In this document: one piece after another, positions 1-64,000 of the stretch
How the letters are laid out: each line of letters starts with the position of its first letter
Numbering within the stretch: the stretch's first letter is position 1
Assembly (NCBI GenBank): GCA_018825785.1
Contig: JAHKAY010000006.1
Location: 42,332 to 106,331, forward strand
Length of the DNA: 64,000 nt
DNA from: Chloroflexota bacterium
GTDB lineage: Bacteria > Chloroflexota > Dehalococcoidia > JACVQG01 > JAHKAY01
Direction of reading: 5' to 3'
Notes under the pieces: generated by a model
Told to the model about the DNA's origin: nothing
The model's database searches: none
The model's input: only the letters and a program-made list of their open reading frames with translations
Program-made: the position numbers and the translations under genes

Positions 1-1111
1 GGGCCGAGGGCAGGCGGAAGCCGTAGTCCACCAGGGTCTGCTTCCGCGAGATGTCCCCGTGGTACATGCCCCTTATCTGGGGCAGGGTCATGTGGGACTC
101 GTCTATGAACATCAGGTAGTCCTGGGGGAAGTAGCCCAGGAGGGTCCAGGGAGGGCTGCCCGGTGGCCTGCCCGAGAGGTGGCGGGAGTAGTTCTCCACC
201 CCCTGGCAGTATCCCGTCTCTCTGAGCATTTCTATATCGTAGCGGGTGCGGTTGAGGAGGCGCTCCGCCTCCAGGAGCTTGCTCTCCGCCTTGAGCTCTT
301 TGCCCCGCTCCTCCAGCTCGGCCTCAATGGCCTGGAGGGCCCGGGAGAGCGCGTCGGGCGAGGTGACAAAGTGCTTTCCGGGGAAGATGTCAATCTCCTC
401 CCTCGTCCCCAGTATCTCGCCGGTGAGGGGGTCCACCTCCAGGATACGCTCAATAACATCGCCCCAGAACTCTAGCCTTATGGCGGTCTCCTCGTAGGCG
501 GGCTGGAGCTCCAGGGTATCCCCCCGCACGCGGAAGCGCCCCCGGGTAAAGTCCACATCGTTGCGCTCATACTGCATGTCCACCAGGGAGCGCAGGAGCT
601 TCTGCCTCTGGACCCTCTGCCCCTTCTTGAGTTTGATTACAAAGCTGTAATATTCCTCCGGGGAACCCAGGCCATAGATACAGGAGACGGAGGCCACGAT
701 GATGACATCCCTCCTCTCAAAGAGGGCCTTGGTGGCGGCATGGCGGAGGCGGTCTATCTCCTCGTTGATATCCGTTTCCTTCTCAATATAGGTATCGGTG
801 CGGGGGACATAGGCTTCGGGCTGGTAGTAGTCGTAGTAGCTGACGAAATACTCCACGGCGTTATCCGGGAAGTAGTCCTTGAACTCGGAGGCGAGCTGTG
901 CGGCCAGGGTCTTGTTGTGGCAGATGACGAGAGCGGGGCGCTGGAGCCTTTCCACTACATTGGCCATGGTGAAGGTCTTCCCCGACCCCGTCACCCCCAG
1001 CAGCGTCTGCCGGCGGAAGCCCCTCCCCAGCCCCCCGACGAGCTTCTCCACCGCCAGGGGCTGGTCCCCCGTCATGCGAAAGTCAGAGACTATTTGAAAG
1101 TTGGGCATCAT
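1..1111 (-). CDS. uvrB: excinuclease ABC subunit B (UvrB), N-terminal ~370 codons; the 3' end runs off the window
   Basis: Absent from the ORF track because there is no stop inside the window. My translation of the minus strand from ATG at 1111 reads [101 protein letters not shown]... It shows the Walker A motif GSGKT and the [10 protein letters not shown] block typical of UvrB. The frame stays open to position 1. Confidence 0.9.
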
Positions 1112-1638
1112 GCCAAGCTTATATCTAGTTGGCAGTTGGCTACGGGCCGTATTGCTATCCTCTTTTCGGCTTTCTTGCCGTTCTTACAGGTGATTCTAAT
1201 TGTGCCATGCAAATCACGAGAGCCATCGCCAATCTTGCGAAGTGACGATTTGGAATAGCCTATCTCAGTTGGGGCAACAACGACACCGGTCTGAATGCCT
1301 CTGGCGCAAGTGTCCACTTCTCTCATATCTCCCACGTTCAGGGTCAACTCGGACGCGCCTCCTACCCAACAGAGTTGGTAAGCTTCAGGCGCTGAATCCA
1401 GAAGTAACCAAGCTACACAGTTTTCAGCGGCACAGTCTAGGAATCCCTTCTGGTGGTTCTCCACCTTCAGGCGGTAAGCATTGTAATCGTTATCAAAGCC
1501 GCCTGGGACCTGTGTTATGGGCCCAATGTGGAAAGCTTCTCTCGACACTGACACCAGTTCAACTCTTGGTGACTTAAGTTCGTCATACAGGAGTTTCGAG
1601 ACGAATCCTAGCACCAGGCCAATTACGAGCTCAGGCAT
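1108..1638 (-). CDS. hypothetical membrane-anchored protein (176 aa), no family recognised
   Basis: ORF track entry. It has one N-terminal hydrophobic helix ([16 protein letters not shown]) followed by a Cys-containing beta-rich domain. Its stop overlaps the uvrB start (ATGA at 1108-1111). Its start overlaps the upstream gene's stop by 8 nt. G+C is visibly lower than in its neighbours. Confidence 0.55.
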
Positions 1639-2191
1639 ACCTTTCCTCTTTCCAGGGGTCGGCGGAGTTGGAGTAGCCGCGTTTCTCCCAGAAGCCGGGC
1701 TCCTGCTCCCGGGTGAACCGAATCAGCCGCACCCACTTGGCGCTCTTGTAGATGTATTTGTGGGGCACCACCAGGCGCAGGGGCCAGCCGTGCTCCGGGG
1801 CCAGGTCCTCGCCGTCCAGGCGGTAGGCCAGGAGGACATCTTCCCTCAGGAGGTCATCCAGGGGCAGGCTGGTGAAGTAGCCGGCCTCGGCCTCTATGGT
1901 GGCAAAGCGGGCCTCGGGCCGGGGCCGGGCCAGGTCCGCCAGGGTCTGGAAGAGGACGCCTTCCCAGTCGTTGTCCAGGCGGGTCCAGCCGGTGACGCAG
2001 TGGACGTCGCTCTTCCTCACCACCCGGGGCAGGGCCAGGAACTCAGGCCAGGAAAAGCGCAGGGGCTTTTCCACCTCCCCCTCCACCCGCAGGTCCCAGG
2101 TCTTGGGGTCAAACCTGGGCACCGACCCCACGTGAAGGACCGGCAGGTCCCTGACCAGGTGCTGGCCGGGGGGCAGCCGGGAAGGGTCCAT
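1631..2191 (-). CDS. molybdopterin-binding oxidoreductase, sulfite-oxidase/MsrP(YedY)-like catalytic domain (short cytoplasmic form)
   Basis: 186 aa. It contains HVGSVPRFDPKTWDLRVEGEVEKPLRFSWPEFLALP...DVHCVTGWTRLDNDWEGV...GWPLRLVVPHKYIYKSAKWV, which matches the oxidoreductase molybdopterin-binding domain pattern as I remember it. No signal peptide is visible. Confidence 0.7.
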   Translation of the reverse strand: MDPSRLPPGQHLVRDLPVLHVGSVPRFDPKTWDLRVEGEVEKPLRFSWPEFLALPRVVRKSDVHCVTGWTRLDNDWEGVLFQTLADLARPRPEARFATIEAEAGYFTSLPLDDLLREDVLLAYRLDGEDLAPEHGWPLRLVVPHKYIYKSAKWVRLIRFTREQEPGFWEKRGYSNSADPWKEERYA

Positions 2192-2767
2192 CTATCCTGC
2201 CCCCAGGCTCTGCAATGCCAGCTTTATTCTATCCTCCAGGCTGAGGGCTTTCTCCTGGGGGAGGGAGGAGAGGGCGCGGGTGGCCTCGGCCAGGGTGTAG
2301 CCCAAATTGGTCAGGGCGGAGAGGACCTCGGCATCGCCCTCGGAGACGGGGACAGGGGACACCAGCTTCTCCAGCTTGCCTTTGAGCTCCAGGATGAGCC
2401 GCTGGGCGGTCTTCTTGCCTATCCCGGGCACCTGGGTGAGCAGGTCCTCGTCGCCCGAGGCGATGGCCAGGGTGAGCCGGTCCGGGGGGAGGGCGGAGAG
2501 GAGGACCAGGGCCAGCTTTGGCCCCACCCCCCTCACCCCGATTAGGCTCTGGAAGAGGCCCAGCTCCTCGGCGGTGGCGAAGCCGTAGAGGGCCAGGACT
2601 TCCTCACGCAGATAGAGATGGGTATGGAGCTCCACCTCCTTCCCCACCGGGCCCAGGCGGGCCAGGCTTGAGGCGGGGATGTGGACCTGGAAGCCCACCC
2701 CCCCCACCCGGACCAGGGCCCAGCCCGGCCCCCGTCCCTCGAGCACCCCTTTCAGGCTGGCAATCAT
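2192..2767 (-). CDS. ruvA: Holliday junction branch migration complex subunit RuvA
   Basis: 191 aa. MIASLKGVL...GVGFQVHIP...LYGFATAEELGLFQSLIGVRGVGPKLALVLLSAL...LTQVPGIGKKTAQRLILELK shows the HhH motifs. It lies adjacent to ruvC. Confidence 0.92.
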   Translation of the reverse strand: MIASLKGVLEGRGPGWALVRVGGVGFQVHIPASSLARLGPVGKEVELHTHLYLREEVLALYGFATAEELGLFQSLIGVRGVGPKLALVLLSALPPDRLTLAIASGDEDLLTQVPGIGKKTAQRLILELKGKLEKLVSPVPVSEGDAEVLSALTNLGYTLAEATRALSSLPQEKALSLEDRIKLALQSLGAG

Positions 2768-3255
2768 TTCTCCCCTACAAGCTCCTGCCGACGGGAGTGG
2801 TAGAGATGGCAGAGGGCCACGGCCAGCGCATCGGCGGCGTCGGGGCCGGGGGTCTCCTCCAGGCCCAGCTGGAGCCTTACCATCTCCTGCACCTGCCCCT
2901 TCTCCCCCCTCCCGTAGCCGGCCACGGCCCCCTTTATCTGGGTGGGGGAATACGAGCGGATAGGTATTCCCCTACCGGCACAGGCCAGGAAGGCCAGGGC
3001 CTGGGCCTGCCCGACGGCGATGGCCGAGCGGGGGTTCTTGGCCACAAAGGGCTCCTCCACCGCCGCCTCATCAGGGGAGTGCTTGTCCAGAATCTCCTCC
3101 AACCCCTTGTAGATAAAGAGCAGTCTTTCCCCGAGGGGCCGGCGGGGGGCGGTGAATGTCCCCCAGGCCAGGGCCTTAGGCGGGTCCCCCTCAATGAGGC
3201 CGTAGCCCATAATCTGAGTGCCCGGGTCCAGGCCCAGGATGCGCCTATTTTCCAT
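2764..3255 (-). CDS. ruvC: crossover junction endodeoxyribonuclease RuvC
   Basis: 163 aa. RILGLDPGTQIMGYGLIE gives the N-terminal catalytic Asp motif. It overlaps ruvA by 4 nt. Confidence 0.9.
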   Translation of the reverse strand: MENRRILGLDPGTQIMGYGLIEGDPPKALAWGTFTAPRRPLGERLLFIYKGLEEILDKHSPDEAAVEEPFVAKNPRSAIAVGQAQALAFLACAGRGIPIRSYSPTQIKGAVAGYGRGEKGQVQEMVRLQLGLEETPGPDAADALAVALCHLYHSRRQELVGEK

Positions 3256-3266
3256 GAGGGAAACCC

Positions 3267-4022
3267 TCAGACGAGGCCGGAGGCCTTCAGCTTCTCCAGG
3301 ACAGCATCGGAGTAGTCCAGGTTGGTGTTGACAAAGCGGACATCCTCCATCTCTTCCAGGCTCTCCAGCAACTTCAGGTTCTGGATGGCGGTCCTCTCCT
3401 CCACCATGACGGTGGAACGGGGCACCAGAGAAACATCCGAGGCGGTTATCTTCAGGTTCTTGGCCTCCAGGGCCCGGCGCACCTTCTCCAGGTCGTGGGG
3501 TCGGGTATAGACCTCGATGAGCGCTTCCTCGGTCTTCACATCCTCGGCCCCGGCATCTATGGCCTCCAGGGCCGTCTCCTCCGGCGTGGTGGTTTCAGCG
3601 GTAATAACCCCCCGGGACTCAAAGAGCCAGGCCACGGCGCCGCTCTCGGCCAGGCTTCCGCCGTGGCGGGATAAGACATTGCGCACTTCCTGGATAGTGC
3701 GGTTGCGGTTATCGCTGAGGGCCGCCACCATGATGGCCACCCCGCCGGGGCCATAGCCCTCCAGGGTAAGCTCGACCAGGTTGGCCCCCTCCGCCCCCCC
3801 CACCCCCCTCTGGACGGCCCTCGAGATGTTGTCAGCGGGCATATTCACATCCCGGGCCTTCTGGATGATAAGGCGCAGGCGCACATTGGTCTGGGGGTCC
3901 GCCCCCCCCTGGCGGGCAGCGATGGCCAGCTCCCGGGAGAGCCTGGAGAACAGCGCGCCACGCTTCTGGTCGGTGACGCCTTTCGCCCGCTTTATCGTAG
4001 ACCACTTGGAATGTCCGGACAT
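3267..4022 (-). CDS. yebC: YebC/PmpR family DNA-binding transcriptional regulator
   Basis: MSGHSKWSTIKRAKGVTDQKRGALFSRLSRELAIAARQGGADPQTNVRLRLIIQKARDVNMP is the family signature. I place the start at the internal ATG at 4022 (MSGHSKW) rather than the track start at 4061. Confidence 0.9.
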   Translation of the reverse strand: MSGHSKWSTIKRAKGVTDQKRGALFSRLSRELAIAARQGGADPQTNVRLRLIIQKARDVNMPADNISRAVQRGVGGAEGANLVELTLEGYGPGGVAIMVAALSDNRNRTIQEVRNVLSRHGGSLAESGAVAWLFESRGVITAETTTPEETALEAIDAGAEDVKTEEALIEVYTRPHDLEKVRRALEAKNLKITASDVSLVPRSTVMVEERTAIQNLKLLESLEEMEDVRFVNTNLDYSDAVLEKLKASGLV

Positions 4023-4068
4023 CTTCCCCCTCCCTCGCCCAGATTCTAGCACTTTTGTCAAGTGCCCT

Positions 4069-4076
4069 CAATGACC
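4069..4076. repeat. 8-bp direct repeat CAATGACC, left copy (putative target-site duplication)
   Basis: The identical octamer recurs at 4750-4757. Each copy abuts the outer end of an inverted-repeat arm. Confidence 0.65.
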
Positions 4077-4749
4077 GGTTCTTATGCCTCTTAGTGTATC
4101 GTGGTATTTGTCTCTTGTCGTCGCTGTTATAATGGGCGTGATGTTTGGGTGGGAGATAGGCTTCGGTGTAGCCTTTCTAGTGGCTGGTTTCGGCTTCATG
4201 AGTGCAGGATACATCTGCTGGGGGATAGTTCTTCTCATTCCTGGTATTGGTCTAGCCGTTACAAGCTATCTTCGTATTCACAGCAAAGTCGGGGTTGGGA
4301 TAGACCTATCAGATTTCAAAGGAGAGTATTTCCAGCGCACCAATATCCCTAGTGAGTATCAGTTTTCAGGGACGATTGAGGTAAAAGTCCCTAATGCGGT
4401 TGCTGTCCGTGAAGTGTATCTTGACATCCTCATTGAAGGCAAAAGTATACGAGCCAATCTGATGTCAGATATGGAAGGTTTTGGCGAAGGCTATACTCTG
4501 TCGCCATCCAAGCCATTATTCAAACGAATAGCCTTTCAGTTGACTAGCACAATACCAATAGATACACCGCCTAAACAAGGCACTCTCCACTTTATGACCA
4601 CGGATTGGGAGAGAACAAAGGTCGTCAGCCTAAAATATGAGGCATATATGCATAAGAACCGCTGACGTGGCAGGCATCAAGGCCCCTTACAAGACATGGC
4701 CTGATTTGGTGAGGGCCGACAAGTGACTACACCTAGACGCATAAGAACC
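4077..4749. mobile_element. non-autonomous TIR-bounded cassette (MITE-like, 673 bp) carrying one cargo ORF
   Basis: The left end GGTTCTTATGC (4077-4087) is the exact reverse complement of the right end GCATAAGAACC (4739-4749). The arms continue imperfectly, matching at 8 of the next 11 positions (19/22 in total). The element is flanked by the 8-bp direct repeat CAATGACC. Hand-counted G+C inside is 42-52%, versus more than 60% outside. No transposase is present. Confidence 0.6.
4084..4665 (+). CDS. hypothetical polytopic membrane protein (193 aa), cargo of the TIR cassette
   Basis: ORF track entry. The N-terminal ~75 aa are strongly hydrophobic (3-4 helices: LSLVVAVIMGVMF, GVAFLVAGFGFMSAGYICWGIVLLIPGIGLAV). 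The rest is a beta-rich soluble domain. The ATG lies inside the left repeat arm. The last codons and the stop cover an internal third copy of the repeat (4650-4661). Confidence 0.55.
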   Translation: MPLSVSWYLSLVVAVIMGVMFGWEIGFGVAFLVAGFGFMSAGYICWGIVLLIPGIGLAVTSYLRIHSKVGVGIDLSDFKGEYFQRTNIPSEYQFSGTIEVKVPNAVAVREVYLDILIEGKSIRANLMSDMEGFGEGYTLSPSKPLFKRIAFQLTSTIPIDTPPKQGTLHFMTTDWERTKVVSLKYEAYMHKNR

Positions 4750-4757
4750 CAATGACC
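4750..4757. repeat. 8-bp direct repeat CAATGACC, right copy (putative target-site duplication)
   Basis: See 4069-4076. Confidence 0.65.
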
Positions 4758-4784
4758 TGCCCGTGGAGCCTCGCCCGCCGAGGC

Positions 4785-4813
4785 TTGACAGGGTGGGAGA
4801 AGGCCCCTAAAAT
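4785..4813 (+). promoter_or_regulatory. sigma70-type promoter for yceD-rpmF-fab operon
   Basis: TTGACA (4785-4790), a 17-nt spacer, then TAAAAT (4808-4813). It lies 21 nt upstream of the yceD ATG at 4834. Confidence 0.6.
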
Positions 4814-4833
4814 GTGGCCCATCCGGGGAACTG

Positions 4834-5295
4834 ATGCGCTTTGATGTAGGGGAGCAGCTGAGGGAGCCCGTGGGCACCATCCACACCTATAGCCTGGAAG
4901 AGAGGATGGGCCTGTGTGAAGGGGAGGAGTTCCCTGTCGCGGGCAGGTTGAATTTTATGCGCACCTCCCAAGGCCTCCTGATAACGGCCAACCTGGAGGC
5001 CAGGATGGAAGCCTCCTGCAACCGTTGTCTGGACAGTTTTACACTTTCCGTCCCCTTCCATATTGAGGAGGAGTTTTTCCCCACCTCGGACCCCTGGAAG
5101 GGAGGCAGGCTGGCGACCCCGGAGGACGCCTTCACCATAGATTCGCACCAGGTGCTGGACTTGACAGAAGCCCTCAGGCAGTATATCCTTCTGCAAATGC
5201 CCATGAAGCAAGTCTGTCGGCCCAGTTGCCTGGGCCTCTGCCCCCGCTGCGGGCACAACCTCAACCTGGGCCCCCATTCCTGCCCAAGGGACTAA
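4834..5295 (+). CDS. yceD: YceD/DUF177 family protein (large-subunit rRNA accumulation protein)
   Basis: 153 aa. The C-terminal CRPSCLGLCPRCGHNLNLGPHSC zinc-ribbon-like motif and the conserved position immediately upstream of rpmF support the call. Confidence 0.8.
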   Translation: MRFDVGEQLREPVGTIHTYSLEERMGLCEGEEFPVAGRLNFMRTSQGLLITANLEARMEASCNRCLDSFTLSVPFHIEEEFFPTSDPWKGGRLATPEDAFTIDSHQVLDLTEALRQYILLQMPMKQVCRPSCLGLCPRCGHNLNLGPHSCPRD

Positions 5296-5328
5296 CTCCA
5301 AGAAGCAAAGGAGGGAGAAAAGCCAGCT

Positions 5329-5526
5329 ATGGCCCCTTTACCCAAGAAAAGAACTGCCAGGGCCAGACAGGGAGAAAGGCGAAGCCATCTCCACCGCGTG
5401 AGCTCCGCTCTCAGCCCGTGCTCTCAGTGCCACACTCCCAAGCTACCCCATCACGCCTGTCCCACCTGCGGCTACTACAATGGGAGGCAAGCAGTAAAAA
5501 TAAAGGGGAAGGGGAAAAAGGGGTAG
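5329..5526 (+). CDS. rpmF: 50S ribosomal protein L32
   Basis: 65 aa. MAPLPKKRTARARQGERRSH...CSQCHTPKLPHHACPTCGYYNGRQ shows the paired CxxC motifs. Confidence 0.92.
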   Translation: MAPLPKKRTARARQGERRSHLHRVSSALSPCSQCHTPKLPHHACPTCGYYNGRQAVKIKGKGKKG

Positions 5527-5532
5527 AGGGGG

Positions 5533-6492
5533 TTGCTTAGAACTCCCCTTTGCGACCTTCTAGATATCCAATACCCCATCTTTCAGGGCGGGATGGCTTG
5601 GCTTGGCACCAGTGAGCTGGTGTCGGCGGTCTCCAACGCCGGGGGCTTGGGCATCATCGGTTCCGGGAATGCCCCCGGCTCCTGGGTGCGGGAGCAGATA
5701 ACCAAGACCCAGGAAAGGACCGCCAGGCCTTTTGGCGTCAATGTCATGCTCCTCTCCCCCAATGTGCAGGAGGTGATAGAGGTGGTGTTGGAGGAGAGAC
5801 CGAAGGTGGTCACCTTCGGTGCCGGCAACCCGGCGGTTCATATCCCCCGCTTCAAGGAGGCAGGGGTCCGGGTCATCCCGGTAGTGGCCTCAGTGGCCCT
5901 GGCCAAGAGGCTGGAGCGGGCCGGGGCCGATGCCTTCATAGCTGAGGGCATGGAGTCCGGGGGCCATATCGGTGAGATAACCACTATGGCGCTGGTGCCT
6001 CAGGTGGTGGAGGCGGTGGATGTGCCTGTGGTGGCCGCCGGGGGTATCGCCAATGGGCGGGGCCTTGCAGCCGCCCTTGCCCTGGGGGCCCAGGGGGTCC
6101 AGATAGGCACCCGTTTTGTCTGCGCCCAGGAATGCATAGCCCACCCCAACTACAAGAAGAAGATAATGGAGGCGAGGGACCGCTCCACGGTAGTCTCCGG
6201 CACCCCCACCGGCCACCCGGTGCGCTGTCTGGAGAATAGGCTTACCCGCCTTTTCCAGGAACGGGAAAGGGCCGGGGCCACGCCCGAAGAATTGGAGAAG
6301 CTGGGTGAGGGCAAGCTCTATCTGGCAGCAATTCTAGGGGACGTGGAAAACGGCTCTGTCATGGCAGGGCAGAGCGCTGCCCTGGTAAGAGACATAAAGC
6401 CCGCAAAGGATATTGTTGAGGAAATCGTGCGGGAAGCAGAGGAGGTGCTAAAAAGGCTGGCCGTCCTGCCCCAGCCTGTGAAACATGTTTAA
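5533..6492 (+). CDS. fabK: enoyl-[acyl-carrier-protein] reductase FabK (FMN-dependent, nitronate monooxygenase fold)
   Basis: 319 aa. IQYPIFQGGMAWLGTSELVSAVSNAGGLGIIG...ESGGHIG...AAGGIANGRG matches the family. It sits in a fab operon directly upstream of fabD. Confidence 0.8.
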   Translation: MLRTPLCDLLDIQYPIFQGGMAWLGTSELVSAVSNAGGLGIIGSGNAPGSWVREQITKTQERTARPFGVNVMLLSPNVQEVIEVVLEERPKVVTFGAGNPAVHIPRFKEAGVRVIPVVASVALAKRLERAGADAFIAEGMESGGHIGEITTMALVPQVVEAVDVPVVAAGGIANGRGLAAALALGAQGVQIGTRFVCAQECIAHPNYKKKIMEARDRSTVVSGTPTGHPVRCLENRLTRLFQERERAGATPEELEKLGEGKLYLAAILGDVENGSVMAGQSAALVRDIKPAKDIVEEIVREAEEVLKRLAVLPQPVKHV

Positions 6493-7468
6493 GAAAGGTT
6501 CCCCCAAAAAACGAAGCCCTTCAAAGGGGTCCAAAGTGGCCTTTATCTTCCCGGGGCAAGGTACCCAGTGGGTGGGGATGGGCAAGGACCTCTACCAGAC
6601 CTTCCCCTCCGCCCGCCAGGTCTTTGACGAAGCCGACGAGAGCCTGGGTTTCGACCTCTCCCGACTCTGCTTTGAAGGGCCGGAGGAGAAATTGCGCCAG
6701 ACGGTCTATGCCCAGCCGGCCATCCTCACCATGAGCCTGGCATGTCTGGAAGCGGCCCGGGAGATGGGCCTGGAGCCCTGCCTGGGAAAACCAGACTTTG
6801 TGGCCGGGCACAGCCTGGGGGAGTACACCTCCCTGGTGGCCGCCGGCGTCCTGGACCTCCCCGAGGCTGTCTCTCTGGTCAGGCAGCGGGGCAAGCTGAT
6901 GCAGAAGGCCTCCCAGCAAGAAAAGGGCGGGATGATCGCCATCCTGGGGCTGGACCTGGAGACAGTGGTTGAGGTATGCGAGTGGAGCGGGACCGAGATA
7001 GCCAACGTTAACTGCCCCGGCCAGGTCGTCATCGCCGGCACCGCGGAGGCCCTGGCCGAGGCCAGAGAGTTGGCCCAGGAGCGGGGGGCCAGGAGGGTGG
7101 TAACCCTGGATGTCTGCGGGCCCTTCCACTCCTCCGTCATGCGCCGGGCCCTTCGGGCACTGGGCCGGGCTATCTCCTCCCTGCGTTTCCATCACCCCAA
7201 GGTGCCCATCGTGGCCAATGCCTCTGCCCGGCCCCTCACCAGTTCCCAGGCGGTGAAGAAGGAGCTTCGCGTCCAGCTCTGCTGCCCCGTCAGGTGGCAG
7301 GAATCGGTGAATTTGATGGTCGAACGGGGGGTAGATACCTTTGTAGAGCTGGGACCAGGCAAGGTGCTCTCCGGAATGATTGAGCGCACTGCCCCTCAGG
7401 TTCAGACCATCAACATCGGTGACCTCCCCAGCCTGGAAAGGGCAAGGAAGATTGCCCCTCCCGGGTAG
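6485..7468 (+). CDS. fabD: [acyl-carrier-protein] S-malonyltransferase
   Basis: 327 aa, with FIFPGQGTQWVGMG and the GHSLGEY active-site motif. Confidence 0.9.
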   Translation: MFKKGSPKKRSPSKGSKVAFIFPGQGTQWVGMGKDLYQTFPSARQVFDEADESLGFDLSRLCFEGPEEKLRQTVYAQPAILTMSLACLEAAREMGLEPCLGKPDFVAGHSLGEYTSLVAAGVLDLPEAVSLVRQRGKLMQKASQQEKGGMIAILGLDLETVVEVCEWSGTEIANVNCPGQVVIAGTAEALAEARELAQERGARRVVTLDVCGPFHSSVMRRALRALGRAISSLRFHHPKVPIVANASARPLTSSQAVKKELRVQLCCPVRWQESVNLMVERGVDTFVELGPGKVLSGMIERTAPQVQTINIGDLPSLERARKIAPPG

Positions 7469-7625
7469 TCAAGAATAGCCAGAATACCGCACACATGGGC
7501 ATAAGGACTGCTCTGCGCTGTTCTCGTTGCGGCTCCGGCGGTCTGGCCCCCCAGGCCCCGGAACATTGCCGCCGTTGCCTGCGGCATGGCTTTCACCGGG
7601 TGTTGCCCCAAATAGAGGACCGCCC

Positions 7626-8066
7626 GTGAAAGGCCCAAGGCGGTGGGCCCGGGAGACCGCCTTCAAGGCCCTCTACGAGGGGGATGTGGCCCGCCATGAC
7701 CCCCTCCTGGCCCTGGAGCGCCTGGTGGAGGAGGAAGCACTGCCCCCCGAGGTAAAGGGCTATTCCCGGGAGCTGGTGGAGGGGGTGCTCAAGAAACAAA
7801 GGGAGCTAGATTCCCGCCTGAGGCGTCTGGCCCCCGCCTTCCCCCTGGAGCAGCTCTCCCCGGTTGACCGCAACATCCTGCGCCTTGCCCTGTGGGAGGT
7901 CCTGCATCCTGCCAATATACCGCTGAAGGTGGCCATCAATGAAGCCGTGGAGCTGGCCAAGACCTTTGGCTCAGATACTTCCCCCCGCTTTATCAACGGG
8001 GTTCTTGGCTCGGTAGCCGATGAGGTCCTGGGAAAAACAGCCCCAGGAAAGGAGGCGAACGGATGA
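7626..8066 (+). CDS. nusB: transcription antitermination factor NusB
   Basis: [14 protein letters not shown]...[14 protein letters not shown]...[32 protein letters not shown] matches NusB. The track ORF starts at 7527 with a Pro/Gly-rich extension. I prefer GTG at 7626, preceded by AGAGGA. The start is uncertain. Confidence 0.82.
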
Positions 8067-8314
8067 CAACAGTCGCAGAAAGGTTGAAGAAGGTCATCAC
8101 TGAGCAACTGGGGGTGGAGCCTGACCAGGTGGTGCCGGGGGCCAGTTTCGTGCAGGACCTGAACGCCGATTCCCTGGACCTGGTGGAGTTGGTCATGGCC
8201 ATCGAGGAGGAGTTCTCCAACCCCGATAAGAAGTTTGAAATCCCCGATGAGGATATGGCCAAGCTGAAGACCGTCCAAGACGCCCTGGACTACCTCAAGA
8301 GCCGGGGCATCTAG
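8063..8314 (+). CDS. acpP: acyl carrier protein
   Basis: 83 aa. [19 protein letters not shown] carries the DSL phosphopantetheine attachment motif. Confidence 0.92.
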
Positions 8315-8332
8315 TACTGTAGCTATCCCCCG

Positions 8333-8743
8333 TCAGGCAGGCAGGATAGAGAGTTGGATGGTGCGCCGGCGGGGGCGGGTGTCAAACTCCAGAAGGATTA
8401 TCTGCTGCCAGGGGCCAAGTATGAGCTGGCCCTCCCGGAAGGGGAGGGAAAGGGAAAAGCCGAAGAGGCAGGCCCTGAGGTGGGAGGTGGCGTTCTTCTC
8501 CTGCCAGGCCTGGTTGTGACGGTAGTCGGCGAGGGGGGGGACCAGCCTGTTCCCCAGGGCCCTCAGGTCCTCCAGCAGGCCCGGCTCATTTTCGTTGAGG
8601 ATGAGGCCAGCGGTGGAGCCCAGGACAAGGGCCACTACCACCCCAGAGGCCACCCCGCTCCCCTTCACCTTCTCCGCCACCCTGGCGGTGATGTCCAGGC
8701 AATCTCCGTCGCCCTTGGTGTCTAACTCCAGGCTCAGGTGCAT
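8333..8743 (-). CDS. yjbQ: YjbQ/UPF0047 family protein (secondary thiamine-phosphate synthase-like)
   Basis: 136 aa. STAGLILNENEPGLLEDL...NATSHLRACLFGFSLSLPFREGQLILGPWQQIILLEFD matches the family pattern. Confidence 0.75.
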   Translation of the reverse strand: MHLSLELDTKGDGDCLDITARVAEKVKGSGVASGVVVALVLGSTAGLILNENEPGLLEDLRALGNRLVPPLADYRHNQAWQEKNATSHLRACLFGFSLSLPFREGQLILGPWQQIILLEFDTRPRRRTIQLSILPA

Positions 8744-8756
8744 GACTTTCCCCCTT

Positions 8757-9515
8757 TCATAGTTCTACGCCATCCCAATTGACTTCATCCAGGAGAAACA
8801 CCGGGCCATCCCGGCAGACCAGGCGGTTGCCGTTTCCGGTGGGCACCGAGCAGCCCAGGCAGACCCCAAAGCCGCACCCCAGCCTCAACTCCAGGGAGAC
8901 CTGGACAGGCTTATCCTTGAGCTCAGGCATCCGGGCCAGGGCCCGTAGCATCTCTCCCGGCCCGCAGGCAAAGACCTGGTCCGCCTTAGCCAATAGCCCG
9001 GGCAACAGGTCCGTTGCCAGCCCCCTATCACCAAAGCTGCCATCTTCTGTCGCTATGACCGTCTTGAGTCCCGGGGGGAGGAGCTCCTGGGGATAGAGCC
9101 TCTCCTTCGTCCTGGCCCCCAGGAGGAGGGTAGCTTCCAGGCCCTTCTCCCCGGCCCTCTGGGCCAGGAAGGCCAAGGGGGCCACCCCCATCCCCCCTGC
9201 CACCAGCAGGACCCTTTTTGCCTTGCCATCCAGATGAAAACCCTTGCCCAGGGGCCCCAGGAGGTCCAGGGCCTCACCCGGCTTCCTCCGTGAGAGCCAG
9301 GAGGTGCCCTTCCCCACCACCTGAAAGAGGAAGGCGAGGCGGGAGGGGGTGGCGCGGTGGACGCTCAAGGGGCGGCGCAGGAAGACCCCTTCCCCGCAGC
9401 CCACCATTAAGAACTGCCCCGGCTCCAGGGCCATCTCCGGCCTCTCGGCCCACATAAGAAATATCCCGGGCCTGACCTCTTCCACCCAGAGGACAGGGGC
9501 GAAAAGGCGCTTCAA
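8757..9515 (-). CDS. pyrK: dihydroorotate dehydrogenase electron-transfer subunit PyrK
   Basis: 252 aa. It has an FAD/NAD-binding fold and the C-terminal [11 protein letters not shown]...CRDGPVF 2Fe-2S motif. It overlaps the carB stop by 4 nt. Confidence 0.85.
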
Positions 9516-12500
9516 GCCCTTTCCTTCACCCCGGCCCGGTAAAGGGGCAGGGGCAGGATGGAGTAGGGCTGGGCGGAATCAATGAGCACCTCCAGGGCCA
9601 CCCGGAAGGTGTCCAGGGAGGTAAAGCAGGGGATGCGCTGCTCCGCCGCTGCCCGGCGGATCTGGAAGCCGTCCCGGAGGGGTGTGCTCCCATGGGTCAG
9701 GGTGTTGACCACCCCCTCTACCTTTCCCCCCAGGATGATGTCCAGGACATTTGGATGGCCCTCGCTCAGCTTCTTGGAGATCTGGGTCACCTCCAGGCCG
9801 GCCCTCTCTATCAGGGTCGCGGTGCCCTCGGTGGCATAAAGGCGATACCCTGCCTGGGCCAGCCTTTGGACCAAAGGCAGGGCCTCCCCCTTGTCCCGGT
9901 CTGCTATGGAAAGGAGCAAGGCCCCCTGGGGCGGGAGCATGAGGCCCGCCGCCATGAGGGCCTTGGCCAGGGCGGGGCCGAAGGCATAGTCAATACCCAT
10001 GACCTCGCCGGTGGACTTCATCTCCGGGCCCAGGTAGGTATCCACCCCCGCCAGCTTGGACATGGAGAATACGGGGGCCTTCACCCCCACCAGCTTCTGC
10101 TTCTTCCACAGCCCCGATGGGTAGCCCAGCTCCCTCAGGCTGCGCCCCAGCATCACCTGGACCGCCAGGCGCACCATGGGCACCTCCGTGACTTTGGAGA
10201 TAAACGGGATGGTGCGGCTGGCCCGCGGGTTCACCTCCAGGACATAGACCGTGGAGCCTCCATCCCCGTCCCTCATGATGTCAAACTGGACATTCATCAG
10301 CCCCTTCACCTGGAGGGCTCTCCCGATGCGCAGGGTGTAGTCCACCAGGCTGTCCGCCTCGGCCTGGGTCAGGCCCAGGGCGGGATAGACAGCGATGGAA
10401 TCGCCGCTGTGGACCCCCGCCCTTTCAATATGCTCCATTATCCCGGGGATGAGGATACTCTCGCCGTCGCAGACCGCATCCACCTCGCACTCCTTCCCCC
10501 CCAGGTACTTATCGATAAGGACGGGGTGCTTGGAGTCCATCTCCATGGCCGCTCCCACATACCTCAGGAGCTCCTCGGGGTTGTGGACGATTTCCATAGC
10601 CCGGCCCCCCAGAACATAGCTGGGGCGGACCAGGACAGGGTAGCCTATCCGGGTAGCTATCTCCAGAGCCTCCCCCCGGGAGGTGACCCCGGCCCCAGGG
10701 GGCTGGGGGATACCCAGGCGGTTGAGGAAGTCCTCAAACCGCCGGCGGTCCTCCGCCAGGTCTATGGTCTCGGCCGAGGAGCCGGCGATGGGCAGGCCCG
10801 CCCGCACTAGAGGCTCGGCCAGGTTTATCGCCGTCTGGCCCCCAAACTGGACAATGGTGGGGGTGGTCTCCCCCTCATTCTCCAGGATGTCCCTCAAGCT
10901 TTCCTCATCCAGGGGTTCAAAATAGAGGCGGTCGGAGGTGTCAAAATCGGTGGAGACAGTCTCGGGGTTGGAGTTGACCATGATGGAGGCCATCCCCTCC
11001 CGGCTCAGGGCCCAGGCGGCATGGACGGAGCAGTAGTCAAACTCAATCCCCTGGCCGATGCGGATAGGCCCCGAGCCCACCACCACCGCCTTTTTCCCCT
11101 CCAGAGGCAGTGCCTCGTTCTCCTGCTCGTAGGTGCTGTAGAAGTAGGGCGTCTGGGCCTCAAACTCGGCGGCGCAGGTATCCACCATCTTGTAGACGGG
11201 CCTTATCCCCCACCCCCGGCGGAGCTGTCTCACCTGCTCCGGCAGGCGGTCGGCCAGGGTGGCGATTACCTCATCTGGGAAGCCCAGGCGCTTTGCCTGG
11301 CGCAGGAGGTCCTGAGTGAGGGGCTCGGACAGGAGTCGTCTTTCCATCTCCACCAGGTTCTGGAAGCGGGAGAGGAACCAGGGGTCCACCCCTGTCCTCT
11401 GGGCCAGCTCCCCGTGCCCCGCCCCCCTCCGGAGGGCCGCCAGCACCGCCCAGATGCGGAGGTCGTGGGGTGGATAGAGGGGGAACTGGCGCCAGTCGCT
11501 GCCCCAGCCCCTGTCCTCCCACAAGATGCTCTTGTTGCCGAACTCCAGGGACCGGATAGCCTTCTGGAAGGCGGCCTCAAAGCAGCGGTCAATGGCCATG
11601 ACCTCGCCCGTGGCCTTCATCTGGGTGCCGATGGTCCTCTCCCCCGAGGCGAACTTGTCAAAGGGCCAGCGAGGTATCTTCACCACACAGTAGTCCAGGG
11701 CAGGCTCAAAGGCAGCCGTGGTCTTGCCGGTGACCCGGTTCGGTATCTCGTCCAGGCGGCGGCCCACGGCAATCTTGGCCGCCACCCTGGCAATGGGGTA
11801 GCCTGTGGCCTTGCTGGCCAGGGCCGACGAGCGGCTAACCCTGGGGTTGACCTCAATGACATAGTAGGCACTCCCCTCCCCACCCCCCCATTTCTCCATT
11901 ACTATGGGGTGGGGCCTCAGGGCAAACTGGATGTTGCACCCCCCCTCAATCCCCAGGGCGCGGATTATCTTCAAGCTGGCGGAGCGGAGCATCTGATATT
12001 CCTTGTCGGTGAGGGTCTGGGAGGGGGCCACCACGATGCTGTCCCCCGTGTGCACCCCCATAGGGTCAATGTTCTCCATATTACAGACTGTAATGCAGGT
12101 ATCGGCCCCGTCCCGCATCACCTCGTATTCAATCTCCTTCCACCCCTCCAGGCTTTTCTCCACCAATACCTGGTGGATGGGGGAGGCGGCCAGTCCCCCC
12201 TGGACGATGCTGGTCATCTCCTCCCAGGTATGGGCCAGGCCCCCGCCGGTGCCCCCCAGGGTATAGGCGGGGCGGATGACCACTGGCAGGCCCAGCTTCT
12301 TGGCGGCGGCCTGGGCCTCCTCCAGGGTGGTGGCCGTCTCACTGGAGGGGACGGGTTCCCCGACTTCCAGCAGCATCTGGCGGAAGAGGGCCCGGTCCTC
12401 CGCCTTCTTGATGGTGGAGAGGGGGGTGCCCAGGAGGCGGACGCCGTATTTGTCCAGCACCCCCGCCTCCGCCAGCTCCACCGCCAGGTTCAGCCCGGTC

Positions 12501-12769
12501 TGGCCCCCCAGGGTGGGCAGTAGGCCATCAGGCCTTTCCCTTTCTATGACCCGGGCGATAGCCTCCACGGTGAGGGGTTCGATATAGACGATGTCGGCGA
12601 TGCCCTCATCGGTCATAATGGTGGCGGGGTTGGAGTTGACCAGGACCGAGACCACCCCCTCCTCCCGGAGGGCCTTGCAGGCCTGGGTCCCGGCGTAGTC
12701 GAACTCCGCCGCCTGCCCGATGATAATGGGCCCCGACCCTATGACCAGGACTTTTTTGGGCTTATCCAT
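9512..12769 (-). CDS. carB: carbamoyl-phosphate synthase large subunit
   Basis: 1085 aa. [35 protein letters not shown] is followed by a second ATP-grasp half ([30 protein letters not shown]) and an MGS-like C-terminus. Confidence 0.97.
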
Positions 12770-13196
12770 CCCCCGCCCGCTTCTTCATCTCCTGCTCAAT
12801 CAGCTCAAAGTCCTCTCTGGGTATTTCCCTGAGGCCCTCACGGAAGAGGCGGCCCCCGGGATGCCTGAGCTTTCCCGGGACAAAGCTCAGGTGAGGCGAC
12901 ACCGCCCCAGCCGGCAAGGCCTTGTCCTTTGGCAGGACGAGCTCCGGACGCCTTTCAAAGCGGACGGGGCGGACATTGTCCGGCCAGATGGGCCGCCACT
13001 CCACGAAGACGCGGGAGCGGGCCACGCAGATGGCCCCGAAGGCCTCCCACCCCCGGACGTAGTAGATAATCCTGTCCCCGGGCTCCACCCGGATGGCCTT
13101 CTCGAGGTCCTCCTCCTGGTAGCCGTCCAGGGCGAACTCGTTCCCAATGTCCAACTCAAAACTCTCCGGGCTGGTGCTGGAAAGCCAGTAGGCCAT
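12762..13196 (-). CDS. EVE (PUA-like) domain protein
   Basis: [14 protein letters not shown]...[25 protein letters not shown] resembles the EVE-domain N-terminus (MAYWL.KSEP) and core. I chose ATG at 13196, which gives a 4-nt gap to the upstream stop. This is a family call by eye only. Confidence 0.5.
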
Positions 13197-13200
13197 AAGG

Positions 13201-13509
13201 CTATCCCCAGGGGTAGAGGCGCTTGGCATCCGGGATGGATAGGCAGATGTCCTCGCTGCTTATGTCGGTGCTGCCCCGGGCCCTGGCCCTCCCCGCCGCG
13301 CACATCAGCAGGTTCAGGATGGCCTCCTTGATTTTCCCGTCCGAGAGCTCCCCTCTTTCCATCGCCGCCCGGAGACGGTCCTCCCCCGTCTTCCCCTGGA
13401 TGAGGATGACGTACTCGGCCATTCCCTCCACCCTCATCCCCTTGTTCTCCGCCAGGAACTCCGTGGTGGCATCAGCTACCAGCTGGGCCAAATTAAAGAT
13501 GGCTTTCAT
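13201..13509 (-). CDS. hypothetical 102-aa protein; the C-terminal half resembles a histone fold by eye
   Basis: ORF track entry. ...IKEAILNLLMCAAGRARARGSTDISSEDICLSI aligns by eye with the archaeal histone alpha2-L2-alpha3 segment (...AIKLARHAGRKTIKAEDIELAV). It is preceded by AAGGGTGAGG upstream of the ATG. Confidence 0.45.
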   Translation of the reverse strand: MKAIFNLAQLVADATTEFLAENKGMRVEGMAEYVILIQGKTGEDRLRAAMERGELSDGKIKEAILNLLMCAAGRARARGSTDISSEDICLSIPDAKRLYPWG

Positions 13510-13566
13510 AGAACCTCACCCTTTCTGCCAGGGCCTTCTGTTCAAGCCTGCCCCTGCGGCGAGCAG

Positions 13567-13611
13567 CCCTCACCCCCTGGCCCCCTCTCCGTTCAGGGAG
13601 AGGGGGGAATT
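13567..13611. repeat. GC-rich palindromic repeat, copy A (REP-like)
   Basis: The sequence is CCCTCACCCCCTGGCCCCCTCTCCgttcagGGAGAGGGGGgAATT. It has a 10-bp stem (13581-13590 pairs with 13597-13606). A near-identical copy lies at 14713-14755. Confidence 0.7.
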
Positions 13612-13636
13612 ATCTCGCCCCTGCATCCCGATAGCT

Positions 13637-14719
13637 TCATGTTTTCACCATCTCCAGGAATTTGTCAAAGATATACTCGTTGTCTCTGGGGCCGGGGGAG
13701 GCCTCGGAGTGGTACTGGATAGAGAAGATGGGCAGGTCTCTATGGGCCAGGCCCTCCACGGTGCCGTCGTTGAGGTTTATCTGGCTCACCTCCAGTCCCC
13801 CCTTAAGGCTGTCCCCGTCCAGGGCGTAGCCGTGGTTCTGGGCGGTGATGAACACCCGCCTCGATTTCAGGTCCTTTACCGGGTGGTTTGCCCCCCGGTG
13901 GCCGAACTTCAGCTTGAAGGTCCTCCCGCCAAAGACCTGCCCTAAAATCTGGTGCCCAAGGCAGATGCCCAGGAGGGGCTTCTTCCCGACAAGCCCCTTT
14001 GCTGTCCGGACAGTGTAGTCCAGCAGGGCCGGGTCCCCCGGGCCAGGGGAGAGGACTATGCCATCGGGCTTGAGGGCAAGAATGTCCTCGGCGGAGGCTG
14101 TTGCCGCCACAGCGGTGGCCCGGCAGCCCCTCCGGGCCACCAGGCGCAGGATATTATATTTGAGACCGTAGTCCAGCACAACGATGTGGTAGCTGGGGGC
14201 CGGGGGGGCAGGCCAGTCATAGGGGGCAGGGGTGGTTACCTCCTGGACAAAGTCCATCTCCCCGTAGCTGGGCCGGCTCTTGAGGATGCCCAGGGCCTCT
14301 TGCGGAGAAAGCCCCTGGGCCAGCATCCCCATCATCACCCCTCGCACCCTCAGCCTTCGGGTGATGGCCCGAGTGTCCACGCCCCAGAGGCCAGGGATGC
14401 CGTATTCCTTCAGGAACTGGTCCAGGGTCTTGTGGGAAAGCTCGTGGCTGGGGGTGGGGCAGAGCTCCCGGACCACAAAGCCCCGCACCTGGATTCTCTT
14501 GCTCTCAAAGTCCTGGGCGTTGATGCCGTAGTTCCCCTGGAGGGGATAGGTAGCCACAAGGACCTGGCCGGCATAGGAGGGGTCGGTGAGCATCTCCTGG
14601 TAGCCGGTCATGGCGGTGCTGAAGACCACCTCGCCATAGGCAGTGGTCTCCGCCCCAAAAGGGACGCCCTCATAGACCGACCCATCCTCCAGGACCAGGA
14701 AAGATTTAGCCACCCTCAC
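13637..14719 (-). CDS. carA: carbamoyl-phosphate synthase small subunit (glutamine amidotransferase)
   Basis: (V)RVAKSFLVLEDGSVYEGVPFGAE...LGICLGHQIL...GHRGANHP...QYHSEASPGP matches CarA. The track ORF extends to 14941 across non-coding palindromes. I start at GTG 14719, with GTG 14713 as the alternative. Confidence 0.9.
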   Translation of the reverse strand: MRVAKSFLVLEDGSVYEGVPFGAETTAYGEVVFSTAMTGYQEMLTDPSYAGQVLVATYPLQGNYGINAQDFESKRIQVRGFVVRELCPTPSHELSHKTLDQFLKEYGIPGLWGVDTRAITRRLRVRGVMMGMLAQGLSPQEALGILKSRPSYGEMDFVQEVTTPAPYDWPAPPAPSYHIVVLDYGLKYNILRLVARRGCRATAVAATASAEDILALKPDGIVLSPGPGDPALLDYTVRTAKGLVGKKPLLGICLGHQILGQVFGGRTFKLKFGHRGANHPVKDLKSRRVFITAQNHGYALDGDSLKGGLEVSQINLNDGTVEGLAHRDLPIFSIQYHSEASPGPRDNEYIFDKFLEMVKT

Positions 14720-14755
14720 CCCCTGTCCCCCTCTCCCTGGGGGAGAGGGGGAATT
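14713..14755. repeat. GC-rich palindromic repeat, copy B (REP-like); it overlaps the carA start/SD region
   Basis: The sequence is CCCTCACCCCCTGTCCCCCTCTCCCtggGGGAGAGGGGGAATT. It has a perfect 11-bp stem (14727-14737 pairs with 14741-14751) and a 3-nt loop. Confidence 0.7.
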
Positions 14756-14768
14756 TGAAATAGAGATT

Positions 14769-14817
14769 CCTGGGGGACACCCCCAGGCCCCCGCCAGAGG
14801 GGGCAAAGCCCCTCTGG
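14769..14817. repeat. two further perfect GC hairpins in the pyrC-carA spacer
   Basis: CCTGGGGG-aca-CCCCCAGG (14769-14787) and CCAGAGGGG-gcaaag-CCCCTCTGG (14794-14817). Neither is followed by a U-run on either strand. Confidence 0.6.
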
Positions 14818-14870
14818 ACACCCCCGTTCCCCAAAGGAGGACATCGCTTTCAATAACTTGTTTCTCCCCT

Positions 14871-16194
14871 TCATATCTTCGCTTTTCGGGACTCCGGGAC
14901 TTCCAGCTTGAGGGAGGGGTCCAGGTAAGCGGCCTTCCCACCCACCAGGGTGGCCATTACCCTGCCCTTAAGCTTCTCCCCACCCAGGGGGGTGTTCTTC
15001 CCCCGGGAGGCGAGGGCCTGGGGGTCCACCGTCCACTCCCTGTCGGGGTCAAAGATGACAACATCGGCGGGCCAGCCCACCTTGAGGCTCCCCAGCTCCT
15101 TTCCCAGGATGCGGGCCGGGCCTATGGTGAGACGGGCGACCAGCGTGAGGAGGTCCAGCTCGCCCCGGTGCACCAGGGCCATCAGGCTGCCCAGGGCCGT
15201 CTCCAGATTGGACATCCCCGGACCCGCCCGGGAGAACTCCACCAGCTTGTCCACGAGGGCGTGGGGGGCATGGTCAGTGGCCACCGCATCTATCAAGCCT
15301 TCCCTCAGTGCTTCGGCCAGGGCCTTCCTTTCCCGCTCCGAGCGCAGGGGGGGGTTGACCTTGAGGTTTGTATCGTAGGGGATAGGGGCCAGGAGCCTGT
15401 CATCGGTGAGGGTCAGGTGGTGGGGGGTGGCCTCGCAGGTCACTTTCACCCCCTTCTCCTTCCCCCTACGGATATGCTCCAGGGAACCCTGAGAGCTCAC
15501 ATGGTGGATATGGACATGCCCCCCGGTGAGGCCCGCCACGGCCACATCCCTGGCCACCGCCGCCTCTTCCGCCTGGGAGGGCATGCCCCGCAGGCCCAGG
15601 CGGAGGGAGACCACCCCCTCGTTCACCAGGCCCTCCCGGGCAAGCTCCGGGTCCTCACAGTGGTCCATAACGGGCAGGCCCAGGTAGCGGCTGAACTCCA
15701 GGGCCTGGCGCATAATCCGGGAGCCTGTCGGGTGGCCGTCATCGCTGAAGGCCACCGCCCCCGCCCGGGCCATGGCCTCCATCTCCACCAGCTCCTTCCC
15801 CACCCTGCCCCTGGTAAGGGCCCCTACAGGGAGGACCCTCACCAGGCCCTCTCTTGAGGCCTTGTCCTTCAGGAACTCTATCAGGGGAGGGGTGTCCACC
15901 GGGGGGCGGGTGTTGGGCATGGCGCAAACCGTGGTAAAGCCCCCCCGGCAGGCGGCCAGGGTGCCCGAGGCCATGGTCTCCTTGTCCTCCTGCCCCGGCA
16001 CCCGCAGGTGGCAGTGGAGGTCCACAAACCCGGGGGAGACCACCAGGCCCTGGCCCTGAAGGACCTTGTCCGGCTCCTGGGGCGGGGGGGCGTGGCCTAT
16101 CCACAGGACCCGACCCTTCCCCACGAGGATGTCTCTCACGCCGTCCAGCCCCTGGCCGGGGTCCATCAGCCTGCCTCCGGAGATAAGGATAAGG

Positions 16195-16208
<14 letters not shown>
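14871..16208 (-). CDS. pyrC: dihydroorotase
   Basis: 445 aa. GFVDLHCHLRVPGQEDKET carries the HxH metal motif. The protein is amidohydrolase-like throughout. Confidence 0.9.
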
Positions 16209-17753
<1,545 letters not shown>

Positions 17754-17773
17754 CTACCTCAGGGCCTTGTGCT

Positions 17774-17802
17774 ATTGTAACACAAAATCCGCCCCTTTTC
17801 AA
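17774..17802 (-). promoter_or_regulatory. sigma70-type promoter of the pyr operon
   Basis: On the minus strand: TTGAAA (17802-17797), a 17-nt spacer, then TACAAT (17779-17774) with an extended TGT. The -35 element overlaps the mobA stop codon. Confidence 0.65.
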
Positions 17803-18383
17803 GTCTCTTTCAGCCAGGTCTGGGCCTTTTCCAGGTCCTGGGGAGTATTGATGTTGAAAAAGGGGAGGGTGTCCCCCATCTCCCTCCCCTCCACATAGCG
17901 CACCTTCACTCGAGTGAACACCTCCAGAAGGGAGAGCTTTCCCTGGCGCAGGAGGTCTCTGAGGACGGGGAGGCATGTTCGGGAGTAGACGGCATGGAGG
18001 GGCTCTAAAAGCTCCCCCACCCGGGGGACAACCGCATCATAGCCGGGGGCCAGGGAGAGAAGATAGCCCAGGAGCTCGGGCCTGATGAAGGGCATATCGC
18101 AGGCCAGGGCCAGGGCATAATGGCTGGGGGAGAGGAGCAGGCCGGTGTAGAGCGCCCCCAGTGGGCCTTTCCCCGGGAGAATATCCGCTACTATCCTCAC
18201 CCCTGGGAGAAGGGGGAGGGGTCGCCCATCCCCCACCACCCACACCTCCCCCAGAGGCCTTGTCAGGCGGACGGCCCGTCCCAGGAGGGTTTCTCCCTCA
18301 AGCAATACGCCCGCCTTCTCACGGCCCAGGCGCAGGCCCTTCCCTCCGGCCAGGATGAGCACCACCGGCTTCACTGCTCCCAT
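17799..18383 (-). CDS. mobA: molybdenum cofactor guanylyltransferase MobA
   Basis: MGAVKPVVLILAGGKGLRLGREKAGVLLEGETLLGRAV is an NTP-transferase N-terminus typical of MobA. I place the start at ATG 18383. Confidence 0.7.
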   Translation of the reverse strand: MGAVKPVVLILAGGKGLRLGREKAGVLLEGETLLGRAVRLTRPLGEVWVVGDGRPLPLLPGVRIVADILPGKGPLGALYTGLLLSPSHYALALACDMPFIRPELLGYLLSLAPGYDAVVPRVGELLEPLHAVYSRTCLPVLRDLLRQGKLSLLEVFTRVKVRYVEGREMGDTLPFFNINTPQDLEKAQTWLKET

Positions 18384-18509
18384 TTTACCAGACCATCTCC
18401 CCAGCCGTTTTGTGAGTTTGGTCGCTTCTTTTTTGTATGTTCTACAACCCTGGATTTCCCATATCAAACAGGGGCACAAATACGGTTCCTATGGTGGGAT
18501 AGCACATCC

Positions 18510-18538
18510 TTGACAGCCGAGTCCCGGAGTCTTACTAT
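18510..18538 (+). promoter_or_regulatory. sigma70-type promoter upstream of the PT-rich lipoprotein gene
   Basis: TTGACA (18510-18515), a 17-nt spacer, then TACTAT (18533-18538). Confidence 0.55.
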
Positions 18539-18586
18539 CGGCACAGGTGGGTATACGCGGCTGGCACGTCCTTACCGAGAGCTGAA

Positions 18587-19192
18587 ATGGGAAATCAAGG
18601 GTCAAGAGGGCAGCGGATAGTCAGATTTGTTGTCATTGTGCTCTTGCTCGCCGCTTTGGGCGTATGGACCGTTGCCTGCGGAGCGAGGCAGCCTACACCT
18701 ACCCCAACTCTTACTCCTGCCCCCACGCAAACTCCTGCTTCCATCCCTACTCGCACGCCCACACCTAGCCCAACACCCACGCCTGCCCCCACCTCAACGC
18801 CCACTCCTACCGGCACGCCCACCGTTACTCCTGCCCCGCCTCCCGTCACTCCTCTTACTCCTGAAGTTACTCCTCCCCCTGTTCCTCCCGCTACTACGAC
18901 AACATATGAACTCCTGTTTCGTGACGGTACAATGGAAAGAATCCCCATTGACCTGAGGAAAGGGGACATTGTGGCGGTGTCAGTAGACGTACCCTCCCCA
19001 GGGCAGATTATGGCGGTTGGAGTGGAGGACCCGGCCGGGGGAGGCCTTGAATTCCAGGCCGTCTATTATGATGACCGAGAAGTCACGTTTAAGGCTGTAA
19101 CAGACGGAAAACACAATATTGTTGTGGCCCAGATGGACTCCAGAGGGGGTGCAGCGGCCGTCGTCATCAAATACTACCCTGCGGGGTCGTAG
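18587..19192 (+). CDS. putative lipoprotein with a Pro/Thr-rich linker and a small beta-rich C-terminal domain
   Basis: 201 aa. The signal peptide carries a lipobox-like LGVWTVAC. A PT-rich linker of about 85 aa follows (PTPTPTLTPAPTQTP...), then a globular ~95-aa domain. Confidence 0.6.
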   Translation: MGNQGSRGQRIVRFVVIVLLLAALGVWTVACGARQPTPTPTLTPAPTQTPASIPTRTPTPSPTPTPAPTSTPTPTGTPTVTPAPPPVTPLTPEVTPPPVPPATTTTYELLFRDGTMERIPIDLRKGDIVAVSVDVPSPGQIMAVGVEDPAGGGLEFQAVYYDDREVTFKAVTDGKHNIVVAQMDSRGGAAAVVIKYYPAGS

Positions 19193-19208
19193 CGAGGCGG
19201 GCACCTGA

Positions 19209-19697
19209 GTGGCCCTGGAAGCCCTGAAGCAGGCCCACCGCCGGGGGGAGGCAATGCTGGCCCATCTGGAAAGGGCTTTGGCCTCTCTGGACAGAGAAGG
19301 TCGCCCCCTGGAACCTATTGATGAGTTCCTGGCCTTCTGCGATGGGGAGCTGGAGGCGCATTTTTCCCAGGAGGAGGAGAGCCTCTTCCCCCGGCTGGAG
19401 AGGGCCATCGGCCCGGGGTGGACCGATGAAAGCCATGCTGGAGGAGCACCTCTCCCTATGGAAGGCCGAGGACGCCCTTAAAGAGGGCCTCAAGGCCGCG
19501 CGGGGAGCCCCCTCACAGGTATCTCTGGAGAAGGCCCGCTCCCTGGTGCCCGTACTAAGGCATATCCTCGGCTCCTCAGGAGCCATATTGAAAAGGAGGA
19601 GAAGGTCCTCTTCCCCCTGGCGGAAAGGTTCCTCAGCCCTCAGGACCTTAGAGACATAGAGGAGGCCCTTGGCCATCAGGACCAAGAACATCTATGA
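19209..19697 (+). pseudogene. hemerythrin-like (HHE cation-binding) gene interrupted by two compensating frameshifts
   Basis: Frame 0 (19209-19481) gives ...FLAFCDGELEAHFSQEEESLFPRLERAIG. The middle motif GGPMKAMLEEHLSLWKAED... is readable only in frame +1 (track ORF 19318-19659). The C-terminal motif SHIEKEEKVLFPLAERFLSPQDLRDIEEAL returns to frame 0 and ends at TGA 19695-19697. Confidence 0.6.
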
Positions 19698-19763
19698 CCC
19701 CGTCTCCCCCGAGGACGGCCTGCCCATTGCCACAGGACCCTCCTGAAGTGGATAATAAGGGCG

Positions 19764-20390
19764 TTGACCACTCTTTCAGTTTTGGGCCTGGCGGGGAGCC
19801 CCCGGCGGGGGGGAAATAGCGATATCCTCGTAGATGAGGCCCTGGCGGGGGCCAGGGAGGCAGGTGCCAGCACCGAAAAGATCGTCCTGGAAGGGCTGGC
19901 AATCCGCCCCTGCCAGAACTGCGATGGCTGTCTCCACACCGGGGTCTGTATCATCGACGACGATATGCAGGCCATTCATTACAAGCTGAAGGAGGCCGAC
20001 CGCCTGGTCCTGGCCGCCCCTGTCTTCTTCCTGGGCCTCCCCGCCCAGGCCAAGGCCGTGGTGGACCGTTGTCAGGCCCTGTGGATGGAGAAGTATATCG
20101 TCAAAAAGCGGAACATGTTCGCCCGAGACGGCAGCCGGCGGAAAGGCCTGTGGCTGTCGGTGGGGGGGAGGAAGGGGCTGGGAAACTTCGACGGGGCTCG
20201 CCTCACGGTGAAGAGCTTCTTCGCCACCCTGGACCTGGAGTTCTCCGGGGAATTCCTCTACCCCCAGATAGACCCCTACCGCTCCATCCTCCACCACCCC
20301 ATCGCCCTGGATGAAGCCCGCCAAGCCGGAAAATCCCTGGCCACCCCCAATCCACCAGTTGACCAGGACTCATTGACAGGCAACACTTAA
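19764..20390 (+). CDS. iron-sulfur flavoprotein (Isf-like) / NADPH-dependent FMN reductase family
   Basis: 208 aa. LSVLGLAGSPRRGGNSDILV is a flavodoxin-like P-loop. The compact CQNCDGCLHTGVC cysteine cluster is typical of Isf proteins. Confidence 0.7.
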   Translation: MTTLSVLGLAGSPRRGGNSDILVDEALAGAREAGASTEKIVLEGLAIRPCQNCDGCLHTGVCIIDDDMQAIHYKLKEADRLVLAAPVFFLGLPAQAKAVVDRCQALWMEKYIVKKRNMFARDGSRRKGLWLSVGGRKGLGNFDGARLTVKSFFATLDLEFSGEFLYPQIDPYRSILHHPIALDEARQAGKSLATPNPPVDQDSLTGNT

Positions 20391-20438
20391 TTGATTTAGC
20401 ATACGATTGATTTAGCATAGGTAATAATTCTCGTTATT
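20373..20438 (+). promoter_or_regulatory. promoter plus candidate operator array upstream of the rubrerythrin-like/Fur-family operon
   Basis: TTGACA (20373-20378), an 18-nt spacer, then TAGCAT (20397-20402). There is a tandem 14-bp direct repeat ATTGATTTAGCATA at 20390-20403 and 20406-20419. An inverted repeat AATAA-n6-TTATT follows at 20423-20438. The SD GAGGAGG is at 20439-20445. Confidence 0.5.
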
Positions 20439-20451
20439 GAGGAGGTCATGT

Positions 20452-20874
20452 ATGGAGCTGGTGAACGAGGTGAAGATAGGGGTGGTGAAGGGGACGGGTG
20501 TGGAGGAGATGGTGGAGGGGAACTTCCGGGAGGAGACGGCGGAGGTGGGGCTCTATCTGGCCATGGCCCGTCAGGCCCAGCGGGAGGGCTATCCCGAAGT
20601 GGGAGAGGCCCTCATCCGCATCGCCTGGGAGGAGGCGTGGCATGCGGCGGGGTATGCCGAGCTGGCAGGCAGGATTTCCCCGAGCACCCGGGAGAACCTG
20701 GAGAGGATGCTACAGGGCGAGGCTGCGGCCAACCGTGGAAAGAAGGAGGCCGTGGTGAAGGCCAAGGAGCTGGGGGTGGACCCCGCCCACGACTTCTTTG
20801 ATGAGTCCAGCAGGGACGAGGGACGCCACGCCCGGGCCCTGGAGGGACTACTCAAGAGGTATTTCGGAAAATGA
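20452..20874 (+). CDS. rubrerythrin-like ferritin-fold diiron protein (no rubredoxin domain)
   Basis: MELVNEVK...[45 protein letters not shown]...[18 protein letters not shown] shows the paired E...ExxH motifs. The start is ATG 20452, after the SD. Confidence 0.7.
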
Positions 20875-21251
20875 GACGGAGCCGGGCCCGGGAGGTGATT
20901 CTGGAGGAGCTGAAGGGGCTCAAGACCCACCCCCGGGGGGACGAGCTCTATGAGCTGGTCCGCCGGCGACTGCCCCGGCTCAGCCTGGGGACGGTCTACC
21001 GCAACCTGGACCTCTTCCGCCGGGAGGGACTGGCCCTGGAGATAGCCTGTGGCGACTTCAACCGCTATGATGGCGATACCTCGCCCCACAGCCACTTCTT
21101 TTGCCGAGCCTGCGCCCGCCTCTGGGACTGGGAAGAAGAGGTTGGGAAGAAGCTGGAGAGCAAAGGGGGCTTCACTCTTGAGGGGCGCTACACGGTCCTC
21201 TACGGCCTCTGCCCCGCCTGCCGCACTACAGCCACGGGCGGTGTCTCGTGA
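20871..21251 (+). CDS. Fur family transcriptional regulator (PerR/Fur-like)
   Basis: 126 aa. It has a winged-helix N-terminus ([16 protein letters not shown]) and [14 protein letters not shown]...CPACR metal sites. It overlaps the upstream gene by 4 nt. Confidence 0.8.
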
Positions 21252-21661
21252 ACAACAAGAGAACCCTGAGCCTGCTACTGCTCATTGCGTTGCTGCTTGT
21301 TGAAGCCTGCCGGTCGGGGGCAGGGGACGGAGCCAAGCCAGGCTACCGCAGCATAGAGCCGGAGGCCCTCCATTCTATGCTGGCGCAGGAAGACTTTCTC
21401 CTGGTCAATGTCCACATCCCCTATGAAGGCAGGATTCCAGGCACTGATACTTTCATCCCCTACAATGAAATTGACAACAATCGCAACCGGCTACCCGCCG
21501 ATAAGGGGGCCAAGATAGCTGTCTACTGCATGACCGGCTCTATGAGCGAGATTGCCACCCGCCGGCTGGTAGAGCTGGGATATACTCAGGTGCTGGACCT
21601 GAAAGGTGGAATGCTTGCCTGGCAGCGGCAGGGCTATCCTCTGGAGGACTGGGCAAGGTAA
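21248..21661 (+). CDS. rhodanese-domain sulfurtransferase, probable lipoprotein
   Basis: 137 aa. The signal peptide carries LLLVEAC. The rhodanese active-site loop is VYCMTGSMS, and the C-terminal block is LKGGMLAW. Confidence 0.75.
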   Translation: MNNKRTLSLLLLIALLLVEACRSGAGDGAKPGYRSIEPEALHSMLAQEDFLLVNVHIPYEGRIPGTDTFIPYNEIDNNRNRLPADKGAKIAVYCMTGSMSEIATRRLVELGYTQVLDLKGGMLAWQRQGYPLEDWAR

Positions 21662-21763
21662 GGGTCTGAATCAGGCCACGGTAGCCTGTGCCCCGACGGC
21701 CAGGGCCACGAGCAACCCCAGCCCTGTGGCAACCCCTGCCGGGAGGGCTGGCAGCACTTTTGG

Positions 21764-22201
21764 CTAGGGCTTCTTTATCCGGGAGAGGAGGGTCTCAAAG
21801 GTCCTGATGTGCCCTTCCTCATCGGCCAGTGCCTTCTCAATCAGGAGCCGCGAGGTGCTGTCCCTCGCTTGGGCCAGCAGGGGGATGTGCCGGAGGTAGA
21901 GTTCTCTGGCCTCGTATTCCAGCTCCAGGTCGTCCAGCACCATCCTGGCAAGGTCGCCCCCCTTGCGGATGGGGCGCATCCTGGTGGTGGGCTCGCCCCC
22001 CAGGGCCACTACCCTCTCCGCAAACTGCTCCAGGTGCTTCATCTCATCCCGGGACACCTTCTCAAAGAGCTCAATGATGGCCGGGCTGGCCATGCCCTCG
22101 GCCATATAGTGGTGCCAGAGGTACTGGATGATGGCCCCCAGCTCGTTGCTCACCCCCTCGTTGAGGATGGAAATAACCTTCTGGGTGTCAGCGGTGGCCA
22201 C
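21764..22201 (-). CDS. bfr: bacterioferritin family protein (paralog 1)
   Basis: 145 aa. NELGAIIQYLWHHYMAEG...SRDEMKHLEQFAERV...ADEEGH shows the diiron ligand pattern and the Met at the Bfr haem-ligand position. Confidence 0.75.
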   Translation of the reverse strand: MATADTQKVISILNEGVSNELGAIIQYLWHHYMAEGMASPAIIELFEKVSRDEMKHLEQFAERVVALGGEPTTRMRPIRKGGDLARMVLDDLELEYEARELYLRHIPLLAQARDSTSRLLIEKALADEEGHIRTFETLLSRIKKP

Positions 22202-22206
22202 CGGTG

Positions 22207-22644
22207 CTACTCCCCGGGTTTGATTCCCAGAGTGGTCTCCCAGAGGGCGGCGTGCCCCTCTTCAGCGCTCACCACCTCTTCCAGCATCAGCCGTGTGGTG
22301 GTATCCCCCAGCTCAGCGGCCAGGCGGATGTGGCCCTTGTAGACCTGGATGGCATTGCGCTCCCCCTCCATATCGTCCCGGACCATCTTCTTCAGGTCGC
22401 CGCCCTTCTTGATGGGGGCCATCTGGCTGTTGGGCTCCCCACCCAGGTCCACAACCCTTTCGGCAAACCCCTCCAGATGCCCCATCTCCTCCCGGGCCAG
22501 CTTCTCAAAGAGGTCAATGACGGCGGGACTCTCCATACCCTCGGCCATGTAGTGGTGCCAGAGGTACTGGATGACGGCCCCCAGCTCCAGGCTTACGTCC
22601 TGGTTCAGGGCGTCGATGAGCTTGCGCGTTTCCTCCGGTTTCAT
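22207..22644 (-). CDS. bfr: bacterioferritin family protein (paralog 2)
   Basis: 145 aa, the same length and motif set as paralog 1 (LELGAVIQYLWHHYMAEG...AREEMGHLEGFAERV...SAEEGH). Only 5 nt separate it from paralog 1. Confidence 0.75.
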   Translation of the reverse strand: MKPEETRKLIDALNQDVSLELGAVIQYLWHHYMAEGMESPAVIDLFEKLAREEMGHLEGFAERVVDLGGEPNSQMAPIKKGGDLKKMVRDDMEGERNAIQVYKGHIRLAAELGDTTTRLMLEEVVSAEEGHAALWETTLGIKPGE

Positions 22645-22778
22645 TTCGCCTCCTAGCCTATCATTACAGATTTTTGCGCCACCGGGCAGGCACGACGCGC
22701 CTATTTTACCCTTTCTCTTCTCCCTGTGGCAAGAGGCAGTTTGCAGGCCTGGTCCCAGGGCTGGGGCTGGCCTCGGGG

Positions 22779-23330
22779 TCAGCGCCTGGGTTTCTCTGGG
22801 GAGACCCCGTCCCCTATTATCCAGCGCACCGCCTCCAGGAGGCTGGGGGCGGTGAAGTCAGCAGCCACATGTTTCTCCGGGGGGCCGGTGTTCACCAGGA
22901 TAGCCTTGCACCCTAGGTTCCTGCCCGGTTCCAGGTCCCTTTCTCTGTCCCCCACCACATAGGAGGCTGCCGGGTCCAAGCCCAGCTCCCTGATGGCTGT
23001 AAGAAACAGCCCTGGCCTGGGCTTTCTGCACTCGCACCCCTCCTCGGGGTGATGGGGGCAATAGTAGATAGCATCCACCACGGCACCCCGGCGGCCCAGC
23101 TCCTCTCCCAGCTTCCTGTGGATGGCAGCCAGGGTCTCCCTGGTGAGGTAGCCCCGGCCAATGCCCGACTGGTTAGTAATGACCACCACCCTGAAACCCT
23201 CTTCGTTGAGGAGCCTTACCGCCTGCGGCACACCGGGCAGGAGGTGGAGGTCCTCCACCCTCCGGCAGAAGTGGACATCCCGGACCAGGGTGCCATCCCG
23301 GTCCAGAAAGACGGCCCTATACCCCCGCAT
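22779..23330 (-). CDS. gmhB: D-glycero-D-manno-heptose 1,7-bisphosphate phosphatase (HAD-IIIA)
   Basis: 183 aa. AVFLDRDGTL, VITNQSGIGRGY and the zinc motif YYCPHHPEEGCECRKPRPG support the call. Confidence 0.85.
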   Translation of the reverse strand: MRGYRAVFLDRDGTLVRDVHFCRRVEDLHLLPGVPQAVRLLNEEGFRVVVITNQSGIGRGYLTRETLAAIHRKLGEELGRRGAVVDAIYYCPHHPEEGCECRKPRPGLFLTAIRELGLDPAASYVVGDRERDLEPGRNLGCKAILVNTGPPEKHVAADFTAPSLLEAVRWIIGDGVSPEKPRR

Positions 23331-23913
23331 CGGGGGTCCCCCCGATTTCCCTCAGACAGGTAGTGGTAAGATGGCAGAGAAGGAGGTGGACATCCTCAAT
23401 CTGTTCCATAGAACGGCTGGGCACCACCAGACAGATATCCACCATGTCCCTGAGCTTCCCACCATCAAAGCCGGTGAGGCCGATGGTGGTGGCCCCCGCC
23501 TCTTTGGCCAGGCGGAGCGCATTGAGGACATTCCGGGAATTGCCGCTGCCGCTTATCCCTATGACCACATCCCCGGCCTGGACCCAGGGGGCGAGCTTGC
23601 GGGCGAAGACCTCATCGTAGGAAAGGTCGTTGGCCCACGCAGAAAGGAGGGGCAGGCTATCGGTGAGGGGAAAGGCCTTGATGGGGGGCTTGTGGGGGAC
23701 CATGGCCCCCTTGGCCAGGTCGCAGGCAAAATGGGAAGCGGTGGCCGCCGAGCCCCCGTTGCCACAGATGAAGACCTGCTGTCTCTTCAGCCGGGCCTCC
23801 TCCAGGCGGAGGATAATCGGCTCTATCTTCTCCAGCGGCAGCCTGGCCAGGCTCTCCCCCACCTGGGCCAGGTAGCTATTGGCAAGTTCCGCTATGGACT
23901 GGACCTTCAACAT
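23317..23913 (-). CDS. gmhA: phosphoheptose (sedoheptulose-7-phosphate) isomerase, SIS domain
   Basis: 198 aa. VFICGNGGSAATASHFACDL...VVIGISGSGNSRNV supports the call. It is adjacent to gmhB. Confidence 0.85.
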   Translation of the reverse strand: MLKVQSIAELANSYLAQVGESLARLPLEKIEPIILRLEEARLKRQQVFICGNGGSAATASHFACDLAKGAMVPHKPPIKAFPLTDSLPLLSAWANDLSYDEVFARKLAPWVQAGDVVIGISGSGNSRNVLNALRLAKEAGATTIGLTGFDGGKLRDMVDICLVVPSRSMEQIEDVHLLLCHLTTTCLREIGGTPDAGV

Positions 23914-25220
23914 GGAACTCTCCTCTTCCCGGAAAAGTAGAAGGGGGCCATCAGCACCAGGGAGACCAGGCCCGAGGCCAGCACCACATCCACCAGCTGG
24001 CCAAGGCGGGCATGGAACATGACCAGCAAGCTGACCTGGAGCCCGGCCGCCAGGAGGGCAGAATAGACCACCCCTGTCTGGCCCAGGGACAGGGCATAGC
24101 TCACCACCAGAAAGGAAACGGCCAGGGCGGCCATGCCTATGCTGTAGCGAAAGAGATAGGGGGCCCCCTGGAGGTATTCCTCTCCGAAGAGAGAGCGGAC
24201 CGCCGTCTCGGGGAAAAGGGCAAAAAAGGAGACCGCAGCACCAGCCAGGGCCAGGGTGAGGATGAGGGCCCGGAGAAAGAGACGGGTGGGGGAAGTGCCC
24301 CTCTCCCTGGCCTCCGCTGTCTTGGGGAAGAGGGCCCAGGTGATGCCCCAGGGGGCATAGAAGGCTATCCTGCCCAGGACGGCGATGGCAGAATAGGTGC
24401 CAGCATCCTCCTGGCCGAGGTAATGCTTGGCCAGCACCATATCACCGTTGACCAGGATGGTAATGCCCAGGATGGCCAGGGAGGCCAGCCCGGTGTATGC
24501 CCCCAGCCCCGCCACCTCTGCCTTCTCCTTTCCCACCCGGCTCAGGTCCCGCAGGGAAAAGAGGCTCAAACCAAGGGCCAGAAGGAAGGACAGGGGTATG
24601 GCGGCCAGGCCGCCCCCAACCCCAAGCCCCAGACCGACAAAGAGGACACCCAGGAGGAGCTTGCTCACGGCATGCAGGGTCTGGCTGGAGCCCAGGGCCA
24701 GGAAACGCTGCAACCCCTGGAGGGTGCCCCAGCTCGCCGAGAGGACAAAGGCCACCATCAAGGAGGAGAACAGGATGAGGGCATATGACGGGTTTTCCAC
24801 CTTCAGGAACCGGGACACCACGGGGCTGAGGCCCCCCAGCAGGACGAAACCCCCCAGCCCCAGGTAGAAGGTGCGCCTCAGGGAGTAGCGCAAGAGATAG
24901 TTGACCTGCCCCAGGCCCCCGTTGGCCCTGAACTGGGAGGTAAGACGGGCTACCGCTGCCGCAATGCTCTGAGAAAAGACCGAGACAATCACCAGAAGGG
25001 AGGTGAAGGTGAACAGGATCCCGTACTGCGCCGGTGGCAGGAGCACACCCATAGCTAGCTGGTAGAGGTAGCTGAAAAGGTTGACCGTCAGGCCAAAGCC
25101 CGCCATCACGGCACCCTGGAGGGCCATGTCATCAGCTTTAAATCTGGTGGCTAATCCGTTGAGCATTCGGCTTTTAGAGGACCAATCCCGCGCCCCCGAA
25201 GACAAAAGGAAGTAGAACAT
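23907..25220 (-). CDS. polysaccharide/oligosaccharide flippase (Wzx-like, MOP superfamily)
   Basis: 437 aa with about 12-14 hydrophobic helices throughout. It sits in a glycan-locus context. The start codon is uncertain. Confidence 0.6.
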   Translation of the reverse strand: MFYFLLSSGARDWSSKSRMLNGLATRFKADDMALQGAVMAGFGLTVNLFSYLYQLAMGVLLPPAQYGILFTFTSLLVIVSVFSQSIAAAVARLTSQFRANGGLGQVNYLLRYSLRRTFYLGLGGFVLLGGLSPVVSRFLKVENPSYALILFSSLMVAFVLSASWGTLQGLQRFLALGSSQTLHAVSKLLLGVLFVGLGLGVGGGLAAIPLSFLLALGLSLFSLRDLSRVGKEKAEVAGLGAYTGLASLAILGITILVNGDMVLAKHYLGQEDAGTYSAIAVLGRIAFYAPWGITWALFPKTAEARERGTSPTRLFLRALILTLALAGAAVSFFALFPETAVRSLFGEEYLQGAPYLFRYSIGMAALAVSFLVVSYALSLGQTGVVYSALLAAGLQVSLLVMFHARLGQLVDVVLASGLVSLVLMAPFYFSGKRRVPC

Positions 25221-25263
25221 CCACCAGCACCAGTGTCAACGACCCAAAAGGGCCTTTCAGCCG

Positions 25264-26250
25264 CTAGGTTGAGAGGTGTTGGAACCAGGCCCTGGTGGCC
25301 TCAGCGATGGTCTCGGGGGTCCAGAGGGGGGCCTCCCGCCAGTATTCAATGTTCTCCAGCATGACCCTCACCCCGTCTTCAAAGGAGACCCTGGGTTGCC
25401 AGCACAGAAGACTTTGTATCTTGGATATATCGGCATGGGTGCGGTCAGGTTCCCCCGGCCGTTTGGGGACATGGACCACCCGCCCGCCCAAAAGCTCCAC
25501 CAGGCGGTTGACACTATGAGTCTGGCCGCTGCCCACATTCAGCGCCTCCTGCCTCAGGTCCGAGCGTGCCGCCATGACCATGGCTTCCGCCACATCGCTA
25601 ACAAAGGTGAAGTCCCGGCTCTGGGTGCCGTCCCCCACCACGGTGAAAGGCTCCCCATGGAGCTTCTGGGCCAAGAAGACCCCAAAGACCGCCCCGTAGG
25701 CCCCCGAGGTCCGCGAGCGGGGCCCATAGACATTGAAAAGGCGCAGGGAGAGGACGGGCAGTCCATAAACCCTTCCCCAGTGGAGGACATACTGCTCTCC
25801 GACATACTTGGTCAGGGCATAGGGATACTGGGGCTGGATTTCTGCCGTCTCGGGGGTGGGGAATATTTTGGGTAACCCGTAGCAGGAAGAGGAGGCAGCA
25901 TAGATAAACCTCCTCACCTTCGCCGCACGGGAGGCCTCCAGGACGCTCGCCGTCCCCCACACATTGGCCCGGTGGTATGCCAGAGGGGAAACAATGGAGG
26001 GCACAATATCGGCCAGGGCGGCCAGGTGGAAGACCCAGTCCACCCCCTCAAAAAGGGGCCTGATACTGTCCAGGTCCGCCACGTCCGCCTGGTGGACGGA
26101 CAGGCCCTTCCTATCGTGGAGGTGGGACAGGTTTTTCAGACGGCCGGCAGAGAGGTTGTCCAGGACCACCACCTGGTGGCCTTCGGCCAGGAGACGCTCC
26201 GCCAGGTGGCTGCCGATGAACCCCGCCCCTCCCGTAACCAGTGCCCTCAT
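25264..26250 (-). CDS. NAD-dependent epimerase/dehydratase (extended SDR)
   Basis: MRALVTGGAGFIGSHLAERLL...YALTKYVGE shows the GxxGxxG and YxxxK motifs. I place the start at ATG 26250. Confidence 0.8.
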   Translation of the reverse strand: MRALVTGGAGFIGSHLAERLLAEGHQVVVLDNLSAGRLKNLSHLHDRKGLSVHQADVADLDSIRPLFEGVDWVFHLAALADIVPSIVSPLAYHRANVWGTASVLEASRAAKVRRFIYAASSSCYGLPKIFPTPETAEIQPQYPYALTKYVGEQYVLHWGRVYGLPVLSLRLFNVYGPRSRTSGAYGAVFGVFLAQKLHGEPFTVVGDGTQSRDFTFVSDVAEAMVMAARSDLRQEALNVGSGQTHSVNRLVELLGGRVVHVPKRPGEPDRTHADISKIQSLLCWQPRVSFEDGVRVMLENIEYWREAPLWTPETIAEATRAWFQHLST

Positions 26251-26321
26251 ACTGTCCCCTATTCTTCTGACCCAAATGGGCCCTGTCAAGGCTCCAAAGG
26301 GTCCACTATGATGGCCTGGCT

Positions 26322-29102
26322 ATGAGGCTCAAAGGCCTTCTTTTCATCCAGAGGACAGCCCGCCGCCTTCAGGACCATGAAAACCTCCGGGTGGCCCTAC
26401 TCTATGCCCTGCTCATCGCTGTGGCCTATCCCCAGGTGGTCTTTATGGGCAAGACCCTGGTAGCCTCCGTCTATTACCCCCATGGGGTAGTGGCGGAGGG
26501 CCCCTACGGTTACCTGGGCAGAAGGATAGAGAACACCTTCAATCTGGACCTGGCCAGCCCGGCCTATTACGAGTTTCCTGTTAACCGCCTGGTGGGTGAG
26601 ATATACCGCCGGGGCCAGCTCCCCCTCTGGAACCCCTATCAGGCGGCGGGGACACCTCTGGCCGCCCAGTATAGCAGCCGGGCCTTCTTCCCCTACCAGA
26701 TTGCGGAGGATATCCTGCCTCCCTGGACCTGGGACTATTTCCTCCTGGGCCGGCTGTGGATTGCGGGGTTTCTTACCTACCTTTTCCTCAGGGCTCTTTC
26801 CCTCTCGCCAGCCAGTTCCTTCCTGGGAGGGGTCTTCTACATGTTCTCGGGGAGCCTGGTCTGGTTTATCAACCTGGAGCAGATGGCCAATGTGGCTATG
26901 CTGGTGCCGGGCCTCCTCCTGGCGACGGAGAAGCTGGTCCGAAACCAGGGGGGCAGATATATCGCCTGCTCCGCCCTGGCCTTTGGCCTGGTCCTCCTAG
27001 CGGGACAGCCGGAGACGGCCCTGTATTCCCTGGCCCTGGCCGCTGCCTATTTCCTTTTCCGTGTCCTCCGGGCAGGGGAAGGGGTAAGAGCAATATTAAG
27101 GCAAGGGGGGAGATATGTCTTTTCCTTTGGGCTGGGGCTGGGCCTCTCGGCGCCTCTGACCTTGCCTTTTATAGAGTTGATGGGAAACTCTTTCCATGTC
27201 CATCCGCCGGGGGGCCCGGTGGGTATTCAGGGTCCCATCCCGTATGCCTGGTCTGTCTCATTGCTCGTCCCCACCTATTTCCAGGAGCACACAATTTTCA
27301 GGGAATTCCCCCAGACTGGCATCTGGGACTTCCTGGGAGGCTACCTGGGGGTGGTGGTCGTCTTTCTGGCCTTCCTGGGACTCCTGTGCAGGGGAAGACT
27401 GGGGGCCTACGGCCTTTTCTTTTTCCTGGCCGGCCTTGTGGTCCTGCTGAAAAACTTCGGGGTGCCCCCGGCGAAATGGCTGGGCTATCTGCCCATCTTT
27501 GACCAAGCCTGGAGCGACCGGTGGGCCTCTCCGGCCTGGGCCCTTTCTTTCGCCGTAGCCGGGGCTATCGGCCTGGAAAGCCTGGGGCGAGAACCCGGGC
27601 CGGGGATGAAAGGTGGCATCTCCGCAGGTAGGCTGCGTCTCCTGGGGGTGGGGCTGGTCCTCCTTGGCCTGGGCCTGGCCTGGGTCATCCTCAGGCCCAG
27701 GCTTCTCTCACTCCCAGGTCCCCTTACTTTGAAAGGCCAGCTGGTCGCGGCCTACTTCCAGGCCCTCTCCCTGGGGGCGGGAGGCACAGCTATTACCGCC
27801 TCCTTCTTCCCCAGGGAAAAGAGGGGCGGGGCCTCTGTCCTTTCTGTGGCCGTAGCCCTGGCCCTGGTGCTTTTCCTGCTCATCGCCCTGGCCCTGGTCT
27901 CCCCACCCCCCTTCCCCGGAGAAGGGGGCCTGGTGGCCATAGTAGCCCTGACGACAGCCTCTATCCTGGTCTTCTCCCTTCAGGCGGGAAACCGAAAGGC
28001 CGCCTGGGGGATGGGAGCCCTGGCCGTCCTGGAACTCTGGTTCCATATTCCCAAAGGCTACAATATCTCCTGGCAATATCTGACCCTCATTCCCCTTCTT
28101 ATCGGTCTGCCCCTGGTATTCGCCCTGGCCAGGGGGAAGGGGCGCTGGGCCGTCCTTTTTGCTCTGGCACCTGTGTTGTCTTATATCATCATCGATGCCA
28201 CGGCCCCAAAAGGCCTTCCCCAGCGCTATGACCCCTTTACCGAGGCACCCTATGTCCAGTTCCTGAGGGAAAAGGCGGGCTATTACCGGATAGCTGGGGG
28301 TGATGGGGTGCTGATGCCGAACTATGCCGGCGCCCTGGGGGTCTACGATGTGCGGTTCATCAACGCCCTATCGGTGAACTCCTACCAGCACTATGCGGAG
28401 AATAGCCTCCTCCCGGGGCCCCATACGGTGCCTATAGACAGGCTCTGGTTCACCGGCATCCCGGATTACCTGAAGCCTGAAGAGTCGTCTTTCTATCAGG
28501 AAATCCAGGAACGGGCCTCTTTCTACTCCTTCCTGGGGGTGAAATATATCCTGGCTCCATCACCCGTCTCCATTGATATGCCCCTTGTCTATGACGGTGA
28601 GGCGAAGGTGTATGAAAACCCTTCTGTCCTCCCTAGAGCGTTCCTCGTCTACCAGGTGGAATACGCCTCCTCCTACCAGCAAGCCCAGGAGGCCCTGAGC
28701 CGGCCCGATTTTGACCCGCTCTGCCGGGTGGTGCTGGAGCAGGAGGCTTCCTTCAGCCCCCAGGAAGGCCGGGGGACTGCCCGCATCCGAGAATACCAGC
28801 CCAACAGGGTGGTCATGGAGACGCAATCGGAGACCCCTGGGATTCTGGTCCTCACCGATGTCTTTTATCCCGGCTGGACAGCCTATATAGATGGCAAGGC
28901 CGCCAAGATATACAGGGCCAACGGCCTGGTCCGGGCGGTGATGGTGGACAAGGGGGACCACACCGTCGTCATGAGCTACTTCCCCCGCAGTCTTGCCTTG
29001 GGCCTGGCTGTTGCCCTTCTTGCTGGGGTGGCCTGTTTGGCCCTGATGTTCAGGAAAAGGAACCAAAAGGGCCTTTCCGGTTCCTTACAACTCTTGGCAT
29101 AA
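26322..29102 (+). CDS. YfhO-family polytopic membrane glycosyltransferase (GT-C-like)
   Basis: 926 aa with many TM helices. The C-terminal block VLTDVFYPGWTAYIDGKAAKIYRANGLVRAVMVDKGDHTVVMSYFP matches the YfhO C-terminal signature as I remember it. Confidence 0.7.
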   Translation: MRLKGLLFIQRTARRLQDHENLRVALLYALLIAVAYPQVVFMGKTLVASVYYPHGVVAEGPYGYLGRRIENTFNLDLASPAYYEFPVNRLVGEIYRRGQLPLWNPYQAAGTPLAAQYSSRAFFPYQIAEDILPPWTWDYFLLGRLWIAGFLTYLFLRALSLSPASSFLGGVFYMFSGSLVWFINLEQMANVAMLVPGLLLATEKLVRNQGGRYIACSALAFGLVLLAGQPETALYSLALAAAYFLFRVLRAGEGVRAILRQGGRYVFSFGLGLGLSAPLTLPFIELMGNSFHVHPPGGPVGIQGPIPYAWSVSLLVPTYFQEHTIFREFPQTGIWDFLGGYLGVVVVFLAFLGLLCRGRLGAYGLFFFLAGLVVLLKNFGVPPAKWLGYLPIFDQAWSDRWASPAWALSFAVAGAIGLESLGREPGPGMKGGISAGRLRLLGVGLVLLGLGLAWVILRPRLLSLPGPLTLKGQLVAAYFQALSLGAGGTAITASFFPREKRGGASVLSVAVALALVLFLLIALALVSPPPFPGEGGLVAIVALTTASILVFSLQAGNRKAAWGMGALAVLELWFHIPKGYNISWQYLTLIPLLIGLPLVFALARGKGRWAVLFALAPVLSYIIIDATAPKGLPQRYDPFTEAPYVQFLREKAGYYRIAGGDGVLMPNYAGALGVYDVRFINALSVNSYQHYAENSLLPGPHTVPIDRLWFTGIPDYLKPEESSFYQEIQERASFYSFLGVKYILAPSPVSIDMPLVYDGEAKVYENPSVLPRAFLVYQVEYASSYQQAQEALSRPDFDPLCRVVLEQEASFSPQEGRGTARIREYQPNRVVMETQSETPGILVLTDVFYPGWTAYIDGKAAKIYRANGLVRAVMVDKGDHTVVMSYFPRSLALGLAVALLAGVACLALMFRKRNQKGLSGSLQLLA

Positions 29103-29103
29103 T

Positions 29104-30684
29104 TTGGGTCATGCCCGACCGGACCCATCCTCAGCCCCAGGCCAAAGAGGGTTAACCTTGAAGAACCACAAAATAGTGCCCCTGGACGAACTGGCGCAAA
29201 TAGTCTCCCAGTGCAAAGCAGAGGGCAAGAAGGTAGTCCACTGCCACGGCGTCTTTGACCTCCTGCATCCCGGACACATCCTGCATTTTCAGGCCGCCAG
29301 GGGCCTGGGGGATGTCCTGGTGGTTACCATCACCCGGGACGCCTATGTGGACAAGGGGCCGGGAAGGCCGGTGTTCAAAGAACGCCTCAGGGCTGAATCT
29401 CTTGCCGCCCTGGAGGTCATAGACTATGTGGCCTTCAATGACTGGCCCACGTCGGTAGAGACGATAAGAAAGCTCAGGCCCGATATCTATGCCAAGGGCA
29501 GTGACTACCGGCACCCCGAGGACGATCTTACGGGCAAGATTAAAGAGGAAGAACAGGCCATCCTCTCCGTTGGGGGGAAGGCCCATTTCACCGACGAGCT
29601 AACCTTTAGCTCCACCAGCCTGCTCAATGCCCATTTCAGCGTCTACCCGGAGGCGGCGGAGAAGTTCCTGAGGGATTTCCGCCAGAGGTATTCCGCCGAG
29701 GAAGCAATCAAATGGTTCCAGAAACTCCTTCCCTTGAAAGTGCTGGTCTTGGGGGACACCATCATCGATGAATACCATTACTGTGTCCCCATGTCCAGGT
29801 CCCCCAAGGAAAACCTCATCCCCGCCAAGTACATTTCAGAGGAGACCTTTGCCGGGGGCATCCTGGCCTCAGCCAACCACGTAGCGGGTTTCTGCGCCGA
29901 TGTCCACCTGCTCACCTGCCTGGGCATTCAGAACAATTACGAGAAATTCATCCTGCAACACCTCAGGCCGAATATAAAGGGGAAGTTTTTCTACCGGGAG
30001 GATGCCCCTACCGTTGTGAAACGGCGCTTTGTTGACCCAGCCTTCCTGAGCAAGATGTTTGAGGTCTGTTTCATGAACAGCCACGAATTGCCCCCTGCCG
30101 TGGCCAAACAAATAGAAGGCTATCTGAATGCATGCATATCCCAATATGACCTGGTAGTAGTGAACGACTTCGGCCATGGGTTTATGACCCAGGAAATAAT
30201 AGATGTTGTGTGTGAGAAGTCCCGCTTCCTGGCAGTGAATGCCCAGACCAATAGTGCCAACATGGGCTTCAATCTTATTACCAAATATCCCCGGGCCGAT
30301 TATGTCTGCCTTGATGAGGCCGAGGCCCGCCTGGCCTGCCACGATAGGACGGGGGACCTCAGGGAGATAAATACAATGCTGGCCAAAAGCTCAGGGTGCA
30401 GTAAGGTGGCTGTCACCCAGGGGCACAAGGGATCACTGGTCTATGACAGGGAGGGGGGATTCTTTGAGATCCCCGTCTTTTCCCTGGAAGTAAAGGACAG
30501 GGTTGGCGCCGGCGATGCCTATTTTTCCATCACCTCCCCCTGCGTGGCGGCGGGGTTCCCTGGGGACCTGGTGGGGTTTATTGGCAATGCGGTAGGGGCC
30601 CTGGCCGTCCGCATCGTGGGCAACAGGACCCCCGTGGAGCCTGTTCCCCTTTTCAAATTCATCAAGGCCCTTCTTGCAGCCTAA
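29104..30684 (+). CDS. bifunctional nucleotidyltransferase / PfkB sugar kinase (HldE/RfaE-like with swapped domain order)
   Basis: 526 aa. The N-terminal cytidylyltransferase-like domain is VVHCHGVFDLLHPGHILHFQAARGLGDVLVVTITRD...KGPGRPV. The C-terminal PfkB kinase domain is VLVLGDTIIDEYHYC...VKDRVGAGDAYFS. The track start is TTG 29104. The true start is uncertain. Confidence 0.7.
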   Translation: MGHARPDPSSAPGQRGLTLKNHKIVPLDELAQIVSQCKAEGKKVVHCHGVFDLLHPGHILHFQAARGLGDVLVVTITRDAYVDKGPGRPVFKERLRAESLAALEVIDYVAFNDWPTSVETIRKLRPDIYAKGSDYRHPEDDLTGKIKEEEQAILSVGGKAHFTDELTFSSTSLLNAHFSVYPEAAEKFLRDFRQRYSAEEAIKWFQKLLPLKVLVLGDTIIDEYHYCVPMSRSPKENLIPAKYISEETFAGGILASANHVAGFCADVHLLTCLGIQNNYEKFILQHLRPNIKGKFFYREDAPTVVKRRFVDPAFLSKMFEVCFMNSHELPPAVAKQIEGYLNACISQYDLVVVNDFGHGFMTQEIIDVVCEKSRFLAVNAQTNSANMGFNLITKYPRADYVCLDEAEARLACHDRTGDLREINTMLAKSSGCSKVAVTQGHKGSLVYDREGGFFEIPVFSLEVKDRVGAGDAYFSITSPCVAAGFPGDLVGFIGNAVGALAVRIVGNRTPVEPVPLFKFIKALLAA

Positions 30685-30696
30685 AGAAAGGGAAGC

Positions 30697-31683
30697 ATGA
30701 CATCGGAGAAACATATCCTGGTAACCGGTGGCTGTGGCTATGTAGGCAGCATCCTGGTCCCCAAGCTGGCCAGGGAATACAGGGTCACGTTGATAGATAG
30801 CATGATGTTCGGCAATCACCTGCAGGGTGTGGAGAATGTCACCACTGTAAAGGGCGATATCAGGGACTATACTCTGATGCGTTCCCTCCTATCCTCTTGC
30901 ACCGATGTCATCCACCTGGCTTCCATAGCCAATGACCCCTGCTCTGAGCTTGACACAGCCATGACCCAATCAGTAAACCGGGATGCGGTGGAGCATCTGG
31001 TAAGAGCTGCCAAGGAGCAGGGCGTCCGGAGGTTCATCAGCGCCTCATCCAGTGCCGTATACGGCGTAAAGGAAGAGGAATCGGTGACCGAAGACCTCCC
31101 CCTCGCCCCCCTCACCCTCTACGCGAGGCTCAAGGCCGAGACAGAGAGAATCGTGGCCAGCGCCGCCGGCAGGGATTTCGTCACCGTTTCCATCCGGTCA
31201 GCAACTGTATGCGGTGTCTCACCCAGAATGAGATTTGACGTAATTGTCAATATGATGGCCAAGATGGCCATCGCCGGCGGGGCGATAACCGTTCATGGCG
31301 GCGACCAGTATCGGCCCAATGTCCATATTGATGACATCACCGACCTTTACCTCTTCCTCCTGGAAACCCCGGCGGAGAAGATAGGTGGCCGGGTGTTCAA
31401 CGCCGGGGCCAAGAACCACACCGTCCTGGAAATAGCCCAGATGGCTCAGGAGGAGGCCGGTGGGATAATCTACCTGGATAGCAACGTCACGGACAACCGG
31501 TCCTATCGTATATCATCGGGGCTGATAAGAAGAGAGCTGGGCTGGGAGCCCCGGAGGACGATTCGGGATGCCATAAAGGACATCAAGAGGGCCTTTGACG
31601 GGGGTATGTTCCCCGACCCCGATGACGATATCTTCTACAACATCAGGACCATGAAAGCTCTTCAGCCGAGCGATAAACGGTGA
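30697..31683 (+). CDS. NAD-dependent epimerase/dehydratase (SDR)
   Basis: 328 aa. HILVTGGCGYVGSILVPKL...SSSAVYG...YARLKAETE shows the Rossmann and YxxxK motifs. Confidence 0.75.
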   Translation: MTSEKHILVTGGCGYVGSILVPKLAREYRVTLIDSMMFGNHLQGVENVTTVKGDIRDYTLMRSLLSSCTDVIHLASIANDPCSELDTAMTQSVNRDAVEHLVRAAKEQGVRRFISASSSAVYGVKEEESVTEDLPLAPLTLYARLKAETERIVASAAGRDFVTVSIRSATVCGVSPRMRFDVIVNMMAKMAIAGGAITVHGGDQYRPNVHIDDITDLYLFLLETPAEKIGGRVFNAGAKNHTVLEIAQMAQEEAGGIIYLDSNVTDNRSYRISSGLIRRELGWEPRRTIRDAIKDIKRAFDGGMFPDPDDDIFYNIRTMKALQPSDKR

Positions 31684-32642
31684 CGAACAAGGAATTCCAC
31701 CTGAATCTTTGCCGGATGATGCTTCTGATTCGGCGCACCGAAGAGAAGATTGGTGAGCTCTATCCAGAGCAGGAGATGAAGTGTGCAGTGCACCTTTCCA
31801 TTGGCGAGGAGGCCTCGGCGGTCGGTGTTTGCGCCGCCTTGAGAGGGGACGATGTAATCTACAGCACTCACCGCTGCCATGCCCACTATCTGGCCAAGGG
31901 CGGAAACCTCAAGCGCATGGTGGCCGAACTATATGGAAAGGCCGCAGGCTGTTGCCGGGGCAAGGGCGGCTCCATGCATCTGGCTGACCCCGAGGTTGGG
32001 ATGATGGGCTCTTCCGCCATTGTAGCCGGGTCCATACCCCTGGCTGTGGGCTCGGCCCTGGCCTTCAGCATGAAAGGGAATGACAGAGTGGCAGTGGCCC
32101 TTTTCGGCGACGGCGGGGCGGAACAGGGCTCTTTCACGGAGTGCCTTAGTTTTGCTTCTCTGAAGAGTTTGCCTGTCATATTCGTTTGCGAGAATAACCT
32201 GTACGCTACCCATACGCATATTTCAGCCCGCCAGTCTAAAGACAACATCCACCAGCGGGGCGAGCCTTACGGGGTTCCCGGCACTCAAATAGACGGGAAC
32301 GATGTGCTGGCAGTCTATGAGGCTGCTTTCCAGGCCGTGGAACGCTGTCGTTTGGGGAAGGGCCCTTCTCTACTGGAGTGTCGCACCTATAGGTGGAGGG
32401 GGCATGTTGGGCCTGACTATGACTATGACCTGGGCTACAGAAGCAAACAGGAACTGGAGGAATGGATGCGCCGATGCCCCATTTTGACTTATGAAAGGAG
32501 TCTGGTCAGTGCTGGGATTTGCAGCCAAAGCGACCTTGACTTGATTAGGGAAGAAGTGGATGAAGAGGTCGCCAGGGCTGTAACCTTCGCGAAAAGCAGC
32601 CCGGAGCCGGAGATGGACGAGCTTCTGCAGGACGTCTATTAG
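31680..32642 (+). CDS. thiamine-diphosphate-dependent 2-oxoacid dehydrogenase E1 component, alpha subunit-like
   Basis: 320 aa. Its ThDP motif is ALFGDGGAEQGSFTECLSFASLKSLPVIFVCENNLYA. It has a GTGA overlap with the upstream SDR gene. Confidence 0.8.
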   Translation: MTNKEFHLNLCRMMLLIRRTEEKIGELYPEQEMKCAVHLSIGEEASAVGVCAALRGDDVIYSTHRCHAHYLAKGGNLKRMVAELYGKAAGCCRGKGGSMHLADPEVGMMGSSAIVAGSIPLAVGSALAFSMKGNDRVAVALFGDGGAEQGSFTECLSFASLKSLPVIFVCENNLYATHTHISARQSKDNIHQRGEPYGVPGTQIDGNDVLAVYEAAFQAVERCRLGKGPSLLECRTYRWRGHVGPDYDYDLGYRSKQELEEWMRRCPILTYERSLVSAGICSQSDLDLIREEVDEEVARAVTFAKSSPEPEMDELLQDVY

Positions 32643-32645
32643 GTC

Positions 32646-33722
32646 TTGTCCATGAAGGAGAACCAGGCAATCCGGCAGGCTAAATACGTAGAGGCGATTG
32701 GTGAAGCCCTTGTTCAGGCCATGGAATGCGACGAGAGAGTTTTCGTCATGGGCATTGGGGTGGATGACCCCACCGGTGTCTTCGGCAGCACCCGGCCTGC
32801 CTTCAAGAGGTTCGGCAAGAAACGCGTCTTCACCATTCCTCTCTCGGAGAACGCTATCACTGGTGTGGGGATAGGTGCTGCCCTCTCGGGGCTTCGCCCG
32901 ATAATGGTCCACGCCAGAAACGACTTCCTGCTGCTGACCATGGACCAGTTGGTCAACCATGCCGCGAAGTGGAGCTACATGGCGGGCGGCCGCATGAAGG
33001 TTCCTTTCACGATTCGTGCCATCATTGGTAGGGGATGGGGCCAGGGTCCGCAGCACTCGCAGAGCCTCCAGGCCCTGTTCGTGCACACACCCGGCCTGAA
33101 AGTTGTCATGCCGGCTACTCCCTACGATGCCAAGGGTTTGTTGCTAGCCAGCATTGGGGATGATTGCCCGGTCATTTTCATTGAACACCGGAGGCTTTAC
33201 GACACCGTGGGACCGGTCCCAGAGGAAACGTACACCGTCCCTCTGGGGAAAGGCGCAGTGCGGCGTGAGGGAAGAGATGTCACGGTGGTGGCAAGCTCCC
33301 TGATGGTGCTGGAAGCCTTACAAGCTTCGCAACTTCTGCAGAGCGATGGCATAGCTGCTGAGGTAATTGACCTCCGCACCCTAAGCCCTCTGGACGATGA
33401 ACTGGTCTTTGACTCGGTTAGAAAGACTGGAAGGCTGGTGGTGGCGGACACAGGCTGGGAAACCTGTGGCGTTGCCGCTGAAGTGTCTGCCCGGGTAGCC
33501 AGCAACGTGTTTGGTTCCTTGAAGGCCCCCATCAGACGGGTGTGCCTCCCGAATTCACCAACTCCCACCTGTCCCAGCCTGGAAAAGGAGTTTTATCCCG
33601 GTGCCGAAGATATTGCTGCTGCGGTGAGAACGGTCGTGGGGAGGGGGAAAGAGCCCATGCGGCCTCGTGCTTCAGCCCGGACCCAAGAGTCGTGGGACAA
33701 GGGATTTACAGGCCCATTTTAG
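32646..33722 (+). CDS. 2-oxoacid dehydrogenase E1 component, beta subunit-like (transketolase-type Pyr and C-terminal domains)
   Basis: 358 aa. EAIGEALVQAMECDERVFVMGIGVDDPTGVFGSTR...IPLSENAITGVGIGAALSG...TPYDAKGLL supports the call. Confidence 0.8.
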   Translation: MSMKENQAIRQAKYVEAIGEALVQAMECDERVFVMGIGVDDPTGVFGSTRPAFKRFGKKRVFTIPLSENAITGVGIGAALSGLRPIMVHARNDFLLLTMDQLVNHAAKWSYMAGGRMKVPFTIRAIIGRGWGQGPQHSQSLQALFVHTPGLKVVMPATPYDAKGLLLASIGDDCPVIFIEHRRLYDTVGPVPEETYTVPLGKGAVRREGRDVTVVASSLMVLEALQASQLLQSDGIAAEVIDLRTLSPLDDELVFDSVRKTGRLVVADTGWETCGVAAEVSARVASNVFGSLKAPIRRVCLPNSPTPTCPSLEKEFYPGAEDIAAAVRTVVGRGKEPMRPRASARTQESWDKGFTGPF

Positions 33723-33744
33723 CTGGAGGATGCCATGATTCCGG

Positions 33745-34269
33745 TTGTCAGAAGGCTGTAATCTGGGGATGCAGGTCAAGGACCATCTCGTAATCGGCGG
33801 CGTTGCCTCCCTCCTTCTCATTCCGGCCTGGGGGGCGCACAGCCTCATTTTCCTGGCGGCCACGACCCTGGTTGATGGTGACCACTACCTGGACTACCTC
33901 TACCGCAACGGGTTCCAGAATTTCAGCTTGAGGAGAGCCACAAAATTCCACCAGGTCCTTCACGAGATTGCCAAGAGGGACAGCTTCTTCGGGCTAAGCC
34001 TGTGCCACACCGTTGAGTTCCTTCTTTTCTTGGCTTTTCTGCCAATGTGGACTCACTCCACGCTGCTATGGGCCGCTTTCTTTGGCGTCCTCTTCCATCT
34101 GGGGCTCGACTTAGCTCACGAATATCGAGAGGGGGTCCTTTTCAAGCGGGCTCTATCAGTAATTGAATACATCATCCGGTGGAACCGGATGAAGCATAAC
34201 GGTCAGAACCCCGAAGTCCCATATATCCGTGCCCTGGAAGCCATATCGGTGGAGACGACCAAGGGGTGA
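33745..34269 (+). CDS. small polytopic membrane protein; weak resemblance to membrane-bound metal-dependent hydrolases (YdjM/DUF457-like)
   Basis: 174 aa. It has 4-5 hydrophobic segments with His/Asp-rich loops (VKDHLV, VDGDHYLDY, HLGLDLAHEY). The likely start is MQVKDH at 33769. Confidence 0.35.
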   Translation: MSEGCNLGMQVKDHLVIGGVASLLLIPAWGAHSLIFLAATTLVDGDHYLDYLYRNGFQNFSLRRATKFHQVLHEIAKRDSFFGLSLCHTVEFLLFLAFLPMWTHSTLLWAAFFGVLFHLGLDLAHEYREGVLFKRALSVIEYIIRWNRMKHNGQNPEVPYIRALEAISVETTKG

Positions 34270-35018
34270 TGAAGGAGAGTATGAGGCCGTCCATCTCCGT
34301 AATCATCCCTGCTCTCAACGAGGAAAAGGCTGTGGGGCCCACCGTGGAGGCGCTGCTGGCAGCCCTGGACGACAGGTTCAGCCGGTACGAAATCCTGATT
34401 TTCGATGATGGCAGCACGGACGGCACAGGAGACTTGGCGGAAACCCTGGCGACCCGAGACGCAAACATCAGGGTGGTGCACAATCCCAGGAACATGGGCC
34501 TGGGCTACAACTATAGAAGGGGGGTGGAACTGGCTCAGAACGACTACGTGGTCCTTTTTCCGGGGGATAATCAGTTCCCCGCTGATTCCATGGCGGAACT
34601 CTTGCGCCATGTAAGCTGGGCAGACATTATCATCCCGTATCATACCAATGACCGCATCCGACCCTGGCACCGAAGGCTGATTTCCCGCCTCTTCATACTG
34701 ACCATGAACCTCCTGTTCGGACTGGGGGTCAAGTATTACACGGGAACTGTCATCCACAGGAGAGAGTTAATTCGCTCTGTCCCCATCTCGTCCACAGGCT
34801 TCGCGTATCAGGCTGAGGCCTTAACGCGGCTGCTCAGGTCAGGGCACAGCTACCTTGAGGTGGGCATACAAATCCAGGAGAGAGAATTTGGCACCACTAC
34901 TATGTTCAGCTTGAAGAACATCCGGAATGTGCTCACAACTGTGGCCAGACTCTTTGGGGATATCCGCATCCGAGGTGGAAAGAGGTATAACAAGCGCCCC
35001 AAGAGGATAATCCGGTGA
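34266..35018 (+). CDS. family 2 glycosyltransferase (polyprenol-phosphate sugar synthase-like)
   Basis: 250 aa. ISVIIPALNEEKAVGPTVEALL...ILIFDDGSTDGT...NMGLGYNYRRG...PGDNQFP shows the GT-A DxD-type motifs. Confidence 0.8.
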   Translation: MMKESMRPSISVIIPALNEEKAVGPTVEALLAALDDRFSRYEILIFDDGSTDGTGDLAETLATRDANIRVVHNPRNMGLGYNYRRGVELAQNDYVVLFPGDNQFPADSMAELLRHVSWADIIIPYHTNDRIRPWHRRLISRLFILTMNLLFGLGVKYYTGTVIHRRELIRSVPISSTGFAYQAEALTRLLRSGHSYLEVGIQIQEREFGTTTMFSLKNIRNVLTTVARLFGDIRIRGGKRYNKRPKRIIR

Positions 35019-36511
35019 AAATCCTGTTCGTTGTCCAGACTATAGATTTCATTGACCCCATTGGCATGATGCTGATGTCTGCTCTGGCCAAGAAGAAAGG
35101 CCATAGAACCCGTCTGGCAGTCATCAGCCGGGAAAACCTGCTGGATAGAATCGCCGGGCTTAAACCAGACATAGTCGCCTACAGTGCCTCCACGGGTGAG
35201 CACAAATATTACATAGAGGCTAACAAGGTAGTTAAGGCCAGGTTCCCTCATATCTTCACCATCATGGGTGGGGCCCATACTACCTTCTATCCCGAGTGCA
35301 TAAGTGAGAGCACCCTGGACGCGGTCTGTGTGGGTGAGGGGGACGAGGCCTTCCCCGAGCTACTGGGGGCCCTGGAGAGAGGGCAGGATATTTCCGGAAT
35401 TCGGAATATCGTCACCCGCGCCGGGCAAAGGAATGGCCTCCGGCCTCTTTTTGAAGACCTGGACAGCCTGCCCTTCCCCGATAGGGAGCTATTCTATAAG
35501 ACCACAGAGATGGGGCAGTTCCCCCTCAAGAGCTTCATGGCCTCCCGGGGGTGTCCTTATCCCTGCACCTACTGCTTCAACCATGCCTTCAGGAAGCTCT
35601 ACCGGGGCATGGGCAAGCTGGTCCGAAGGCACTCGGTGGACTACGTCATAGAAGAGGTGGCCCAGGTAAAGAGGCGGTATCGTCTGGATGTGGTGAAGTT
35701 CTACGACGATATCTTCGCCTACCGGGTGGATGACTGGCTGGAGGACTTTGCCAAAAAATACAGGAGGGAGATAGGCCTCCCCTTCCATTGCCTCACCAGG
35801 GCGGACCTGATGACGGAGGATGTGGCCAAATTGCTCAAGGAGGCAGGCTGCTTCTCCATCAGCATGTCCATTGAGGCGGGGAACCCCCAGTTCCGCAATG
35901 AAGTCCTGAAGCGAAACATGACCGATGAGCAGATCATCCGCGCCTTCCATATCTGCCGCAAATCTGGCATCAAGACCTTCTCCAACAATATCATTGGCCT
36001 TCCTTATGCCACGATACAGAATGAGATTGAAACCCTGGACCTGAACCTCAAATGCAAGGTCTCGTATGCCGAGTTCCCTATCTTCCACCCCTATCCCAGG
36101 ACAGAACTGGGTGACTTCTGTATTGAGAAGGGGATATGGAAGGGCAACTATGCCCAGCTCCATATGTCCTATATGAACCGTTCCCCCCTTTCCTGTTTTG
36201 CCGAGAAAGAAAAGGCCGTGCAGAAGAACCTGGCCGAGCTGGGCCTTCTCGTCATCTGGTTCCCCTTCCTGAGGAACCTGGTAGTGAAGCGGCTCATCTA
36301 TCGGCCCCACACCAGACTCTTCCTCTGGGCTTATGTCCTAGCCAAAGCGTATCTGGTGCGGAAGCGAGTTTATCCGGTGAAGTTGAAGGTAGGGGACGTG
36401 GTCAGGCTCCTTCGCAAGACGTTCAGTCTAGAGACCTTCAAGCATAGCGATGAGCAGCTTCTCATCGATAAGGGAAGCCCGCGAAGGAACAGTCAATGCC
36501 AGGAGCTGTGA
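35015..36511 (+). CDS. B12-binding-domain radical SAM enzyme (class B)
   Basis: 498 aa. The N-terminal Rossmann-like B12 domain (KILFVVQTIDFIDPIGMMLMSALAKKKGH) is followed by SRGCPYPCTYC (CxxxCxxC). It has a GTGA overlap with the GT2 gene. Confidence 0.8.
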   Translation: MKILFVVQTIDFIDPIGMMLMSALAKKKGHRTRLAVISRENLLDRIAGLKPDIVAYSASTGEHKYYIEANKVVKARFPHIFTIMGGAHTTFYPECISESTLDAVCVGEGDEAFPELLGALERGQDISGIRNIVTRAGQRNGLRPLFEDLDSLPFPDRELFYKTTEMGQFPLKSFMASRGCPYPCTYCFNHAFRKLYRGMGKLVRRHSVDYVIEEVAQVKRRYRLDVVKFYDDIFAYRVDDWLEDFAKKYRREIGLPFHCLTRADLMTEDVAKLLKEAGCFSISMSIEAGNPQFRNEVLKRNMTDEQIIRAFHICRKSGIKTFSNNIIGLPYATIQNEIETLDLNLKCKVSYAEFPIFHPYPRTELGDFCIEKGIWKGNYAQLHMSYMNRSPLSCFAEKEKAVQKNLAELGLLVIWFPFLRNLVVKRLIYRPHTRLFLWAYVLAKAYLVRKRVYPVKLKVGDVVRLLRKTFSLETFKHSDEQLLIDKGSPRRNSQCQEL

Positions 36512-36523
36512 AAGGAGGCAAGA

Positions 36524-37678
36524 ATGAAGGTGGGGTACTCGTACCTGCTTCAGCAGTTTGATGTCCGGCCAGGCAAGATGAAAGTGTCCTATATGGACCT
36601 TCCCAGGGGGACCAACGCCACCGAAATCCTCCGGGCTCTTCGGGAGCAGCTCAAAGTCTGTAACTTTACGCTGGGCCCGGAGGTAGCCGAGTTTGAGGCG
36701 AAGTTCGCCGCCCTGCACGGGACCAAACAGGCCATAGGGGTGAATTCAGGGACAGATGCGCTTTTCCTTACAATGAAGGCTGTGGGCATTGGGCCCGGAG
36801 ATGAGGTTATCACTGTTCCCAACAGCTTCATCGCCACAGCAGCAGCCATCGCAAATACAGGAGCCCGGCCTGTCTTTGTGGACGCGGGGGATGATTACAA
36901 TATCAATCCTGACCTGATTGAAGAAGCTGTCACGCCGCGCACCAGGGCCATCCTCCCTGTGCACCTTACGGGAAACCCCGCCGATATGCCCAGGATAATG
37001 GAGATAGCGCACAGGTACGGACTGCTGGTAATTGAAGATGCGTGCCAGGCAGTGAGCGCTTCTATCAATGGAAAGCCCGTCGGTTCCTTTGGCATCTCCG
37101 GTTGTTTCAGCCTGCACCCGCTCAAAAATCTCAACGTCTGGGGGGACGGTGGGGTGCTCACTACCGACTCTGATGAGCTGGCCGAGAAACTCCGGTTGAT
37201 GAGAAATCACGGCCTGAAAAACCGGGACGAATGCGAATTCTTCGCCTACAATAGCCGGCTGGATACAGTTCAGGCGATTGTTGCCTTAAGACTTATGCCT
37301 GCTCTGGAGGCCGCCACCGAGGCCCGCATCAGGCACGCTCGGGTCTATGATGAGGCCTTTTCGCAACTGGGCGAGTTGATCAAGGTGCCTCCCCGCAAAG
37401 CTCAGGTGAGGCAGGTGTTCCATACATACGTAGTTCAAGCCAAGGATAGAGACAATCTGTATGAGTATCTCTGTTCCAATGGCGTAGAGGCCAAGATCCA
37501 TTATCCCATACCCATTCATCTTCAGAAGGCATCGCGTTATCTTGGCTACAAGGAGGGCGACTTCCCCCTGTGCGAGGCTCAGGCGAGGTCCATTATCACC
37601 CTTCCCGTGCACCAGCATCTAACAGAGATACAGCTGGAATACGTCGTTGGCAAGGTAGGAGAATTCTACGGAGAATGA
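36524..37678 (+). CDS. DegT/DnrJ/EryC1/StrS-family PLP-dependent sugar aminotransferase
   Basis: 384 aa. FTLGPEVAEFEAKFAALHGTKQAIGVNSGTDALFLTMKAVGIGPGDEVITVPNSFIATAAAI supports the call. The PLP lysine context is FSLHPLKNL. Confidence 0.88.
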   Translation: MKVGYSYLLQQFDVRPGKMKVSYMDLPRGTNATEILRALREQLKVCNFTLGPEVAEFEAKFAALHGTKQAIGVNSGTDALFLTMKAVGIGPGDEVITVPNSFIATAAAIANTGARPVFVDAGDDYNINPDLIEEAVTPRTRAILPVHLTGNPADMPRIMEIAHRYGLLVIEDACQAVSASINGKPVGSFGISGCFSLHPLKNLNVWGDGGVLTTDSDELAEKLRLMRNHGLKNRDECEFFAYNSRLDTVQAIVALRLMPALEAATEARIRHARVYDEAFSQLGELIKVPPRKAQVRQVFHTYVVQAKDRDNLYEYLCSNGVEAKIHYPIPIHLQKASRYLGYKEGDFPLCEAQARSIITLPVHQHLTEIQLEYVVGKVGEFYGE

Positions 37679-37996
37679 TGGAAATTGCTGCAGCTAATTG
37701 CGTCACGATGTCATGTCCGGGGCATATGCGAGGTGGTCTGGGACTCGGTCTTCTACCAGCCTCAGGCTGCTGAAGGCCAACGGAGGGCCCTTGGAACCAG
37801 CCAAAACAATGTGGCCCGAGGCAAAGAGATGCATGCTGAGTGGCGGCAAGGAACAAAGCGCTCAGCATTTGGGAGACTTCAGGCTGCTTGGACGGCCTAG
37901 TATAAGCTCGCTATGGAATATTTCTAGCGCATTGAGGCCCGTGTTCTGGCTGTTCTGGGAAACTGGCATAGCTGGCCGCCGCAGGCTGGAGCCGGC

Positions 37997-40147
37997 ATGG
38001 CAAAAGGGAGAAAGGAACGCTCTTTGAATATATTAGGAGGAAGGTCGGCACTTCACCGGGGTGCCCTCTTCCCTTTGTGGGTCTTTCTGGCATTTTTTGT
38101 CTTTATCACGGTGCTTTATAGAAGCACCCTCTTTGATACGCCAAGGTCCGACCACGTTGAGATATTCGCCATCTTCCAAGACCTCACTTTTCCTCAAGAT
38201 ATTGCCCAGATAGCCTTTATGGAGTTTTTCGGCCACCCCAGATTCCAGCCCCTGGCCTGGCTCTTCCACTTCTTTCAGATAAAGGCCTTTGGTATGAATT
38301 TCATTTGTTACCACCTGGTCATCATTGGCCTGCATGCCCTCAATGGCACGCTTCTCTTGGGTTTGCTTTACGCCCTGTCTCGAAAGCTCCTCTTTTCCTT
38401 CTTTACTGCCCTTGTGTTCATCTCCCTATTTACTCATCTTCCCCTGATTGCCTGGCCGATAGCCTCCTACTCCCTCCTCAGTGTCACCTTGAGCCTTTCC
38501 GCTCTGCTCAGTCTGCTCAAGTTCTATCAGAGTTCCAACAGGGCTTTCCTATATGTTTCCTATTCGTTCGCCTTTGTGGCATTGTTTCTATACGAGCTGA
38601 ATTTGATAGTCCCTGCATTCATCTTCCTCTTTGCTGTGGGACTCGGTTGGGCAGCCGCTAGTAAGAAGCGCCTGATTTTGCAGAACTTATGTCTGGTAGC
38701 AATGGTCTATTTCGTTTATGGCGGGCTGTATTTGTGGCTCGTGCCTAGATATGCGGGGCTGCCGGAGCATGTCCTGAGTGGGCAGAGCGCCTGGCTCGCC
38801 CTGGCCGCAGTGCCCATCGAGTTTTTCAACACGGTGTTCGGCCACAACGTTTTTGCCACATCAAGGGTGGTAATTGATGAACTGTCCTTCTATGTGCCAT
38901 TTACAGTGAAGTCTTTCTCAATGAACACCATGGAGCCGGGCCTGGTCAAGCTCAACCTTCTGGTATATCTGGTCCTGTTGACCCTGGCTATCGCGTTGCG
39001 CAGACCGGAAAGGGGCCGGGGCTTGTGGTTATTCCTGCTGGCCCTCTGGGCCTTTGGCTACACTGCTATGATATTTCTCGGTCGGGGGGTGGCCTATGTT
39101 CTAAGTCAAGCGAGGCATGCTTACTTTCCGAGTATGCTGCTCCTCTTCATTGGCGCTCATTTCTATGAGCGCTATTTCTCACAGGGGTGGGCTCTGGCCA
39201 GGAGAGACGGCTCTTACTTCCTGGGCAAGTATGGTGGAGTGGTGGTTTTGATGGCTGGGGTCTTTTTCATCAATGTTAATGTAGCCAAAATATCCTGGAC
39301 TCTGCATGAGTACATGGGATACCGTTCCTATCCCAACACCATTTACTACACAGCTAGAGACTGGCTATCCCAGCCTGAGAACAGGGACAATAGCCTGTTA
39401 ATTTCGGTTCCAACTTATCCGCCCGAGGAGAAGCTGGCTTGGGGTGCGGATATACTGCCGGACCTATTCCTCTCAGACCCCCGCATCACCAAGAGTTTTC
39501 AGCAAGCTACTCATATTTTGGAATGGGGCGAGGGCCAGGCCTCGCCTTCAATCACGGAGCTCAGCCGTTACCCATCAGGGAATGCCAGTGATGACTTCAG
39601 CATTACGTTTGGCATCATGCCGCACCCACAAATCACCGAGGATTATCTGGAGGTGCTTGGTGCTTCGGCTGAGCCTGGCGTGGAACGATTTGGCAAGCAA
39701 TGGTGGCTACGGCTCTACTTCGACCAGTCGAGGAACCTCCCCGGGGACATAGCCGGCAGGGCCAGGGTGGTCCTGGGCTACTCCCAGGGCAGCTACGGGC
39801 ACATCATTGACGGGCGGGTTTTCAGCAGTCAACCGATAACCATAGGGCGGAGCCGAATGACCCACATTGTATTGGTGAAAGATGCTGGAACCTTCGGGGT
39901 GATTGTTAATGGGGAGCTGCTGGAAAAGGCTCAAGACATCACGGATGAGGACCTACAGAATATTGAACTTCCCCTGGGAAAGCTTTATCGGATGGGTTAC
40001 CGCAAGCCGTACTACTATGCCCACACTTTCATTGAGTTTGGAAGGAGCCGCTTTTCAATCCAGGATAGAGAGAAAGGCTATATCTTCAAAGAAATTCGCT
40101 TTAATCCTAAAGGATTTCAGGAATATCACATGTCTTTAGACTTCTAG
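37997..40147 (+). CDS. large polytopic membrane protein (716 aa) with a C-terminal extracytoplasmic ConA/LamG-like domain; possible GT-C-type glycosyltransferase
   Basis: ORF track entry. About 11-13 hydrophobic helices occupy the first ~430 aa. A soluble ~280-aa tail follows, containing ...RMTHIVLVKDAGTFGVIVNGELL..., a LamG-like strand pattern. G+C is about 48-50% by hand count. Confidence 0.5.
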   Translation: MAKGRKERSLNILGGRSALHRGALFPLWVFLAFFVFITVLYRSTLFDTPRSDHVEIFAIFQDLTFPQDIAQIAFMEFFGHPRFQPLAWLFHFFQIKAFGMNFICYHLVIIGLHALNGTLLLGLLYALSRKLLFSFFTALVFISLFTHLPLIAWPIASYSLLSVTLSLSALLSLLKFYQSSNRAFLYVSYSFAFVALFLYELNLIVPAFIFLFAVGLGWAAASKKRLILQNLCLVAMVYFVYGGLYLWLVPRYAGLPEHVLSGQSAWLALAAVPIEFFNTVFGHNVFATSRVVIDELSFYVPFTVKSFSMNTMEPGLVKLNLLVYLVLLTLAIALRRPERGRGLWLFLLALWAFGYTAMIFLGRGVAYVLSQARHAYFPSMLLLFIGAHFYERYFSQGWALARRDGSYFLGKYGGVVVLMAGVFFINVNVAKISWTLHEYMGYRSYPNTIYYTARDWLSQPENRDNSLLISVPTYPPEEKLAWGADILPDLFLSDPRITKSFQQATHILEWGEGQASPSITELSRYPSGNASDDFSITFGIMPHPQITEDYLEVLGASAEPGVERFGKQWWLRLYFDQSRNLPGDIAGRARVVLGYSQGSYGHIIDGRVFSSQPITIGRSRMTHIVLVKDAGTFGVIVNGELLEKAQDITDEDLQNIELPLGKLYRMGYRKPYYYAHTFIEFGRSRFSIQDREKGYIFKEIRFNPKGFQEYHMSLDF

Positions 40148-40152
40148 GCGAT

Positions 40153-43100
40153 GTGGGCTGGAAAATGGAGAAGATGAAAAGGCTATCAAGATTACGAGAA
40201 GAAATGTTGGGAGGGTTGCCCAAGCATCTTCTGTTCCTGGCGCTGGTGGCATTCCGGGTCTTTGGGCTTTTGCAGCACGAAATGTGGCGGACTGAGGCAC
40301 AGCTACCCCTGATGGTGAGAGATAGTCAGTCATTCGGCCAACTGCTGCACTGGCAATCATACGGAAGAGAACACATCCTCTGGCCCAGCATGCTATATGG
40401 TATGAAAATGCTGGGCCTGGACGCGGTGGTCGCAGGGCAGTGGCTACATCTAGGTCTCTCCATCATCCTCTTGGGCGTCATCTTTTATGGTATTCCACGC
40501 CTGCCCCTTATTATCAGGGCATCAGTGGGCTCTTCATTCTTCCTGATGTACGAATACAGCGCCATAACCAGAGTATATGGAGTGACAGCTTTACTGCTGG
40601 CGATATTTGTGATGCTGGAACTGCGCATCCGAAGAGGCATTCTGTGGAAAGCATTGACGCTCTTTTTCATGTCTCTTTCCAGCAATGTCGGTTTGGTACT
40701 TGCTATCGCCCTCGCTGTCTACCTGTTTGCCAAGCGTTCGGAGGAGCAGTGGCATACACGGGCTATGGGGGCCGGCATTGTCGCCTTAGGCATAGGGCTC
40801 AGTATTGCCACAGCGCTGCCTCCTGCAGACCTCAGCGAAGCGCCATGGCTTGTGGCCTATCGGGCTGATGCCTCTCGATACTGGGGTATACCGCATCTCC
40901 TCCCAACGACCGCCAGAATGTTTCTTGATGGCTTCCTCTATATTCCAATAATGACTTCACCACACTGGTATGAACCAACTTCCTGGTCCGAGCCTCAATC
41001 GCTCTTGTCCGGTGTGATATCAGAATACAAAGTTGCCACCTATCTCATCGGGTTAGCGGTTATCGCGTTGGCGGTACGGTTTCTATGGCACCTGTTTCGC
41101 ATAAGCAAGCCTATTGCACTGGGTGTTGCCACCCTCTGGGGAGGCAACCTGCTTGCCTGGTCAGTGATGCACCCCGGCTACACCCGGCATTTTGGCATTC
41201 TACTCCTGGGCACCCTTGGGCTATTTGCTCTAGCTGCAGACATGAGGAAAGGTTTCTCCGTGAAAGGGATGACCATCATTGTCGTGGTCATTCTGGCTAT
41301 CCAGAGCGCGTCTGGATTCTGGGCTGTTTATGCTGAGGTTGGAGACTCTTTCTCCCAATCCAAGAATCTGGCCCAATGGTGGCAGGCCAATTATCCTGAA
41401 GAAACGCCCTATGTTTTTCCCGACCATGTGGGTGCAACACTCAGCCTGTATACGGGGGGCTACGCCTATTCCCTGGCATCAGAGAGGGAGGAAGCAGTCT
41501 CCTTCGTTCGTGAGAGCGAAGAATTCGCACAGACATTTTCTCCAGCCTTAATCAGCAACCTGGACTTAAGAGGAGATAGCCCCTTTCTCATTACCAACTT
41601 CCCGTATCATGCCCTCCTGGATGGAGGTAAAACCATCGTGGAGCCGGTCCGCGCTTTCCAGTCCGCAGTAGCTTTCAATGAGTCCTTCTGGGTTCACCGG
41701 GTCCGCCACGGAAGCGAAAGCGAGCTATGGACTTTCAAGTTTTTGCCATTTGAAGGCCAATTCTGGACGGTAGAGACCTCTCAACATAATTGGCAACAAA
41801 ATGTTATAGAGCAGCCTGAGCCGAGGTTTGATAATGAAACTGGTTCTGCAATCGAGATAAAGATAAAGTTCTTAGAGGCACCGAACACTGACCCCAATGC
41901 CCTGGTCTTTCAGCTCCTGGACGGAAGAAGGCCGTTAAAGGTGTCTTTCTTTGGAGACGGATTTAGAATTCAATATGACGTTCTGAGAACCAGGTATGAA
42001 ATAGACACGACGGACGATTTTCATGTTTACCGTTTCACCTTAAGGAGAAATACGGTAGAGGCATATGTGGATGGCAAGAAGGTTGGTTCCAGCTATCTTA
42101 GTGCTGAAACAGAAGATAAGAGGGTCCTCTTAGGGAATGTCGGCACTAGGGGCGAGAATATAGCAGCACAAATCAAGTATGTGGCCTACTCTGCCAGTGG
42201 GGCACTGCCACCAGAAGGGGAACAGGAGCCAGAGGAAGCCGAAATATGGACCATGTTTACTGATATGCAGATGTCACCCGATGCTCCCCCTGCCGCTTGG
42301 GCAGGGAATGGGACATTTTCTGTGAAGTCGGTTGTAGATGGTGTGCTAACAGTAGCTACCAGGGGTACTGATTTAGGACACTTCTCACAACTTGTGCCAG
42401 AATTCGATAACGCCGTGGGCAGCACGGCTGAAGTAAGGCTTAAGCTTCTGGATGGCCCCAAAACCGATTCTGACGGGGCTATGCTGTCGATTTCCGATGG
42501 GTTGAGGGAAGCAAAAATAGCCTTCTTTACCGACCACATTAATATTCTTGACCAGAGTGAGTTCAAGAGATTCAGCTGGATGGATACTACCGATGATTTT
42601 CACACCTACCGGATAGCCATCATTGGGGATAGTCTGAGAGTGTACGTGGATGGCGCGGAGGTGGCTGCGGCGACCCTGCGCCAGCAGGCTACCGGGAGGC
42701 AAGTCCTGTTCGGCGATTTCAGCACCAGCGCAGGTGAGAATATGGGTGTCAGGGTGGACTACCTGGCCTACTCCGTTAACGGGGCTAAGGCCCCGGATGG
42801 GTCGTCCATCAAGACTGTGGAAGGTGGTGAAGAAGAGCAGGACATTCCATGGACATCGGCCAAAGGCGGCTTCGTAATCAGGACCGTGGGCAAGGAAAAT
42901 GAACCGGCCGGAACCGGCTATCCCATCAAGGAATTTGACAACTCCCTGGGTTCTACCCTCGAGGTGAAGATGAGGATTCTGGAGGCACCCGCTTCAGGAT
43001 TCAATGGGGGAGCACTTTCTCTCATAGATGGCCAGAGAGAGGGGAAACTTAGCTTCTTCAACGATAGAGTTGAGATACGCGACGTGAACGATTTTAGACA

Positions 43101-43335
43101 AGCATATGAGTTAGACACTACTGATGGGTTCCACGTCTACAGGCTAACCATCGTTGAAGATACCCTGAAGGCGTATGTTGACGGGATGGAGGTGGCGATG
43201 GTGACACTGGCCAACAGTAACAAGGAGAAGAAGATACTGTTTGGGGATTTCAGCCCCGAAGAGGGCGAGAATATATATGCCCAGGTTGAGTACCTGGCCT
43301 ATTATGTGGGTGGGGCCGTGTCCCCCAGACCATGA
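40153..43335 (+). CDS. very large polytopic membrane protein (1060 aa) with three tandem ConA/LamG-like ectodomain repeats
   Basis: ORF track entry. The N-terminal ~400 aa are multi-TM. They are followed by a linker domain and three repeats of 130-190 aa sharing the blocks FDN..GS, DG.R..K..FF.D, DTTD.FH.YR, YVDG..V, LFGD.S...GEN and Y(L/V)AY. Confidence 0.55.
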   Translation: MGWKMEKMKRLSRLREEMLGGLPKHLLFLALVAFRVFGLLQHEMWRTEAQLPLMVRDSQSFGQLLHWQSYGREHILWPSMLYGMKMLGLDAVVAGQWLHLGLSIILLGVIFYGIPRLPLIIRASVGSSFFLMYEYSAITRVYGVTALLLAIFVMLELRIRRGILWKALTLFFMSLSSNVGLVLAIALAVYLFAKRSEEQWHTRAMGAGIVALGIGLSIATALPPADLSEAPWLVAYRADASRYWGIPHLLPTTARMFLDGFLYIPIMTSPHWYEPTSWSEPQSLLSGVISEYKVATYLIGLAVIALAVRFLWHLFRISKPIALGVATLWGGNLLAWSVMHPGYTRHFGILLLGTLGLFALAADMRKGFSVKGMTIIVVVILAIQSASGFWAVYAEVGDSFSQSKNLAQWWQANYPEETPYVFPDHVGATLSLYTGGYAYSLASEREEAVSFVRESEEFAQTFSPALISNLDLRGDSPFLITNFPYHALLDGGKTIVEPVRAFQSAVAFNESFWVHRVRHGSESELWTFKFLPFEGQFWTVETSQHNWQQNVIEQPEPRFDNETGSAIEIKIKFLEAPNTDPNALVFQLLDGRRPLKVSFFGDGFRIQYDVLRTRYEIDTTDDFHVYRFTLRRNTVEAYVDGKKVGSSYLSAETEDKRVLLGNVGTRGENIAAQIKYVAYSASGALPPEGEQEPEEAEIWTMFTDMQMSPDAPPAAWAGNGTFSVKSVVDGVLTVATRGTDLGHFSQLVPEFDNAVGSTAEVRLKLLDGPKTDSDGAMLSISDGLREAKIAFFTDHINILDQSEFKRFSWMDTTDDFHTYRIAIIGDSLRVYVDGAEVAAATLRQQATGRQVLFGDFSTSAGENMGVRVDYLAYSVNGAKAPDGSSIKTVEGGEEEQDIPWTSAKGGFVIRTVGKENEPAGTGYPIKEFDNSLGSTLEVKMRILEAPASGFNGGALSLIDGQREGKLSFFNDRVEIRDVNDFRQAYELDTTDGFHVYRLTIVEDTLKAYVDGMEVAMVTLANSNKEKKILFGDFSPEEGENIYAQVEYLAYYVGGAVSPRP
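41824..43314 (+). repeat. three tandem coding repeats (LamG-like modules) inside the 1060-aa ORF
   Basis: The repeats begin at about 41824 (RFDNETGS), 42397 (EFDNAVGS) and 42928 (EFDNSLGS). They end at about 42200, 42783 and 43314 (YVAYSASG, YLAYSVNG, YLAYYVGG). Confidence 0.7.
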
Positions 43336-43347
43336 TTGGAGGGACTC

Positions 43348-44829
43348 ATGCATGACGTGCTGCTAATCAATCCGCCTTCAGCTTTCTCAACCTATAAGGG
43401 GACAAAGGTTGGCGTCTATGTGCAACTCTATCCGGTATTGTCCCTGGCTTGCCTGGCGGCCATGCTGAGGGAGAAGGGCTCTGGCGTTTCCATACTTGAC
43501 CTGGGGATAGAGCAGTACCCTTGGCAGGTGCTGGAGGCAAAGCTGAGCGAGTCAAAGTCGCGCATTATAGGGGTAACCTGTACAACGCCGCTGTATCCTG
43601 AGGTAGTCCAGCTAAGCCGGGCTATCAGGCAGAGGGTTGGCAATGGTACGGTGCTTGTCGTTGGCGGGCCACATCCTTCAGCCCTGCCGGCGGAAACGCT
43701 GCTGGAGTCTGACTTTGACATCGCCGTTGTAGGCGAGGGCGATGAGACAATGGTTGAAATAGCTGAGGGGAAGAAGCTGTCCGATATCAAGGGTATCTTC
43801 TACAAGGATGGGGAAGGGATATCATCCACCGCGCCTCGGGAGCGCATCAAGGACCTGAATGCACTCCCCTTCCCGGCCCTTGACCTCTTTGATGCGAAGC
43901 GATACCGCTGTTCCAGGCTGGTTTCCAGGAAAACCCCAATGAGTGACCTGATGACCAGCCGGGGATGCGTTTTCAACTGTAGCTTCTGTGGCAAGAAGGT
44001 CTTTGGACGGAGGTTTATATCTAAGTCGCCGGAGAAAGTGATTGAGGAAATCAAGCACACGCTGAGTCTAGGTTTTAAGGAGATTCGCGTTGTGGATGAT
44101 ATGTTCACCACCAACATGGACAGGGCCAAGACAATCTGTGAAATGATACTGAGGGAGAGGTTGCGTTTCCCGTGGAACCTGGCAGCGGGACTCAGGGTGG
44201 AATGCATCGATGAGGAGTTCCTCCGTTTGGCCAAACGCGCTGGACTGTATCAGGTCTCTATCGGCTTTGAGAGTGGCGACCAGGATTGCCTGGATTCAAT
44301 TGCCAAGGGCATTACCCTTGAGCAGAGCATGAGGGCCATGCATATGGTAAAGAAAGTCGGCCTGGAGAGCGTGGGATTCTTTATGTTGGGCCTGCCGGCC
44401 GAGAGTGAGGAGAGCATGAAGAAGACCATTGACTTCGCCGTGAAACTGATGCCGGATTTCGCCAAGGTTACCATTCTCATGCCCCTGCCAGATGCCAGGC
44501 TATTCTGGGAGTGGGAGAGGCAGGGGCTTATCAAGAGCCGGAACTGGAGGGAGTATAAGCTCCACGGGGGCGGCGCCGTTTACCAGCATCCAACGCTGGA
44601 CCGTGAAAAGCTGGAGCAGTATTATGATCTCTTCTACCGGAGATTCTATCTTAACCCGAAATACCTTTTCAGAAGAGCCGGAATCGCCATTTCCAGAGGT
44701 ACCTTTTTCCTTGAGCTGTACTACGGCGCCAAGACCTTTCTCCCCAGCGTGTTCGGACCACATCCCAAGCCCGCCCGCCCTTCTGCAGAGGAGCAACATG
44801 CCCGACTAACCGAGAAGGAATACCTCTAA
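43348..44829 (+). CDS. B12-binding-domain radical SAM enzyme (class B), second copy in the locus
   Basis: MHDVLLINPPS...LACLAAMLREKGSGVSILDL is the B12-binding-like N-terminus. It is followed by TSRGCVFNCSFC (CxxxCxxC). The track start TTG 43336 abuts the upstream stop. ATG 43348, after GGAGGG, is preferred. Confidence 0.8.
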   Translation: MHDVLLINPPSAFSTYKGTKVGVYVQLYPVLSLACLAAMLREKGSGVSILDLGIEQYPWQVLEAKLSESKSRIIGVTCTTPLYPEVVQLSRAIRQRVGNGTVLVVGGPHPSALPAETLLESDFDIAVVGEGDETMVEIAEGKKLSDIKGIFYKDGEGISSTAPRERIKDLNALPFPALDLFDAKRYRCSRLVSRKTPMSDLMTSRGCVFNCSFCGKKVFGRRFISKSPEKVIEEIKHTLSLGFKEIRVVDDMFTTNMDRAKTICEMILRERLRFPWNLAAGLRVECIDEEFLRLAKRAGLYQVSIGFESGDQDCLDSIAKGITLEQSMRAMHMVKKVGLESVGFFMLGLPAESEESMKKTIDFAVKLMPDFAKVTILMPLPDARLFWEWERQGLIKSRNWREYKLHGGGAVYQHPTLDREKLEQYYDLFYRRFYLNPKYLFRRAGIAISRGTFFLELYYGAKTFLPSVFGPHPKPARPSAEEQHARLTEKEYL

Positions 44830-44867
44830 TAACATGGCTGGCTCGAAATTGACCGGCCACAGAAAGG

Positions 44868-46055
44868 ATGTACCTTGAGATGCCTAGAATCAAGTTAGTC
44901 GCTCTGACGGTACTCTTATTGGCAATGACAATGATGATGAGTGGCTGTCTTCAACAGGTGGCTCGGACTACAGCTGAAGGTCCCACTGTAGCCCCGGAGC
45001 CAGCCCCAAGCCAGACTCCAACTCTGTCTCCTTCTTCTCAACTCCCTCGGTCCCCAGCACCCCCCACGGTGTTGGGCAAACAGGGGGCAGACCTGAGCGG
45101 ATACAGCAAAGTGGAGCTGAACGATGACCAGATTGAGGTGAGCAGTGTATTCCAGGGCTACGGAGGAGGGAATCTCATCAGGGATACTGGCAGTTTCTGG
45201 CACATAGGAGTCCCGAAGGAAAGCGACCAGGCATGGGCAATCATTGACTTGAGGAGTGGGATGCAGTTGGTTGTGATTGCGGTCAGGCCCCGCTCGGACC
45301 ACCTATCACACCTGTGGAAAGTAGACAACGCTACGCTTGAGGGGGGCAATGACAGCAAGGCATGGGACACTTTGGCCAAGCTCAGACTAGACCACGATGC
45401 GCTAAATGGAAGAGACTGGATATCTTTTATGCTTTCAGAGGGTGTCGGTCCATACCGGTACTACCGTCTTCTTATCAATGACCCTGATTTCATCTCCATG
45501 GCCGGGCTTGCATTGTACACTGAAGATGCCATCGCAATCGTCCCAGGGCATGAGCCTGCAGATGCTGAGACAGGGCTCCCAACCGCGTTGGGCAAGCAAG
45601 GAGGGGACCTCAGCGGATACCGCAAGGTGGAGTTGCTCCCTGGCCAGGTTGAGGTGAGCAGCAGCATGGAGAACTATGGTAAAGGCAACCTCTTGTCAGA
45701 TGCTGCTGGTGCTACTTTCTGGCACGTTGGATTGCCGAAAGAAACTGACGAAGCCTGGGTGTTGGTTGACTTAAGGAGCGAGGGCACTCTGGCTGCCTTA
45801 GGCATCAGGCCACGCACAGACTATCTGACACATCTGTGGAAAGGCGGTTCTGCCGTCTTACAAGGCAGTAACAATAGAGAGGAGTGGGTCCCAGCGGTCG
45901 AACTAGTGCTGAACCAAGGGGAGCTCAACGCCGTTGACTGGATAATATTTGTACTTCCCAATGATATAGGCCCATACCGGTACTATCGTCTTCTTATCAC
46001 TGACCCTGATTTTATTTCCATGGGCGGGTTTGAACTGTTCCGCAAAGACCCCTGA
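44868..46055 (+). CDS. putative lipoprotein with two tandem discoidin (F5/8 type C)-like domains
   Basis: 395 aa. The signal peptide has the lipobox LAMTMMMSGC. A Pro/Ser-rich linker follows, then two ~155-aa repeats (LGKQG.DLSGY.KVEL...FWH.G.PKE.D.AW...DLRS...PR.D.L.HLWK...GPYRYYRLLI.DPDFISM). The domain family is assigned by eye. Confidence 0.55.
   Translation: MYLEMPRIKLVALTVLLLAMTMMMSGCLQQVARTTAEGPTVAPEPAPSQTPTLSPSSQLPRSPAPPTVLGKQGADLSGYSKVELNDDQIEVSSVFQGYGGGNLIRDTGSFWHIGVPKESDQAWAIIDLRSGMQLVVIAVRPRSDHLSHLWKVDNATLEGGNDSKAWDTLAKLRLDHDALNGRDWISFMLSEGVGPYRYYRLLINDPDFISMAGLALYTEDAIAIVPGHEPADAETGLPTALGKQGGDLSGYRKVELLPGQVEVSSSMENYGKGNLLSDAAGATFWHVGLPKETDEAWVLVDLRSEGTLAALGIRPRTDYLTHLWKGGSAVLQGSNNREEWVPAVELVLNQGELNAVDWIIFVLPNDIGPYRYYRLLITDPDFISMGGFELFRKDP
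45069..46052 (+). repeat. internal tandem duplication (two ~470-nt coding repeats)
   Basis: Repeat 1 spans about 45069-45529 and repeat 2 about 45585-46052. For example, 45450-45506 and 45972-46028 are identical at about 50 of 57 nt by eye. Confidence 0.7.
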
Positions 46056-46179
46056 GCCTTCATCCCGCCCCCGATGGCGCGCCGACCAAGTGGAAGGCTG
46101 CATCTCTGTCGGCGATAATTTGGAAGGCCCTCCCAGGCAAGTCATCCTGGGGCTTTGCTTCTGCTTCCCGGCCGTTGCG

Positions 46180-46204
46180 TAGAATATACCCGAAGGGCTA
46201 GAAT
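46180..46204 (+). promoter_or_regulatory. candidate -10 elements (TAGAAT x2) for a near-leaderless transcript of the TPP-enzyme gene
   Basis: TAGAAT occurs at 46180-46185 and 46199-46204. The second copy ends 9 nt before the ATG at 46214, and there is no SD in between. Confidence 0.4.
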
Positions 46205-46213
46205 GGGCGAGGC

Positions 46214-47848
46214 ATGACAGCCGCTGACCTGCTGGTGCGATGCCTGGAAGCCGAGGGGGTGGAATACATCTTCGGCATCCCCGGGGAGGAGACCTTGTCC
46301 CTAATGGATTCCCTCTCCCGCAGCCGGATCCGGTTCATTCTCACCCGCCACGAAGGGGGCGCGGCCTTCATGGCCAATGTCTACGGCCGCCTAACCGGAA
46401 GGCCCGCGGTCTGCCTGGCCACCCTTGGCCCTGGGGCCACCAACCTCCTTACCGGCGTGGCCGATGCCTACCTGGACCGCTCTCCCCTGGTGGCCATCAC
46501 CGGTCAGGTGTCCCTTTCCCAGGTTCACAAGGAGGCCCACCAGTACATCAACCTTGTGGAGATATTCCGCCCTGCCACCAAATGGAATGCCCGCGTTGAA
46601 AACCCGGGGGTCATTCCCGAGGTGGTAAGAAAGGCATTCAAGCTGGCCCAGCAAGAGAAGCCCGGGGCCACCCACCTGGAGCTGCCCGAGGACCTGGCCG
46701 GGATGGAGGCCGAGGGAGAACCCCTTTTCCCTACCCCTATCTCCTATCCTCAGCCCAACCCCACCGTTGTGAAAGAGGCCTCCAGGCTCATTGAGCAGGC
46801 CAGTTACCCCATGGTGTTGTCCGGCCACGGAGTCATCCGCCGGGAAGCCAGCCGGGAACTGGCCACCCTGGCCCACCGCCTCAGCCTGCCTGTGGCCAAC
46901 ACCTTCATGGGGATGGGGACTATGGATTGCCGGGATGAGCTATCGCTGTCCACTGTGGGGCTGCACGAGAGGGACTGGGTGATGTGTGGCCTGGACCGGG
47001 CCGATGTGGTGCTGGCCGTGGGTTATGACCCTGTGGAGTATGAGCCCCGCTTTTGGAACCGTGGCCGGACCAAGAGGCTCATCCACCTGGATACCACGCC
47101 AGCAGGGGTGGATGCCCACTACAACCCTGAGGTGGAAATGGTCTCCGAGCTGAAGGATGGCCTGCTGGCCCTGGCTCAGACCTGTTCCCCCCGTCCCGAG
47201 CCAGCGGGCCAGGCCACCCTGCGGCGCTTTATCTCAGGGGAGCTAGCTCAGTACTGGACTGATGCCAGCTTTCCGGTGAAGCCCCAGCGGGTCATCGCCG
47301 ACCTGCGCCGCGCCCTGGGGGAGGAGGACATCCTTGTCTCAGACGTGGGGGCCCACAAGGTGTGGGTGGCCCGCCTTTTCCCCGCCTATCGCCCCAACAC
47401 CGTCGTCATCTCCAACGGCTTCGCCTCCATGGGGATTGCCATTCCCGGGGCCATGGCGGCCAAGCTGGCTTTTCCCCAGAGGAAAGTGGTGGCGGTGGTG
47501 GGGGATGGTGGCTTTATGATGACGGCAGCGGAGCTGGAGACGGCCAATCGGCTGGGGTTACCCTTTGTGGTGGTGGTCTGGGCCGATGGCGGGCTGGGGA
47601 TGATCGAGTGGAAACAGATGAAGCGTTATGGCCGCTCCTTCGGTGTCTCCTTCACCAACCCCGACTTCGTCCTTCTTGCCCAGGCCCTGGGCCTGCCCGG
47701 TTTCCGCGTCACCCGGACCGAGGAGTTCCTCCCCACCCTGCTTCAGGCCCTGGAGTTGGACCGGCCCTCCATCATCGAGGTCCCCGTGGACTATCGGGAA
47801 AACATGCGCCTCACCGAGAAGCTGGGAAGGCTGGTCTGCCCTATTTAG
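46214..47848 (+). CDS. acetolactate synthase-like ThDP enzyme (AlsS/IlvB family large subunit)
   Basis: 544 aa. AADLLVRCLEAEGVEYIFGIPGEE supports the call. The ThDP motif is GDGGFMMTAAELETANRLGLPFVVVVWADGGLGMI. G+C is high, like the core genome. Confidence 0.8.
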   Translation: MTAADLLVRCLEAEGVEYIFGIPGEETLSLMDSLSRSRIRFILTRHEGGAAFMANVYGRLTGRPAVCLATLGPGATNLLTGVADAYLDRSPLVAITGQVSLSQVHKEAHQYINLVEIFRPATKWNARVENPGVIPEVVRKAFKLAQQEKPGATHLELPEDLAGMEAEGEPLFPTPISYPQPNPTVVKEASRLIEQASYPMVLSGHGVIRREASRELATLAHRLSLPVANTFMGMGTMDCRDELSLSTVGLHERDWVMCGLDRADVVLAVGYDPVEYEPRFWNRGRTKRLIHLDTTPAGVDAHYNPEVEMVSELKDGLLALAQTCSPRPEPAGQATLRRFISGELAQYWTDASFPVKPQRVIADLRRALGEEDILVSDVGAHKVWVARLFPAYRPNTVVISNGFASMGIAIPGAMAAKLAFPQRKVVAVVGDGGFMMTAAELETANRLGLPFVVVVWADGGLGMIEWKQMKRYGRSFGVSFTNPDFVLLAQALGLPGFRVTRTEEFLPTLLQALELDRPSIIEVPVDYRENMRLTEKLGRLVCPI

Positions 47849-47919
47849 CCCTTGACCGGGAGGCCACCTTCCCTCCTGGACGCGTCCCAGGCGAGCGGTA
47901 TATAATCAAACGAAGGCTT

Positions 47920-47978
47920 GGGCGGTTAGCTCAGCGGTTAGAGCGCCTGCTTCACACGCAGGAGGCGGTGGCTCAAAG
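47920..47978 (+). pseudogene. tRNA-Val(CAC) fragment: 5' acceptor arm to mid T-loop; the 3' T-stem and acceptor arm are missing
   Basis: The sequence is GGGCGGT-TA-GCTC-AGCGGTTA-GAGC-G-CCTGC-TTCACAC-GCAGG-AGGC-GGTGG-CTCAAA... The D arm and anticodon arm (anticodon CAC) fold canonically. No CCACC or ACCGCCC complement follows. TATAAT lies at 47901-47906 upstream. G+C drops immediately after. Confidence 0.7.
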
Positions 47979-48117
47979 CTAGCGTCTACCGATTTAGCTA
48001 CGAAATTGGGGCGACAAAGCAAGAGGTCTTTTGTTTTACTCCTATTAGTCTTGATGGTGGCCCTTCCGGTCTTCATCGATCGCCTCCTATGCATTATTTT
48101 GAACTTCTGCGAGAGAC

Positions 48118-48324
48118 TCACCGTTTTGTCTCCTTGGTCAATTCCTCAATTCTTAAGAGCGCCAGCGGGGACGGCTTGAAGGTGCCTTTCTCCCAACGCC
48201 TCACTGTGATGACACTAACCCCCAACCTACGAGCCAATCCATCTTGGCTTAAACCTAGTTTGCGCCTCAATTCTCTTATCGATTCCCTATTCATGATATC
48301 ATATGATAGCTCATCTGCTACCAT
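48118..48324 (-). CDS. XRE-family helix-turn-helix transcriptional regulator
   Basis: 68 aa. IRELRRKLGLSQDGLARRLGVSVITVRRWEKG is a classic HTH_3 pattern. The gene lies in low-GC DNA. Confidence 0.8.
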   Translation of the reverse strand: MVADELSYDIMNRESIRELRRKLGLSQDGLARRLGVSVITVRRWEKGTFKPSPLALLRIEELTKETKR

Positions 48325-48400
48325 TAGTCAAGATGAGAACGTCGCCCCAATCTGAACCACAACGCCCAGCACCGACGCAGGCGTCCGGCCCAAGACATGG

Positions 48401-48759
48401 ATGCCGATTGCGGCCGGTATCCTCAGCATTGTTTGTGGTGCTACTGACTTACTTGTCGGAATACTATTTGCCGCCATTACCAACTACGAATGGCATGGCC
48501 TCCAACTTGTGTCAGCCATACCTGTTATTATCCTTGGGTAGTCGCCACAGCCGGTGGCATCTTTGCCATCAACAGGAGAAACGGGGGACTAGCCTTTGGC
48601 GGCGCCATTTGTGCTGCCATTTCCCCCGCATTTCTACTGGGTATCGCCGCAGTCATCCTTCTGGCACTATCAGAGAAAGAGTTCGCCAACCCTGAGGAAG
48701 ATGGAAAGCTGCCTTCAGGGCCGCTGCACCCCTGGTTTGAAGATGAACTCGGGCTCTAA
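48401..48759 (+). pseudogene. small (~120 aa) four-helix membrane protein gene split by a single frameshift
   Basis: In frame 2, ATG 48401 gives MPIAAGILSIVCGATDLLVGILFAAITNYEWHGLQLVSAIPVIILG and then TAG at 48539-48541. The hydrophobic continuation VVATAGGIFAINRRNGGLAFGGAICAAISPAFLLGIAAVILLAL... is in frame 1 (track ORF 48490-48759). The shift falls at a GGG run near 48536. Confidence 0.45.
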
Positions 48760-48839
48760 GGTCTGGGGCTCTCCTTCGGCATCGGCCAGGCTGGAGGTGG
48801 AGGTGCTCAAACGGGGGGGGAGAGGCTGAGGGAGCTGGT

Positions 48840-48858
48840 GGCTGTACGACGTACAGCC
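48840..48858. terminator. perfect 8-bp hairpin between convergent genes (possible terminator; no U-run)
   Basis: GGCTGTAC-gac-GTACAGCC directly abuts the stop (48859-48861) of the minus-strand molybdoenzyme gene. Confidence 0.3.
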
Positions 48859-51111
48859 CTATGCCTTTACCCATTTCTCAACCTGGACCAAAGCAGTGTT
48901 GGTGCAGAAGGCGCCACCCGGTGATTTGGCATCCCTGGTCAGCACATTGGCGCAGCCACCGTGGTCTATGCCTTTCCCATCGGGGTCATGCCAGGCACCC
49001 TCGGGGACATTCACTACACCGGGCATTATCCTCTGGGTAACCTCAGCGGGGAGAACTGTTTGTCCTCTATCATTGTAGACTCGAACCAGGTCGCCATTAC
49101 TGATGCCCCTGGCACGGGCATCGTCGGTGTTTATCTGCATGCGTTGAGGAATCAGCTCTCTGAGCCAAGGTAGGTTGTCAAACTGACTGTGGGCCCGCGC
49201 ACGGTGATGGGTGGTCAGCAGTTGCAGTGGATACTTCTTCGCCAGAGGGTCGTTCCGGCCCTCCCAGGCCTCAATATATTTGGGGATGGGAGGAAGCTGA
49301 GGGTCATTCCAGTCTGCCAGCTCTTGAGAACATATTTCGATCTTCCCCGAAGGAGTGGGGAAGGGACGATTCTCCGGGTCTTCTATTTGCTCCTTAAAGG
49401 CGACATAGGGCTTATCAGTTGGAAACTTGTACAAGGCCTTCTTCCTAAGTGTCTCGTAATCAGAACCTTCTTTATCTTTGGCAAAGACCTCTCTATACCC
49501 CTCCACTATGCCTTTTAGCCATTCCTCTTCTGTCTTCTCGTTGTAGTCATTGATACCCATTGCTTTGGCTATCCCCTCTGCTATCTCCAGGTGGGACTTG
49601 GATTCATGTAAAGGTTCTGCTGATTTGTTTACGAGGCCATACCAGGGGGTGGCGCCGCCACTGGTGAAGTCATTTCTTTCAAAGTAGGTATTAACCGGCA
49701 GCAAGATGTCGGCGAACTTGGCTGTGGCTGTCATGAACTGCTCCTGAACAGCGATAAACTCCACCGCCTTAAAAGCTTCAATAGTCTTGTTGGCATTGAG
49801 AATCTGGTTTACATAGTTGGTATTTGCCAGATAGAGGAGTCTGTAATCGGCAGGGTAGCCGCCGGCCTTGCCCTTCAATACTGCGTCTGCTATCTGGCCG
49901 ACATTTATCTTTGCACTGCTATTGGTGCTGGAGCCGCGCGCCTTGACCGTATTCCTGCGAGCAGGCCATCCCTCCTCAACCGGATTTCTGGGACTGCCCA
50001 TCCGCCCCTTTGTGCGGGCCAGGAAAGCCATCTCCCCACCCCAGTGCTCACCTCCCCATGACCTGCCTGCGGAACTTCCCCCGCTGATTCCTATATTGCC
50101 CGTCATGGCCGACAGGGCGATGGCAGCACGGTGGTATTGCTCTCCATAGGCAGTGCGCCCGGGGGCTATGCCAGCAATCAACGCTGCCGGCTTGGTGGTG
50201 GCGTATAGCCGGGCCAGCCTTGCGGTGGTATCTGCTTTCACGCCGGTGATGGACTCCGCCCAGGCAGGTGTCTTTGGTATGCTGTCTTCAATGCCCAAAA
50301 CATAGTCCCTGAATTTCTCTAAACCTACGGTATATTTATTGATAAATGTCTGGTCATGGAGGTTTTCCGTGATAATCACATAGGCCATTGCAATAAGCAT
50401 GGCTGCATCAGTACAGGGGTAAATGGGTATCCATTCATCGGCGAAGGTGGCTGTGGAATCTGTATACCTTGGGTCTATGGAAATGATTCTGGCACCGGCC
50501 TCCTTGGCCCGGGCCAAATAGTATGGCGTGTTACAGCGGTGGATTGTAACTGCGGGGTCCCACCCCCACATTATTATCAACCGGGAGTTGAGAAGGTCGT
50601 CTCTGGTGCTGTTGGTCATAGCCGTTCCGTAGGTAGCACATTCGGCAAAGACGCCACCCTCATAGGACATGAAACCCCAAAGTGGAGTATAACCTCCTGC
50701 CATGCAGAGCAATCTATGCATCGGCGTCATAGTGTGGAGGACATGGATATCGGCCAGTGAACAGAAGAAAATGATGGATGCTGGGCCGTAGGTATCTCTG
50801 ACCCGTATCAGTTCCTTAGCCACAGTAGAGAAGGCTTCGTCCCAGGAGATGCGCTCAAACTTCCCCTCCCCTCTGCTCCCGGCCCTCTTCATGGGGTACT
50901 TGAGGCGGTCTGGCGCATACAGACGCTGCCGGAAAGAGCGACATCTAAGGCAGGCCCGGAATTGAGGCTCTTCGCCGTCATCAGTCTCGATCCTGGTGAC
51001 CACGCCGTCTTTGACGTGGACTTTGAGGAGGCAGGCTCCACCACAATGGCTATTACATGCAGTATAGATGATGCTATCATTTTGCTCTGTTTGTCTGCTA
51101 TTCTCGCTCAT
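48859..51111 (-). CDS. molybdopterin oxidoreductase, DmsA-like catalytic subunit (DMSO reductase family) without a Tat signal
   Basis: 750 aa. The N-terminus YTACNSHCGGACLLKVHVKDGVVTRIETDD...FRACLRCRSFRQRLYAPDRLKYPMKRAGSRGEGKFERISWDEAF closely parallels E. coli DmsA as I remember it (CTVNCGSRCPLRMHV...ACLRGRSMRRRVYNPDRLKYPMKR). IIDPRYTD and WIPI.P.TDAA blocks are also present. There is no twin-arginine leader. Confidence 0.8.
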   Translation of the reverse strand: MSENSRQTEQNDSIIYTACNSHCGGACLLKVHVKDGVVTRIETDDGEEPQFRACLRCRSFRQRLYAPDRLKYPMKRAGSRGEGKFERISWDEAFSTVAKELIRVRDTYGPASIIFFCSLADIHVLHTMTPMHRLLCMAGGYTPLWGFMSYEGGVFAECATYGTAMTNSTRDDLLNSRLIIMWGWDPAVTIHRCNTPYYLARAKEAGARIISIDPRYTDSTATFADEWIPIYPCTDAAMLIAMAYVIITENLHDQTFINKYTVGLEKFRDYVLGIEDSIPKTPAWAESITGVKADTTARLARLYATTKPAALIAGIAPGRTAYGEQYHRAAIALSAMTGNIGISGGSSAGRSWGGEHWGGEMAFLARTKGRMGSPRNPVEEGWPARRNTVKARGSSTNSSAKINVGQIADAVLKGKAGGYPADYRLLYLANTNYVNQILNANKTIEAFKAVEFIAVQEQFMTATAKFADILLPVNTYFERNDFTSGGATPWYGLVNKSAEPLHESKSHLEIAEGIAKAMGINDYNEKTEEEWLKGIVEGYREVFAKDKEGSDYETLRKKALYKFPTDKPYVAFKEQIEDPENRPFPTPSGKIEICSQELADWNDPQLPPIPKYIEAWEGRNDPLAKKYPLQLLTTHHRARAHSQFDNLPWLRELIPQRMQINTDDARARGISNGDLVRVYNDRGQTVLPAEVTQRIMPGVVNVPEGAWHDPDGKGIDHGGCANVLTRDAKSPGGAFCTNTALVQVEKWVKA

Positions 51112-53141
51112 TTCTTCCTCTCCTCAAGTGTCTTCTTCGGCAGATGTTTTGGTCTGAATATGATTGACGGCATTGTGGTTGATGAATACGCGAAACCGAC
51201 GGCCTCTTGAGTATCTCCGTATTTTGCCCTCAGTTCTTCCATCGCGCCAGTGTCCAGGGCCCGCATAATGCAGGCATCTACGCAGATAGGATTCTTGTTC
51301 TGTTCCAGCCTGTCCAGACAGAAGTCACATTTCTGCATCTTGGCCCCGTTTTCGGCTCCAAACTGCGGGGCATGATAAGGGCATGCTCTGAGGCAGAGCC
51401 TGCCGGCACAGTTCATGCATCTCTTGGCTTCGGCAATGGCCTTCTCCTCAGCGTACCCTCGCCCTATCTCACTGAAACTGCGGACCCTCTCCTGCGCTGT
51501 AAGCTTAGGCATATCTTGCCGCTTTTCCTTGAGCAGGTCAGCCGGTATCTCAACCTTGATATCAGCGGCTGTGAGGGGGACATCTATGCGGCTCTCTTTC
51601 AGAACCTCTCCCTTCAGATAGCGGTCGATATAGTGTGCAGCCCTTTGGCCAGCAGCAACAGCATCAATAATCCAGGCCGTTCCTGTGACTGCATCTCCCC
51701 CGGCGAAGATGCCAGGATGGCTGGTTTCCAGAGTCTCCGGGTCTATGGCGATGGTGCCCTTCCTTGTTACCTTGATGTTTGTGCCTGCCAAGAGTGAGGC
51801 CAGGTCTGGAGATTGCCCGATGGCGAATATGATTGTGTCCACTGACAAGACATGCTCGGACCCTTCAATGGCCTTGATGTGCAGCCTCCCATCCTTGTCA
51901 AACTCCATCCGCTGCAACCTAAGGCACTCGACGCCAGTGGCATTACTGTCCTGGCAGACAATCCTGTTGAAGGTAAGCGAGGGGTAGATGACGATTCCCT
52001 CCTCTTCAGCTTCAGCAATGTCGGAGCGCATGGCCGGCATCTTTTCTCGGGACTCGAGGCATGCCACTGCCACCTCTTGTGCCCCCAGGCGAAGAGCCAC
52101 GCGAGCACAATCAATGGCTACATTGCCACCTCCAAGCACTAAAACCCTTTTCCCCAGCTTTGTCTTGTTGCCCAGGTTTACGTGGCGCAGGAATGCGCTA
52201 CCTACCAGGACATTGCTAGCTTCAGCGCCAGGAATGGGTAGCTTATGCCCTTTGTGGGCCCCCACTGCAATGAAGATGGCTTCGTAGCCCTGGCGAGAAA
52301 GGTCGTCCAAAGTCATGTCTTTACCTATAGCCGTGCCGGTCTTGATTTGTATCCCCAAACCTTCAAGATACCTGATGTCACGGTTTAGCACCTGTCTCGG
52401 CAGGCGATAGCGAGGAATACCGACCGCGAGCATGCCCCCTATAACAGGGAGTGCCTCAAAGATTGTAGCCTTGTAGCCCTTTCTTATGAGGTCGTAGGCC
52501 GCGGAAAGCCCTGCTGGCCCTGAGCCAATAATGGCCACACTCTGGCCTTCTGGTCTGGGAAGAGGAGGCGTCTCCTCGTCAGCTACGGCGTCATAAGCAA
52601 ATCGTTTGAGGTCTCTGATGGCCAGGGACTCATCGGCTTCGCTTCTCTTGCACGCCGTTTCACACGGCCGGGAGCACACCCTGCCCAAAACGCCAACCAA
52701 AGGCAGTTTCTCCCTCATCAAATCTAAAGCTTCCTTAAACCTGCCCTTGCTAATCAAGGCGATATAGCCCGGTACATCCACATGGGCGGGGCAGGTTACC
52801 TCACACGAAGATACATCTATTTCGCCATTTCCGTTGCTGGCAGTTATGCCGCAGCGCGCGCTTTCCCGACACCTTCCCCTGTCCACTACGACTACGCCGT
52901 CAGCTTCTCTCTTGGTTATCGCTTGCGCGGGACAGACTACGGCGCAGAGAGGGTCCTTGCAATGGCAGCATGTGGTGGAAAGGTAGGCCAAGAAGGGCTG
53001 AGGGAATTTGCCTCCCTCAAACGGAATTACTCTCCGCCAATGAGCTGGCCCGGCAGGTATATCATGCCAGTCTTTACATGCTACGCAGCAGGTAAAGCAC
53101 CCGATGCACCTGGTCTGGTCAAAGTAGAAACCCTTTTGCAT
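51108..53141 (-). CDS. fusion protein: DmsB-type four-cluster ferredoxin interrupted by a GltD-like FAD/NAD(P)H oxidoreductase module
   Basis: 677 aa in three parts. Residues 1 to ~95 carry CIGCFTCCVAC and CCHCKDPLCAVVCP (DmsB groups I-II). Residues ~110-560 carry CPAHVDVPGYI...GRVCSRPCETAC, VAIIGSGPAGLSAAYDL, LGGGNVAIDCA and GIFAGGD (GltD-like). Residues ~590-677 carry CMNCAGRLCLRACPYHAP and CDFCLDRLEQNKNPICVDACIMRAL (DmsB groups III-IV). It overlaps the Mo-subunit gene by 4 nt. Confidence 0.75.
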   Translation of the reverse strand: MQKGFYFDQTRCIGCFTCCVACKDWHDIPAGPAHWRRVIPFEGGKFPQPFLAYLSTTCCHCKDPLCAVVCPAQAITKREADGVVVVDRGRCRESARCGITASNGNGEIDVSSCEVTCPAHVDVPGYIALISKGRFKEALDLMREKLPLVGVLGRVCSRPCETACKRSEADESLAIRDLKRFAYDAVADEETPPLPRPEGQSVAIIGSGPAGLSAAYDLIRKGYKATIFEALPVIGGMLAVGIPRYRLPRQVLNRDIRYLEGLGIQIKTGTAIGKDMTLDDLSRQGYEAIFIAVGAHKGHKLPIPGAEASNVLVGSAFLRHVNLGNKTKLGKRVLVLGGGNVAIDCARVALRLGAQEVAVACLESREKMPAMRSDIAEAEEEGIVIYPSLTFNRIVCQDSNATGVECLRLQRMEFDKDGRLHIKAIEGSEHVLSVDTIIFAIGQSPDLASLLAGTNIKVTRKGTIAIDPETLETSHPGIFAGGDAVTGTAWIIDAVAAGQRAAHYIDRYLKGEVLKESRIDVPLTAADIKVEIPADLLKEKRQDMPKLTAQERVRSFSEIGRGYAEEKAIAEAKRCMNCAGRLCLRACPYHAPQFGAENGAKMQKCDFCLDRLEQNKNPICVDACIMRALDTGAMEELRAKYGDTQEAVGFAYSSTTMPSIIFRPKHLPKKTLEERKK

Positions 53142-53287
53142 AGTTGCTCCTTAACTCCCTTGCTCCAGGCTAGTTTCTGAGCCTTGATTGTCTCTGGCAC
53201 CTCAGACTCTTCCCCAAAAACTGGCACTCCTGCAGGCCGCCGCAACAGGCCGCTCAGCCCTGGCGAGCCTCCCAAGGCAGGTGCAGT

Positions 53288-54304
53288 CTAGATATATCTG
53301 CCCACTGAATTGGCAATTGACTTGAGTTCTTCCATCAACCTGGCAAAATCTGATGGTGTGAGAGACTGAAGGCCATCCACCAGGGCTTCCTTCGGGTTGG
53401 GGTGAACCTCTATAAGAAGCCCATCGGCGCCGGCAGCCACAGCGGCCTTGGCTATCGCTGGAACCAGCGAGTAGTGGCCAGCGGCGTGGCTGGGGTCAAC
53501 AATGACCGGCAAGTGGCTGTATCTCTTGACTACCGGTATAGAAGAAATATCCAGAGAAAAGCGAGTGCTGTCCTCAAATGTTCTGATTCCCCTCTCACAG
53601 AGAATAACCCTGTTGTTTCCCCCTGCCAGTATGTAGTCGGCCGCTGTCAGCCACTCGGTAACAGTGCACGAGAATCCACGCTTCAACACTACAGGGTACC
53701 TGCTCCTGCCAACAGCAGATAGCAGGGCAAAGTTCTGCATATTTCGAGAACCAATTTGGAGAATGTCAGCATACTTAGATACCATGCTGACATCGTGGGG
53801 GTCTACCAGTTCGGTAATCACTGGCAAACCCCACTTGTCGCTGGTCCGCGCCAGCAATTCCAGGCCTGCTTTCTCTAAGCCCTGAAAGCTGAAAGGAGAG
53901 GTACGCGGTTTGAAGGCACCACCGCGCAAAATACAGGCCCCCGACTCTTTCACTATCTTGGCTGCCTTCATGAGTTGCTCTTCATTCTCGACAGCACAAG
54001 GCCCTGCCATTACTACAACGCGCCTGCCCCCAATCTGAATACCGTCTACGGAAACCAGGCTGTCCTCCGCCTTGAATTCCCTGGAGGCAAGCTTGTAGGG
54101 CTTCATAATCCGGGTTACTTTCTCCACCCCAGGGAGCACGGCAAGAATATCTGTAGACAATTGCCCTGTACTGCTTCCCAATACGGCGACCACCGTTTTG
54201 TTAGTGCCAACGTTCAGCTGGACGTCTAGTCCCAGCGACTTGGCCTTCTGCACTACACCATCTATCTCTTCTGGGGTGGCCCCCATTCTCATTTCTACAA
54301 TCAT
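53288..54304 (-). CDS. aroF: 3-deoxy-7-phosphoheptulonate (DAHP) synthase, type I-beta with an N-terminal ferredoxin-like regulatory domain
   Basis: 338 aa. MIVEMRMGATPEEIDGVVQKAKSLGLDV... is the regulatory domain. It is followed by VVVMAGPCAVENEEQLMKAAKIVKESGACILRGGAFKPRTSPFSFQGL. The length and architecture match the Thermotoga-type enzyme as I remember it. Confidence 0.85.
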   Translation of the reverse strand: MIVEMRMGATPEEIDGVVQKAKSLGLDVQLNVGTNKTVVAVLGSSTGQLSTDILAVLPGVEKVTRIMKPYKLASREFKAEDSLVSVDGIQIGGRRVVVMAGPCAVENEEQLMKAAKIVKESGACILRGGAFKPRTSPFSFQGLEKAGLELLARTSDKWGLPVITELVDPHDVSMVSKYADILQIGSRNMQNFALLSAVGRSRYPVVLKRGFSCTVTEWLTAADYILAGGNNRVILCERGIRTFEDSTRFSLDISSIPVVKRYSHLPVIVDPSHAAGHYSLVPAIAKAAVAAGADGLLIEVHPNPKEALVDGLQSLTPSDFARLMEELKSIANSVGRYI

Positions 54305-54548
54305 GGCGTCCTACTGTACCCCCATACGAGTCGAATTTCCCGTTTCAGTTTCTCACCAAGCTGTCCACATCCACACGTCAGCATTAGCGATAATATTACA
54401 CCCAGGTTCTAGCCGTCAAGCTAATCCCTGGTCTCACAAGGAGGAAAAGCCACGTCAAAAAATCTCTGCAACTGTTTCATCGTTGTTCAGTAGCCCAGTC
54501 CCACGTTCTTGGGGACTCCACCCTCTTCCAGGGGCCGGGGCAGGCCCT

Positions 54549-55781
54549 TCAGGAAGGGGGCTGAAGCTCCCCCCACAGCCCCTGAGGGTGAAGGCCCGCC
54601 AGCCGGGCCCGGCGCACCTGGTTGGCCAGGGGCTCCTGGCTCCGCGCGAAGACGCGGAGGTAGCTGGGGGTATGGCCCGTCCACACCCCCTTTCTCTCCC
54701 TCTTCTCAAAGAGCACGGGCATCTCCTGCCCCAGGAACCTCTCTCTATGGGCAGCAAAGCATTCCTCCGCCAGGAGGAGCATCTTCTGGACACGGGCCTG
54801 CTGGGCCTTTTCCAGCCCCGGGGGGAGGGCCGCGGCCCTGGTACCGGGGCGGGGGGAGTAGGGGAAGACATGGATGCGTGCAAAGCCCAGCTCCCGGCAC
54901 AGGGTGAGGCTCTCCTCAAATTCCCTCTCCCCTTCCGCGGGGAAGCCCACCATGATGTCGGTGGTGATGGCCAGCCCCGCCACCTCCCGGCGCAGGGCCT
55001 CCACCTTTGAGGCGAATTCAGGGAAGGTATAAGGCCTCCCCATGGCCTCCAGGACCCGGTCGCTCCCGCTCTGGAGGGGAAGGTGCAGGTGGGGGCAGAG
55101 GCGGGGGTCCTGCAGGAGGGAGAGAAGCTCCGGCCCTATCTCCTGCGGCTGGAGGGAGGAGAGGCGCACCCTGCCAATCCGGGTCTTCCTCAGGACCTGG
55201 GCCAGGAGGCCGGGAAGGGAGGTGCCGTTCCAGCGGTAGGCCCCCACCCGGGTCCCGGTGAGGACCACCTCGCGGTAGCCCTCCTCCTCCCGGGCCTTCA
55301 CCTCCCGGAGGATAGCCTCAGGGGAGAGGCTTCTCTCCCGCCCCCGGATGGCGGGCACGACGCAATAGCTACAGTGCAGGTTGCATCCGTCCTGCACCTT
55401 CACCAGGGCCCGGGTCCGGTGGTGGGGATGGGGAGGGCTGCTCCCTGAGGGTGGGACTATTCCTGCCAGAAGTTCCGGGAGCCTTTCTTTCTCCTCCTGG
55501 GGCACCACCAGGTGGGCCAGCCCGGAAAGCTCCTGCGGGTCCCGTTGGGCGTAGCAGCCGGTGGCCACCACCAGGGCCTGGGGGTTCTCCCTGCGGACGC
55601 GCCGCAGGAGATGGCGGGCCTTGGCATCTGCCTCCCGGGTAACGGTGCAGGTGTTCACGATGTAGGCCCGGGCCGTCTCCCCACCCAGGACATAGCCAGA
55701 TTTCTCCAGACGTCGGCAGAGCTCCTCGCCTTCCGCCTGGTTCAGCTTGCAGCCCAGGGTGATAAGGGATATCCCGGCCAT
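54549..55781 (-). CDS. mtaB: tRNA (t6A37) methylthiotransferase MtaB / MiaB-like radical SAM enzyme
   Basis: 410 aa. The UPF0004 N-domain is ISLITLGCKLNQAEGEEL...YIVNTCTVT. The radical SAM motif is GCNLHCSYC. A TRAM-like C-terminus follows. Confidence 0.8.
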   Translation of the reverse strand: MAGISLITLGCKLNQAEGEELCRRLEKSGYVLGGETARAYIVNTCTVTREADAKARHLLRRVRRENPQALVVATGCYAQRDPQELSGLAHLVVPQEEKERLPELLAGIVPPSGSSPPHPHHRTRALVKVQDGCNLHCSYCVVPAIRGRERSLSPEAILREVKAREEEGYREVVLTGTRVGAYRWNGTSLPGLLAQVLRKTRIGRVRLSSLQPQEIGPELLSLLQDPRLCPHLHLPLQSGSDRVLEAMGRPYTFPEFASKVEALRREVAGLAITTDIMVGFPAEGEREFEESLTLCRELGFARIHVFPYSPRPGTRAAALPPGLEKAQQARVQKMLLLAEECFAAHRERFLGQEMPVLFEKRERKGVWTGHTPSYLRVFARSQEPLANQVRRARLAGLHPQGLWGELQPPS

Positions 55782-55829
55782 CGCCCCATTATATGTTTGA
55801 GAAGGAAGGGGGACAAGCTGGCCTGCTTT

Positions 55830-55838
55830 TGTTAGAAT
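55830..55838 (+). promoter_or_regulatory. extended -10 element (TGTTAGAAT) for a near-leaderless birA transcript
   Basis: TGT-TAGAAT spans 55830-55838. It ends 11 nt before ATG 55850, with no SD between them. Confidence 0.4.
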
Positions 55839-55849
55839 CTACCCAGACT

Positions 55850-56596
55850 ATGGCTGAGGAGCGGATCATAGGGAGAAGGCTCCTCCACTACTCCGGCCTT
55901 CCTTCCACCATGGAGGTGGCGGCCCGGGAGGCGCGGCGCGGGGGTGAGGAGGGGATGGTGGTGTGGGCCGATGAACAGCTCTCAGGCCGGGGCAGGAGGG
56001 GGCGGGGTTGGGTTTCCCCGAGAGGTGGCCTGTTCCTCTCCATCGTGCTCCGTCCCACCCTTCCCCAGCTCCCTTCCCTGCTCATGCTGGCCTCGGTGGC
56101 GCTGGTGCGGGTGCTGGAGAGGCTTTTCGGCCTCCCCGCCCGGCTCAAGTGGCCCAATGATGTCTTGATAGGAGGGAAAAAGGTCGCTGGCATCCTGGTG
56201 GAGACCTCCTTCCGGGGGGAGGTCCTGGAATACGCCGTCGTTGGCATCGGCCTCAATGTGAACCTGGACCCCGAGAGATACCCCGAGATTTCAGACACTG
56301 CCACCAGCCTTTCCCGGGAGCTGGGCCGGGGGGTGGGCCTGGGACAGACCCTGGAGGTCCTGCTGGAGGAACTGGACGGGCTATACCGGGGGCTGAGGTC
56401 GGGGAGGGAGGTGTTTGAGGAGTGGAGGGGCTATCTGGAGACCCTGGGCCAGAGGGTAAAGGTCATCGGGGTGGGGGTGGAGGAGGAGGGGGTTGCCCAG
56501 GATGTGACCCCCGATGGCCGCCTTCTCCTATTGCGAAAGGACGGCCATCGGGTGGAGGTCCCCGCCGGGGAGGTCAGACTGCTCCACCAGGGATAG
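55850..56596 (+). CDS. birA: biotin--[acetyl-CoA-carboxylase] ligase
   Basis: MAEERIIGRR...ADEQLSGRGRRGRGWVSPRGGLFLSIVLRP carries the GRGRxGRxW motif. I place the start at ATG 55850. Confidence 0.85.
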   Translation: MAEERIIGRRLLHYSGLPSTMEVAAREARRGGEEGMVVWADEQLSGRGRRGRGWVSPRGGLFLSIVLRPTLPQLPSLLMLASVALVRVLERLFGLPARLKWPNDVLIGGKKVAGILVETSFRGEVLEYAVVGIGLNVNLDPERYPEISDTATSLSRELGRGVGLGQTLEVLLEELDGLYRGLRSGREVFEEWRGYLETLGQRVKVIGVGVEEEGVAQDVTPDGRLLLLRKDGHRVEVPAGEVRLLHQG

Positions 56597-56603
56597 TGCG
56601 CCT

Positions 56604-57815
56604 CTAATAGCTGAAGACCGGGATTTCCACCTGGGTCACCATGCCCGGCTTCACCAGGACCATCCTGCCCGACGAGAGCATGAGGGGCGTCAGGGGATTG
56701 TCTGGACTGAAGTCTATCCAGTAGACCCCTTCCTTCACGGTGAAGCTGGCGATGCCCGAGGCATTGGTCTTTGCCACCCCGGCATCGGGGGGGTCCAGAG
56801 GGGAGACATCGCGCCAGAGCGCCATTCCCATATTGGGGACAGGCTTGCCGTCGGTAGCGACCAGCTTTACCTGGAGAAGGGTCTGCCCTGCGGGAGAAGC
56901 GCTGACCGCCATTGGGGCGGGGGGAAACACAGCGGGGGTACCTTCCCCGCTGAGGATGCCGTTCAGGGCTATTGCGTGATAAACGAGCGCAATAATTCCG
57001 AAGCTCTCCAACGGTCCCTCGCTCATCCCCATAATCCAGAGGGCCTTCAGGACAGGGTCGTTTGAAGCCCCCACGGCCTTGTCCGCCTCCGCCCGCAGTT
57101 GGGCCTCAGTATACTGATAGTTCGACAGTAGCCCGAGTTGCTGTCTGTAGGGGTCCATGAACAGCAGGTCCGTAACCTTAGCATAGGCCTGGAGAGTGGC
57201 CAGGCTCCCGGGGAGTCCCTGCCCCCCCTGGGCCAGAGCCAGCTGGCTTTCCAGACTCTGGACCCTGGCCAGGGCAGCCTGGAGGTCGGCCCTGGCCAGG
57301 GTATAGTCGGCCGTAGTCTGTGCCAGGTCCGCCCTGGCCTTGTCTAGGCTGGCTTTTGCCGAGCCCAGCTCGGACTGCAGGTCCCTGGCCTGGGCCAAGC
57401 CCAGGCTCACGTCTCCCTCCAGCTTCTGGGCCCTGGCCTGGGCTGCGGCCAGGTCAGCCTTGGCCTTGTCGGAGTCCGCCCTGACCTGGACCAGGTCATT
57501 TCTGGCCTTGTCCCTCTCAGCGATAGCCGAGGTGTAGTCGTTCTGGAGGGACTGTACCCTGGCCTGGGCCGTGGCGAGGTCCGCCTTGGCCTTATCGGAG
57601 TCCGCCTTTGTCTGGGCCAGGTCGGCGTTGGCCTTGTCCAGGCTGGCCTTCGCCGAGACAAGCTGTGCCCCGAGGTCCGTGGCCTGGGCCTGGGCTGTGG
57701 CCAGGTCTGCCCTGGCCTTGTCGTATTCCGTTTGGGGGACTCCTCTGGAGCAGGACGTCGTCATGAGGAGCCCCAAGGCTATAGCGAGCAGAAGGAACCC
57801 GTTCCAGCCTTTCAC
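56604..57815 (-). CDS. lipoprotein with a long repetitive coiled-coil region and a C-terminal Ig/carboxypeptidase-regulatory-like domain
   Basis: 403 aa. The lipobox is LLMTTSC. Imperfect repeats of about 42 aa follow (ADLATAQA...SAKASLDKA.ADLAQTKADSDKAK). The C-terminus reads LLQVKLVATDGKPVPNMGMALW...ASGIASFTVKEGVYWIDF. Confidence 0.6.
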   Translation of the reverse strand: MKGWNGFLLLAIALGLLMTTSCSRGVPQTEYDKARADLATAQAQATDLGAQLVSAKASLDKANADLAQTKADSDKAKADLATAQARVQSLQNDYTSAIAERDKARNDLVQVRADSDKAKADLAAAQARAQKLEGDVSLGLAQARDLQSELGSAKASLDKARADLAQTTADYTLARADLQAALARVQSLESQLALAQGGQGLPGSLATLQAYAKVTDLLFMDPYRQQLGLLSNYQYTEAQLRAEADKAVGASNDPVLKALWIMGMSEGPLESFGIIALVYHAIALNGILSGEGTPAVFPPAPMAVSASPAGQTLLQVKLVATDGKPVPNMGMALWRDVSPLDPPDAGVAKTNASGIASFTVKEGVYWIDFSPDNPLTPLMLSSGRMVLVKPGMVTQVEIPVFSY

Positions 57816-57844
57816 CTTTCCCCCTTTATGAAGTTACTAGGTCC

Positions 57845-58609
57845 CTAAGATGACTTCTTCACCCTTTCCATGAAGGCGGTCATGATATCTATGGGCAGGG
57901 GGAAGACAATGGTGTTGGTCTTCTCCGTAGCGATGGTGGTCAGGGTCTGGAGGTAGCGGAGCTGGAGGGCCGCCGGCTCGGTGGCGATGACGTGGGCGGC
58001 ATCGGCCAGCTTCTGGGCAGCCTGGTATTCGCCCTCGGCGTGGATTACCTTGCCCCGCCGCTCCCGCTCGGCCTCAGCCTGGGCGGCCATGGCCCGCTGC
58101 ATCGACGGGGGCAGCTCTACATCCTTCACCTCCACCGCCGTTACCTTCATCCCCCATGGGGCGGTGTGCTCGTCGATGATCTCGCGGATGGCCAGGTTGA
58201 GCTTCTCCCGGTGGGCCAGGAGCTCGTCCAGGTCCGACTTCCCCAGGACGCTGCGGAGGGTGGTCTGGGCGATCTGGAAAGTGGCCGCACGGAAGTCCGC
58301 CACCTCAATAATGGAGGCCTCGGGGTGGATGACCCGGAAGAAGATGATGGCGTCCACCTTGAGGGTGACATTGTCTTTTGTGATGACCTCCTGGGCGGGG
58401 ACATTGATGACCACCACCCGGGTATCAATCTTGCGCATGGTGTCCACAAAGGGGATGATGATGCGGATGCCGGGGGGCCGGGTCCCCACCAGCCTCCCCA
58501 GGCGGAAGACTACCCCTGCCTCATACTGCCAGACAACCCTGATGGTGGCGGGCAGGAGTACGATGAGGACGAAGAGGACGATAACACCGAAGAGTAAGAA
58601 ATTATTCAT
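57845..58609 (-). CDS. SPFH/band 7 (stomatin/prohibitin-like) membrane protein
   Basis: 254 aa. It has an N-terminal TM helix and TKDNVTLKVDAIIFFRV...QTTLRSVLG...ERERRGKVIHAEGE. Confidence 0.88.
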   Translation of the reverse strand: MNNFLLFGVIVLFVLIVLLPATIRVVWQYEAGVVFRLGRLVGTRPPGIRIIIPFVDTMRKIDTRVVVINVPAQEVITKDNVTLKVDAIIFFRVIHPEASIIEVADFRAATFQIAQTTLRSVLGKSDLDELLAHREKLNLAIREIIDEHTAPWGMKVTAVEVKDVELPPSMQRAMAAQAEAERERRGKVIHAEGEYQAAQKLADAAHVIATEPAALQLRYLQTLTTIATEKTNTIVFPLPIDIMTAFMERVKKSS

Positions 58610-58618
58610 GCTTACCTC

Positions 58619-59908
58619 CTATTTCTTCTTTCGTATAACCGAGAGCTTCAGGCCCTCCAGGCGCTGGATGATGACCTCCTCTCTCTCTTGAATGGGCCCC
58701 TCCAGGCTGACGGCCTCCCACAGCTCGCCGTGGGCCAGGACAGTGCCCCCGGGGTTAAGGGGGGTCTTGGCCACCGCTGTAATGCCGGCCATGCCCTCCC
58801 TCCCTGTCTGCTGAGGTTGGCGGTGGGTGCGCACTACCGCGGAGATGGCGAAGAAGAAGAACGCCCCCAGACCCAGGGCCATCCCCACCACCAGCCAGCG
58901 GTTGACGGTGAAGGCAGTTCCGCTAAAGAGCAGAAAGGAGCCCATCAGCATGGAAGTTACACCTCCTGCGGCCAGAAGGCCGTGACTGGGGACAAAGGCC
59001 TCCGCCACCAGCATAGCGAAGGCCAGGAACATAAGCAATACCCCTGTCCAGGAGGCCCCCAGTATCCCCAGGGAGTATAGGGAGAGGAACAGGGCAATCC
59101 CACCCACCACCCCCGGGAGGATGGCCCCAGGGTTGGAGAACTCCACCGCTATCCCCAGGAGGGCCAGGGAAAGGAGGATATAGGCAATATTGGGGTCGCT
59201 GATAGCGTGGAGGAAGCGCTCGGCAAAGGTCATGGGGACTCGGTTTACTTCCGCCCCACGGGTGTGTAGGGTGGTCGTTGCATAGCCACTGAGGGTTATC
59301 TGGCGCCCCTCCAGCCTGTCCAGGAGTTCAGAGAGGTTTTCCGCCCGCAGGTCAATGAGGTTCAGTTCCAGGGCCTCATTGTCAGTCTTGGCCAGGCTCT
59401 GGCGCACCATGTCTTCCGCCGCTTCCACATTCCTCCGGCGCTCCTGGGCGATGCTGCGGATGGTGGAAGCCAGGGCGTTGACAAGCTTCTCCTCCTGGGG
59501 CTGGGGGAGCTCATCGGCACCGCCTATGGTAACCGGGTGGGCGGCGCCGATGAAGGTCCCCGGGGCCATGGCGGCGACGTGGCCGGCCAGGGTGATAAAG
59601 GCCCCCGCCGACCCCGCCCAGGCCCCGGCAGGGGAGACATAGACAACTACCGGCACCGTGCTGTTGAGGATGGCCTCTACGATGACCTGTGTGGTGGTGG
59701 TCAGCCCGCCGGGGGTGTCCAGCTCAATTACCAGGGCCTGGGCCCCGTCCTGGGCATGGTCTATCCCTCGCTGGATATAGTCGGCCACCACGGGGACGAT
59801 GGAGCCATTCACCTTTATCACATCTACCCGGGGAGGGGCCCCCTCGGCCTCCAGGGGCAAAAGGAAGGCCACCGCTAGCAGAAAGAAAGCCAGGTAAAGT
59901 CTTCTCAT
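58619..59908 (-). CDS. nfeD: NfeD-family membrane-bound ClpP-class serine protease (stomatin operon partner)
   Basis: 429 aa. It has a signal peptide, a ClpP-like domain (LDTPGGL...VVYVSPAGAWAGSAGAFI), a TM bundle and a C-terminal OB-like NfeD domain. It lies directly upstream of the SPFH gene. Confidence 0.85.
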   Translation of the reverse strand: MRRLYLAFFLLAVAFLLPLEAEGAPPRVDVIKVNGSIVPVVADYIQRGIDHAQDGAQALVIELDTPGGLTTTTQVIVEAILNSTVPVVVYVSPAGAWAGSAGAFITLAGHVAAMAPGTFIGAAHPVTIGGADELPQPQEEKLVNALASTIRSIAQERRRNVEAAEDMVRQSLAKTDNEALELNLIDLRAENLSELLDRLEGRQITLSGYATTTLHTRGAEVNRVPMTFAERFLHAISDPNIAYILLSLALLGIAVEFSNPGAILPGVVGGIALFLSLYSLGILGASWTGVLLMFLAFAMLVAEAFVPSHGLLAAGGVTSMLMGSFLLFSGTAFTVNRWLVVGMALGLGAFFFFAISAVVRTHRQPQQTGREGMAGITAVAKTPLNPGGTVLAHGELWEAVSLEGPIQEREEVIIQRLEGLKLSVIRKKK

Positions 59909-60018
59909 GCCTGTGCCTATTATATGGCACAGTATGCCGGAGTGCCAGCCTCAAGAGTTAAATTCATCACCGGGTTCCGGTTGAAGGGGCGGTGGTCTCG
60001 GAGTAGAATATTCCGAGC

Positions 60019-61215
60019 ATGGAAAGGTGTAAGGGGATGCGGGACCTCCTCCCGCAGGATATGGAAAAGTTCCGCCGCCTGGAGGGGGTCTTCCGGGATG
60101 TCTGCCGGCGCTGGGGCTACGGGGAGGTGAGGACCCCGGTCCTGGAATACCTCCATCTCTTCACCACAGCAGGGACCCTCACCCCGGGGATGCTCTCCCG
60201 GGTCTATTCCTTTCTGGACTGGGATGGCTGGAGCGGGGAGAGGGTGGTCCTCCGCCCCGATGGCACCATCCCCACGGCCCGCCTTTTCCTCTCCGAAGTA
60301 GGAAAGGACCCGGCCCGCCTTTTCTATGTGGAGAATGTGTTTTCCTTTGAGGAGACGGGCCGGGAGGCGAGGGAAAGGTGGCAGTGTGGGGTGGAGTTCA
60401 TCGGCGGGCCGTCCCCCCAGGCGGAAGGGGAACTGGTCTCCCTGGCCCTGGAGGTGCTGGTGAGGCTGGGGTTTTCGGCCACGGTGAAGCTGACTCACCA
60501 GGGGTTTCTCAAGGCCCTCCTGGGGGAGGTGGGGGAGGACCTCTTTCCCCGCCTCCTGGAAGGGGAGGGTCTCTCCACTTTACAGCCCTCCCGTCCGGAG
60601 ATGGAGAGGGCTATGCCCCTCCTCTTCGGCACGAAGGGCACGGGTCCGGGATACCTGAAAAACCTGAAGGCTCTTCTCCTGCCCTCCTTTCCCTCCTTGA
60701 GGGAGAGCCTGGAGGACTTCTCCCGCGTGGCCCAGCTCCTCTCGGGGGCGGGGATTGCATACGAGATAGATATGGGGAATGGAAAGGGCTTTGAATACTA
60801 TACCGGGGTGGTCTTTCAGTTCTACATCGGCGGGGAGCGGGTGGGGGGAGGGGGGAGGTACAATAATCTCCTCCCCCTGCTGGGGAGGAAAGACATCCCC
60901 GCTGCCGGCTTAGCCCTCTATCTGGAGCCCCTGCTGGCCAGGATGGAAGTCTCCCTCCCCCGCCCCTCGGTGCTGGTGGTGAGGTCTCCCACCCCCCGGG
61001 GGCAGGGGAGGGCCTTTGCCCTGGCCCGGGAGCTACGGGCCTCGGGCTACAGGGTGGAGATGGAATGCTCCGCCTCCCCGCCCCACTTCCTTATTGAGGT
61101 GGGGAATGGCTTTACCGTGGCCGGACCCTCGGGGGAGGTGGTCCGGCTGCCCTCGCTGAAGAGACTTCTCGCTTTCCTGGAGGAGATGGGTGCCGTTAAA
61201 GCTGGCCCTGCCTAA
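60019..61215 (+). CDS. hisZ: ATP phosphoribosyltransferase regulatory subunit HisZ (HisRS paralog)
   Basis: 398 aa. GMRDLLPQDMEKFRRLEGVFRDVCRRWGYGEVRTPVLEYLHLF and GGGRYNNLL are class II aaRS-like motifs. It lies immediately upstream of hisG. Confidence 0.85.
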   Translation: MERCKGMRDLLPQDMEKFRRLEGVFRDVCRRWGYGEVRTPVLEYLHLFTTAGTLTPGMLSRVYSFLDWDGWSGERVVLRPDGTIPTARLFLSEVGKDPARLFYVENVFSFEETGREARERWQCGVEFIGGPSPQAEGELVSLALEVLVRLGFSATVKLTHQGFLKALLGEVGEDLFPRLLEGEGLSTLQPSRPEMERAMPLLFGTKGTGPGYLKNLKALLLPSFPSLRESLEDFSRVAQLLSGAGIAYEIDMGNGKGFEYYTGVVFQFYIGGERVGGGGRYNNLLPLLGRKDIPAAGLALYLEPLLARMEVSLPRPSVLVVRSPTPRGQGRAFALARELRASGYRVEMECSASPPHFLIEVGNGFTVAGPSGEVVRLPSLKRLLAFLEEMGAVKAGPA

Positions 61216-62545
61216 AGGGAGGCTTCAGCCCCTGCTATCTTCCTGGCTTGGGGGCTGGGGTCTGGAGGGGTATGAGGCCACTTCCCGTTCCTATCGCCCC
61301 TCTTCCCGCCTCCACCCCCAGCTTCAGCTCAAGGTCTTCCAGGAGAGGGATATACCTATCCAGGTGGCGGTGGGGAACTATGACCTGGGAATCTGTGGCC
61401 GGGACTGGGTGGAGGAACTGCTGGTCCGCTACCCCCAGAGCCCCCTGGTCCGGGTCCGGGAGGTGGGCTCCGGCGGGGGGGGGCTCTATCTGGCCAGTTC
61501 TATTTTCTCCCCCCTTTCCTCGGCCTCGGAGATGGCGGGACACCCGGGCCCCCTGCGCCTGGTCAGCGAATACCCCAATCTGGCCGAAGCGGTGGCCCTC
61601 CGGCTCCGCCTCCGGCGCTTTCAGGTCTTTCCCCTGTGGGGGGCGGCGGAGGTCTATCCGCCGGAGACGGCAGACCTGGTGGTCATGGCCTCGGCCTCGG
61701 AGGACGACCTGAGGGATAGGGGCCTGTGTCCCCTGCTGCCCCTCCTCCCCGCCTCCACCTGCCTCATCGCCTACCGCCCTAGCTGGGAGGGGAAGGACCT
61801 GGGGGAGGTCCTGGCCGGTTTCCCCCCTGCTCTCCAGGAAGGGGCCCTCAAGAGTGGGGGGGCTTCCACGGCAGCAGGGGCAGCCTTCCCTCCCGGCCTG
61901 GCAGTCCTGGCCCTCCCCGATGGCCACCAGCAGCCCCCCACCCTGGAGTTGCTGCGCCGGGCGGGCCTCCCTGCGGATAGCTACTCCCAGGGGGAGAGGC
62001 GCTTCCTCTGGGAGGGGGTGGCGGTGAAGGTGCTGCGTCCCCAGGATATGCCCATCCAGGTGGCCAACGGCAATCTGGACCTGGCCATCACCGGCCAGGA
62101 CTGGCTCCGGGACCACCTCTGCCGCTTCCCGGGGAGCCCGGTAAAGGAGTACCTTGCCCTGGGCTTCGGCCAGGTGAAGGTGGTGGCGGTGGTGGGGCCC
62201 CAGACCGAGGCAAGCAGTCCCGAAGAACTGCGGGGGGCCTTCCCGGTGCTGAGGGTGGCCTCGGAGTATGTGAACCTGGCCGATAGATATGCCACGGATA
62301 AGCACCTCGGCCCCTACCGGATTATCCCCACCTGGGGTGCCAGCGAGGCCTTCTTGCCCGAGGATGCCGACCTGTTGATAGAAAACACCCAGACCGGCCG
62401 CACCCTGGCCCGCCACGGGTTGAAGATTATTGATACCCTGCTTGAGTCCTCCGCCTGCCTTATCGGCCCCAGAGAGCTCCCCCCGAAAAAGCGGGTAAGG
62501 GTGGAGGCCCTGGTGGAGGCCTTCCGCCGGGGGGCGGGGGGATAG
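61190..62545 (+). CDS. hisG: ATP phosphoribosyltransferase, tandem-duplicated: a degenerate N-terminal HisG-like half plus a canonical short-form HisG half
   Basis: 451 aa with a GTG start. Half 1 is LKLALPKGRL...RDIPIQVAVGNYDLGICGRDW...VSEYPNLA...ADLVVMASASEDDLRDRGL. Half 2 is LAVLALPDG...QDMPIQVANGNLDLAITGQDW...VASEYVNLA...ADLLIENTQTGRTLARHGL. Only half 2 keeps the TGxTL PRPP-loop signature. Confidence 0.75.
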   Translation: MPLKLALPKGRLQPLLSSWLGGWGLEGYEATSRSYRPSSRLHPQLQLKVFQERDIPIQVAVGNYDLGICGRDWVEELLVRYPQSPLVRVREVGSGGGGLYLASSIFSPLSSASEMAGHPGPLRLVSEYPNLAEAVALRLRLRRFQVFPLWGAAEVYPPETADLVVMASASEDDLRDRGLCPLLPLLPASTCLIAYRPSWEGKDLGEVLAGFPPALQEGALKSGGASTAAGAAFPPGLAVLALPDGHQQPPTLELLRRAGLPADSYSQGERRFLWEGVAVKVLRPQDMPIQVANGNLDLAITGQDWLRDHLCRFPGSPVKEYLALGFGQVKVVAVVGPQTEASSPEELRGAFPVLRVASEYVNLADRYATDKHLGPYRIIPTWGASEAFLPEDADLLIENTQTGRTLARHGLKIIDTLLESSACLIGPRELPPKKRVRVEALVEAFRRGAGG

Positions 62546-63277
62546 ATGCCTTCCCTGGCCCTCCACCTGGGGGTGGCCCTGGAGGCGGCCCCTGCCCTGG
62601 GGTGGACGGAGGAGGAGTTGGCCAGCTATCTCCTGGGCTCTACCCTCCCCGACATCAGCCTCTTCCTGCCCCTGGAGCGGGAGGAGACCCATTTTGTCAG
62701 CCTTTCTTCCCTGCCCGGGGAGGGGGAGATGGAGGGGGGCCTGCTGAGAGCTTTCGGTCCCGTCGGTGGCCTGGAAAGGGCACTGGAGGCGGGCTACCTC
62801 TGCCACCTGGAGATGGACCTGCTGTGGGTAAGGGAGATTTTTCACCCCCTTTTTGGGCCCCGCTCCCCCCTCCGGGAGGACCCCCTGGCCCACGTGAAGG
62901 ACCGGGCCCTTCAATATGAGCTGGACCGCCGGCAGAGGGAGGAACGGGCCACCATGGACCGGGTGCGCCAGCTCCTCGCCCTGACGCCACCTGTGAACGC
63001 CCCGCCCTTTTTGGGGGGGGACAGCCTGGAGGCCTGGCAGGGGTTTATCCTCAAGGCCACGGCCAGCCAGCGGGGCTGGGCCCGCTTCTCCGGCTTCGCC
63101 CAGCGCTACTTGGTCCAGAGGGGCAGGGTGGGCTCCCGGGAACTGAAGGAGTTCCTGGCCTCTCTCCCCGCCTCCGCGGACGCTCTCATAGCCTATGTGG
63201 GCGAGGCAAACCTCCAGGCCTTCAGGGAGAGGGCAGTGGCCTGTTCGGTAGAAGCCGTGCGGGTATATCTCCAGTGA
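62546..63277 (+). CDS. hypothetical 243-aa protein embedded in the his operon; His/Asp-rich, possibly a metal-dependent hydrolase
   Basis: ORF track entry. It starts at the nucleotide after the hisG stop, and its stop overlaps the hisD GTG (GTGA at 63274-63277). Candidate ligand motifs are HLGVA, LPDISL, EETHF and CHLEMDLLW. Confidence 0.5.
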   Translation: MPSLALHLGVALEAAPALGWTEEELASYLLGSTLPDISLFLPLEREETHFVSLSSLPGEGEMEGGLLRAFGPVGGLERALEAGYLCHLEMDLLWVREIFHPLFGPRSPLREDPLAHVKDRALQYELDRRQREERATMDRVRQLLALTPPVNAPPFLGGDSLEAWQGFILKATASQRGWARFSGFAQRYLVQRGRVGSRELKEFLASLPASADALIAYVGEANLQAFRERAVACSVEAVRVYLQ

Positions 63278-64000
63278 AGATACTGAGCAGCCAGCAGGCG
63301 CGGGCCCTTCTGGAACGGCCGCCCCTGGAAGGCTACAGGCTTCCCCCCCAGGTGAGGGCAAGGATTAAGAAGGCCTTTGGCCACAGCCTCCAGCCCCGGG
63401 GGGTGGTGGAGCGGATAATAGACGGGGTGAGGAAGCGGGGCGATGAGGCCCTGCTGGACTTCACCCGCCTTCTGGACGGGGTGGAGCTCCCTTCTCTGGA
63501 GGTCCCCCGAGAAGAATGGGAAAGGGCCGTGGAGGGCCTTCCTGCCCCCCTCCTCTCGGCCCTGAAGATGGCGGCGAAGAGAATAGAGGCCTACCACCGC
63601 TGTTTCCGTCCCCTCTACCCCATCTCCACTGGGGGTGGGATGGGCTACCGGGTGAGGCCCCTCAAGAGGGTGGGCCTGTATATTCCAGGGGGTATGGCTG
63701 CCTATCCCTCTACTGTCTTGATGTCTGCCATCCCGGCCCGGGTGGCGGGGGTGGGGGAGGTGCTGGTGGTTTCCCCGCCCCAGAAGGACGGTTCCCTTCC
63801 TGCCCCGGTGCTGGCGGCCTGCTCCCTGGCGGGGGTGAATCGCGTCTTCAGGGTGGGGGGGGCCCAGGCTGTCGCCGCCCTGGCCCTGGGCACCGGGACA
63901 GTACCCCGGGTGGACAAGATCTGCGGGCCGGGGGGGCTCTTCGTCCAGCTGGCCAAGAAGCTGGTCTATGGCCTGGTGGATATTGACGGCCTCTACGGCC
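63274..64000 (+). CDS. hisD: histidinol dehydrogenase, N-terminal ~242 codons; it runs off the window
   Basis: Absent from the ORF track because there is no stop in the window. My translation from GTG 63274 reads VKILSSQQARALLERPPLEGYRLPPQVRARIKKAFG...IIDGVRKRGDEALLDFTRLLDGVEL...GLYIPGGMAAYPSTVLMSAIPARVAGV...VFRVGGAQAVAALALGT...KICGPGGLFVQLAKKLVYG. This is the HisD pattern. Confidence 0.88.
   Translation, partial: MKILSSQQARALLERPPLEGYRLPPQVRARIKKAFGHSLQPRGVVERIIDGVRKRGDEALLDFTRLLDGVELPSLEVPREEWERAVEGLPAPLLSALKMAAKRIEAYHRCFRPLYPISTGGGMGYRVRPLKRVGLYIPGGMAAYPSTVLMSAIPARVAGVGEVLVVSPPQKDGSLPAPVLAACSLAGVNRVFRVGGAQAVAALALGTGTVPRVDKICGPGGLFVQLAKKLVYGLVDIDGLYG

Follow-up and report, generated by a model that had tools for sequence, protein, structure and literature searches.

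A transposase-less cassette, very probably of IS6-family descent, carrying a membrane-protein gene in the yebC–yceD spacer of a Chloroflexota bacterium

Within the window analysed here, a stretch of 64 kb of Chloroflexota DNA, the block between positions 4077 and 4749 is a genuine transposon insertion. We consider it very probable that this block is a non-autonomous derivative of the IS6 family (as the term is used in ISfinder), namely a mobile insertion cassette of the long zinc-finger-transposase branch. The transposase-less element of DDE type originally predicted at this position was thus borne out, and its assignment could be refined.

The insertion and its chromosomal site

The element is 673 bp long, begins with the left inverted repeat IRL (GGTTCTTATGCCTCTTAGTGTA, 4077–4098, plus strand) and ends with a complete outer right repeat, IRR (TACACCTAGACGCATAAGAACC, 4728–4749, plus strand), which matches the IRR of the full-length IS elements L102, L103 and L050. 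The two are complementary at 19 of 22 positions (a 22 nt inverted repeat with 86% agreement), and their outermost 11 bp form perfect arms (GGTTCTTATGC at 4077–4087 and GCATAAGAACC at 4739–4749). The 8-bp target-site duplication CAATGACC lies directly outside, with plus-strand copies at 4069–4076 and 4750–4757, and the right copy adjoins the outer IRR, the end used at insertion, and not the degenerate internal right end (IRR′) described below. The original prediction had described the perfect 11-bp repeat, its extension to 19/22 and the bracketing 8-bp repeat, all of which are present, and had estimated from hand counts a G+C content of 42–52% inside against more than 60% outside; we measured 46.5% in the element and 62.6% in approx. 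8 kb of flanking DNA. The value for the element falls within the 45–56% of the loci that hold its relatives and is unlike that of the host (approx. 63%). The 11-mer GGTTCTTATGC occurs in three places only in the 64 kb, all of them in the element, and with one mismatch allowed there were four matches against 0.68 expected. The 8-mer CAATGACC was counted six times in the 64 kb, where 2.2 would be expected, so the direct repeat by itself is weak evidence. The element contains no transposase ORF, as had been noted at first reading and as the list of open reading frames and tblastn of the window confirmed, and the 64 kb as a whole yielded no full transposase. Nor does the window contain any rRNA.

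Three relatives whose YceD proteins are 89, 86 and 73% identical (L072, L073 and L074 respectively) have a yebC–yceD spacer of approx. 130 bp whose sequence runs collinear with the flanks in the window and lacks the block. At the junction, L072 and L074 hold one copy of CAATGACC, as had been anticipated for an empty site, whereas L073 is equally empty but reads CAATCGCC. As all three sampled relatives keep empty sites, the insertion is recent. The same cassette with the same gene (40–54% protein identity) is found at other sites in other genomes, where it is flanked by perfect 8-bp duplications of its own in L001 (GCCCAAAC), in L155 (CTAGCGCG, with a co-varying A-to-T change at both ends) and in L156 (TGCCTGAG). 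Together with the window copy these are four independent insertions with duplications that all differ, and the further copies with shared terminal repeats that the original prediction called for therefore exist, in other genomes. In addition, L016 holds a cassette of 457 bp whose ends are the same but which contains another gene and is flanked by the duplication AACTAATA. L003 shows the ends with no duplication, and in L004 the gene is present without recognizable ends. It is the empty sites in the relatives, and the other loci with this same layout, that establish the insertion as real.

The insertion lies between two promoter-like sites found by consensus scan. On the plus strand, TTGACA (4785–4790), a 17 nt spacer and TAAAAT make up a candidate yceD–rpmF promoter (4785–4813) that agrees with the consensus at 11 of 12 positions and is kept in the empty sites of the relatives; the element was correctly predicted to have landed approx. 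27 nt upstream of its −35 box. On the minus strand, a putative yebC promoter (4043–4071) consists of TTGAGG, 17 nt and TAGAAT with TG before it, and its −35 box overlaps the left copy of the duplication and is intact. The host DNA also contains TTGTCAAG (4055–4062, plus strand), 6 nt ahead of the duplicated target, where the empty sites of the relatives have TTGACAAG. Of 67 distinct end flanks from family members, 18 have GTCAA exactly 14 nt beyond one end (binomial P of approx. 6e-39), and TTGTCAAG thus appears to be a preferred landmark of this IS clade, pointing to a motif-guided choice of target. The cassette would accordingly have entered the yebC–yceD spacer at a position 6 nt from TTGTCAAG, duplicating the 8 bp CAATGACC. 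We also considered TTGTCAAG as a −35 box acting with the element end or with a −10 in the restored target, and rejected this on spacing, which is unfit in flanks that were judged by eye.

Full-length partners and the composite right end

Full-length elements of 1.55–2.1 kb with ends of the form GGTTCTYATGC... are present in Chloroflexota genomes and metagenomes, and the IRL-type end is common to them and to the cargo cassettes L001, L003, L155 and L156. Besides the window copy, nine family elements have perfect 8-bp duplications; among full-length elements, those so flanked number seven (L075, L084, L086, L093, L095, L103 and L109), and L021/L088 match at 7 of 8 positions. Nine of the 17 full-length copies with both ends have no matching duplication (0–4 of 8), L108 among these having a 9-bp repeat and L091 a right flank that runs off its contig. 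A scan of genomes for the terminal-repeat pattern returned 66 stretches, most of them chance matches to gene starts with the pattern ATG-x-L-G-V, and eight are family members (L016, L021, L034, L064, L040, L050, L014 and L037); L021, L034 and L064 were confirmed through their transposase and/or duplication, and L040 and L050 through their sequence. For L014 and L037, both from methanogen MAGs, a similar end is all that was seen.

Every transposase-bearing element with these ends has the same type of transposase. That of L034 scores 133.9 bits with the NCBIfam IS6 model NF033587 (cut-off 125) and 2.4e-20 with Pfam DDE_Tnp_IS240 (PF13610), whereas the IS1, IS481, IS3, IS66 and IS256 models fell far below their cut-offs. 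The partner transposases have an N-terminal zinc-binding domain of the IS1/IS1595 type, and those nearest to L034 (at least 52% identity) are 299–316 aa long. An origin in DDE-type transposition had been postulated from the footprint, and elements with the same ends indeed encode an IS6-family DDE transposase; the autonomous partner sought with the same terminal repeats was found in other Chloroflexota genomes and metagenomes, and none lies in the 64-kb window. Such a cognate transposase, supplied in trans, would recognize the approx. 22–26-bp ends GGTTCTYATGC...GTGT. The four independent insertions with differing duplications, and the partners with identical ends, lend indirect support to mobilization of this kind, and by extrapolation from IS26 the cassette may have moved by copy-in formation of a cointegrate followed by its resolution.

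The element also contains a third copy of the arm, at 4650–4661, which is a perfect 12-nt complement of 4076–4087 and had already been noticed in the first reading. It forms part of IRR′ (4639–4660, plus strand), a degenerate internal right end that aligns with the genuine right ends found in L001, L002, L003, L155 and L156. IRR′ keeps the outer 13 nt only; its inner half was lost, together with the original TAG stop codon, through a 6-bp deletion (GACACC). On this alignment, the third arm was once the right end of an ancestral, approx. 0.6-kb cassette. The 89 bp beyond it consist of a transposase 3′ remnant and a full right end. The remnant (4661–4726, plus strand, 66 bp) starts at the terminal base of IRR′ and comprises the last 21 codons, ADVAGIKAPYKTWPDLVRADK, and a stop codon; tblastn with the L034 transposase gave this as the best match in the window, with residues 292–312, the exact C-terminus, 67% identical (E value of 5e-5), and the stop codon lies in the same place as that of the transposase in the alignment. 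L050 is laid out alike, with ...IRADK and the stop codon followed by an IS end 23 nt further on.

As IRR′ is followed by a transposase remnant and then by a complete IRR, the window copy is composite in build. An older cassette of approx. 0.6 kb (IRL, promoter, membrane-protein gene and IRR′) would have been joined to part of a full-length IS, namely its last 21 transposase codons and its IRR, with the joint exactly at the tip of IRR′, and this could have come about either by insertion of the cassette within a transposase gene or by an end-mediated deletion reaching into such a gene. With the inner half of IRR′ lost, it was the outer IRR that acted as the functional end. A general origin of new IS variants by fusion of cassette and IS was rejected, since internal end remnants numbered five against 5.8 expected in 16 full-length elements.

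It is possible, though less likely than not, that the element is now stranded, having arrived by transposition or on transferred DNA in a genome without the cognate transposase, and has lost the ability to move; such a reading bears on its state at present and not on its nature, and the likelihood that we give it does not compete with that of an IS6-family origin. The 64 kb without a transposase, the presence of the ends as one copy only, a strong contrast in G+C content that suggests a foreign source and the decay already seen in the inner right end all fit immobility, whereas the outer ends are intact (19/22), the duplication is perfect and the empty sites in three relatives make the insertion a recent one.

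The membrane-protein gene and its slot

The gene of this probable IS6-family cassette (4084–4665, plus strand) encodes 193 aa if read from the ATG at 4084, within IRL, or 174 aa from the ATG at 4141. Its frame runs through the dead internal end to a TGA at 4663–4665, just past the internal copy; the start inside the left arm, and final codons that cover the internal copy, had been noted at first reading. This 174–193-aa ORF covers 87% of the element. Its dN/dS values of 0.23–0.51 show that the gene is kept under purifying selection. The AlphaFold model (pLDDT 72) has two to three N-terminal transmembrane helices and a β-sandwich of approx. 120 aa, so the product models as a membrane-anchored β-sandwich protein, in agreement with the earlier description of the cargo as a membrane protein. 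A Foldseek search with this model, as had been suggested, yielded generic Ig-like or Spo0M-like β-sandwich matches only (E value of approx. 1e-4) and no functional lead, and Pfam, NCBIfam and PADLOC scans of the product gave no family match.

Upstream of the second ATG, by 7 nt, lies the extended −10-like sequence TGTTATAAT (4125–4133, plus strand). It is invariant in five of five aligned copies, including L004, in which the upstream frame is broken, and in the full-length IS L040 the left end shows TGCTATACT at a corresponding distance. Both the promoter and the start codon of the gene are putative; TGTTATAAT is probably a promoter inherited from the left end of the IS, driving the gene.

The protein family is tiny, with approx. 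ten members among 1.84 billion representatives, and no homologue was found there as an ordinary chromosomal gene. The anomalous base composition (46.5 versus 62.6% G+C) is unlike that of the conserved core gene of normal composition that the original prediction had set against its own reading. Giant repeat proteins were also returned by the search of representatives, but matched only the last ~45 residues, repeatedly, which we took to be unrelated β-repeat similarity. Nearly all homologues for which DNA is in hand carry IS ends (the window, L001/L002, L003, L155 and L156).

Between IRL and the transposase gene, every full-length element carries its own variable ORF of approx. 110–230 aa, mostly with a hydrophobic segment. 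These slot ORFs are unrelated in sequence to one another and to the window gene product: hmmsearch with the cargo profile found no match among 48 slot ORFs, hhalign of this profile against the slot protein of L021 gave a probability of 0.2, and scans of approx. ten slot ORFs with Pfam, NCBIfam and PADLOC yielded nothing meaningful. No homologue of the window gene was found in the sampled transposase-bearing elements. This last result, the lack of relationship among slot ORFs and with the window protein, and the diverged homologue L004, which without recognizable ends could be an ancestral non-mobile gene, would all be in keeping with a host passenger captured between two IS ends in place of a leftover accessory ORF. 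We regard such a capture as unlikely, since the gene stands at the slot-ORF distance from IRL and shares the size and the N-terminal hydrophobic character of slot ORFs, the extended −10 sits as in the left end of L040, almost all homologues with DNA carry IS ends and the family, tiny as it is, did not turn up among ordinary chromosomal genes. An accessory gene inherited from the IS is the more likely origin, as judged only by position, size and membrane character. The original prediction of a membrane-protein cargo thus stands in so far as one gene is carried, which is probably an IS slot gene and not captured cargo.

Relation to known mobile elements

Three features of an IS6-family element are found here: an 8-bp duplication, repeats starting with GG (GGTTCTTATGCCTC and GGTTCTTATGCGTC) and an IS6-type cognate transposase. 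So is the structure of a mobile insertion cassette (MIC), with IS-type ends and a target duplication around a coding gene and no transposase gene. ISL3 elements have ends that begin GGCTCTT and also duplicate 8 bp, and resemblance to these ends and the length of the duplication are the only points in favour of a MITE or MIC of another 8-bp-duplicating, GG-ended family (ISL3, IS256 or IS1595). Such an origin is very improbable, given that the cognate transposase passes the IS6 model only, that the remnant in the window matches an IS6-type transposase and, for ISL3, that no model of this family was among the transposase matches, with IS6 the sole model above its cut-off. That the block is not mobile at all, and represents a core gene specific to the lineage whose palindrome is regulatory or due to chance and whose 8-bp repeat is fortuitous, has next to no probability in spite of the slight over-representation of CAATGACC. 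It is already refuted by the relatives' empty sites, and has against it both the anomalous G+C content and the finding of the gene between the same ends, with other duplications, at loci unrelated to this one.

The IS6 family is characterized by 8-bp duplications and the terminal-repeat consensus GGTTCTGTTGCAAA, and its recorded members include two MITEs and a single element with a passenger gene, ISDsp3 (PMC7986276, PMC6807381). The window IRL and the ends of the full-length partners (GGTTCTCATGCAAC) each agree with this consensus at 11 of 14 positions (PMC6807381). Like IS26 and IS6 sensu stricto, the elements described here have GG-starting ends with this degree of agreement, 8-bp duplications and a DDE transposase of the DDE_Tnp_IS240 type, and many full-length copies lack duplications, as is expected of cointegrate formers such as IS26. 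Unlike them, they measure 1.55–2.1 kb with two variable cargo slots, encode a transposase of approx. 300 aa with an N-terminal zinc finger instead of 220–250 aa, and have C or T in place of the conserved G at position 7 of the repeat; in addition, they have TTGTCAAG at a fixed distance, of which there is no mention for IS26 (PMC7986276, PMC6807381). Harmer and Hall hold that the long zinc-finger branch is not to be counted in IS6/IS26 proper, and that it has been the subject of no experiment (PMC6807381). In the strict sense of these authors (Harmer and Hall 2019) we likewise rejected IS6/IS26 membership, on the partner transposases of 299–316 aa with a zinc-binding domain and on position 7 being C or T.

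ISDsp3 from Dehalococcoides sp. BAV1 is an IS6 element of 1456 bp with a transposase of 319 aa, repeats matching at 28 of 36 positions and an 8-bp duplication (PMC7986276, PMC6807381). It is the closest catalogued member of the branch, a likeness drawn from its published description and not from sequence. It shares with the elements described here a Chloroflexota host, a long transposase, the 8-bp duplication, long repeats and an extra ORF adjoining the transposase gene; it differs in that it is reported to lack the intact zinc finger that the partners possess, and the window element differs from it in having no transposase.

In ISfinder, IS ends around one or more passenger genes with no transposase are termed a MIC, an example being MIC231 of the Bacillus cereus group, and gene-carrying transposase-less derivatives such as ours therefore already have a name. 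The window element resembles MICs of the MIC231 type in its repeats from a known IS, its duplication of family length, its single gene, its lack of a transposase and its presumed mobilization in trans. It differs from them in its dead internal end and transposase 3′ fragment, in a gene that is probably the slot ORF of the parent IS and not a foreign passenger, and in its derivation from IS6, for which the reviews list two gene-less MITEs only (PMC7986276, PMC6807381). With MITEs it shares a small size, non-autonomy, terminal repeats and a target duplication. MITEs, however, are non-coding by definition and usually multi-copy, whereas a gene under selection fills most of the window element, which is present as one copy in 64 kb; with an ORF over 87% of its length and dN/dS values of 0.23–0.51, a non-coding interior is not what we found, and the term was rejected.

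The element is a clean and fairly ordinary case of a known kind of mobile DNA, and no major concept is altered by it. An orphan gene of low G+C content, set between two housekeeping operons, is accounted for as cargo of an IS and not as an innovation of the host, and a hypothetical protein can now carry a label, namely cargo of an IS6-type cassette. The IS6 family has been studied almost solely through IS26 and IS257 in resistance plasmids. We propose, tentatively and with more doubt than confidence, that the Chloroflexota elements make up an undescribed IS6-like branch with a modular build based on swapped slots, guided and polar targeting, and cassettes spun off with slot genes. In such a branch, conserved ends and a transposase gene would flank two slots whose contents are exchanged wholesale, the 5′ slot always holding a small ORF of unrelated sequence, usually with a membrane segment; targeting would be sequence-guided and polar, 6 nt from tTTGTCAAG, and single-slot cassettes would spread slot genes independently. 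If the slot proteins serve the element, for example in exclusion, in addiction or in membrane control of transposition, they would amount to a novel accessory function in a simple IS. What the data do show is diversity among the Chloroflexota members of the long zinc-finger IS6 branch, which as a rule carry small accessory ORFs, usually with a membrane segment, give rise to cassettes with a gene inside and appear to be directed by a motif in their choice of target.

An inserted unit between yebC and yceD

The low-GC block at 4077–4749 lies between yebC (3267–4061, minus strand) on its left and yceD (4834–5295, plus strand) and rpmF (5329–5526, plus strand) on its right. The sequence bears out the layout of the original prediction, with a duplication copy CAATGACC (4069–4076) followed by the left end GGTTCTTATGC (4077–4087), and the right end GCATAAGAACC (4739–4749) followed by the second CAATGACC (4750–4757). 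The predicted 11-bp inverted repeat and its imperfect extension were recovered by a repeat finder as arms of 22 nt with 86% complementarity, and the third, internal arm copy as a perfect 12-nt complement (4650–4661) of positions 4076–4087; the terminal 11-mer occurs at only three sites in all of the 64 kb, namely both ends and this internal copy. As had also been claimed, the element is low in G+C (46.5% compared with 62.6% in approximately 8 kb of flanks), contains no transposase and holds a 193-amino-acid ORF (4084–4665) that begins within the left arm. The promoter-like TTGACA-17-TAAAAT of yceD–rpmF (4785–4813) indeed lies 27 nt beyond the insertion on its right side, and the promoter-like sites of both neighbours are left intact, so that neither yebC nor yceD is expected to be affected.

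Using a YceD protein search, we chose three contigs from close relatives, whose YceD proteins are 89, 86 and 73% identical with that of the window. In all three the yebC–yceD spacer is approximately 130 bp, and on alignment the left and right flanks of the window abut on the relatives' sequence. The joint carries the single CAATGACC expected of an empty site in two of them (loci L072 and L074) and CAATCGCC in the third (L073). The block is an insertion, made with an 8-bp staggered cut, of a unit bounded by IS6-type ends.

Searches with the encoded membrane protein, the cargo of the unit, found five relatives among 5.8 billion proteins (word-indexed search) and approximately ten true family members among 1.84 billion representatives (profile search). 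Wherever DNA was available, the same ends enclosed the gene, and the loci were unrelated. The further copies sought by the original prediction therefore exist, with the same ends and different perfect 8-bp duplications: cassettes of 602 bp at L001/L002 (GCCCAAAC), 593 bp at L155 (CTAGCGCG, with a co-varying change, GGTTCTCTTGC, at both ends) and 587 bp at L156 (TGCCTGAG). Neither of the remaining two has a duplication; the ends are present at L003, and at L004 the gene has diverged and the ends have decayed. The dN/dS values between copies of the gene (0.23–0.51) indicate that it is maintained by selection. Another type of cassette that shares these ends (L016:95–551, 457 bp, perfect duplication AACTAATA) carries a helical ORF of 118–126 amino acids, which reads inward from one end, is preceded by TGTTATACT and a GAGGAGG ribosome-binding site, and resembles a small inward-facing ORF beside the right terminal inverted repeat (IRR) in L034.

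Other parts of the window are also lower in G+C. A second orphan gene (1108–1638, minus strand, 49–53% G+C), encoding 176 amino acids with a hydrophobic N-terminus, fits tightly between uvrB and a molybdopterin-oxidoreductase-domain gene, where start and stop codons overlap; it matched nothing in Pfam or PADLOC, lacks IS ends and does not resemble the small ORFs of the IS clade described below. Two large blocks (approximately 29100–46050 and 48000–54500; 49–58% compared with 62–69% G+C) are possible genomic islands, in which no transposase of the IS6-type clade was found. The sugar-nucleotide and polysaccharide functions encoded in the first comprise a cytidylyltransferase/PfkB fusion, an epimerase, a DegT aminotransferase, two B12-radical-SAM enzymes, and GH16 and F5/8-type-C domain proteins; the second holds genes for a molybdopterin oxidoreductase with an FAD/FeS partner. 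At the edge of the second, a weak tRNA-like Rfam match (47920–47988, plus strand; 35 bits, gathering score 29, with no ARAGORN call) may represent part of a tRNA that marks the boundary of an island. The pyrimidine and carbamoyl-phosphate synthase genes are preceded by a PyrR-binding leader (17659–17754, minus strand; Rfam RF00515, 57 bits), an ordinary regulatory element.

Autonomous partners and their transposase

A 21-nt degenerate end pattern, scanned over one genome per species, gave mostly chance matches. An autonomous partner with the same terminal repeats, as the original prediction had anticipated, was found in a Dehalococcoidia MAG (L021), where a 1931-bp element with a 7/8 duplication contains a 195-amino-acid membrane ORF and a transposase; in two MAGs labelled Chloroflexia (L034 and L064), the same transposase adjoins a right end. 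The complete L034 transposase (312 amino acids) has an IS1/IS1595-type zinc-binding domain at its N-terminus, scores 133.9 bits against a cut-off of 125 with the NCBI curated IS6-family model and matches Pfam DDE_Tnp_IS240 (2.4e-20), in agreement with the DDE-type origin proposed. A metagenome scan with this protein yielded 80 loci, 34 of which have GGTTCTYAYG ends around the transposase gene. Complete elements span 1.55–2.1 kb, except for one of 3.2 kb (L108:127–3358), and seven have perfect 8-bp duplications. IS6 elements duplicate 8 bp of target and have the terminal-repeat consensus GGTTCTGTTGCAAA (PMC6807381, PMC7986276), which the ends of the window element and its partners match at 11 of 14 positions. 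In its 3′ slot L108 has an extra ORF of 425 amino acids, on the other strand, which by eye resembles a DNA methyltransferase because of the motif IYCGDN at its N-terminus.

Two contigs of one Chloroflexi MAG (L040 and L050; NC_groundwater_1282) break off approximately 140 bp into an IS of the clade, one at the left terminal inverted repeat (IRL) and the other at the IRR, as is usual where an assembly is interrupted by a multi-copy repeat. As this IS shares the GGTTCTTATGC variant of the window and has its transposase stop adjoining the IRR, it is the best candidate for the parent type of the window element. In Methanospirillum (L014) and Methanomicrobiales (L037) MAGs, GGTTCTCATGCATTTAAGTGTATAGAC with an identical outer flank is very like the Chloroflexota IRR; this may point to an archaeal relative or be fortuitous, and no transposase of the clade's type was detected in the stretches around it.

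A transposase remnant and the origin of the gene

Alignment of the cargo cassettes refines the claim of a third arm: the internal copy (4639–4660, IRR′) is orthologous with the true right end that the 0.6-kb cassettes carry. Its inner part and the original TAG stop have been lost through a 6-bp deletion, and the ORF continues past it to a TGA at 4663–4665. The next 66 bp (4661–4726) translate to ADVAGIKAPYKTWPDLVRADK and a stop, align with residues 292–312 of the L034 transposase, its exact C-terminus, and are the top match to that protein in the window (tblastn, E 5e-5). The layout is the same in the full element at L050, which reads PAEIAGIKLPYRTWTDFIRADK, stop and 23 nt to the IS tip. From these two homologies the window element consists of IRL, a probable promoter, gene, IRR′, a truncated transposase gene and IRR. 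As the joint coincides precisely with the final base of IRR′, it was likely made by a transposase; a small cassette may have inserted into a transposase gene, or an end-mediated deletion may have run into one. It is the complete outer IRR that adjoins the duplication, and this end must therefore have served in the insertion.

Every complete partner has an ORF of approximately 110–230 amino acids between IRL and the transposase gene, often overlapping the start of the latter and mostly with at least one strongly hydrophobic segment. These slot ORFs are mutually unrelated (48 ORFs fell into 36 blastp clusters), and we found no Pfam or PADLOC match for them and no relatedness to the window protein, which itself has no Pfam family. 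Along seven full elements (L075, L077, L080, L084, L086, L087 and L088), nucleotide identity is approximately 76% over the first 50 bp, at random level for approximately 750 bp, mostly 75–92% across the transposase gene, low again for approximately 450 bp and high at the IRR. The clade is modular, with conserved ends and transposase flanking two regions of random-level identity, the 5′ one always with a different small ORF and the 3′ one with small ORFs.

The window gene matches the slot ORFs in position, in size and in having a hydrophobic N-terminus. Upstream of it, TGTTATAAT (4125–4133) does not vary among any of the cargo copies, including L004 with its broken upstream frame, and TGCTATACT stands at the same distance in the full-length left end of L040. 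The membrane-protein gene of the original prediction is part of a mobile element and, on these likenesses, is probably an inherited accessory gene of the IS; capture of a host gene is less likely. The start may be ATG 4084, inside IRL, with the frame open in eight of nine homologues, or ATG 4141, 7 nt past the −10-like box TGTTATAAT, from which the mRNA would be leaderless or nearly so. An AlphaFold model (pLDDT 72) has three helices (two if the start is 4141) and an eight-strand β-sandwich, for which the suggested Foldseek search returned only generic Ig-like, Spo0M-like or ApaG-like folds (E ~1e-4).

Movement, classification and target choice

The unit has no transposase, and cognate transposases exist elsewhere; one of these would work in trans on both outer ends. 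Movement may proceed, by analogy with IS26 (PMC6807381), via a cointegrate resolved by host recombination, a route consistent with the lack of a duplication at many copies in the family. By definition the window element is a mobile insertion cassette; its protein-coding gene sets it apart from a MITE. The clade from which it derives is IS6 as ISfinder uses the name, and is not strict IS6/IS26 because its transposase is of the long zinc-finger type and position 7 of the repeat, G in strict IS6/IS26, is another base here. Harmer and Hall describe this long zinc-finger branch as without experiments and question its place in the IS6 family (PMC6807381). The nearest catalogued IS, judged by description, is probably ISDsp3 of Dehalococcoides, the sole recorded passenger-carrying IS6 member (PMC7986276, PMC6807381).

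Motif-guided targeting is not mentioned for IS6 elements in PMC6807381 or PMC7986276. In the present family, GTCAA(G), with the consensus tTTGTCAAG, lies exactly 14 nt from one element end, usually IRL, in the order motif, 6 nt, 8-bp duplication and element end. This spacing was seen in 18 of 67 distinct end flanks (P ~6e-39) and in 11 of the 13 counted elements with an intact duplication; the loci are the window (4055–4062), L001, L003, L016, L021, L034, L040, L084, L086, L093, L095, L100, L102, L103, L104, L109, L112 and L156. At L108 the repeat is 9 bp and the motif 15 nt away. From these flanks, the target choice of the IS clade looks sequence-guided and polar.

Follow-up and report, generated by a model that had tools for sequence, protein, structure and literature searches.

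Candidate GT-C glycosyltransferases with lectin-like ectodomains at the end of a glycan gene cluster in a Dehalococcoidia genome

Multi-component transmembrane glycosylation systems are already known to follow a common logic, in which a GT2 polyprenyl-phosphate-sugar synthase, a flippase and a GT-C enzyme cooperate, sometimes with extra partners (PMC8035078). The same review describes combinations of GT-A enzyme, flippase and GT-C enzyme, the pairing of GacI with GacJ, a small membrane protein, and flippases of the Wzx type, and it anticipates that a separate protein may bind the acceptor (PMC8035078). Carbohydrate-binding modules appended to GT-C enzymes are documented for EmbC, AftD and GT136 ORF12 (PMC11127046). 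Due to these precedents, the original prediction that four genes in the window, i.e. the whole 64,000-nucleotide stretch analysed here, represent an undescribed system was too strong. What appears new are two unannotated candidate GT-C families and a sugar chemistry rich in radical SAM (rSAM) enzymes. We propose that a conserved glycan cluster ~23 kb long (window positions ~22.8-46.1 kb) probably ends in these four genes, which would serve sugar transfer.

Gene layout and encoded proteins

All four open reading frames are present on the plus strand in the frames listed earlier (Table 1), and the ORF list bore out their lengths, order and gaps. P1 is preceded by a spacer of 318 bp, and successive genes are separated by 5, 0 and 38 nt. 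The likelier start of rSAM_B is an alternative ATG at 43348 with GGAGG upstream, which leaves a 12-nt spacer from P2 and lies within the 0-12 nt given before. For P2, ATG 40165 is the probable start, giving 1056 aa, the length of P0010. The hairpin downstream of the lipoprotein gene probably closes the transcription unit.

Table 1. Cluster features in window coordinates
Feature	Position	Strand	Description and basis
GmhB heptose-bisphosphate phosphatase	22779-23330	-	178.5 bits vs 178 cut-off
GmhA-like SIS isomerase	23317-23913	-	62% identical to SIS_2 gene of L002
Wzx-like MOP flippase candidate	23907-25220	-	weak Polysacc_synt match, E 1.9e-4
SDR	25264-26289	-	
YfhO-like membrane protein	26322-29102	+	926 aa; Pfam YfhO E 5.9e-16, C-terminal part only
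Nucleotidyltransferase-kinase fusion	29104-30684	+	HldE domains, reversed order
SDR epimerase/dehydratase	30697-31683	+	
Thiamine-dependent E1 alpha/beta pair	31680-32642, 32646-33722	+	
Small membrane protein	33745-34269	+	174 aa, 3-4 TM helices (hydropathy); conserved
GT2	34266-35018	+	250 aa, Pfam Glycos_transf_2; no TM helix, basic C-terminal tail
rSAM_A	35015-36511	+	second B12-radical SAM, CPYPCTYC
DegT-type sugar aminotransferase	36524-37678	+	
P1	37997-40147	+	ORF, 716 aa; putative GT-C-type membrane glycosyltransferase
P1 membrane domain	37997-39376	+	~aa 1-460
P1 acidic loop	38135-38152	+	D47...R50-S51-D52, just past TM1; conserved
P1 C-terminal beta-sandwich	39494-40144	+	~aa 500-716; Foldseek
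P2	40153-43335	+	ORF, 1060 aa; membrane protein, putative GT-C domain
P2 putative GT-C membrane domain	40153-41343	+	aa 1-397; model, Foldseek
P2 HEMWRxE	40273-40296	+	motif after TM1
P2 linker domain	41344-41808	+	aa 398-552
P2 three ConA-like repeats	41815-42225, 42391-42807, 42919-43332	+	Pfam, repeat comparison
rSAM_B	43336-44829	+	ORF, 497 aa; class-B (B12-binding) radical SAM enzyme
Lipoprotein	44868-46055	+	ORF, 395 aa; lipobox and two discoidin repeats
Lipoprotein discoidin (F5/8 type C) repeats	45063-45530, 45579-46052	+	Pfam
Terminator-like hairpin	46131-46152	+	downstream of lipoprotein gene

Hydropathy and structure models suggest ~10-11 TM helices for P1 and for P2, not 12; the original prediction had ~12 for P1 and ~10-12 for P2. 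Across all family members searched, neither membrane domain matched a Pfam or NCBIfam model at E ≤ 10, be it YfhO, O-antigen ligase or any other, in agreement with the earlier statement that no named family is recognisable. The suggested relationship to GT-C enzymes was recovered for P1 by profile and for P2 by Foldseek with a low-confidence model.

Used in an exhaustive hmmsearch, the P1 family profile gave 4549 matches at E ≤ 1e-3, 95 of them with E ≤ 1e-10, and reached PMT_2 proteins with TPR repeats at E ~1e-10 to 1e-12 over query residues 76-208. In the sample of P1-profile matches listed, 12 of 62 carry a PMT_2 Pfam domain and 19 of 62 carry TPR repeats; in the two proteins checked singly (P0096 and P0102) the P1-profile region overlaps the PMT_2 stretch. 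P1 and its relatives have the motifs RFQPLAW / NWHPLTW and LHxxN in common, and W153 of P1 (THLPLIAW) aligns with the W of HxxxVAW in relatives (alignment A7). Among 62 superfamily members, at least 90% retain D52, which corresponds to the DD motif in the EL1 loop of TMTCs (PMC7801869) and to the catalytic Asp that solved GT-Cs carry after TM1 (PMC11127046). Y199-E200 of P1 stands where the TMTC KET motif has Lys. With the P1 model, Foldseek matched PglB/STT3 over ~500 columns, and with the P1 tail it matched galectins, CBM40 and LamG modules; the Foldseek matches of P1 and P2 have E ~1e-3 and TM-scores of 0.3-0.4 and come from low-confidence models (mean pLDDT 58.8 and 58.9, respectively). 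At the level of sequence comparison, P1 is shown to be remotely homologous to PMT_2-type GT-C proteins, and we assign it to GT-C due to the profile matches, the PMT_2 overlap, the shared motifs, D52 and the structural match to PglB/STT3.

Neither sequence nor profile comparison linked P2 significantly to any known GT-C, to P1 or to YfhO. Its low-confidence model (pTM 0.66) contains 11 long helices, the best six Foldseek matches are all GT-C enzymes (AftB, AftA, STT3, ArnT), and HE[MI]WRxE past TM1 is kept in all four P2 homologues possessing an N-terminus. Due to these three observations we tentatively assign P2 to GT-C as well. The reading that fits both proteins best is that of a GT-C-type glycosyltransferase carrying its own lectin-like ectodomain. 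The three C-terminal repeats of P2, each of ~140 aa, are 36-44% identical and match Laminin_G_3, GH16 and 3-keto-disaccharide-hydrolase models; in homologues, the number of tandem lectin modules ranges from three to at least six. Foldseek, Pfam and repeat identity thus confirmed the predicted ConA/LamG-like tail of P1 and LamG-like repeats of P2.

Pfam matches and repeat comparison likewise confirmed the B12-rSAM enzyme and the two-discoidin lipoprotein. rSAM_B has B12-binding and Radical_SAM domains and the cluster motif CVFNCSFC (C211-x3-C-x2-C); its best NCBIfam model is HpnJ with 207.6 bits, far under the cut-off of 577.6, and its nearest solved structure is AprD4 (6fd2). Its orthologues in the related loci L001, L002, L004 and L011/L015 are 68-74% identical and lie directly behind P1 or P2. 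The lipoprotein has a signal peptide with ...MMMSGC and the lipobox Cys27 (SGC at 44940-44948). Pfam F5_F8_type_C matches two stretches (45 bits vs 28.2 cut-off) that are 54% identical to each other. Lipobox, P/T-rich linker and both repeats are kept in the orthologues of L001 (41% identity) and L011/L015 (49-51%).

Sugar-donor genes and recurrence in related genomes

The full-length matches of GT2 are polyprenyl-phosphate transferases only (PpgS, ArnC, AglJ and Dol-P-hexose transferase), together with, among solved structures, DPMS (5mlz), ArnC (9hwj/9bhc) and GtrB (5ekp); GT2 is a putative polyprenyl-phosphate sugar synthase making the lipid-linked donor. The start of GT2 shares 4 nt with the small membrane protein gene, whose orthologues in L002, L004 and L011/L015 are 46-49% identical. 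By analogy with GacJ, the small protein possibly partners GT2 at the membrane. Three of its homologues have weak YdjM similarity (E 0.014-0.06); if anything, it resembles YdjM-type putative hydrolases, which counts against a GacJ-like role. The YfhO-like protein is a candidate for a third GT-C-type enzyme. A cluster mate of it bears the name 'YfhO family protein', and in L006 its orthologue (45%) is encoded directly upstream of a P2 homologue. The donor-sugar genes at 29104-33722 have orthologues at 58-69% in L001, and Wzx homologues at 28-29% occur in L004 and L008. Domain searches found no GtrA-type flippase in the cluster.

The cluster is kept in ~7 lineages with P1 identities of 36-75%. 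As the original prediction had implied, the four genes co-occur elsewhere: the order P1-P2-rSAM_B-lipoprotein is repeated at ~50% identity in L011/L015, another lineage, and partly in L002/3 and L004/5 (P1-P2-rSAM_B) and in L001, where GT2, P1 and rSAM_B are followed by DegT and rSAM_A and then by the lipoprotein gene. GT2 lies directly upstream of P1 in three lineages (L001, L016 and L021). DegT, GT2, E1 or transketolase, a second B12-rSAM enzyme and the small membrane protein are encoded in all loci with readable flanks, and heptose-activation genes in most, not all, of them; rSAM_A and DegT have orthologues wherever the flank of a related locus is long enough. The relatives from taxonomically labelled bins (L001/L007, L006, L008) belong to Dehalococcoidia or Chloroflexota, as does the window, and the other relatives are metagenome contigs carrying no taxon. 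The host organism is uncultured, as are the related Dehalococcoidia in which the genes recur.

Proposed pathway and competing readings

In the reading of the whole pathway that we favour and consider fairly probable, a lipid-loaded, tailored heptose is moved onto the surface by lectin-bearing GT-C enzymes. A nucleotide-activated heptose would be made by GmhA, GmhB and the reversed HldE-like fusion, and would be tailored by amination, C-branching or C-methylation through the SDRs, the DegT aminotransferase, the thiamine-dependent E1 pair and the two B12-radical-SAM enzymes. The TM-less GT2, perhaps with the adjoining small membrane protein, may load the sugar onto polyprenyl phosphate, and the Wzx-like protein perhaps flips the lipid-linked sugar. 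Outside the membrane, P1, P2 and the YfhO-like protein would pass the sugar to surface acceptors, with an acidic residue just past TM1 (D52 in P1; E43 or E47 in P2) as putative catalytic base, and the ConA-like beta-sandwiches at the C-termini of P1 and P2 might grip the glycan that serves as acceptor. The lipoprotein with its discoidin repeats would be anchored on the outer face, either as an extra acceptor-binding helper or as a substrate itself.

It is possible, if rather unlikely, that the locus serves protein O-glycosylation, with P1 modifying Ser/Thr in Pro/Thr-rich linkers and the lipoprotein as substrate, not as helper lectin. The detectable P1 relatives are PMT_2 proteins with TPR repeats, from the clan of protein O-mannosyltransferases (PMC7801869). 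A Pro/Ser/Thr-rich linker follows directly behind the lipobox Cys in the lipoprotein and both orthologues (TTAEGPTVAPEPAPSQTPTLSPSS..., QAPATPTPTPTPVP..., STTAPALTPAPTTTQVPP...), but P/T-rich linkers are frequent in lipoproteins of single-membrane bacteria, glycosylated or otherwise. The relatives carry TPR repeats, which are protein-binding, whereas the lectin-type beta-sandwiches of P1 and P2 suggest glycan acceptors. Moreover, the lipoprotein gene is absent beside P1 in several loci (L002, L004).

We regard as unlikely a processive role for P1 and/or P2, as polymerases or ligases (Emb/Aft-, Wzy- or WaaL-like) that make or attach an entire polymer instead of adding single side-chain sugars. 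Multiple tandem lectin modules would suit an enzyme that keeps hold of a chain during growth, as EmbC and AftD do (PMC11127046), and the best structural matches of P2 are the arabinan-building AftB, AftA and EmbB, but this Foldseek ranking was obtained with a low-confidence model and does not separate GT-C subclasses. No Wzy or O-antigen-ligase Pfam signal was obtained at E ≤ 10, and domain searches of the cluster found one GT2 and no phosphoglycosyltransferase for initiation.

Quite improbable is the original idea that the four genes, as an autonomous, horizontally acquired module, carry out glycan polymerisation, ligation or remodelling without the upstream genes. The gap ahead of P1, the gene order kept in L011/L015 and the base composition speak for it. 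G+C and tetranucleotide statistics computed in windows confirmed an atypical composition, and the signal of the four genes is not chance: G+C is lowest, and the tetranucleotide distance to the flanks maximal (0.46 vs 0.13-0.15 in the flanks), at 38-44 kb. The four genes have 51.0-54.1% G+C (GC3 57-67%) instead of the 48-50% first estimated, 50% being reached in some 1-kb windows only, and the housekeeping flanks have 62-68% (GC3 77-86%). However, G+C is graded from ~29 kb onward, with the nine upstream genes intermediate at 54-58%. The stretch at 29104-37678 likewise has 54-58%, not 60% or more as claimed for the core; only the YfhO-like gene (60.6%) and the housekeeping flanks are that high. 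The left border is therefore not sharp, and the low-G+C signal starts ~9 kb upstream of P1, where the island had been thought to begin; the right edge is sharp at 46055/46214, with the jump beginning at the gene at 46214. A scan of the 318-bp gap found no terminator-like site, and P1 and P2 are interleaved with DegT, GT2, rSAM_A and thiamine-enzyme genes in every related locus. Since the same donor-sugar genes accompany P1 and P2 wherever flanks are readable, a four-gene module complete in itself is not supported. Horizontal acquisition keeps the atypical composition in its favour, but the labelled relatives share the phylum of the window's genome.

The reading of P2 as a glycoside hydrolase or transglycosylase anchored in the membrane, which a Pfam Glyco_hydro_16 match (E 7.1e-10) and partial NCBIfam kappa-carrageenase and beta-glucanase matches might suggest, is effectively refuted: these span only 30-45 residues of a common strand pair ('DFHxYR...YVDG'), score far under the curated cut-offs (31.8 vs 350 bits), and a motif scan found the GH16 catalytic motif ExDxxE, or E-x-D-x(1,2)-E, nowhere in P2.

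Comparison with described systems

Read as a route from lipid-linked heptose to lectin-bearing GT-Cs, the cluster resembles the three-component systems GtrA/B/X, CsbB-GtcA-YfhO and GacI/J/K/L in that a GT2 resembling polyprenyl-phosphate sugar synthases adjoins polytopic GT-C-type proteins (PMC8035078, PMC5836110). As in CsbB-GtcA-YfhO-type systems, a YfhO-like protein is encoded within the same cluster; the TM-less GT2 preceded by a small protein of 3-4 TM helices recalls GacI/GacJ, and the Wzx-like candidate flippase recalls GacK. In contrast to these systems, three GT-C candidates accompany one GT2, P1 and P2 belong to no named GT-C family, a GtrA-family protein is lacking, two B12-radical-SAM enzymes and a thiamine-dependent E1 pair lie within the cluster, and the host is of a Dehalococcoidia lineage. 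While the three-component systems use Glc, Gal or GlcNAc, the donor here is apparently a heavily tailored heptose.

PMT_2/TMTC proteins (PF13231; PMC7801869), the sole annotated family reached from P1 by sequence, share with it the N-in topology logic, the EL1 acidic motif after TM1, several motifs and, at the C-terminus, an extracytoplasmic recognition domain. P1 nevertheless fails the Pfam PMT_2 model. Where its relatives have DD, P1 shows one conserved Asp within R-S-D, and it has Y-E instead of the K of the KET motif and a beta-sandwich instead of TPR repeats. rSAM_B has the B12-binding and radical-SAM architecture and the CxxxCxxC motif of the cobalamin-dependent sugar-tailoring enzymes HpnJ, GenK-type methylases and AprD4. 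HpnJ acts on a lipid-linked amino sugar and AprD4 is an aminoglycoside sugar dehydratase. rSAM_B differs in scoring far under the equivalog cut-offs, and hopanoid or aminoglycoside genes are absent nearby.

GT136 ORF12 of Citrobacter youngae (PMC11127046), EmbA/B/C and AftD resemble P1 and P2, as read here, in joining a GT-C membrane domain of ~11 TM helices, in which the catalytic Asp follows TM1, to a beta-rich carbohydrate-binding module at the C-terminus for binding the acceptor glycan. No sequence similarity of P1 or P2 to them was detected. The ORF12 system is also alike in its lipid-linked monosaccharide donor, dedicated synthase and MOP/MATE-type flipping. The modules of these enzymes are Ig-like, whereas those described here are ConA/LamG-like, with one in P1, three in tandem in P2 and at least six in some homologues; and while ORF12 uses a pentofuranose donor derived from PRPP, the donor here would derive from a nucleotide-heptose.

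Genomic setting of the four-gene block

The four open reading frames of the original prediction, encoding the polytopic membrane proteins P1 and P2 with their lectin-like ectodomains, the B12-radical-SAM protein rSAM_B and a discoidin lipoprotein, were all present where they had been placed. A gap of 318 bp, in which a scan found no terminator and only weak promoter-like matches, lies ahead of P1, and successive genes are then separated by 5, 0 and 38 nt. For rSAM_B the start codon ATG 43348 is favoured by homologue alignments and a GGAGG box, and the database copy of P2 begins at Met5. Upstream of P1, the minus strand encodes GmhB (above its NCBIfam cut-off), a GmhA-like SIS protein, a Wzx-like protein and an SDR. 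The plus strand encodes a YfhO-like protein, a nucleotidyltransferase-kinase fusion with the HldE domains reversed, an SDR and an E1 alpha/beta pair, followed by a 174-aa membrane protein, the glycosyltransferase GT2, a first B12-radical-SAM protein (rSAM_A) and a DegT aminotransferase.

Coordinates of features in the window and, where a locus is named, in related loci
Feature	Location	Strand	Length (aa)
193-aa ORF	4084-4665	+	193
Pyrimidine operon	9.5-17.1 kb		
PyrR-binding-site RNA	17659-17754	-	
Wzx-like protein	23907-25220	-	437
YfhO-like protein	26322-29102	+	926
Nine genes ahead of P1	29104-37678		
174-aa membrane protein	33745-34269	+	174
GT2	34266-35018	+	
P1	37997-40147	+	716
P2	40153-43335	+	1060
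rSAM_B	43336-44829		
Lipoprotein	44868-46055		395
Terminator-like hairpin, 3' of lipoprotein gene	46131-46152		
tRNA-like match	47920-47988	+	
Second atypical block	48000-54300		
Tandem HD-domain genes	L002, 6422-7807		
Tandem HD-domain genes	L011, 5687-7057		
174-aa protein homologue	L002, 7804-8298		
174-aa protein homologue	L011, 7054-7548		
ConA-repeat protein and P1-like protein	L008/L022, 3944-13030		
VTC, DUF4956 and 1374-aa protein genes	L001, 17582-22121		

The G+C content is 51.0-54.1% (GC3 57-67%) in the four genes, 54-58% (64-72%) in the nine genes ahead of P1, 60.6% (74%) in the YfhO-like gene and 62-68% (77-86%) in the housekeeping flanks, namely the pyrimidine operon, fabD and an acetolactate-synthase-like gene. 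The tetranucleotide distance to the flanks climbs from about 28 kb, reaches its maximum at 38-44 kb and falls sharply at 46.1 kb. Therefore, the low G+C content that had been described is real, but it forms a gradient of about 17 kb instead of a four-gene island, and the earlier hand counts were a few points too low.

Other compositional and RNA features were seen in the window. The isolated 193-aa ORF has 45% G+C amid surroundings of 60-68%. A second atypical block with about 53% G+C and a tetranucleotide distance of 0.44 encodes, on the minus strand, a molybdopterin oxidoreductase, an Fe-S/FAD oxidoreductase and a DAHP synthase. It lies just after a tRNA-like match that scores 35 bits in Rfam against a gathering score of 29 and for which ARAGORN makes no call, and it may be a separate island adjoining a degenerate or unusual tRNA. 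The pyrimidine operon (pyrB, pyrC-like, carA, carB) is preceded by a PyrR-binding-site RNA (RF00515, 57.4 bits), an ordinary element which confirms that the left flank is housekeeping.

Related loci and taxonomic reach

Related loci were compared with the window by BLASTP against all their ORFs. In L011 and L015 (49-51% identity) we found DegT, GT2, transketolase halves, rSAM_A, two HD proteins, a homologue of the 174-aa protein, P1, P2, rSAM_B and the lipoprotein, the last four in the same order as in the window. The paired loci L002/3 and L004/5 (P1 60-65% identical) hold P1, P2 and rSAM_B together with the same sugar genes. L001 (P1 48%) reads SDR, HldE-like, SDR, E1a, E1b, GT2, P1, rSAM_B, DegT, rSAM_A and lipoprotein, while P1 follows GT2 immediately in L016 and L021 (53-67%). 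In L006 (P2 41%) an HldE-like gene, DegT, transketolase, E1 and GT2 are followed by a YfhO-like gene immediately before P2. The co-occurrence looked for is therefore positive, and conservation extends to the cluster in its entirety instead of stopping at the four genes.

The scans added 2 loci from GTDB representative genomes and 11 from JGI metagenomes; among the GTDB representative genomes, P1 relatives occur in two Dehalococcoidia bins only. Cluster mates more than 90% identical to the CarB, PyrB and YfhO-like proteins are annotated as Dehalococcoidia or Chloroflexota.

Several of these loci show variant arrangements. In L008/L022 (P1 36%), from a more distant Dehalococcoidia lineage, the ConA-repeat array has a protein of its own (about 2000 aa; ~1977-2010 aa), encoded immediately upstream of a 1048-aa P1-like protein, which suggests that the lectin array can move between polypeptides. 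Two tandem HD-domain phosphohydrolase genes, absent from the window, lie within the cluster in L002, L011 and L015 and go with split transketolase-like genes in place of the window's E1 pair, suggesting a variant donor pathway. In L001 the lipoprotein orthologue is followed by genes for VTC, DUF4956 and a 1374-aa protein that ends in an F5/8C domain and weakly matches CotH; their products may be additional surface components linked to the cluster.

The membrane proteins P1 and P2

That no named family could be recognised for either membrane domain was borne out by Pfam and NCBIfam, which gave no match down to E ≤ 10 for any family member: none of the 10 members of the P1 family matched PMT_2, TPR or YfhO, and neither P2 nor its homologues matched YfhO. 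The sole Pfam YfhO match of the cluster is the YfhO-like protein. Word-indexed searches of 5.8 billion clusters gave few relatives (9 for P1, 5-6 for P2), so that both families are rare; thus, the alignments are shallow and the models of both proteins are of low confidence.

Hydropathy and the AF2 model both give the P1 membrane domain about 10-11 hydrophobic helices, and the basic N-terminus (MAKGRKERS...) is consistent with the GT-C criterion of about 8-13 TM helices and an N-terminus inside. In an exhaustive HMM search of 1.84 billion representatives, the P1 family profile matched 4549 proteins at E ≤ 1e-3, 95 at E ≤ 1e-10 and about 40 at E ≤ 1e-30. Pfam PMT_2 proteins in this library are matched at E values of about 1e-10 to 1e-12, and many matches sampled near 1e-10 combine PMT_2 with C-terminal TPR repeats; in both of the two proteins checked singly, the PMT_2 stretch coincides with the residues matched by the profile. 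Members sampled from the nearer tier (about 1e-41 to 1e-24) had no PMT_2 or other membrane-domain Pfam match, and some of them carry LamG or TPR domains. The P1-like representatives bear no recorded protein names. PglB and STT3, which are GT-C oligosaccharyltransferases, were the only membrane proteins among the Foldseek matches listed for the P1 model (pLDDT 58.8; E ~1e-3, TM ~0.3). The C-terminus is modelled as a beta-sandwich, resembling galectins, CBM40 and LamG modules in Foldseek.

In the trimmed membrane-domain alignment, P1 and its relatives have in common the motifs RFQPLAW / NWHPLTW, LHxxN and (Q/A)xR(H/Y)xY(F/L)P as well as an invariant Trp. D47 and D52 are invariant across the ten-member family, and D52, located just after TM1 within R-S-D, is conserved to at least 90% among 62 sampled superfamily members. 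Its counterparts are the DD motif that TMTCs have in loop EL1 (PMC7801869) and the Asp after TM1 that is catalytic in solved GT-C enzymes (PMC11127046). From the profile matches to PMT_2 proteins with TPR repeats, the common motifs, D52 and the PglB/STT3 matches we conclude, at the level of sequence and model, that P1 represents a divergent GT-C from the PMT_2-like clan, with a beta-sandwich where its nearest relatives have a TPR domain. Membership in Pfam PMT_2 (GT39-GT83) itself was rejected because not one of the ten family members reaches the family model, even at E ≤ 10, and a TMTC-like (GT105-type) identity because the C-terminus is a beta-sandwich with no TPR match and the motif is R-S-D as opposed to D-D. 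Sequence and profile searches of the PDB with four alignments of the P1/P2 families or superfamily (A1, A3, A6, A7) gave no GT-C match; A6 matched designed TPR proteins only, because TPR tails had contaminated the profile.

P2 gave no match to PDB sequences, and neither sequence nor profile comparison tied its membrane domain to a known GT-C family. Its N-terminal part was modelled with 11 long helices (pTM 0.66, pLDDT 58.9), and the best six Foldseek matches are all GT-C enzymes (AftB, AftA, STT3, ArnT; prob 0.98-1.00, E 2.5e-3 to 2.5e-2, TM 0.3-0.4 at this pLDDT), with EmbB and ALG3 further down. The motif HE[MI]WR[TDA]E, and with it a conserved acidic residue, stands immediately after TM1 in all four homologues having the N-terminus. 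Thus, P2 is probably, not certainly, a GT-C. P1 and P2 were rejected as paralogues, as neither BLASTP nor hhalign was significant, and we do not claim detectable homology: hhalign of P2 against the P1 superfamily gave a probability of 21%, with RTE aligned to RSD, and 0.6% with a cleaner alignment. Nor did hhalign link P2 to the YfhO-like protein of the window (0.3%). The ectodomain of P2 carries three ConA-like repeats with a mutual identity of 36-44%. A reading of P2 as a GH16 hydrolase was rejected because the catalytic E-x-D-x(1,2)-E motif is missing; the matches span 30-45 residues only, a common strand pair.

Proposed pathway and comparison with known systems

GT2 is TM-less with a basic tail. 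Full-length NCBIfam matches were obtained only to polyprenyl-phosphate sugar synthases (PpgS, ArnC, AglJ, Dol-P-hexose transferase), and full-length PDB matches to DPMS, ArnC and GtrB. This resemblance and the adjacency of GT2 and P1 in three other lineages are contextual evidence that P1 and P2 may use a polyprenyl-phosphate-linked donor. The 174-aa membrane protein, whose gene shares 4 nt with the start of GT2, accompanies GT2 in three other lineages. It was rejected as a GtrA-type flippase, having no GtrA similarity; its only resemblance, weak but recurrent, is to YdjM (E 0.014-0.06), whose members are putative metal-dependent hydrolases bound to the membrane. No GtrA-type match was found in the cluster. 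The Wzx-like protein, with multiple predicted TM helices, matches Polysacc_synt below the cut-off (E 1.9e-4), and homologues of it occur near P1 in L004 and L008.

The proposed donor is a heptose: GmhA, GmhB and the HldE-like fusion would make it, DegT would aminate it, the E1 pair would introduce a C-branch and two class-B radical SAM proteins would modify it further. rSAM_B has the class-B architecture with PF02310 (B12-binding, 68.6 bits) and PF04055 (Radical_SAM, 87.1 bits) and the CxxxCxxC cluster motif C211VFNCSFC. It is the best-conserved gene of the block (68-74% identity vs 48-65% for P1) and in the related loci always adjoins GT-C genes. With HpnJ, which remodels a lipid-anchored amino sugar, it scores 207.6 bits against the cut-off of 577.6 (TIGR03471) and thus falls short of equivalog status. 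We consider it improbable that rSAM_B acts on a polyprenyl-phosphate-linked heptosamine and not on a nucleotide sugar, C-methylating or rearranging it (possibly with ring contraction) into a donor that P1 and P2 alone could transfer. If true, this would be the first radical-SAM tailoring on a lipid carrier in an extracytoplasmic glycosylation pathway, and it would define two GT families not recognised before, along with a novel surface sugar for Dehalococcoidia.

The lipoprotein has a predicted signal peptide and lipobox (...LLAMTMMMSGC), and the lipobox Cys is present in both orthologues, within a clear IGGC in L011 and a less typical G-T-S-C in L001. Its F5/8 type C match (PF00754, 45 bits vs a cut-off of 28.2) covers two stretches, which form discoidin repeats 54% identical to each other. 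By analogy with the appended CBMs of EmbC, AftD and the GT136 protein ORF12 (PMC11127046), the ConA-like and discoidin domains would hold an acceptor glycan. The acceptor could alternatively be a protein: P1 has its relatives in the protein-O-mannosyltransferase clan, and a Pro/Ser/Thr-rich linker is retained in the lipoprotein and its orthologues. The roles of the flippase candidate, rSAM_B and the lipoprotein are putative.

Subsurface and marine environments harbour abundant Dehalococcoidia, and we know of no characterised glycosylation system from this class. Our literature searches for a heptose/B12-radical-SAM/GT-C cluster and for Dehalococcoidia surface glycosylation returned no matching description and only loosely related work. 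The cluster is a concrete, conserved candidate for surface decoration in these bacteria, and the product of its unusually radical-SAM-rich heptose tailoring would probably be a new monosaccharide.

In multi-component transmembrane glycosylation a GT-A produces a C55-P-sugar, which is flipped by a GtrA- or Wzx-type protein before a GT-C performs the transfer outside; a variant with a TM-less GT-A and a small 3-TM helper is known from GacI/GacJ, and a separate acceptor-binding protein has been a matter of speculation (PMC8035078). A GT2 resembling polyprenyl-phosphate synthases together with GT-C candidates, as encoded in the window, is the signature of such systems. The operating principle, lipid-carrier-dependent extracytoplasmic glycosylation, and the architecture of a GT-C with its own lectin module are thus already known, and the cluster overturns no concept. 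What is new are two GT-C families without a Pfam or NCBIfam model, that of P2 being a probable one, one GT2 serving three GT-C candidates, and a heptose pathway that includes two or three B12-radical-SAM proteins as well as thiamine enzymes, all from a Dehalococcoidia lineage that is uncultured. New as well are the ConA-like modules in tandem, 3 to at least 6 per array, and the swap of TPR repeats for a beta-sandwich; the swap extends the GT-C pattern of exchanging the extracytoplasmic recognition module, which is a TPR domain in the nearest relatives and a ConA-like sandwich here.

Follow-up and report, generated by a model that had tools for sequence, protein, structure and literature searches.

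E. coli DmsABC and YnfEFGH are membrane-bound, Tat-exported S-/N-oxide and selenate reductases. The cytoplasmic Mo/W-bisPGD enzymes that are nucleotide-coupled, or that are soluble alpha-beta proteins without an anchor, include Geobacter SfrAB, the NAD-dependent formate dehydrogenases FdsABG, the assimilatory nitrate reductases NasBC, pyrogallol transhydroxylase, and the NADPH-dependent biotin sulfoxide reductase BisC of Rhodobacter, which has neither FS0 nor an Fe-S subunit. We know of none among them that pairs a DmsA-type subunit with a DmsB ferredoxin containing an internal GltD cassette. GltD-type FAD/NAD(P)H modules with two [4Fe-4S] clusters and fused extra Fe-S domains are found in E. 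coli AegA, YgfT and YgfK. In StnC of Sporomusa ovata StnABC and in NfnA of the Bfu-type NfnABC, a cassette of this type lies between two parts of an Fe-S host domain, is followed by an 'EAxRCxxC' segment and provides the NADPH entry port. Electrons in StnC run, unbifurcated, from NADPH through FAD, C7 and C6 into the clusters of the host (PMC10482914).

The locus described here lies on the minus strand of a 64,000-nucleotide stretch (the window), and all features given below lie on that strand. It shares with DmsABC/YnfEFGH the FS0 cluster motif, the Ser Mo ligand, the Mo-bisPGD domains and all 16 cysteines of the four-cluster ferredoxin, but lacks a Tat leader, a DmsC/YnfH anchor and a nearby DmsD. 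The DmsA/DmsB-type and GltD-type parts are each known; their combination is uncharacterised. An earlier sequence-only reading could match the split-ferredoxin topology to no described enzyme. The pair itself likewise matched no description in the searchable literature, but the topology is not wholly unprecedented, since the StnC/NfnA cassettes are similarly placed in a NuoG-like domain.

The gene pair and its catalytic subunit

Two open reading frames were re-derived. The catalytic-subunit gene (48859..51111, 750 aa) encodes a leaderless DmsA/YnfE-like Mo/W-bisPGD protein, and the gene for its electron-input partner (51108..53141, 677 aa) encodes a four-cluster ferredoxin of the DmsB type into which a GltD-type flavoprotein cassette is inserted. 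The ATGA-type overlap noticed earlier was reproduced at 51108..51111, where the partner-gene stop and the catalytic-subunit start are translationally coupled. Shine-Dalgarno sequences (GGAGAGG and AAGGAG) precede both starts. An in-frame stop lies four codons 5' of each ATG, so neither start can be moved upstream and no Tat leader can be recovered; the sequence-only reading had allowed for such an upstream start, and none exists.

The catalytic subunit contains the Pfam domains PF04879, PF00384 and PF01568. Its best NCBIfam model was TIGR02166 (dmsA_ynfE), matched from profile position 34 with 669.8 bits against a cut-off of 777.7, and BisC family models scored lower (425 bits). Residues 8-746 aligned with E. 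coli DmsA 52-813 at 39% identity, the match beginning just past the 45-aa Tat leader. This alignment and the upstream stop bear out both the DmsA likeness and the missing twin-arginine leader originally proposed. A Tat motif was detected in the E. coli DmsA positive control and in 0 of 120 relatives.

The FS0 [4Fe-4S] motif, C19-x3-C23-x3-C27...C54 (50950..51057), aligned to DmsA C63/C67/C71/C104. Among 118 relatives C23, C27 and C54 are invariant, and position 19 has Cys in 92 of them and His in 25. The predicted Mo ligand, which had been left to be identified, is by alignment Ser149 (codon 50665..50667), corresponding to Ser147 of Rhodobacter DMSO reductase and Ser205 of the E. coli DmsA precursor; it is invariant in the relatives (118/118). 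Two pocket residues differ from those of DorA (Tyr114 to Cys, Trp116 to Leu) and the pocket residues vary across the family, so the true substrate could be something other than an S- or N-oxide.

The split ferredoxin and its inserted cassette

The N-terminal part of the partner's ferredoxin (residues 1-99; 52845..53141) contains Cys group I (12, 15, 18, 22), group II (58, 61, 66, 70) and the first half of group III (C91-x5-C97). The C-terminal part (residues 583-677; 51108..51395) contains the second half of group III (C583-x3-C587-P-YHAPQF) and group IV (605, 608, 620, 624). E. coli DmsB 4-112 aligned to partner residues 2-104 and DmsB 93-186 to residues 569-665, each at 41% identity. An in silico splice of the partner (1-90 + 575-677) matched the DmsB model in one stretch, across all 161 positions (1-161). 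In 118 homologs, conservation of each of the 23 predicted ligand cysteines is 98-100%, those of the C-terminal ferredoxin part being invariant, and three of the six non-ligand cysteines (19, 59, 396) vary freely. An AF2 model of the partner was one compact body (pLDDT 89.5, pTM 0.89).

The sequence-only reading had assigned DmsB groups I-II to the N-terminus and III-IV to the C-terminus, with the insert between groups II and III. The split ferredoxin stands; the position of the insert does not. The most likely site for the cassette is within group III, where it would separate C97 from C583 and lie next to FS4. Group III reads C-x5(4)-C-x2/3-C-x3-CP in 45/45 scored unsplit relatives, which matches C91-x5-C97...C583-x3-C587P. 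Taking the segment C575-x2-C578-x4-C583-x3-C587P for a plain DmsB group III is probably wrong; C91/C97 with C583/C587 would form that group, and C575/C578 would belong to the cassette. This assignment of C91/C97 versus C575/C578 rests on motif homology, the splice 1-100 + 583-677 scoring 306.8 bits on a profile of unsplit relatives and 1-90 + 575-677 scoring 299.9, a gap of only 7 bits. Positions 88-184 of that profile align to partner residues 572-667. That group III binds FS4, and that FS4 is the anchor-facing cluster, we take from work on NarGHI, PsrABC and DmsB-C102; support in the literature for group III as the anchor-facing FS4 was sought and not found.

The GltD/NfnB-type cassette covers approximately residues 100-582 (~483 aa; 51396..52844), its edges being estimated to within a few residues from the unsplit-homolog profile. 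It was recognised by the Pfam models Fer4_20 and Pyr_redox_2 and by PRK12771 (NCBIfam; residues 111-592, 472 bits). The FAD site GSGPAG (52509-52526) and the NAD(P)H site GGGNVAIDCA (52104-52133) are invariant among homologs; together with the FAGGD motif and the model matches they confirm the GltD-like module seen by eye. Two [4Fe-4S] sites in the cassette comprise C113, C117, C156, C160, C164, C575 and C578. A GltD-type lead-in helix is placed at the cassette end (51408-51509); the AegA segment that precedes GltD aligns with partner residues 522-594, and its YgfT equivalent with 539-590.

The best solved relatives of the cassette (9bov_A, 9n5u_A and 8oh5_C) are of the StnC/NfnA type; identity is 42% with the domain of Caldicellulosiruptor NfnABC that oxidises NADPH (Foldseek E 6e-55) and 36% with StnC (E 1e-51). 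In those proteins the host is a NuoG-like domain plus an inactive FdhF-like domain, with HydBC-like bifurcating subunits, whereas here a DmsB ferredoxin hosts the cassette and works with a DmsA-type Mo subunit that looks active. They also differ at the specificity motif, where YRR has given way to C-L-E (within C-L-E-S, 52050-52061); the replacement C-[LV]-E is found in 26/27 split forms and, as a rule of thumb, hints at NADH over NADPH. Relative to DmsB, the ~483-aa cassette and the group III form C-x5-C...C-x3-CP are distinctive. Colinearity with AegA/YgfT, entertained in the earlier reading, was not seen. Those proteins have a complete ferredoxin followed by GltD and nothing beyond, and match over the GltD core only (33-34% identity; partner residues 92-515 to AegA 222-657). 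YgfK shares the RCxxC segment after GltD. No DmsA-type subunit is encoded beside AegA or YgfT in E. coli K-12.

Distribution and neighbourhood of the pair

An identical protein is recorded in two independent assemblies, and more than 100 full-length homologs (53-95% identity) have the same architecture. Because these homologs keep it with every ligand cysteine conserved, the architecture cannot be due to chance. Its carriers are Dehalococcoidia, Desulfobacterota and other bacteria, along with many Asgard MAGs. The neighbourhood survey suggested earlier showed the two genes adjacent in 26/28 complete split-type loci from several phyla, the remaining two having no upstream sequence; two loci (L011 and L012) had only the gene pair in common with the window. 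As first reported, no DmsC- or DmsD-like gene was found nearby, in the window or in related loci. Among the loci surveyed there was no NrfD/DmsC-type anchor or recurrent accessory gene, nor any recurring partner gene of the NfnA or HydBC type close to the pair. The two genes form a conserved and mobile module that carries neither anchor nor chaperone. A search for prior characterisation under a known name returned no curated NCBIfam model above its cut-off for either protein, and no description of the gene pair in the searchable literature.

Genes for beta-oxidation-type enzymes are often neighbours of the pair and could point to an organic substrate.

Proposed electron path and rival readings

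The pair is probably a self-sufficient, soluble cytoplasmic NAD(P)H-wired enzyme of the DMSO reductase family, likely an S-/N-oxide or oxyanion reductase. The leaderless and anchorless state of the pair and its complete, conserved cofactor motifs support the cytoplasmic two-subunit enzyme, with electrons passing from NAD(P)H through FAD and Fe-S to Mo-bisPGD, that had been proposed. By homology, NAD(P)H (probably NADH in most members) would transfer hydride to the FAD of the cassette, and single electrons would then pass through its proximal and distal [4Fe-4S] clusters. Their entry point into the DmsB-type wire would be FS4, which in membrane-bound relatives faces the quinol-binding anchor, so that the cassette would replace the membrane anchor and the quinone pool. 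With the splice in group III, FS4 and the distal cassette cluster would be tethered by two short links (C97-C113 and C578-C583). From FS4 the electrons would continue through FS3, FS2 and FS1, cross to FS0 in the DmsA-like subunit and reach the Ser149-ligated Mo-bisPGD, where an oxygen atom would be taken from the substrate. The reaction is most likely to be NAD(P)H-dependent reduction of an S- or N-oxide such as DMSO, TMAO, methionine sulfoxide or biotin sulfoxide, or else of an oxyanion.

The same architecture could work as a dehydrogenase or hydroxylase, the Mo site oxidising or hydroxylating an organic or inorganic substrate with water and electrons passing through Fe-S and FAD to NAD(P)+; such an enzyme could supply a pathway of the CoA-thioester or beta-oxidation type. 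PgtL and RhL, two hydroxylating enzymes of the cytoplasm, also fall in the Ser-ligated branch (PMC10100899), and PgtL is a detectable relative of the catalytic subunit (4v4c_A, E 3e-54), although the subunit is much nearer DmsA/YnfE (669.8 bits) and DorA/TorA. The variable pocket residues are consistent with such a role, but NAD(P)+, at approximately -320 mV, is poorly suited to take up the electrons of most hydroxylations. Genes for crotonase, thiolase, hydroxyacyl-CoA dehydrogenase, MaoC and CoA-transferase are repeatedly found next to both split and unsplit pairs, and SDR, aldo-keto reductase and glyoxalase genes adjoin the pair in loci L003 and L004; the beta-oxidation neighbours are, however, mostly Asgard synteny, in genomes where such genes abound, and differ from phylum to phylum. 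Operation in this direction is considered unlikely.

A cassette FAD that bifurcates or confurcates as in NfnB, coupling NAD(P)H, a second carrier (e.g. ferredoxin) and the Mo reaction, is more doubtful still. The cassette shares the GltD/NfnB fold, and NfnB bifurcates (4ylf_B, 5jca_L), but among solved structures it is nearest to the StnC and NfnA cassettes. For StnC, the FAD has been reported as non-bifurcating (PMC10482914), and in Csac NfnABC the reported bifurcation site is a composite flavobicluster (PMC11829005). Unsplit relatives in the same clade must use another soluble donor, possibly ferredoxin, which would favour coupling; against this, NfnA-like or HydBC-like genes do not recur near the pair, and NAD(P)H reduction of high-potential oxides requires no bifurcation. 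The ordinary explanations are together extremely improbable. AegA and YgfT do join a ferredoxin to GltD and gave weak N-terminal matches (E 4e-5 and 2e-6), but a misread partner of that type is refuted by the ferredoxin half after the GltD core, which those proteins lack. Tat-exported DmsAB with a mis-called start is refuted by the stops upstream of both starts, and an assembly chimera or pseudogene by the identical protein in independent assemblies and the homologs with all ligands kept.

As an NAD(P)H-wired cytoplasmic reductase, the pair may be an electron sink outside respiration, or may act in repair or detoxification. In the many sediment bacteria and Asgard archaea that carry the pair, genes of this kind are usually taken for respiratory DMSO reductases.

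Gene pair and catalytic subunit

The catalytic (Mo) subunit (48859-51111, 750 aa) and its partner or B subunit (51108-53141, 677 aa) are encoded on the minus strand with a 4-base ATGA overlap. Shine-Dalgarno sequences (GGAGAGG and AAGGAG) precede the starts, and an in-frame stop lies four codons upstream of both ATGs, so that neither protein can be extended upstream and a twin-arginine leader cannot be recovered by re-calling the start; a Tat leader missed through a mis-called start was ruled out on this ground. No Tat-like motif was found in any of the 120 nearest Mo-subunit relatives (716-765 aa, except for one 677-aa fragment and one 944-aa fusion) using a pattern that detects the E. coli leader. 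Residues 8-746 align with residues 52-813 of DmsA from the annotated E. coli K-12 genome (39% identity), the match beginning directly past the 45-residue Tat leader. The sequence-only reading, in which the subunit lacks this leader and follows DmsA from the FS0 motif onward, was thus borne out.

The Mo subunit contains the Fe4S4, molybdopterin and dinucleotide-binding domains (Pfam PF04879, PF00384 and PF01568). Its best NCBIfam model, TIGR02166 (dmsA_ynfE), is matched from profile position 34 with 669.8 bits against a curated cut-off of 777.7, while the exception models for DmsA, YnfE and YnfF gave 490-503 bits against cut-offs of 1600-1675. The FS0 motif, the Mo-bisPGD domains and the serine ligand of DmsA/YnfE/YnfF are present, but the protein differs from these in its score below the curated cut-off and in its missing leader. 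FS0 cysteines C19, C23, C27 and C54 align with DmsA C63, C67, C71 and C104. Ser149, invariant in 118/118 Mo-subunit relatives, aligns with Ser147 of Rhodobacter DMSO reductase (DorA) and Ser205 of the DmsA precursor; it is the predicted Mo ligand, whose identification had been proposed earlier, and the Mo-serine of the TIGR02166 family is assigned here by alignment only. Two pocket positions are unlike DorA (Tyr114 is replaced by Cys and Trp116 by Leu) and also vary among the relatives. In 25 of 118 leaderless DmsA-like relatives (within the set P0121-P0240) the first FS0 ligand is His rather than Cys, a feature of the NarG-type FS0 motif.

Partner protein and position of the cassette

Residues 4-112 and 93-186 of E. 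coli DmsB align with partner residues 2-104 and 569-665, respectively, at 41% identity each. The block between these halves is matched by Fer4_20 (83 bits) and Pyr_redox_2 (114 bits) of Pfam, and PRK12771 (NCBIfam) scores 472 bits over residues 111-592. When residues 91-574 were removed in silico, the remaining 193 residues matched positions 1-161 of the 161-position DmsB model TIGR02951 in a single stretch; the score was 180.6 bits, compared with 160.8 bits in two stretches for the native protein (cut-off 214.1). The spliced form was also colinear with solved four-cluster ferredoxins. These results uphold the earlier description of a DmsB ferredoxin wrapped around a GltD-like module. The sixteen cysteines of DmsB are shared in their four groups (I-IV), predicting four [4Fe-4S] clusters (FS1-FS4), but the partner is not a contiguous protein of ~200 aa: it carries an insert of ~483 aa and scores below the cut-off.

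Cysteine conservation was determined from an alignment of 118 full-length homologs (53-95% identity). Twenty-three cysteines are kept in 98-100% of these (12, 15, 18, 22; 58, 61, 66, 70; 91, 97, 113, 117; 156, 160, 164; 575, 578, 583, 587; 605, 608, 620, 624); of the six non-ligand cysteines, 19, 59 and 396 are unconserved and 345, 361 and 406 are conserved in 94-97%. The 23 putative ligands are the number expected for four DmsB clusters plus two GltD-module clusters, the fourth ligand of one of the latter being other than cysteine in known members. Residues G206, G208 and P209 of the FAD motif, G337-G339 of the NAD(P)H motif and F479/G482 do not vary. The features of a GltD/NfnB/DPD-type module, namely Fer4_20, seven conserved cysteines and the FAD and NAD(P)H Rossmann motifs, were all found. 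An AlphaFold2 model built from 113 sequences had a mean pLDDT of 89.5 and a pTM of 0.89, with low confidence limited to residues 103-107, a linker near 511-530 and the C-terminal tail; from these values the partner is predicted to form a single compact body.

A colinear architecture of the AegA/YgfT type, in which a complete N-terminal ferredoxin is followed by GltD, was rejected. Only the GltD core aligns (partner 92-515 to AegA 222-657, 33%), and AegA and YgfT have no counterpart of the C-terminal ferredoxin half, the last 100 residues of the partner aligning instead to DmsB 93-186. The partner is therefore unlike these proteins, as had been claimed.

The insertion point was located using B subunits of the same clade that lack the cassette ("unsplit"). 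In 45/45 scorable sequences group III has the unusual form C-x5-C-x2/3-C-x3-CP (one with x4 for x5), for example VVVVDREKC-LGKDE-C-GL-C-LEA-CP-YEAPQFG. In the partner, VVVVDRGRC91-RESAR-C97-GI lies ahead of the insert and C583-LRA-C587-P-YHAPQFG behind it. A profile of the unsplit form placed its positions 1-100 on residues 1-100 and its positions 88-184 on residues 572-667, and scored 306.8 bits on a splice of 1-100 with 583-677 and 299.9 bits on a splice of 1-90 with 575-677. The partner segment 545-578 (ERVRSFSEIGRGYAEEKAIAEAKRC575MNC578) looks like the lead-in that canonically precedes GltD modules at the N-terminus; this segment aligns to AegA 168-249 and YgfT 174-226, gives a second, weak Fer4_20 match and also matches the post-GltD segment of NfnA. 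The most economical reading of these alignments is that a circularly permuted GltD cassette (residues ~100-582, seven Cys ligands) lies between the second and third cysteines of group III. Groups III and IV had both been placed at the C-terminus; group IV stands, and group III is preferably split across the insert, with C91/C97 before it and C583/C587 after it.

With group III split in this way, FS4 would be ligated by C91, C97, C583 and C70, C587 would pass to FS3, and the distal cluster of the cassette would be held by C113, C164, C575 and C578. From C578 to C583 and from C97 to C113, ligands of FS4 and of the distal cluster are then separated by only 5 and 16 residues of chain. In an alternative assignment C91/C97 would serve the cassette cluster and C575/C578 would serve FS4, and at both junctions only a few residues would still separate the cassette and ferredoxin ligands from ferredoxin elements. 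Judged by this spacing, the cassette and ferredoxin clusters are expected to be close under either assignment. Group III ligates FS4, the cluster beside the quinol site of the anchor (NarGHI, PsrABC, DmsB C102 variants), which would put the cassette at the normal electron-entry end of the wire.

Among solved structures, those nearest to the cassette in both sequence and fold are Caldicellulosiruptor NfnABC chain A (9bov; 42% identity, with E-values of 5e-113 in the sequence search and 6e-55 in Foldseek), NfnA of Thermococcus (9n5u) and StnC of Sporomusa (8oh5_C); Foldseek matches to 4ylf_B and 5jca_L had target TM-scores of 0.78-0.80. All Foldseek matches covered the cassette only, the method being unable to bridge the 480-aa insert, and with a best query TM-score of 0.64 the architecture as a whole has no counterpart among solved structures. 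The GltD domain of StnC (residues 102-565) is flanked by the N-terminal 2Fe-2S part of a NuoG-like domain and by the later clusters of that domain; NADPH is oxidised at a non-bifurcating FAD and single electrons pass via two clusters into the host chain (PMC10482914). PMC11829005 describes 9bov as an NADPH-oxidising NfnABC. Embedding of the StnC type is thus a structural precedent for a GltD cassette inside an Fe-S protein, the host and the downstream enzyme being new here. Bfu-type StnC/NfnA share the cassette and the embedded topology with the partner, but their host is NuoG-like with HydBC-like bifurcating subunits, whereas that of the partner is DmsB-like.

After the second Rossmann strand, 9bov, AegA, YgfT and YgfK have Y-R-R, where the partner has C-L-E-S (residues 361-364). 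Glu363 is conserved in at least 90% of homologs, and C-[LV]-E occurs in 26/27 split forms (B subunits with the internal cassette), all Asgard copies included. The YRR motif is typical of NADPH-using GltD/NfnB/DPD members, and its replacement by C-L-E, by the usual Rossmann rule, suggests NADH as the cassette nucleotide. The sole Y-R-R among the 27 is in the split B subunit of locus L013 (7216-9267), and nucleotide preference may differ within the family.

Distribution and genomic context

A scan of 185,579 species-representative genomes was performed with a junction-specific probe (partner residues 1-135), and 79 loci were kept of at least 580 candidates. A split B subunit (664-717 aa) is complete in 28 of the 79 and truncated at a contig end in two others. 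A leaderless Mo subunit is directly adjacent in 26 of the 28, the other two being without upstream sequence. The remaining loci encode unsplit B subunits of 185-250 aa, likewise with leaderless Mo subunits. Split-form hosts belong to Dehalococcoidia, Desulfobacterales and other Deltaproteobacteria, Hydrogenedentota, Pseudomonadales and Asgard archaea, the last with at least a dozen MAGs (Promethearchaeota, Odin-, Hod- and Thorarchaeota), several with contigs 170-470 kb long. No cultured host was found among the 79 loci kept of the at least 580 candidates. A junction search of a 1.84-billion-protein representative library returned about five full-length 50%-identity clusters, which is not a member count; so few clusters point to a tight family.

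In neighbor-joining trees the cassettes of all split forms grouped together with 100% bootstrap, against only three E. coli outgroups. In the ferredoxin tree (182 columns) all split forms together had 26% support, and the beta clade joined to an unsplit Asgard clade had 60%; split and unsplit forms were interleaved there, as were split-partnered and plain-partnered Mo subunits in the Mo-subunit tree.

Locus L010 (402-3236, P0188) encodes a 944-aa single-polypeptide fusion of a leaderless DmsA-like subunit with an unsplit DmsB-like ferredoxin. Split and unsplit DmsAB-like pairs occur within a few kilobases on opposite strands in three Promethearchaeia/Promethearchaeota loci (L029, L033, L037). 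On a Deltaproteobacteria MAG chromosome (L008, CP070673.1, 10001-14911) a leaderless DmsA-like gene has no B subunit immediately downstream; three genes further lies a 652-aa Oxidored_FMN/Pyr_redox_2 protein, a 2,4-dienoyl-CoA-reductase-like Fe-S flavoprotein, which could be an alternative NAD(P)H-linked partner.

Unlike the DmsABC complex, with its NrfD/DmsC-type anchor and quinol as donor, the pair has no such anchor, its window neighbours being a DAHP synthase and an HTH gene. BLAST found no DmsC-like anchor in any of the 79 loci, and no polytopic ORF directly adjoins a split pair in the 26 pairs examined, in agreement with what had been noted for the window. The membrane ORFs near split pairs are transporters and other unrelated proteins (MFS, ABC, LivM-type, ATP synthase a, SpoIIM, ICMT).

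Among homologs with ample flanking sequence the Mo subunit is adjacent in either gene order, amid unrelated neighbours. The neighbourhood survey proposed in the sequence-only reading gave no accessory gene common across phyla (clustering of 545 flanking ORFs). The recurrent flanking genes are beta-oxidation-type enzymes only, mostly in Asgard synteny, and stand beside split and unsplit pairs alike: crotonase, thiolase, 3-hydroxyacyl-CoA dehydrogenase, MaoC dehydratase, CaiB-type CoA-transferase and NMO-like genes (L021, L027-L030, L032, L035-L037 and others). They may hint at an organic substrate or merely reflect gene-rich beta-oxidation regions.

In the window the pair lies in a low-GC3 block (47850-54400, GC3 0.58-0.60) between genes of GC3 0.79-0.85. 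The block also holds a 68-aa XRE/HTH_3 gene (48118-48324, minus strand), small hydrophobic, frameshifted-looking ORFs (48398-48759, plus strand) and an FXD-domain DAHP synthase (53288-54304, minus strand). At its edge is a degenerate tRNA-Val(CAC)-like element (47920-47988, plus strand), which Rfam RF00005 scores at 35 bits (gathering score 29). The element has a short T-arm and acceptor-stem mismatches and may be an integration-site remnant; ARAGORN called no tRNA in the window, this element included. The nearest relatives, L011 and L012, have only the two genes in common with the window, at 83% nucleotide identity. The low-GC3 block suggests horizontal acquisition and, together with the sharing with L011 and L012, fits a self-sufficient module that moves horizontally. 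A second lower-GC3 stretch (37997-46055, 0.57-0.67) encodes a 716-aa protein without a Pfam match, a 1060-aa GH16/LamG-like protein, a B12-binding radical SAM enzyme and a secreted protein with F5/8 type C domains.

Proposed electron path and alternatives

In the proposed mechanism NAD(P)H, probably NADH, would reduce the cassette FAD, from which electrons would run via both cassette clusters and then FS4, FS3, FS2, FS1 and FS0 to the Ser-ligated Mo-bisPGD site. At the level of architecture (NAD(P)H to FAD to Fe-S chain to Mo-bisPGD) we regard this as fairly probable; any particular substrate is proposed with considerably less confidence. As a soluble cytoplasmic protein the enzyme would bypass the quinone pool and could build no proton gradient through that pool. 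With leader and anchor missing and the FAD and NAD(P)H motifs invariant, the two-subunit NAD(P)H-to-Mo enzyme of the sequence-only reading is the form predicted here as well. Given its closeness to DmsA/YnfE and DorA/TorA, the enzyme most likely abstracts an oxygen atom from a substrate that is an S-oxide, an N-oxide or an oxyanion, a reaction that would serve as an electron sink, in repair or in detoxification.

Misannotation of the pair was ruled out by homolog architecture, ligand conservation, the DmsB alignments, the starts and the record of an identical partner protein in two independent assemblies; this last observation and the conserved full-length homologs also rule out an assembly artefact or pseudogene. 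A physiological NAD(P)+-reducing hydroxylase or dehydrogenase acting on an organic substrate remains a rival to the proposed reductase, suggested by the beta-oxidation-type neighbours and by the Ser-ligated hydroxylases PgtL and RhL (PMC10100899). A bifurcating role for the cassette FAD likewise remains in contention; no HydBC-like gene recurs beside the pair in the flank survey.

Both proteins fall below the curated NCBIfam cut-offs of the families they most resemble, and homologs are publicly named 'FAD-dependent oxidoreductase', 'molybdopterin-dependent oxidoreductase' or, automatically, 'anaerobic dimethyl sulfoxide reductase subunit A' (JGI). For Dehalococcoidia, other Chloroflexota and Asgard archaea, papers that name DmsA-like genes read them as respiratory or high-potential reductases, with no mention of an NAD(P)H-binding partner (PMC4959651, PMC11650866, PMC10100899). 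A DmsB-GltD hybrid or an NAD(P)H-dependent DmsAB was nowhere described in the open-access papers searched, and an earlier remark on missing leaders or anchors may stand elsewhere; neither these papers nor the curated family models matched the split-ferredoxin topology to a described enzyme, as the first reading had supposed. Each component is already known, as is the principle of linking Mo/W enzymes to pyridine nucleotides; it is the combination, with the intra-motif splice into DmsB, that appears undescribed.

An enzyme that lacks leader and anchor and oxidises NAD(P)H with a module of its own cannot conserve energy via the quinone pool, and its placement as a redox-balancing, repair/detoxifying or catabolic enzyme would alter the metabolic reconstruction of the host lineages. 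The architecture illustrates how a modular flavoprotein cassette can substitute for a membrane anchor at the normal electron-entry cluster, and for biochemistry the pair would be a compact two-gene NAD(P)H-driven oxygen-atom-transfer enzyme. More tentatively, and with the balance somewhat against it, the split DmsB may be a case of a general rewiring of respiratory molybdoenzymes, in which the Cys motif of the anchor-facing cluster takes up a permuted GltD cassette, so that a quinol-linked enzyme becomes a cytoplasmic reductase that is self-contained and driven by NADH; such enzymes would form a widespread fermentative electron sink for oxidised S/N compounds (or another substrate class) in Dehalococcoidia, Desulfobacterota and Asgard archaea. 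If this were true, many 'DMSO respiration' calls in metabolic reconstructions of sediment and Asgard genomes would be wrong.
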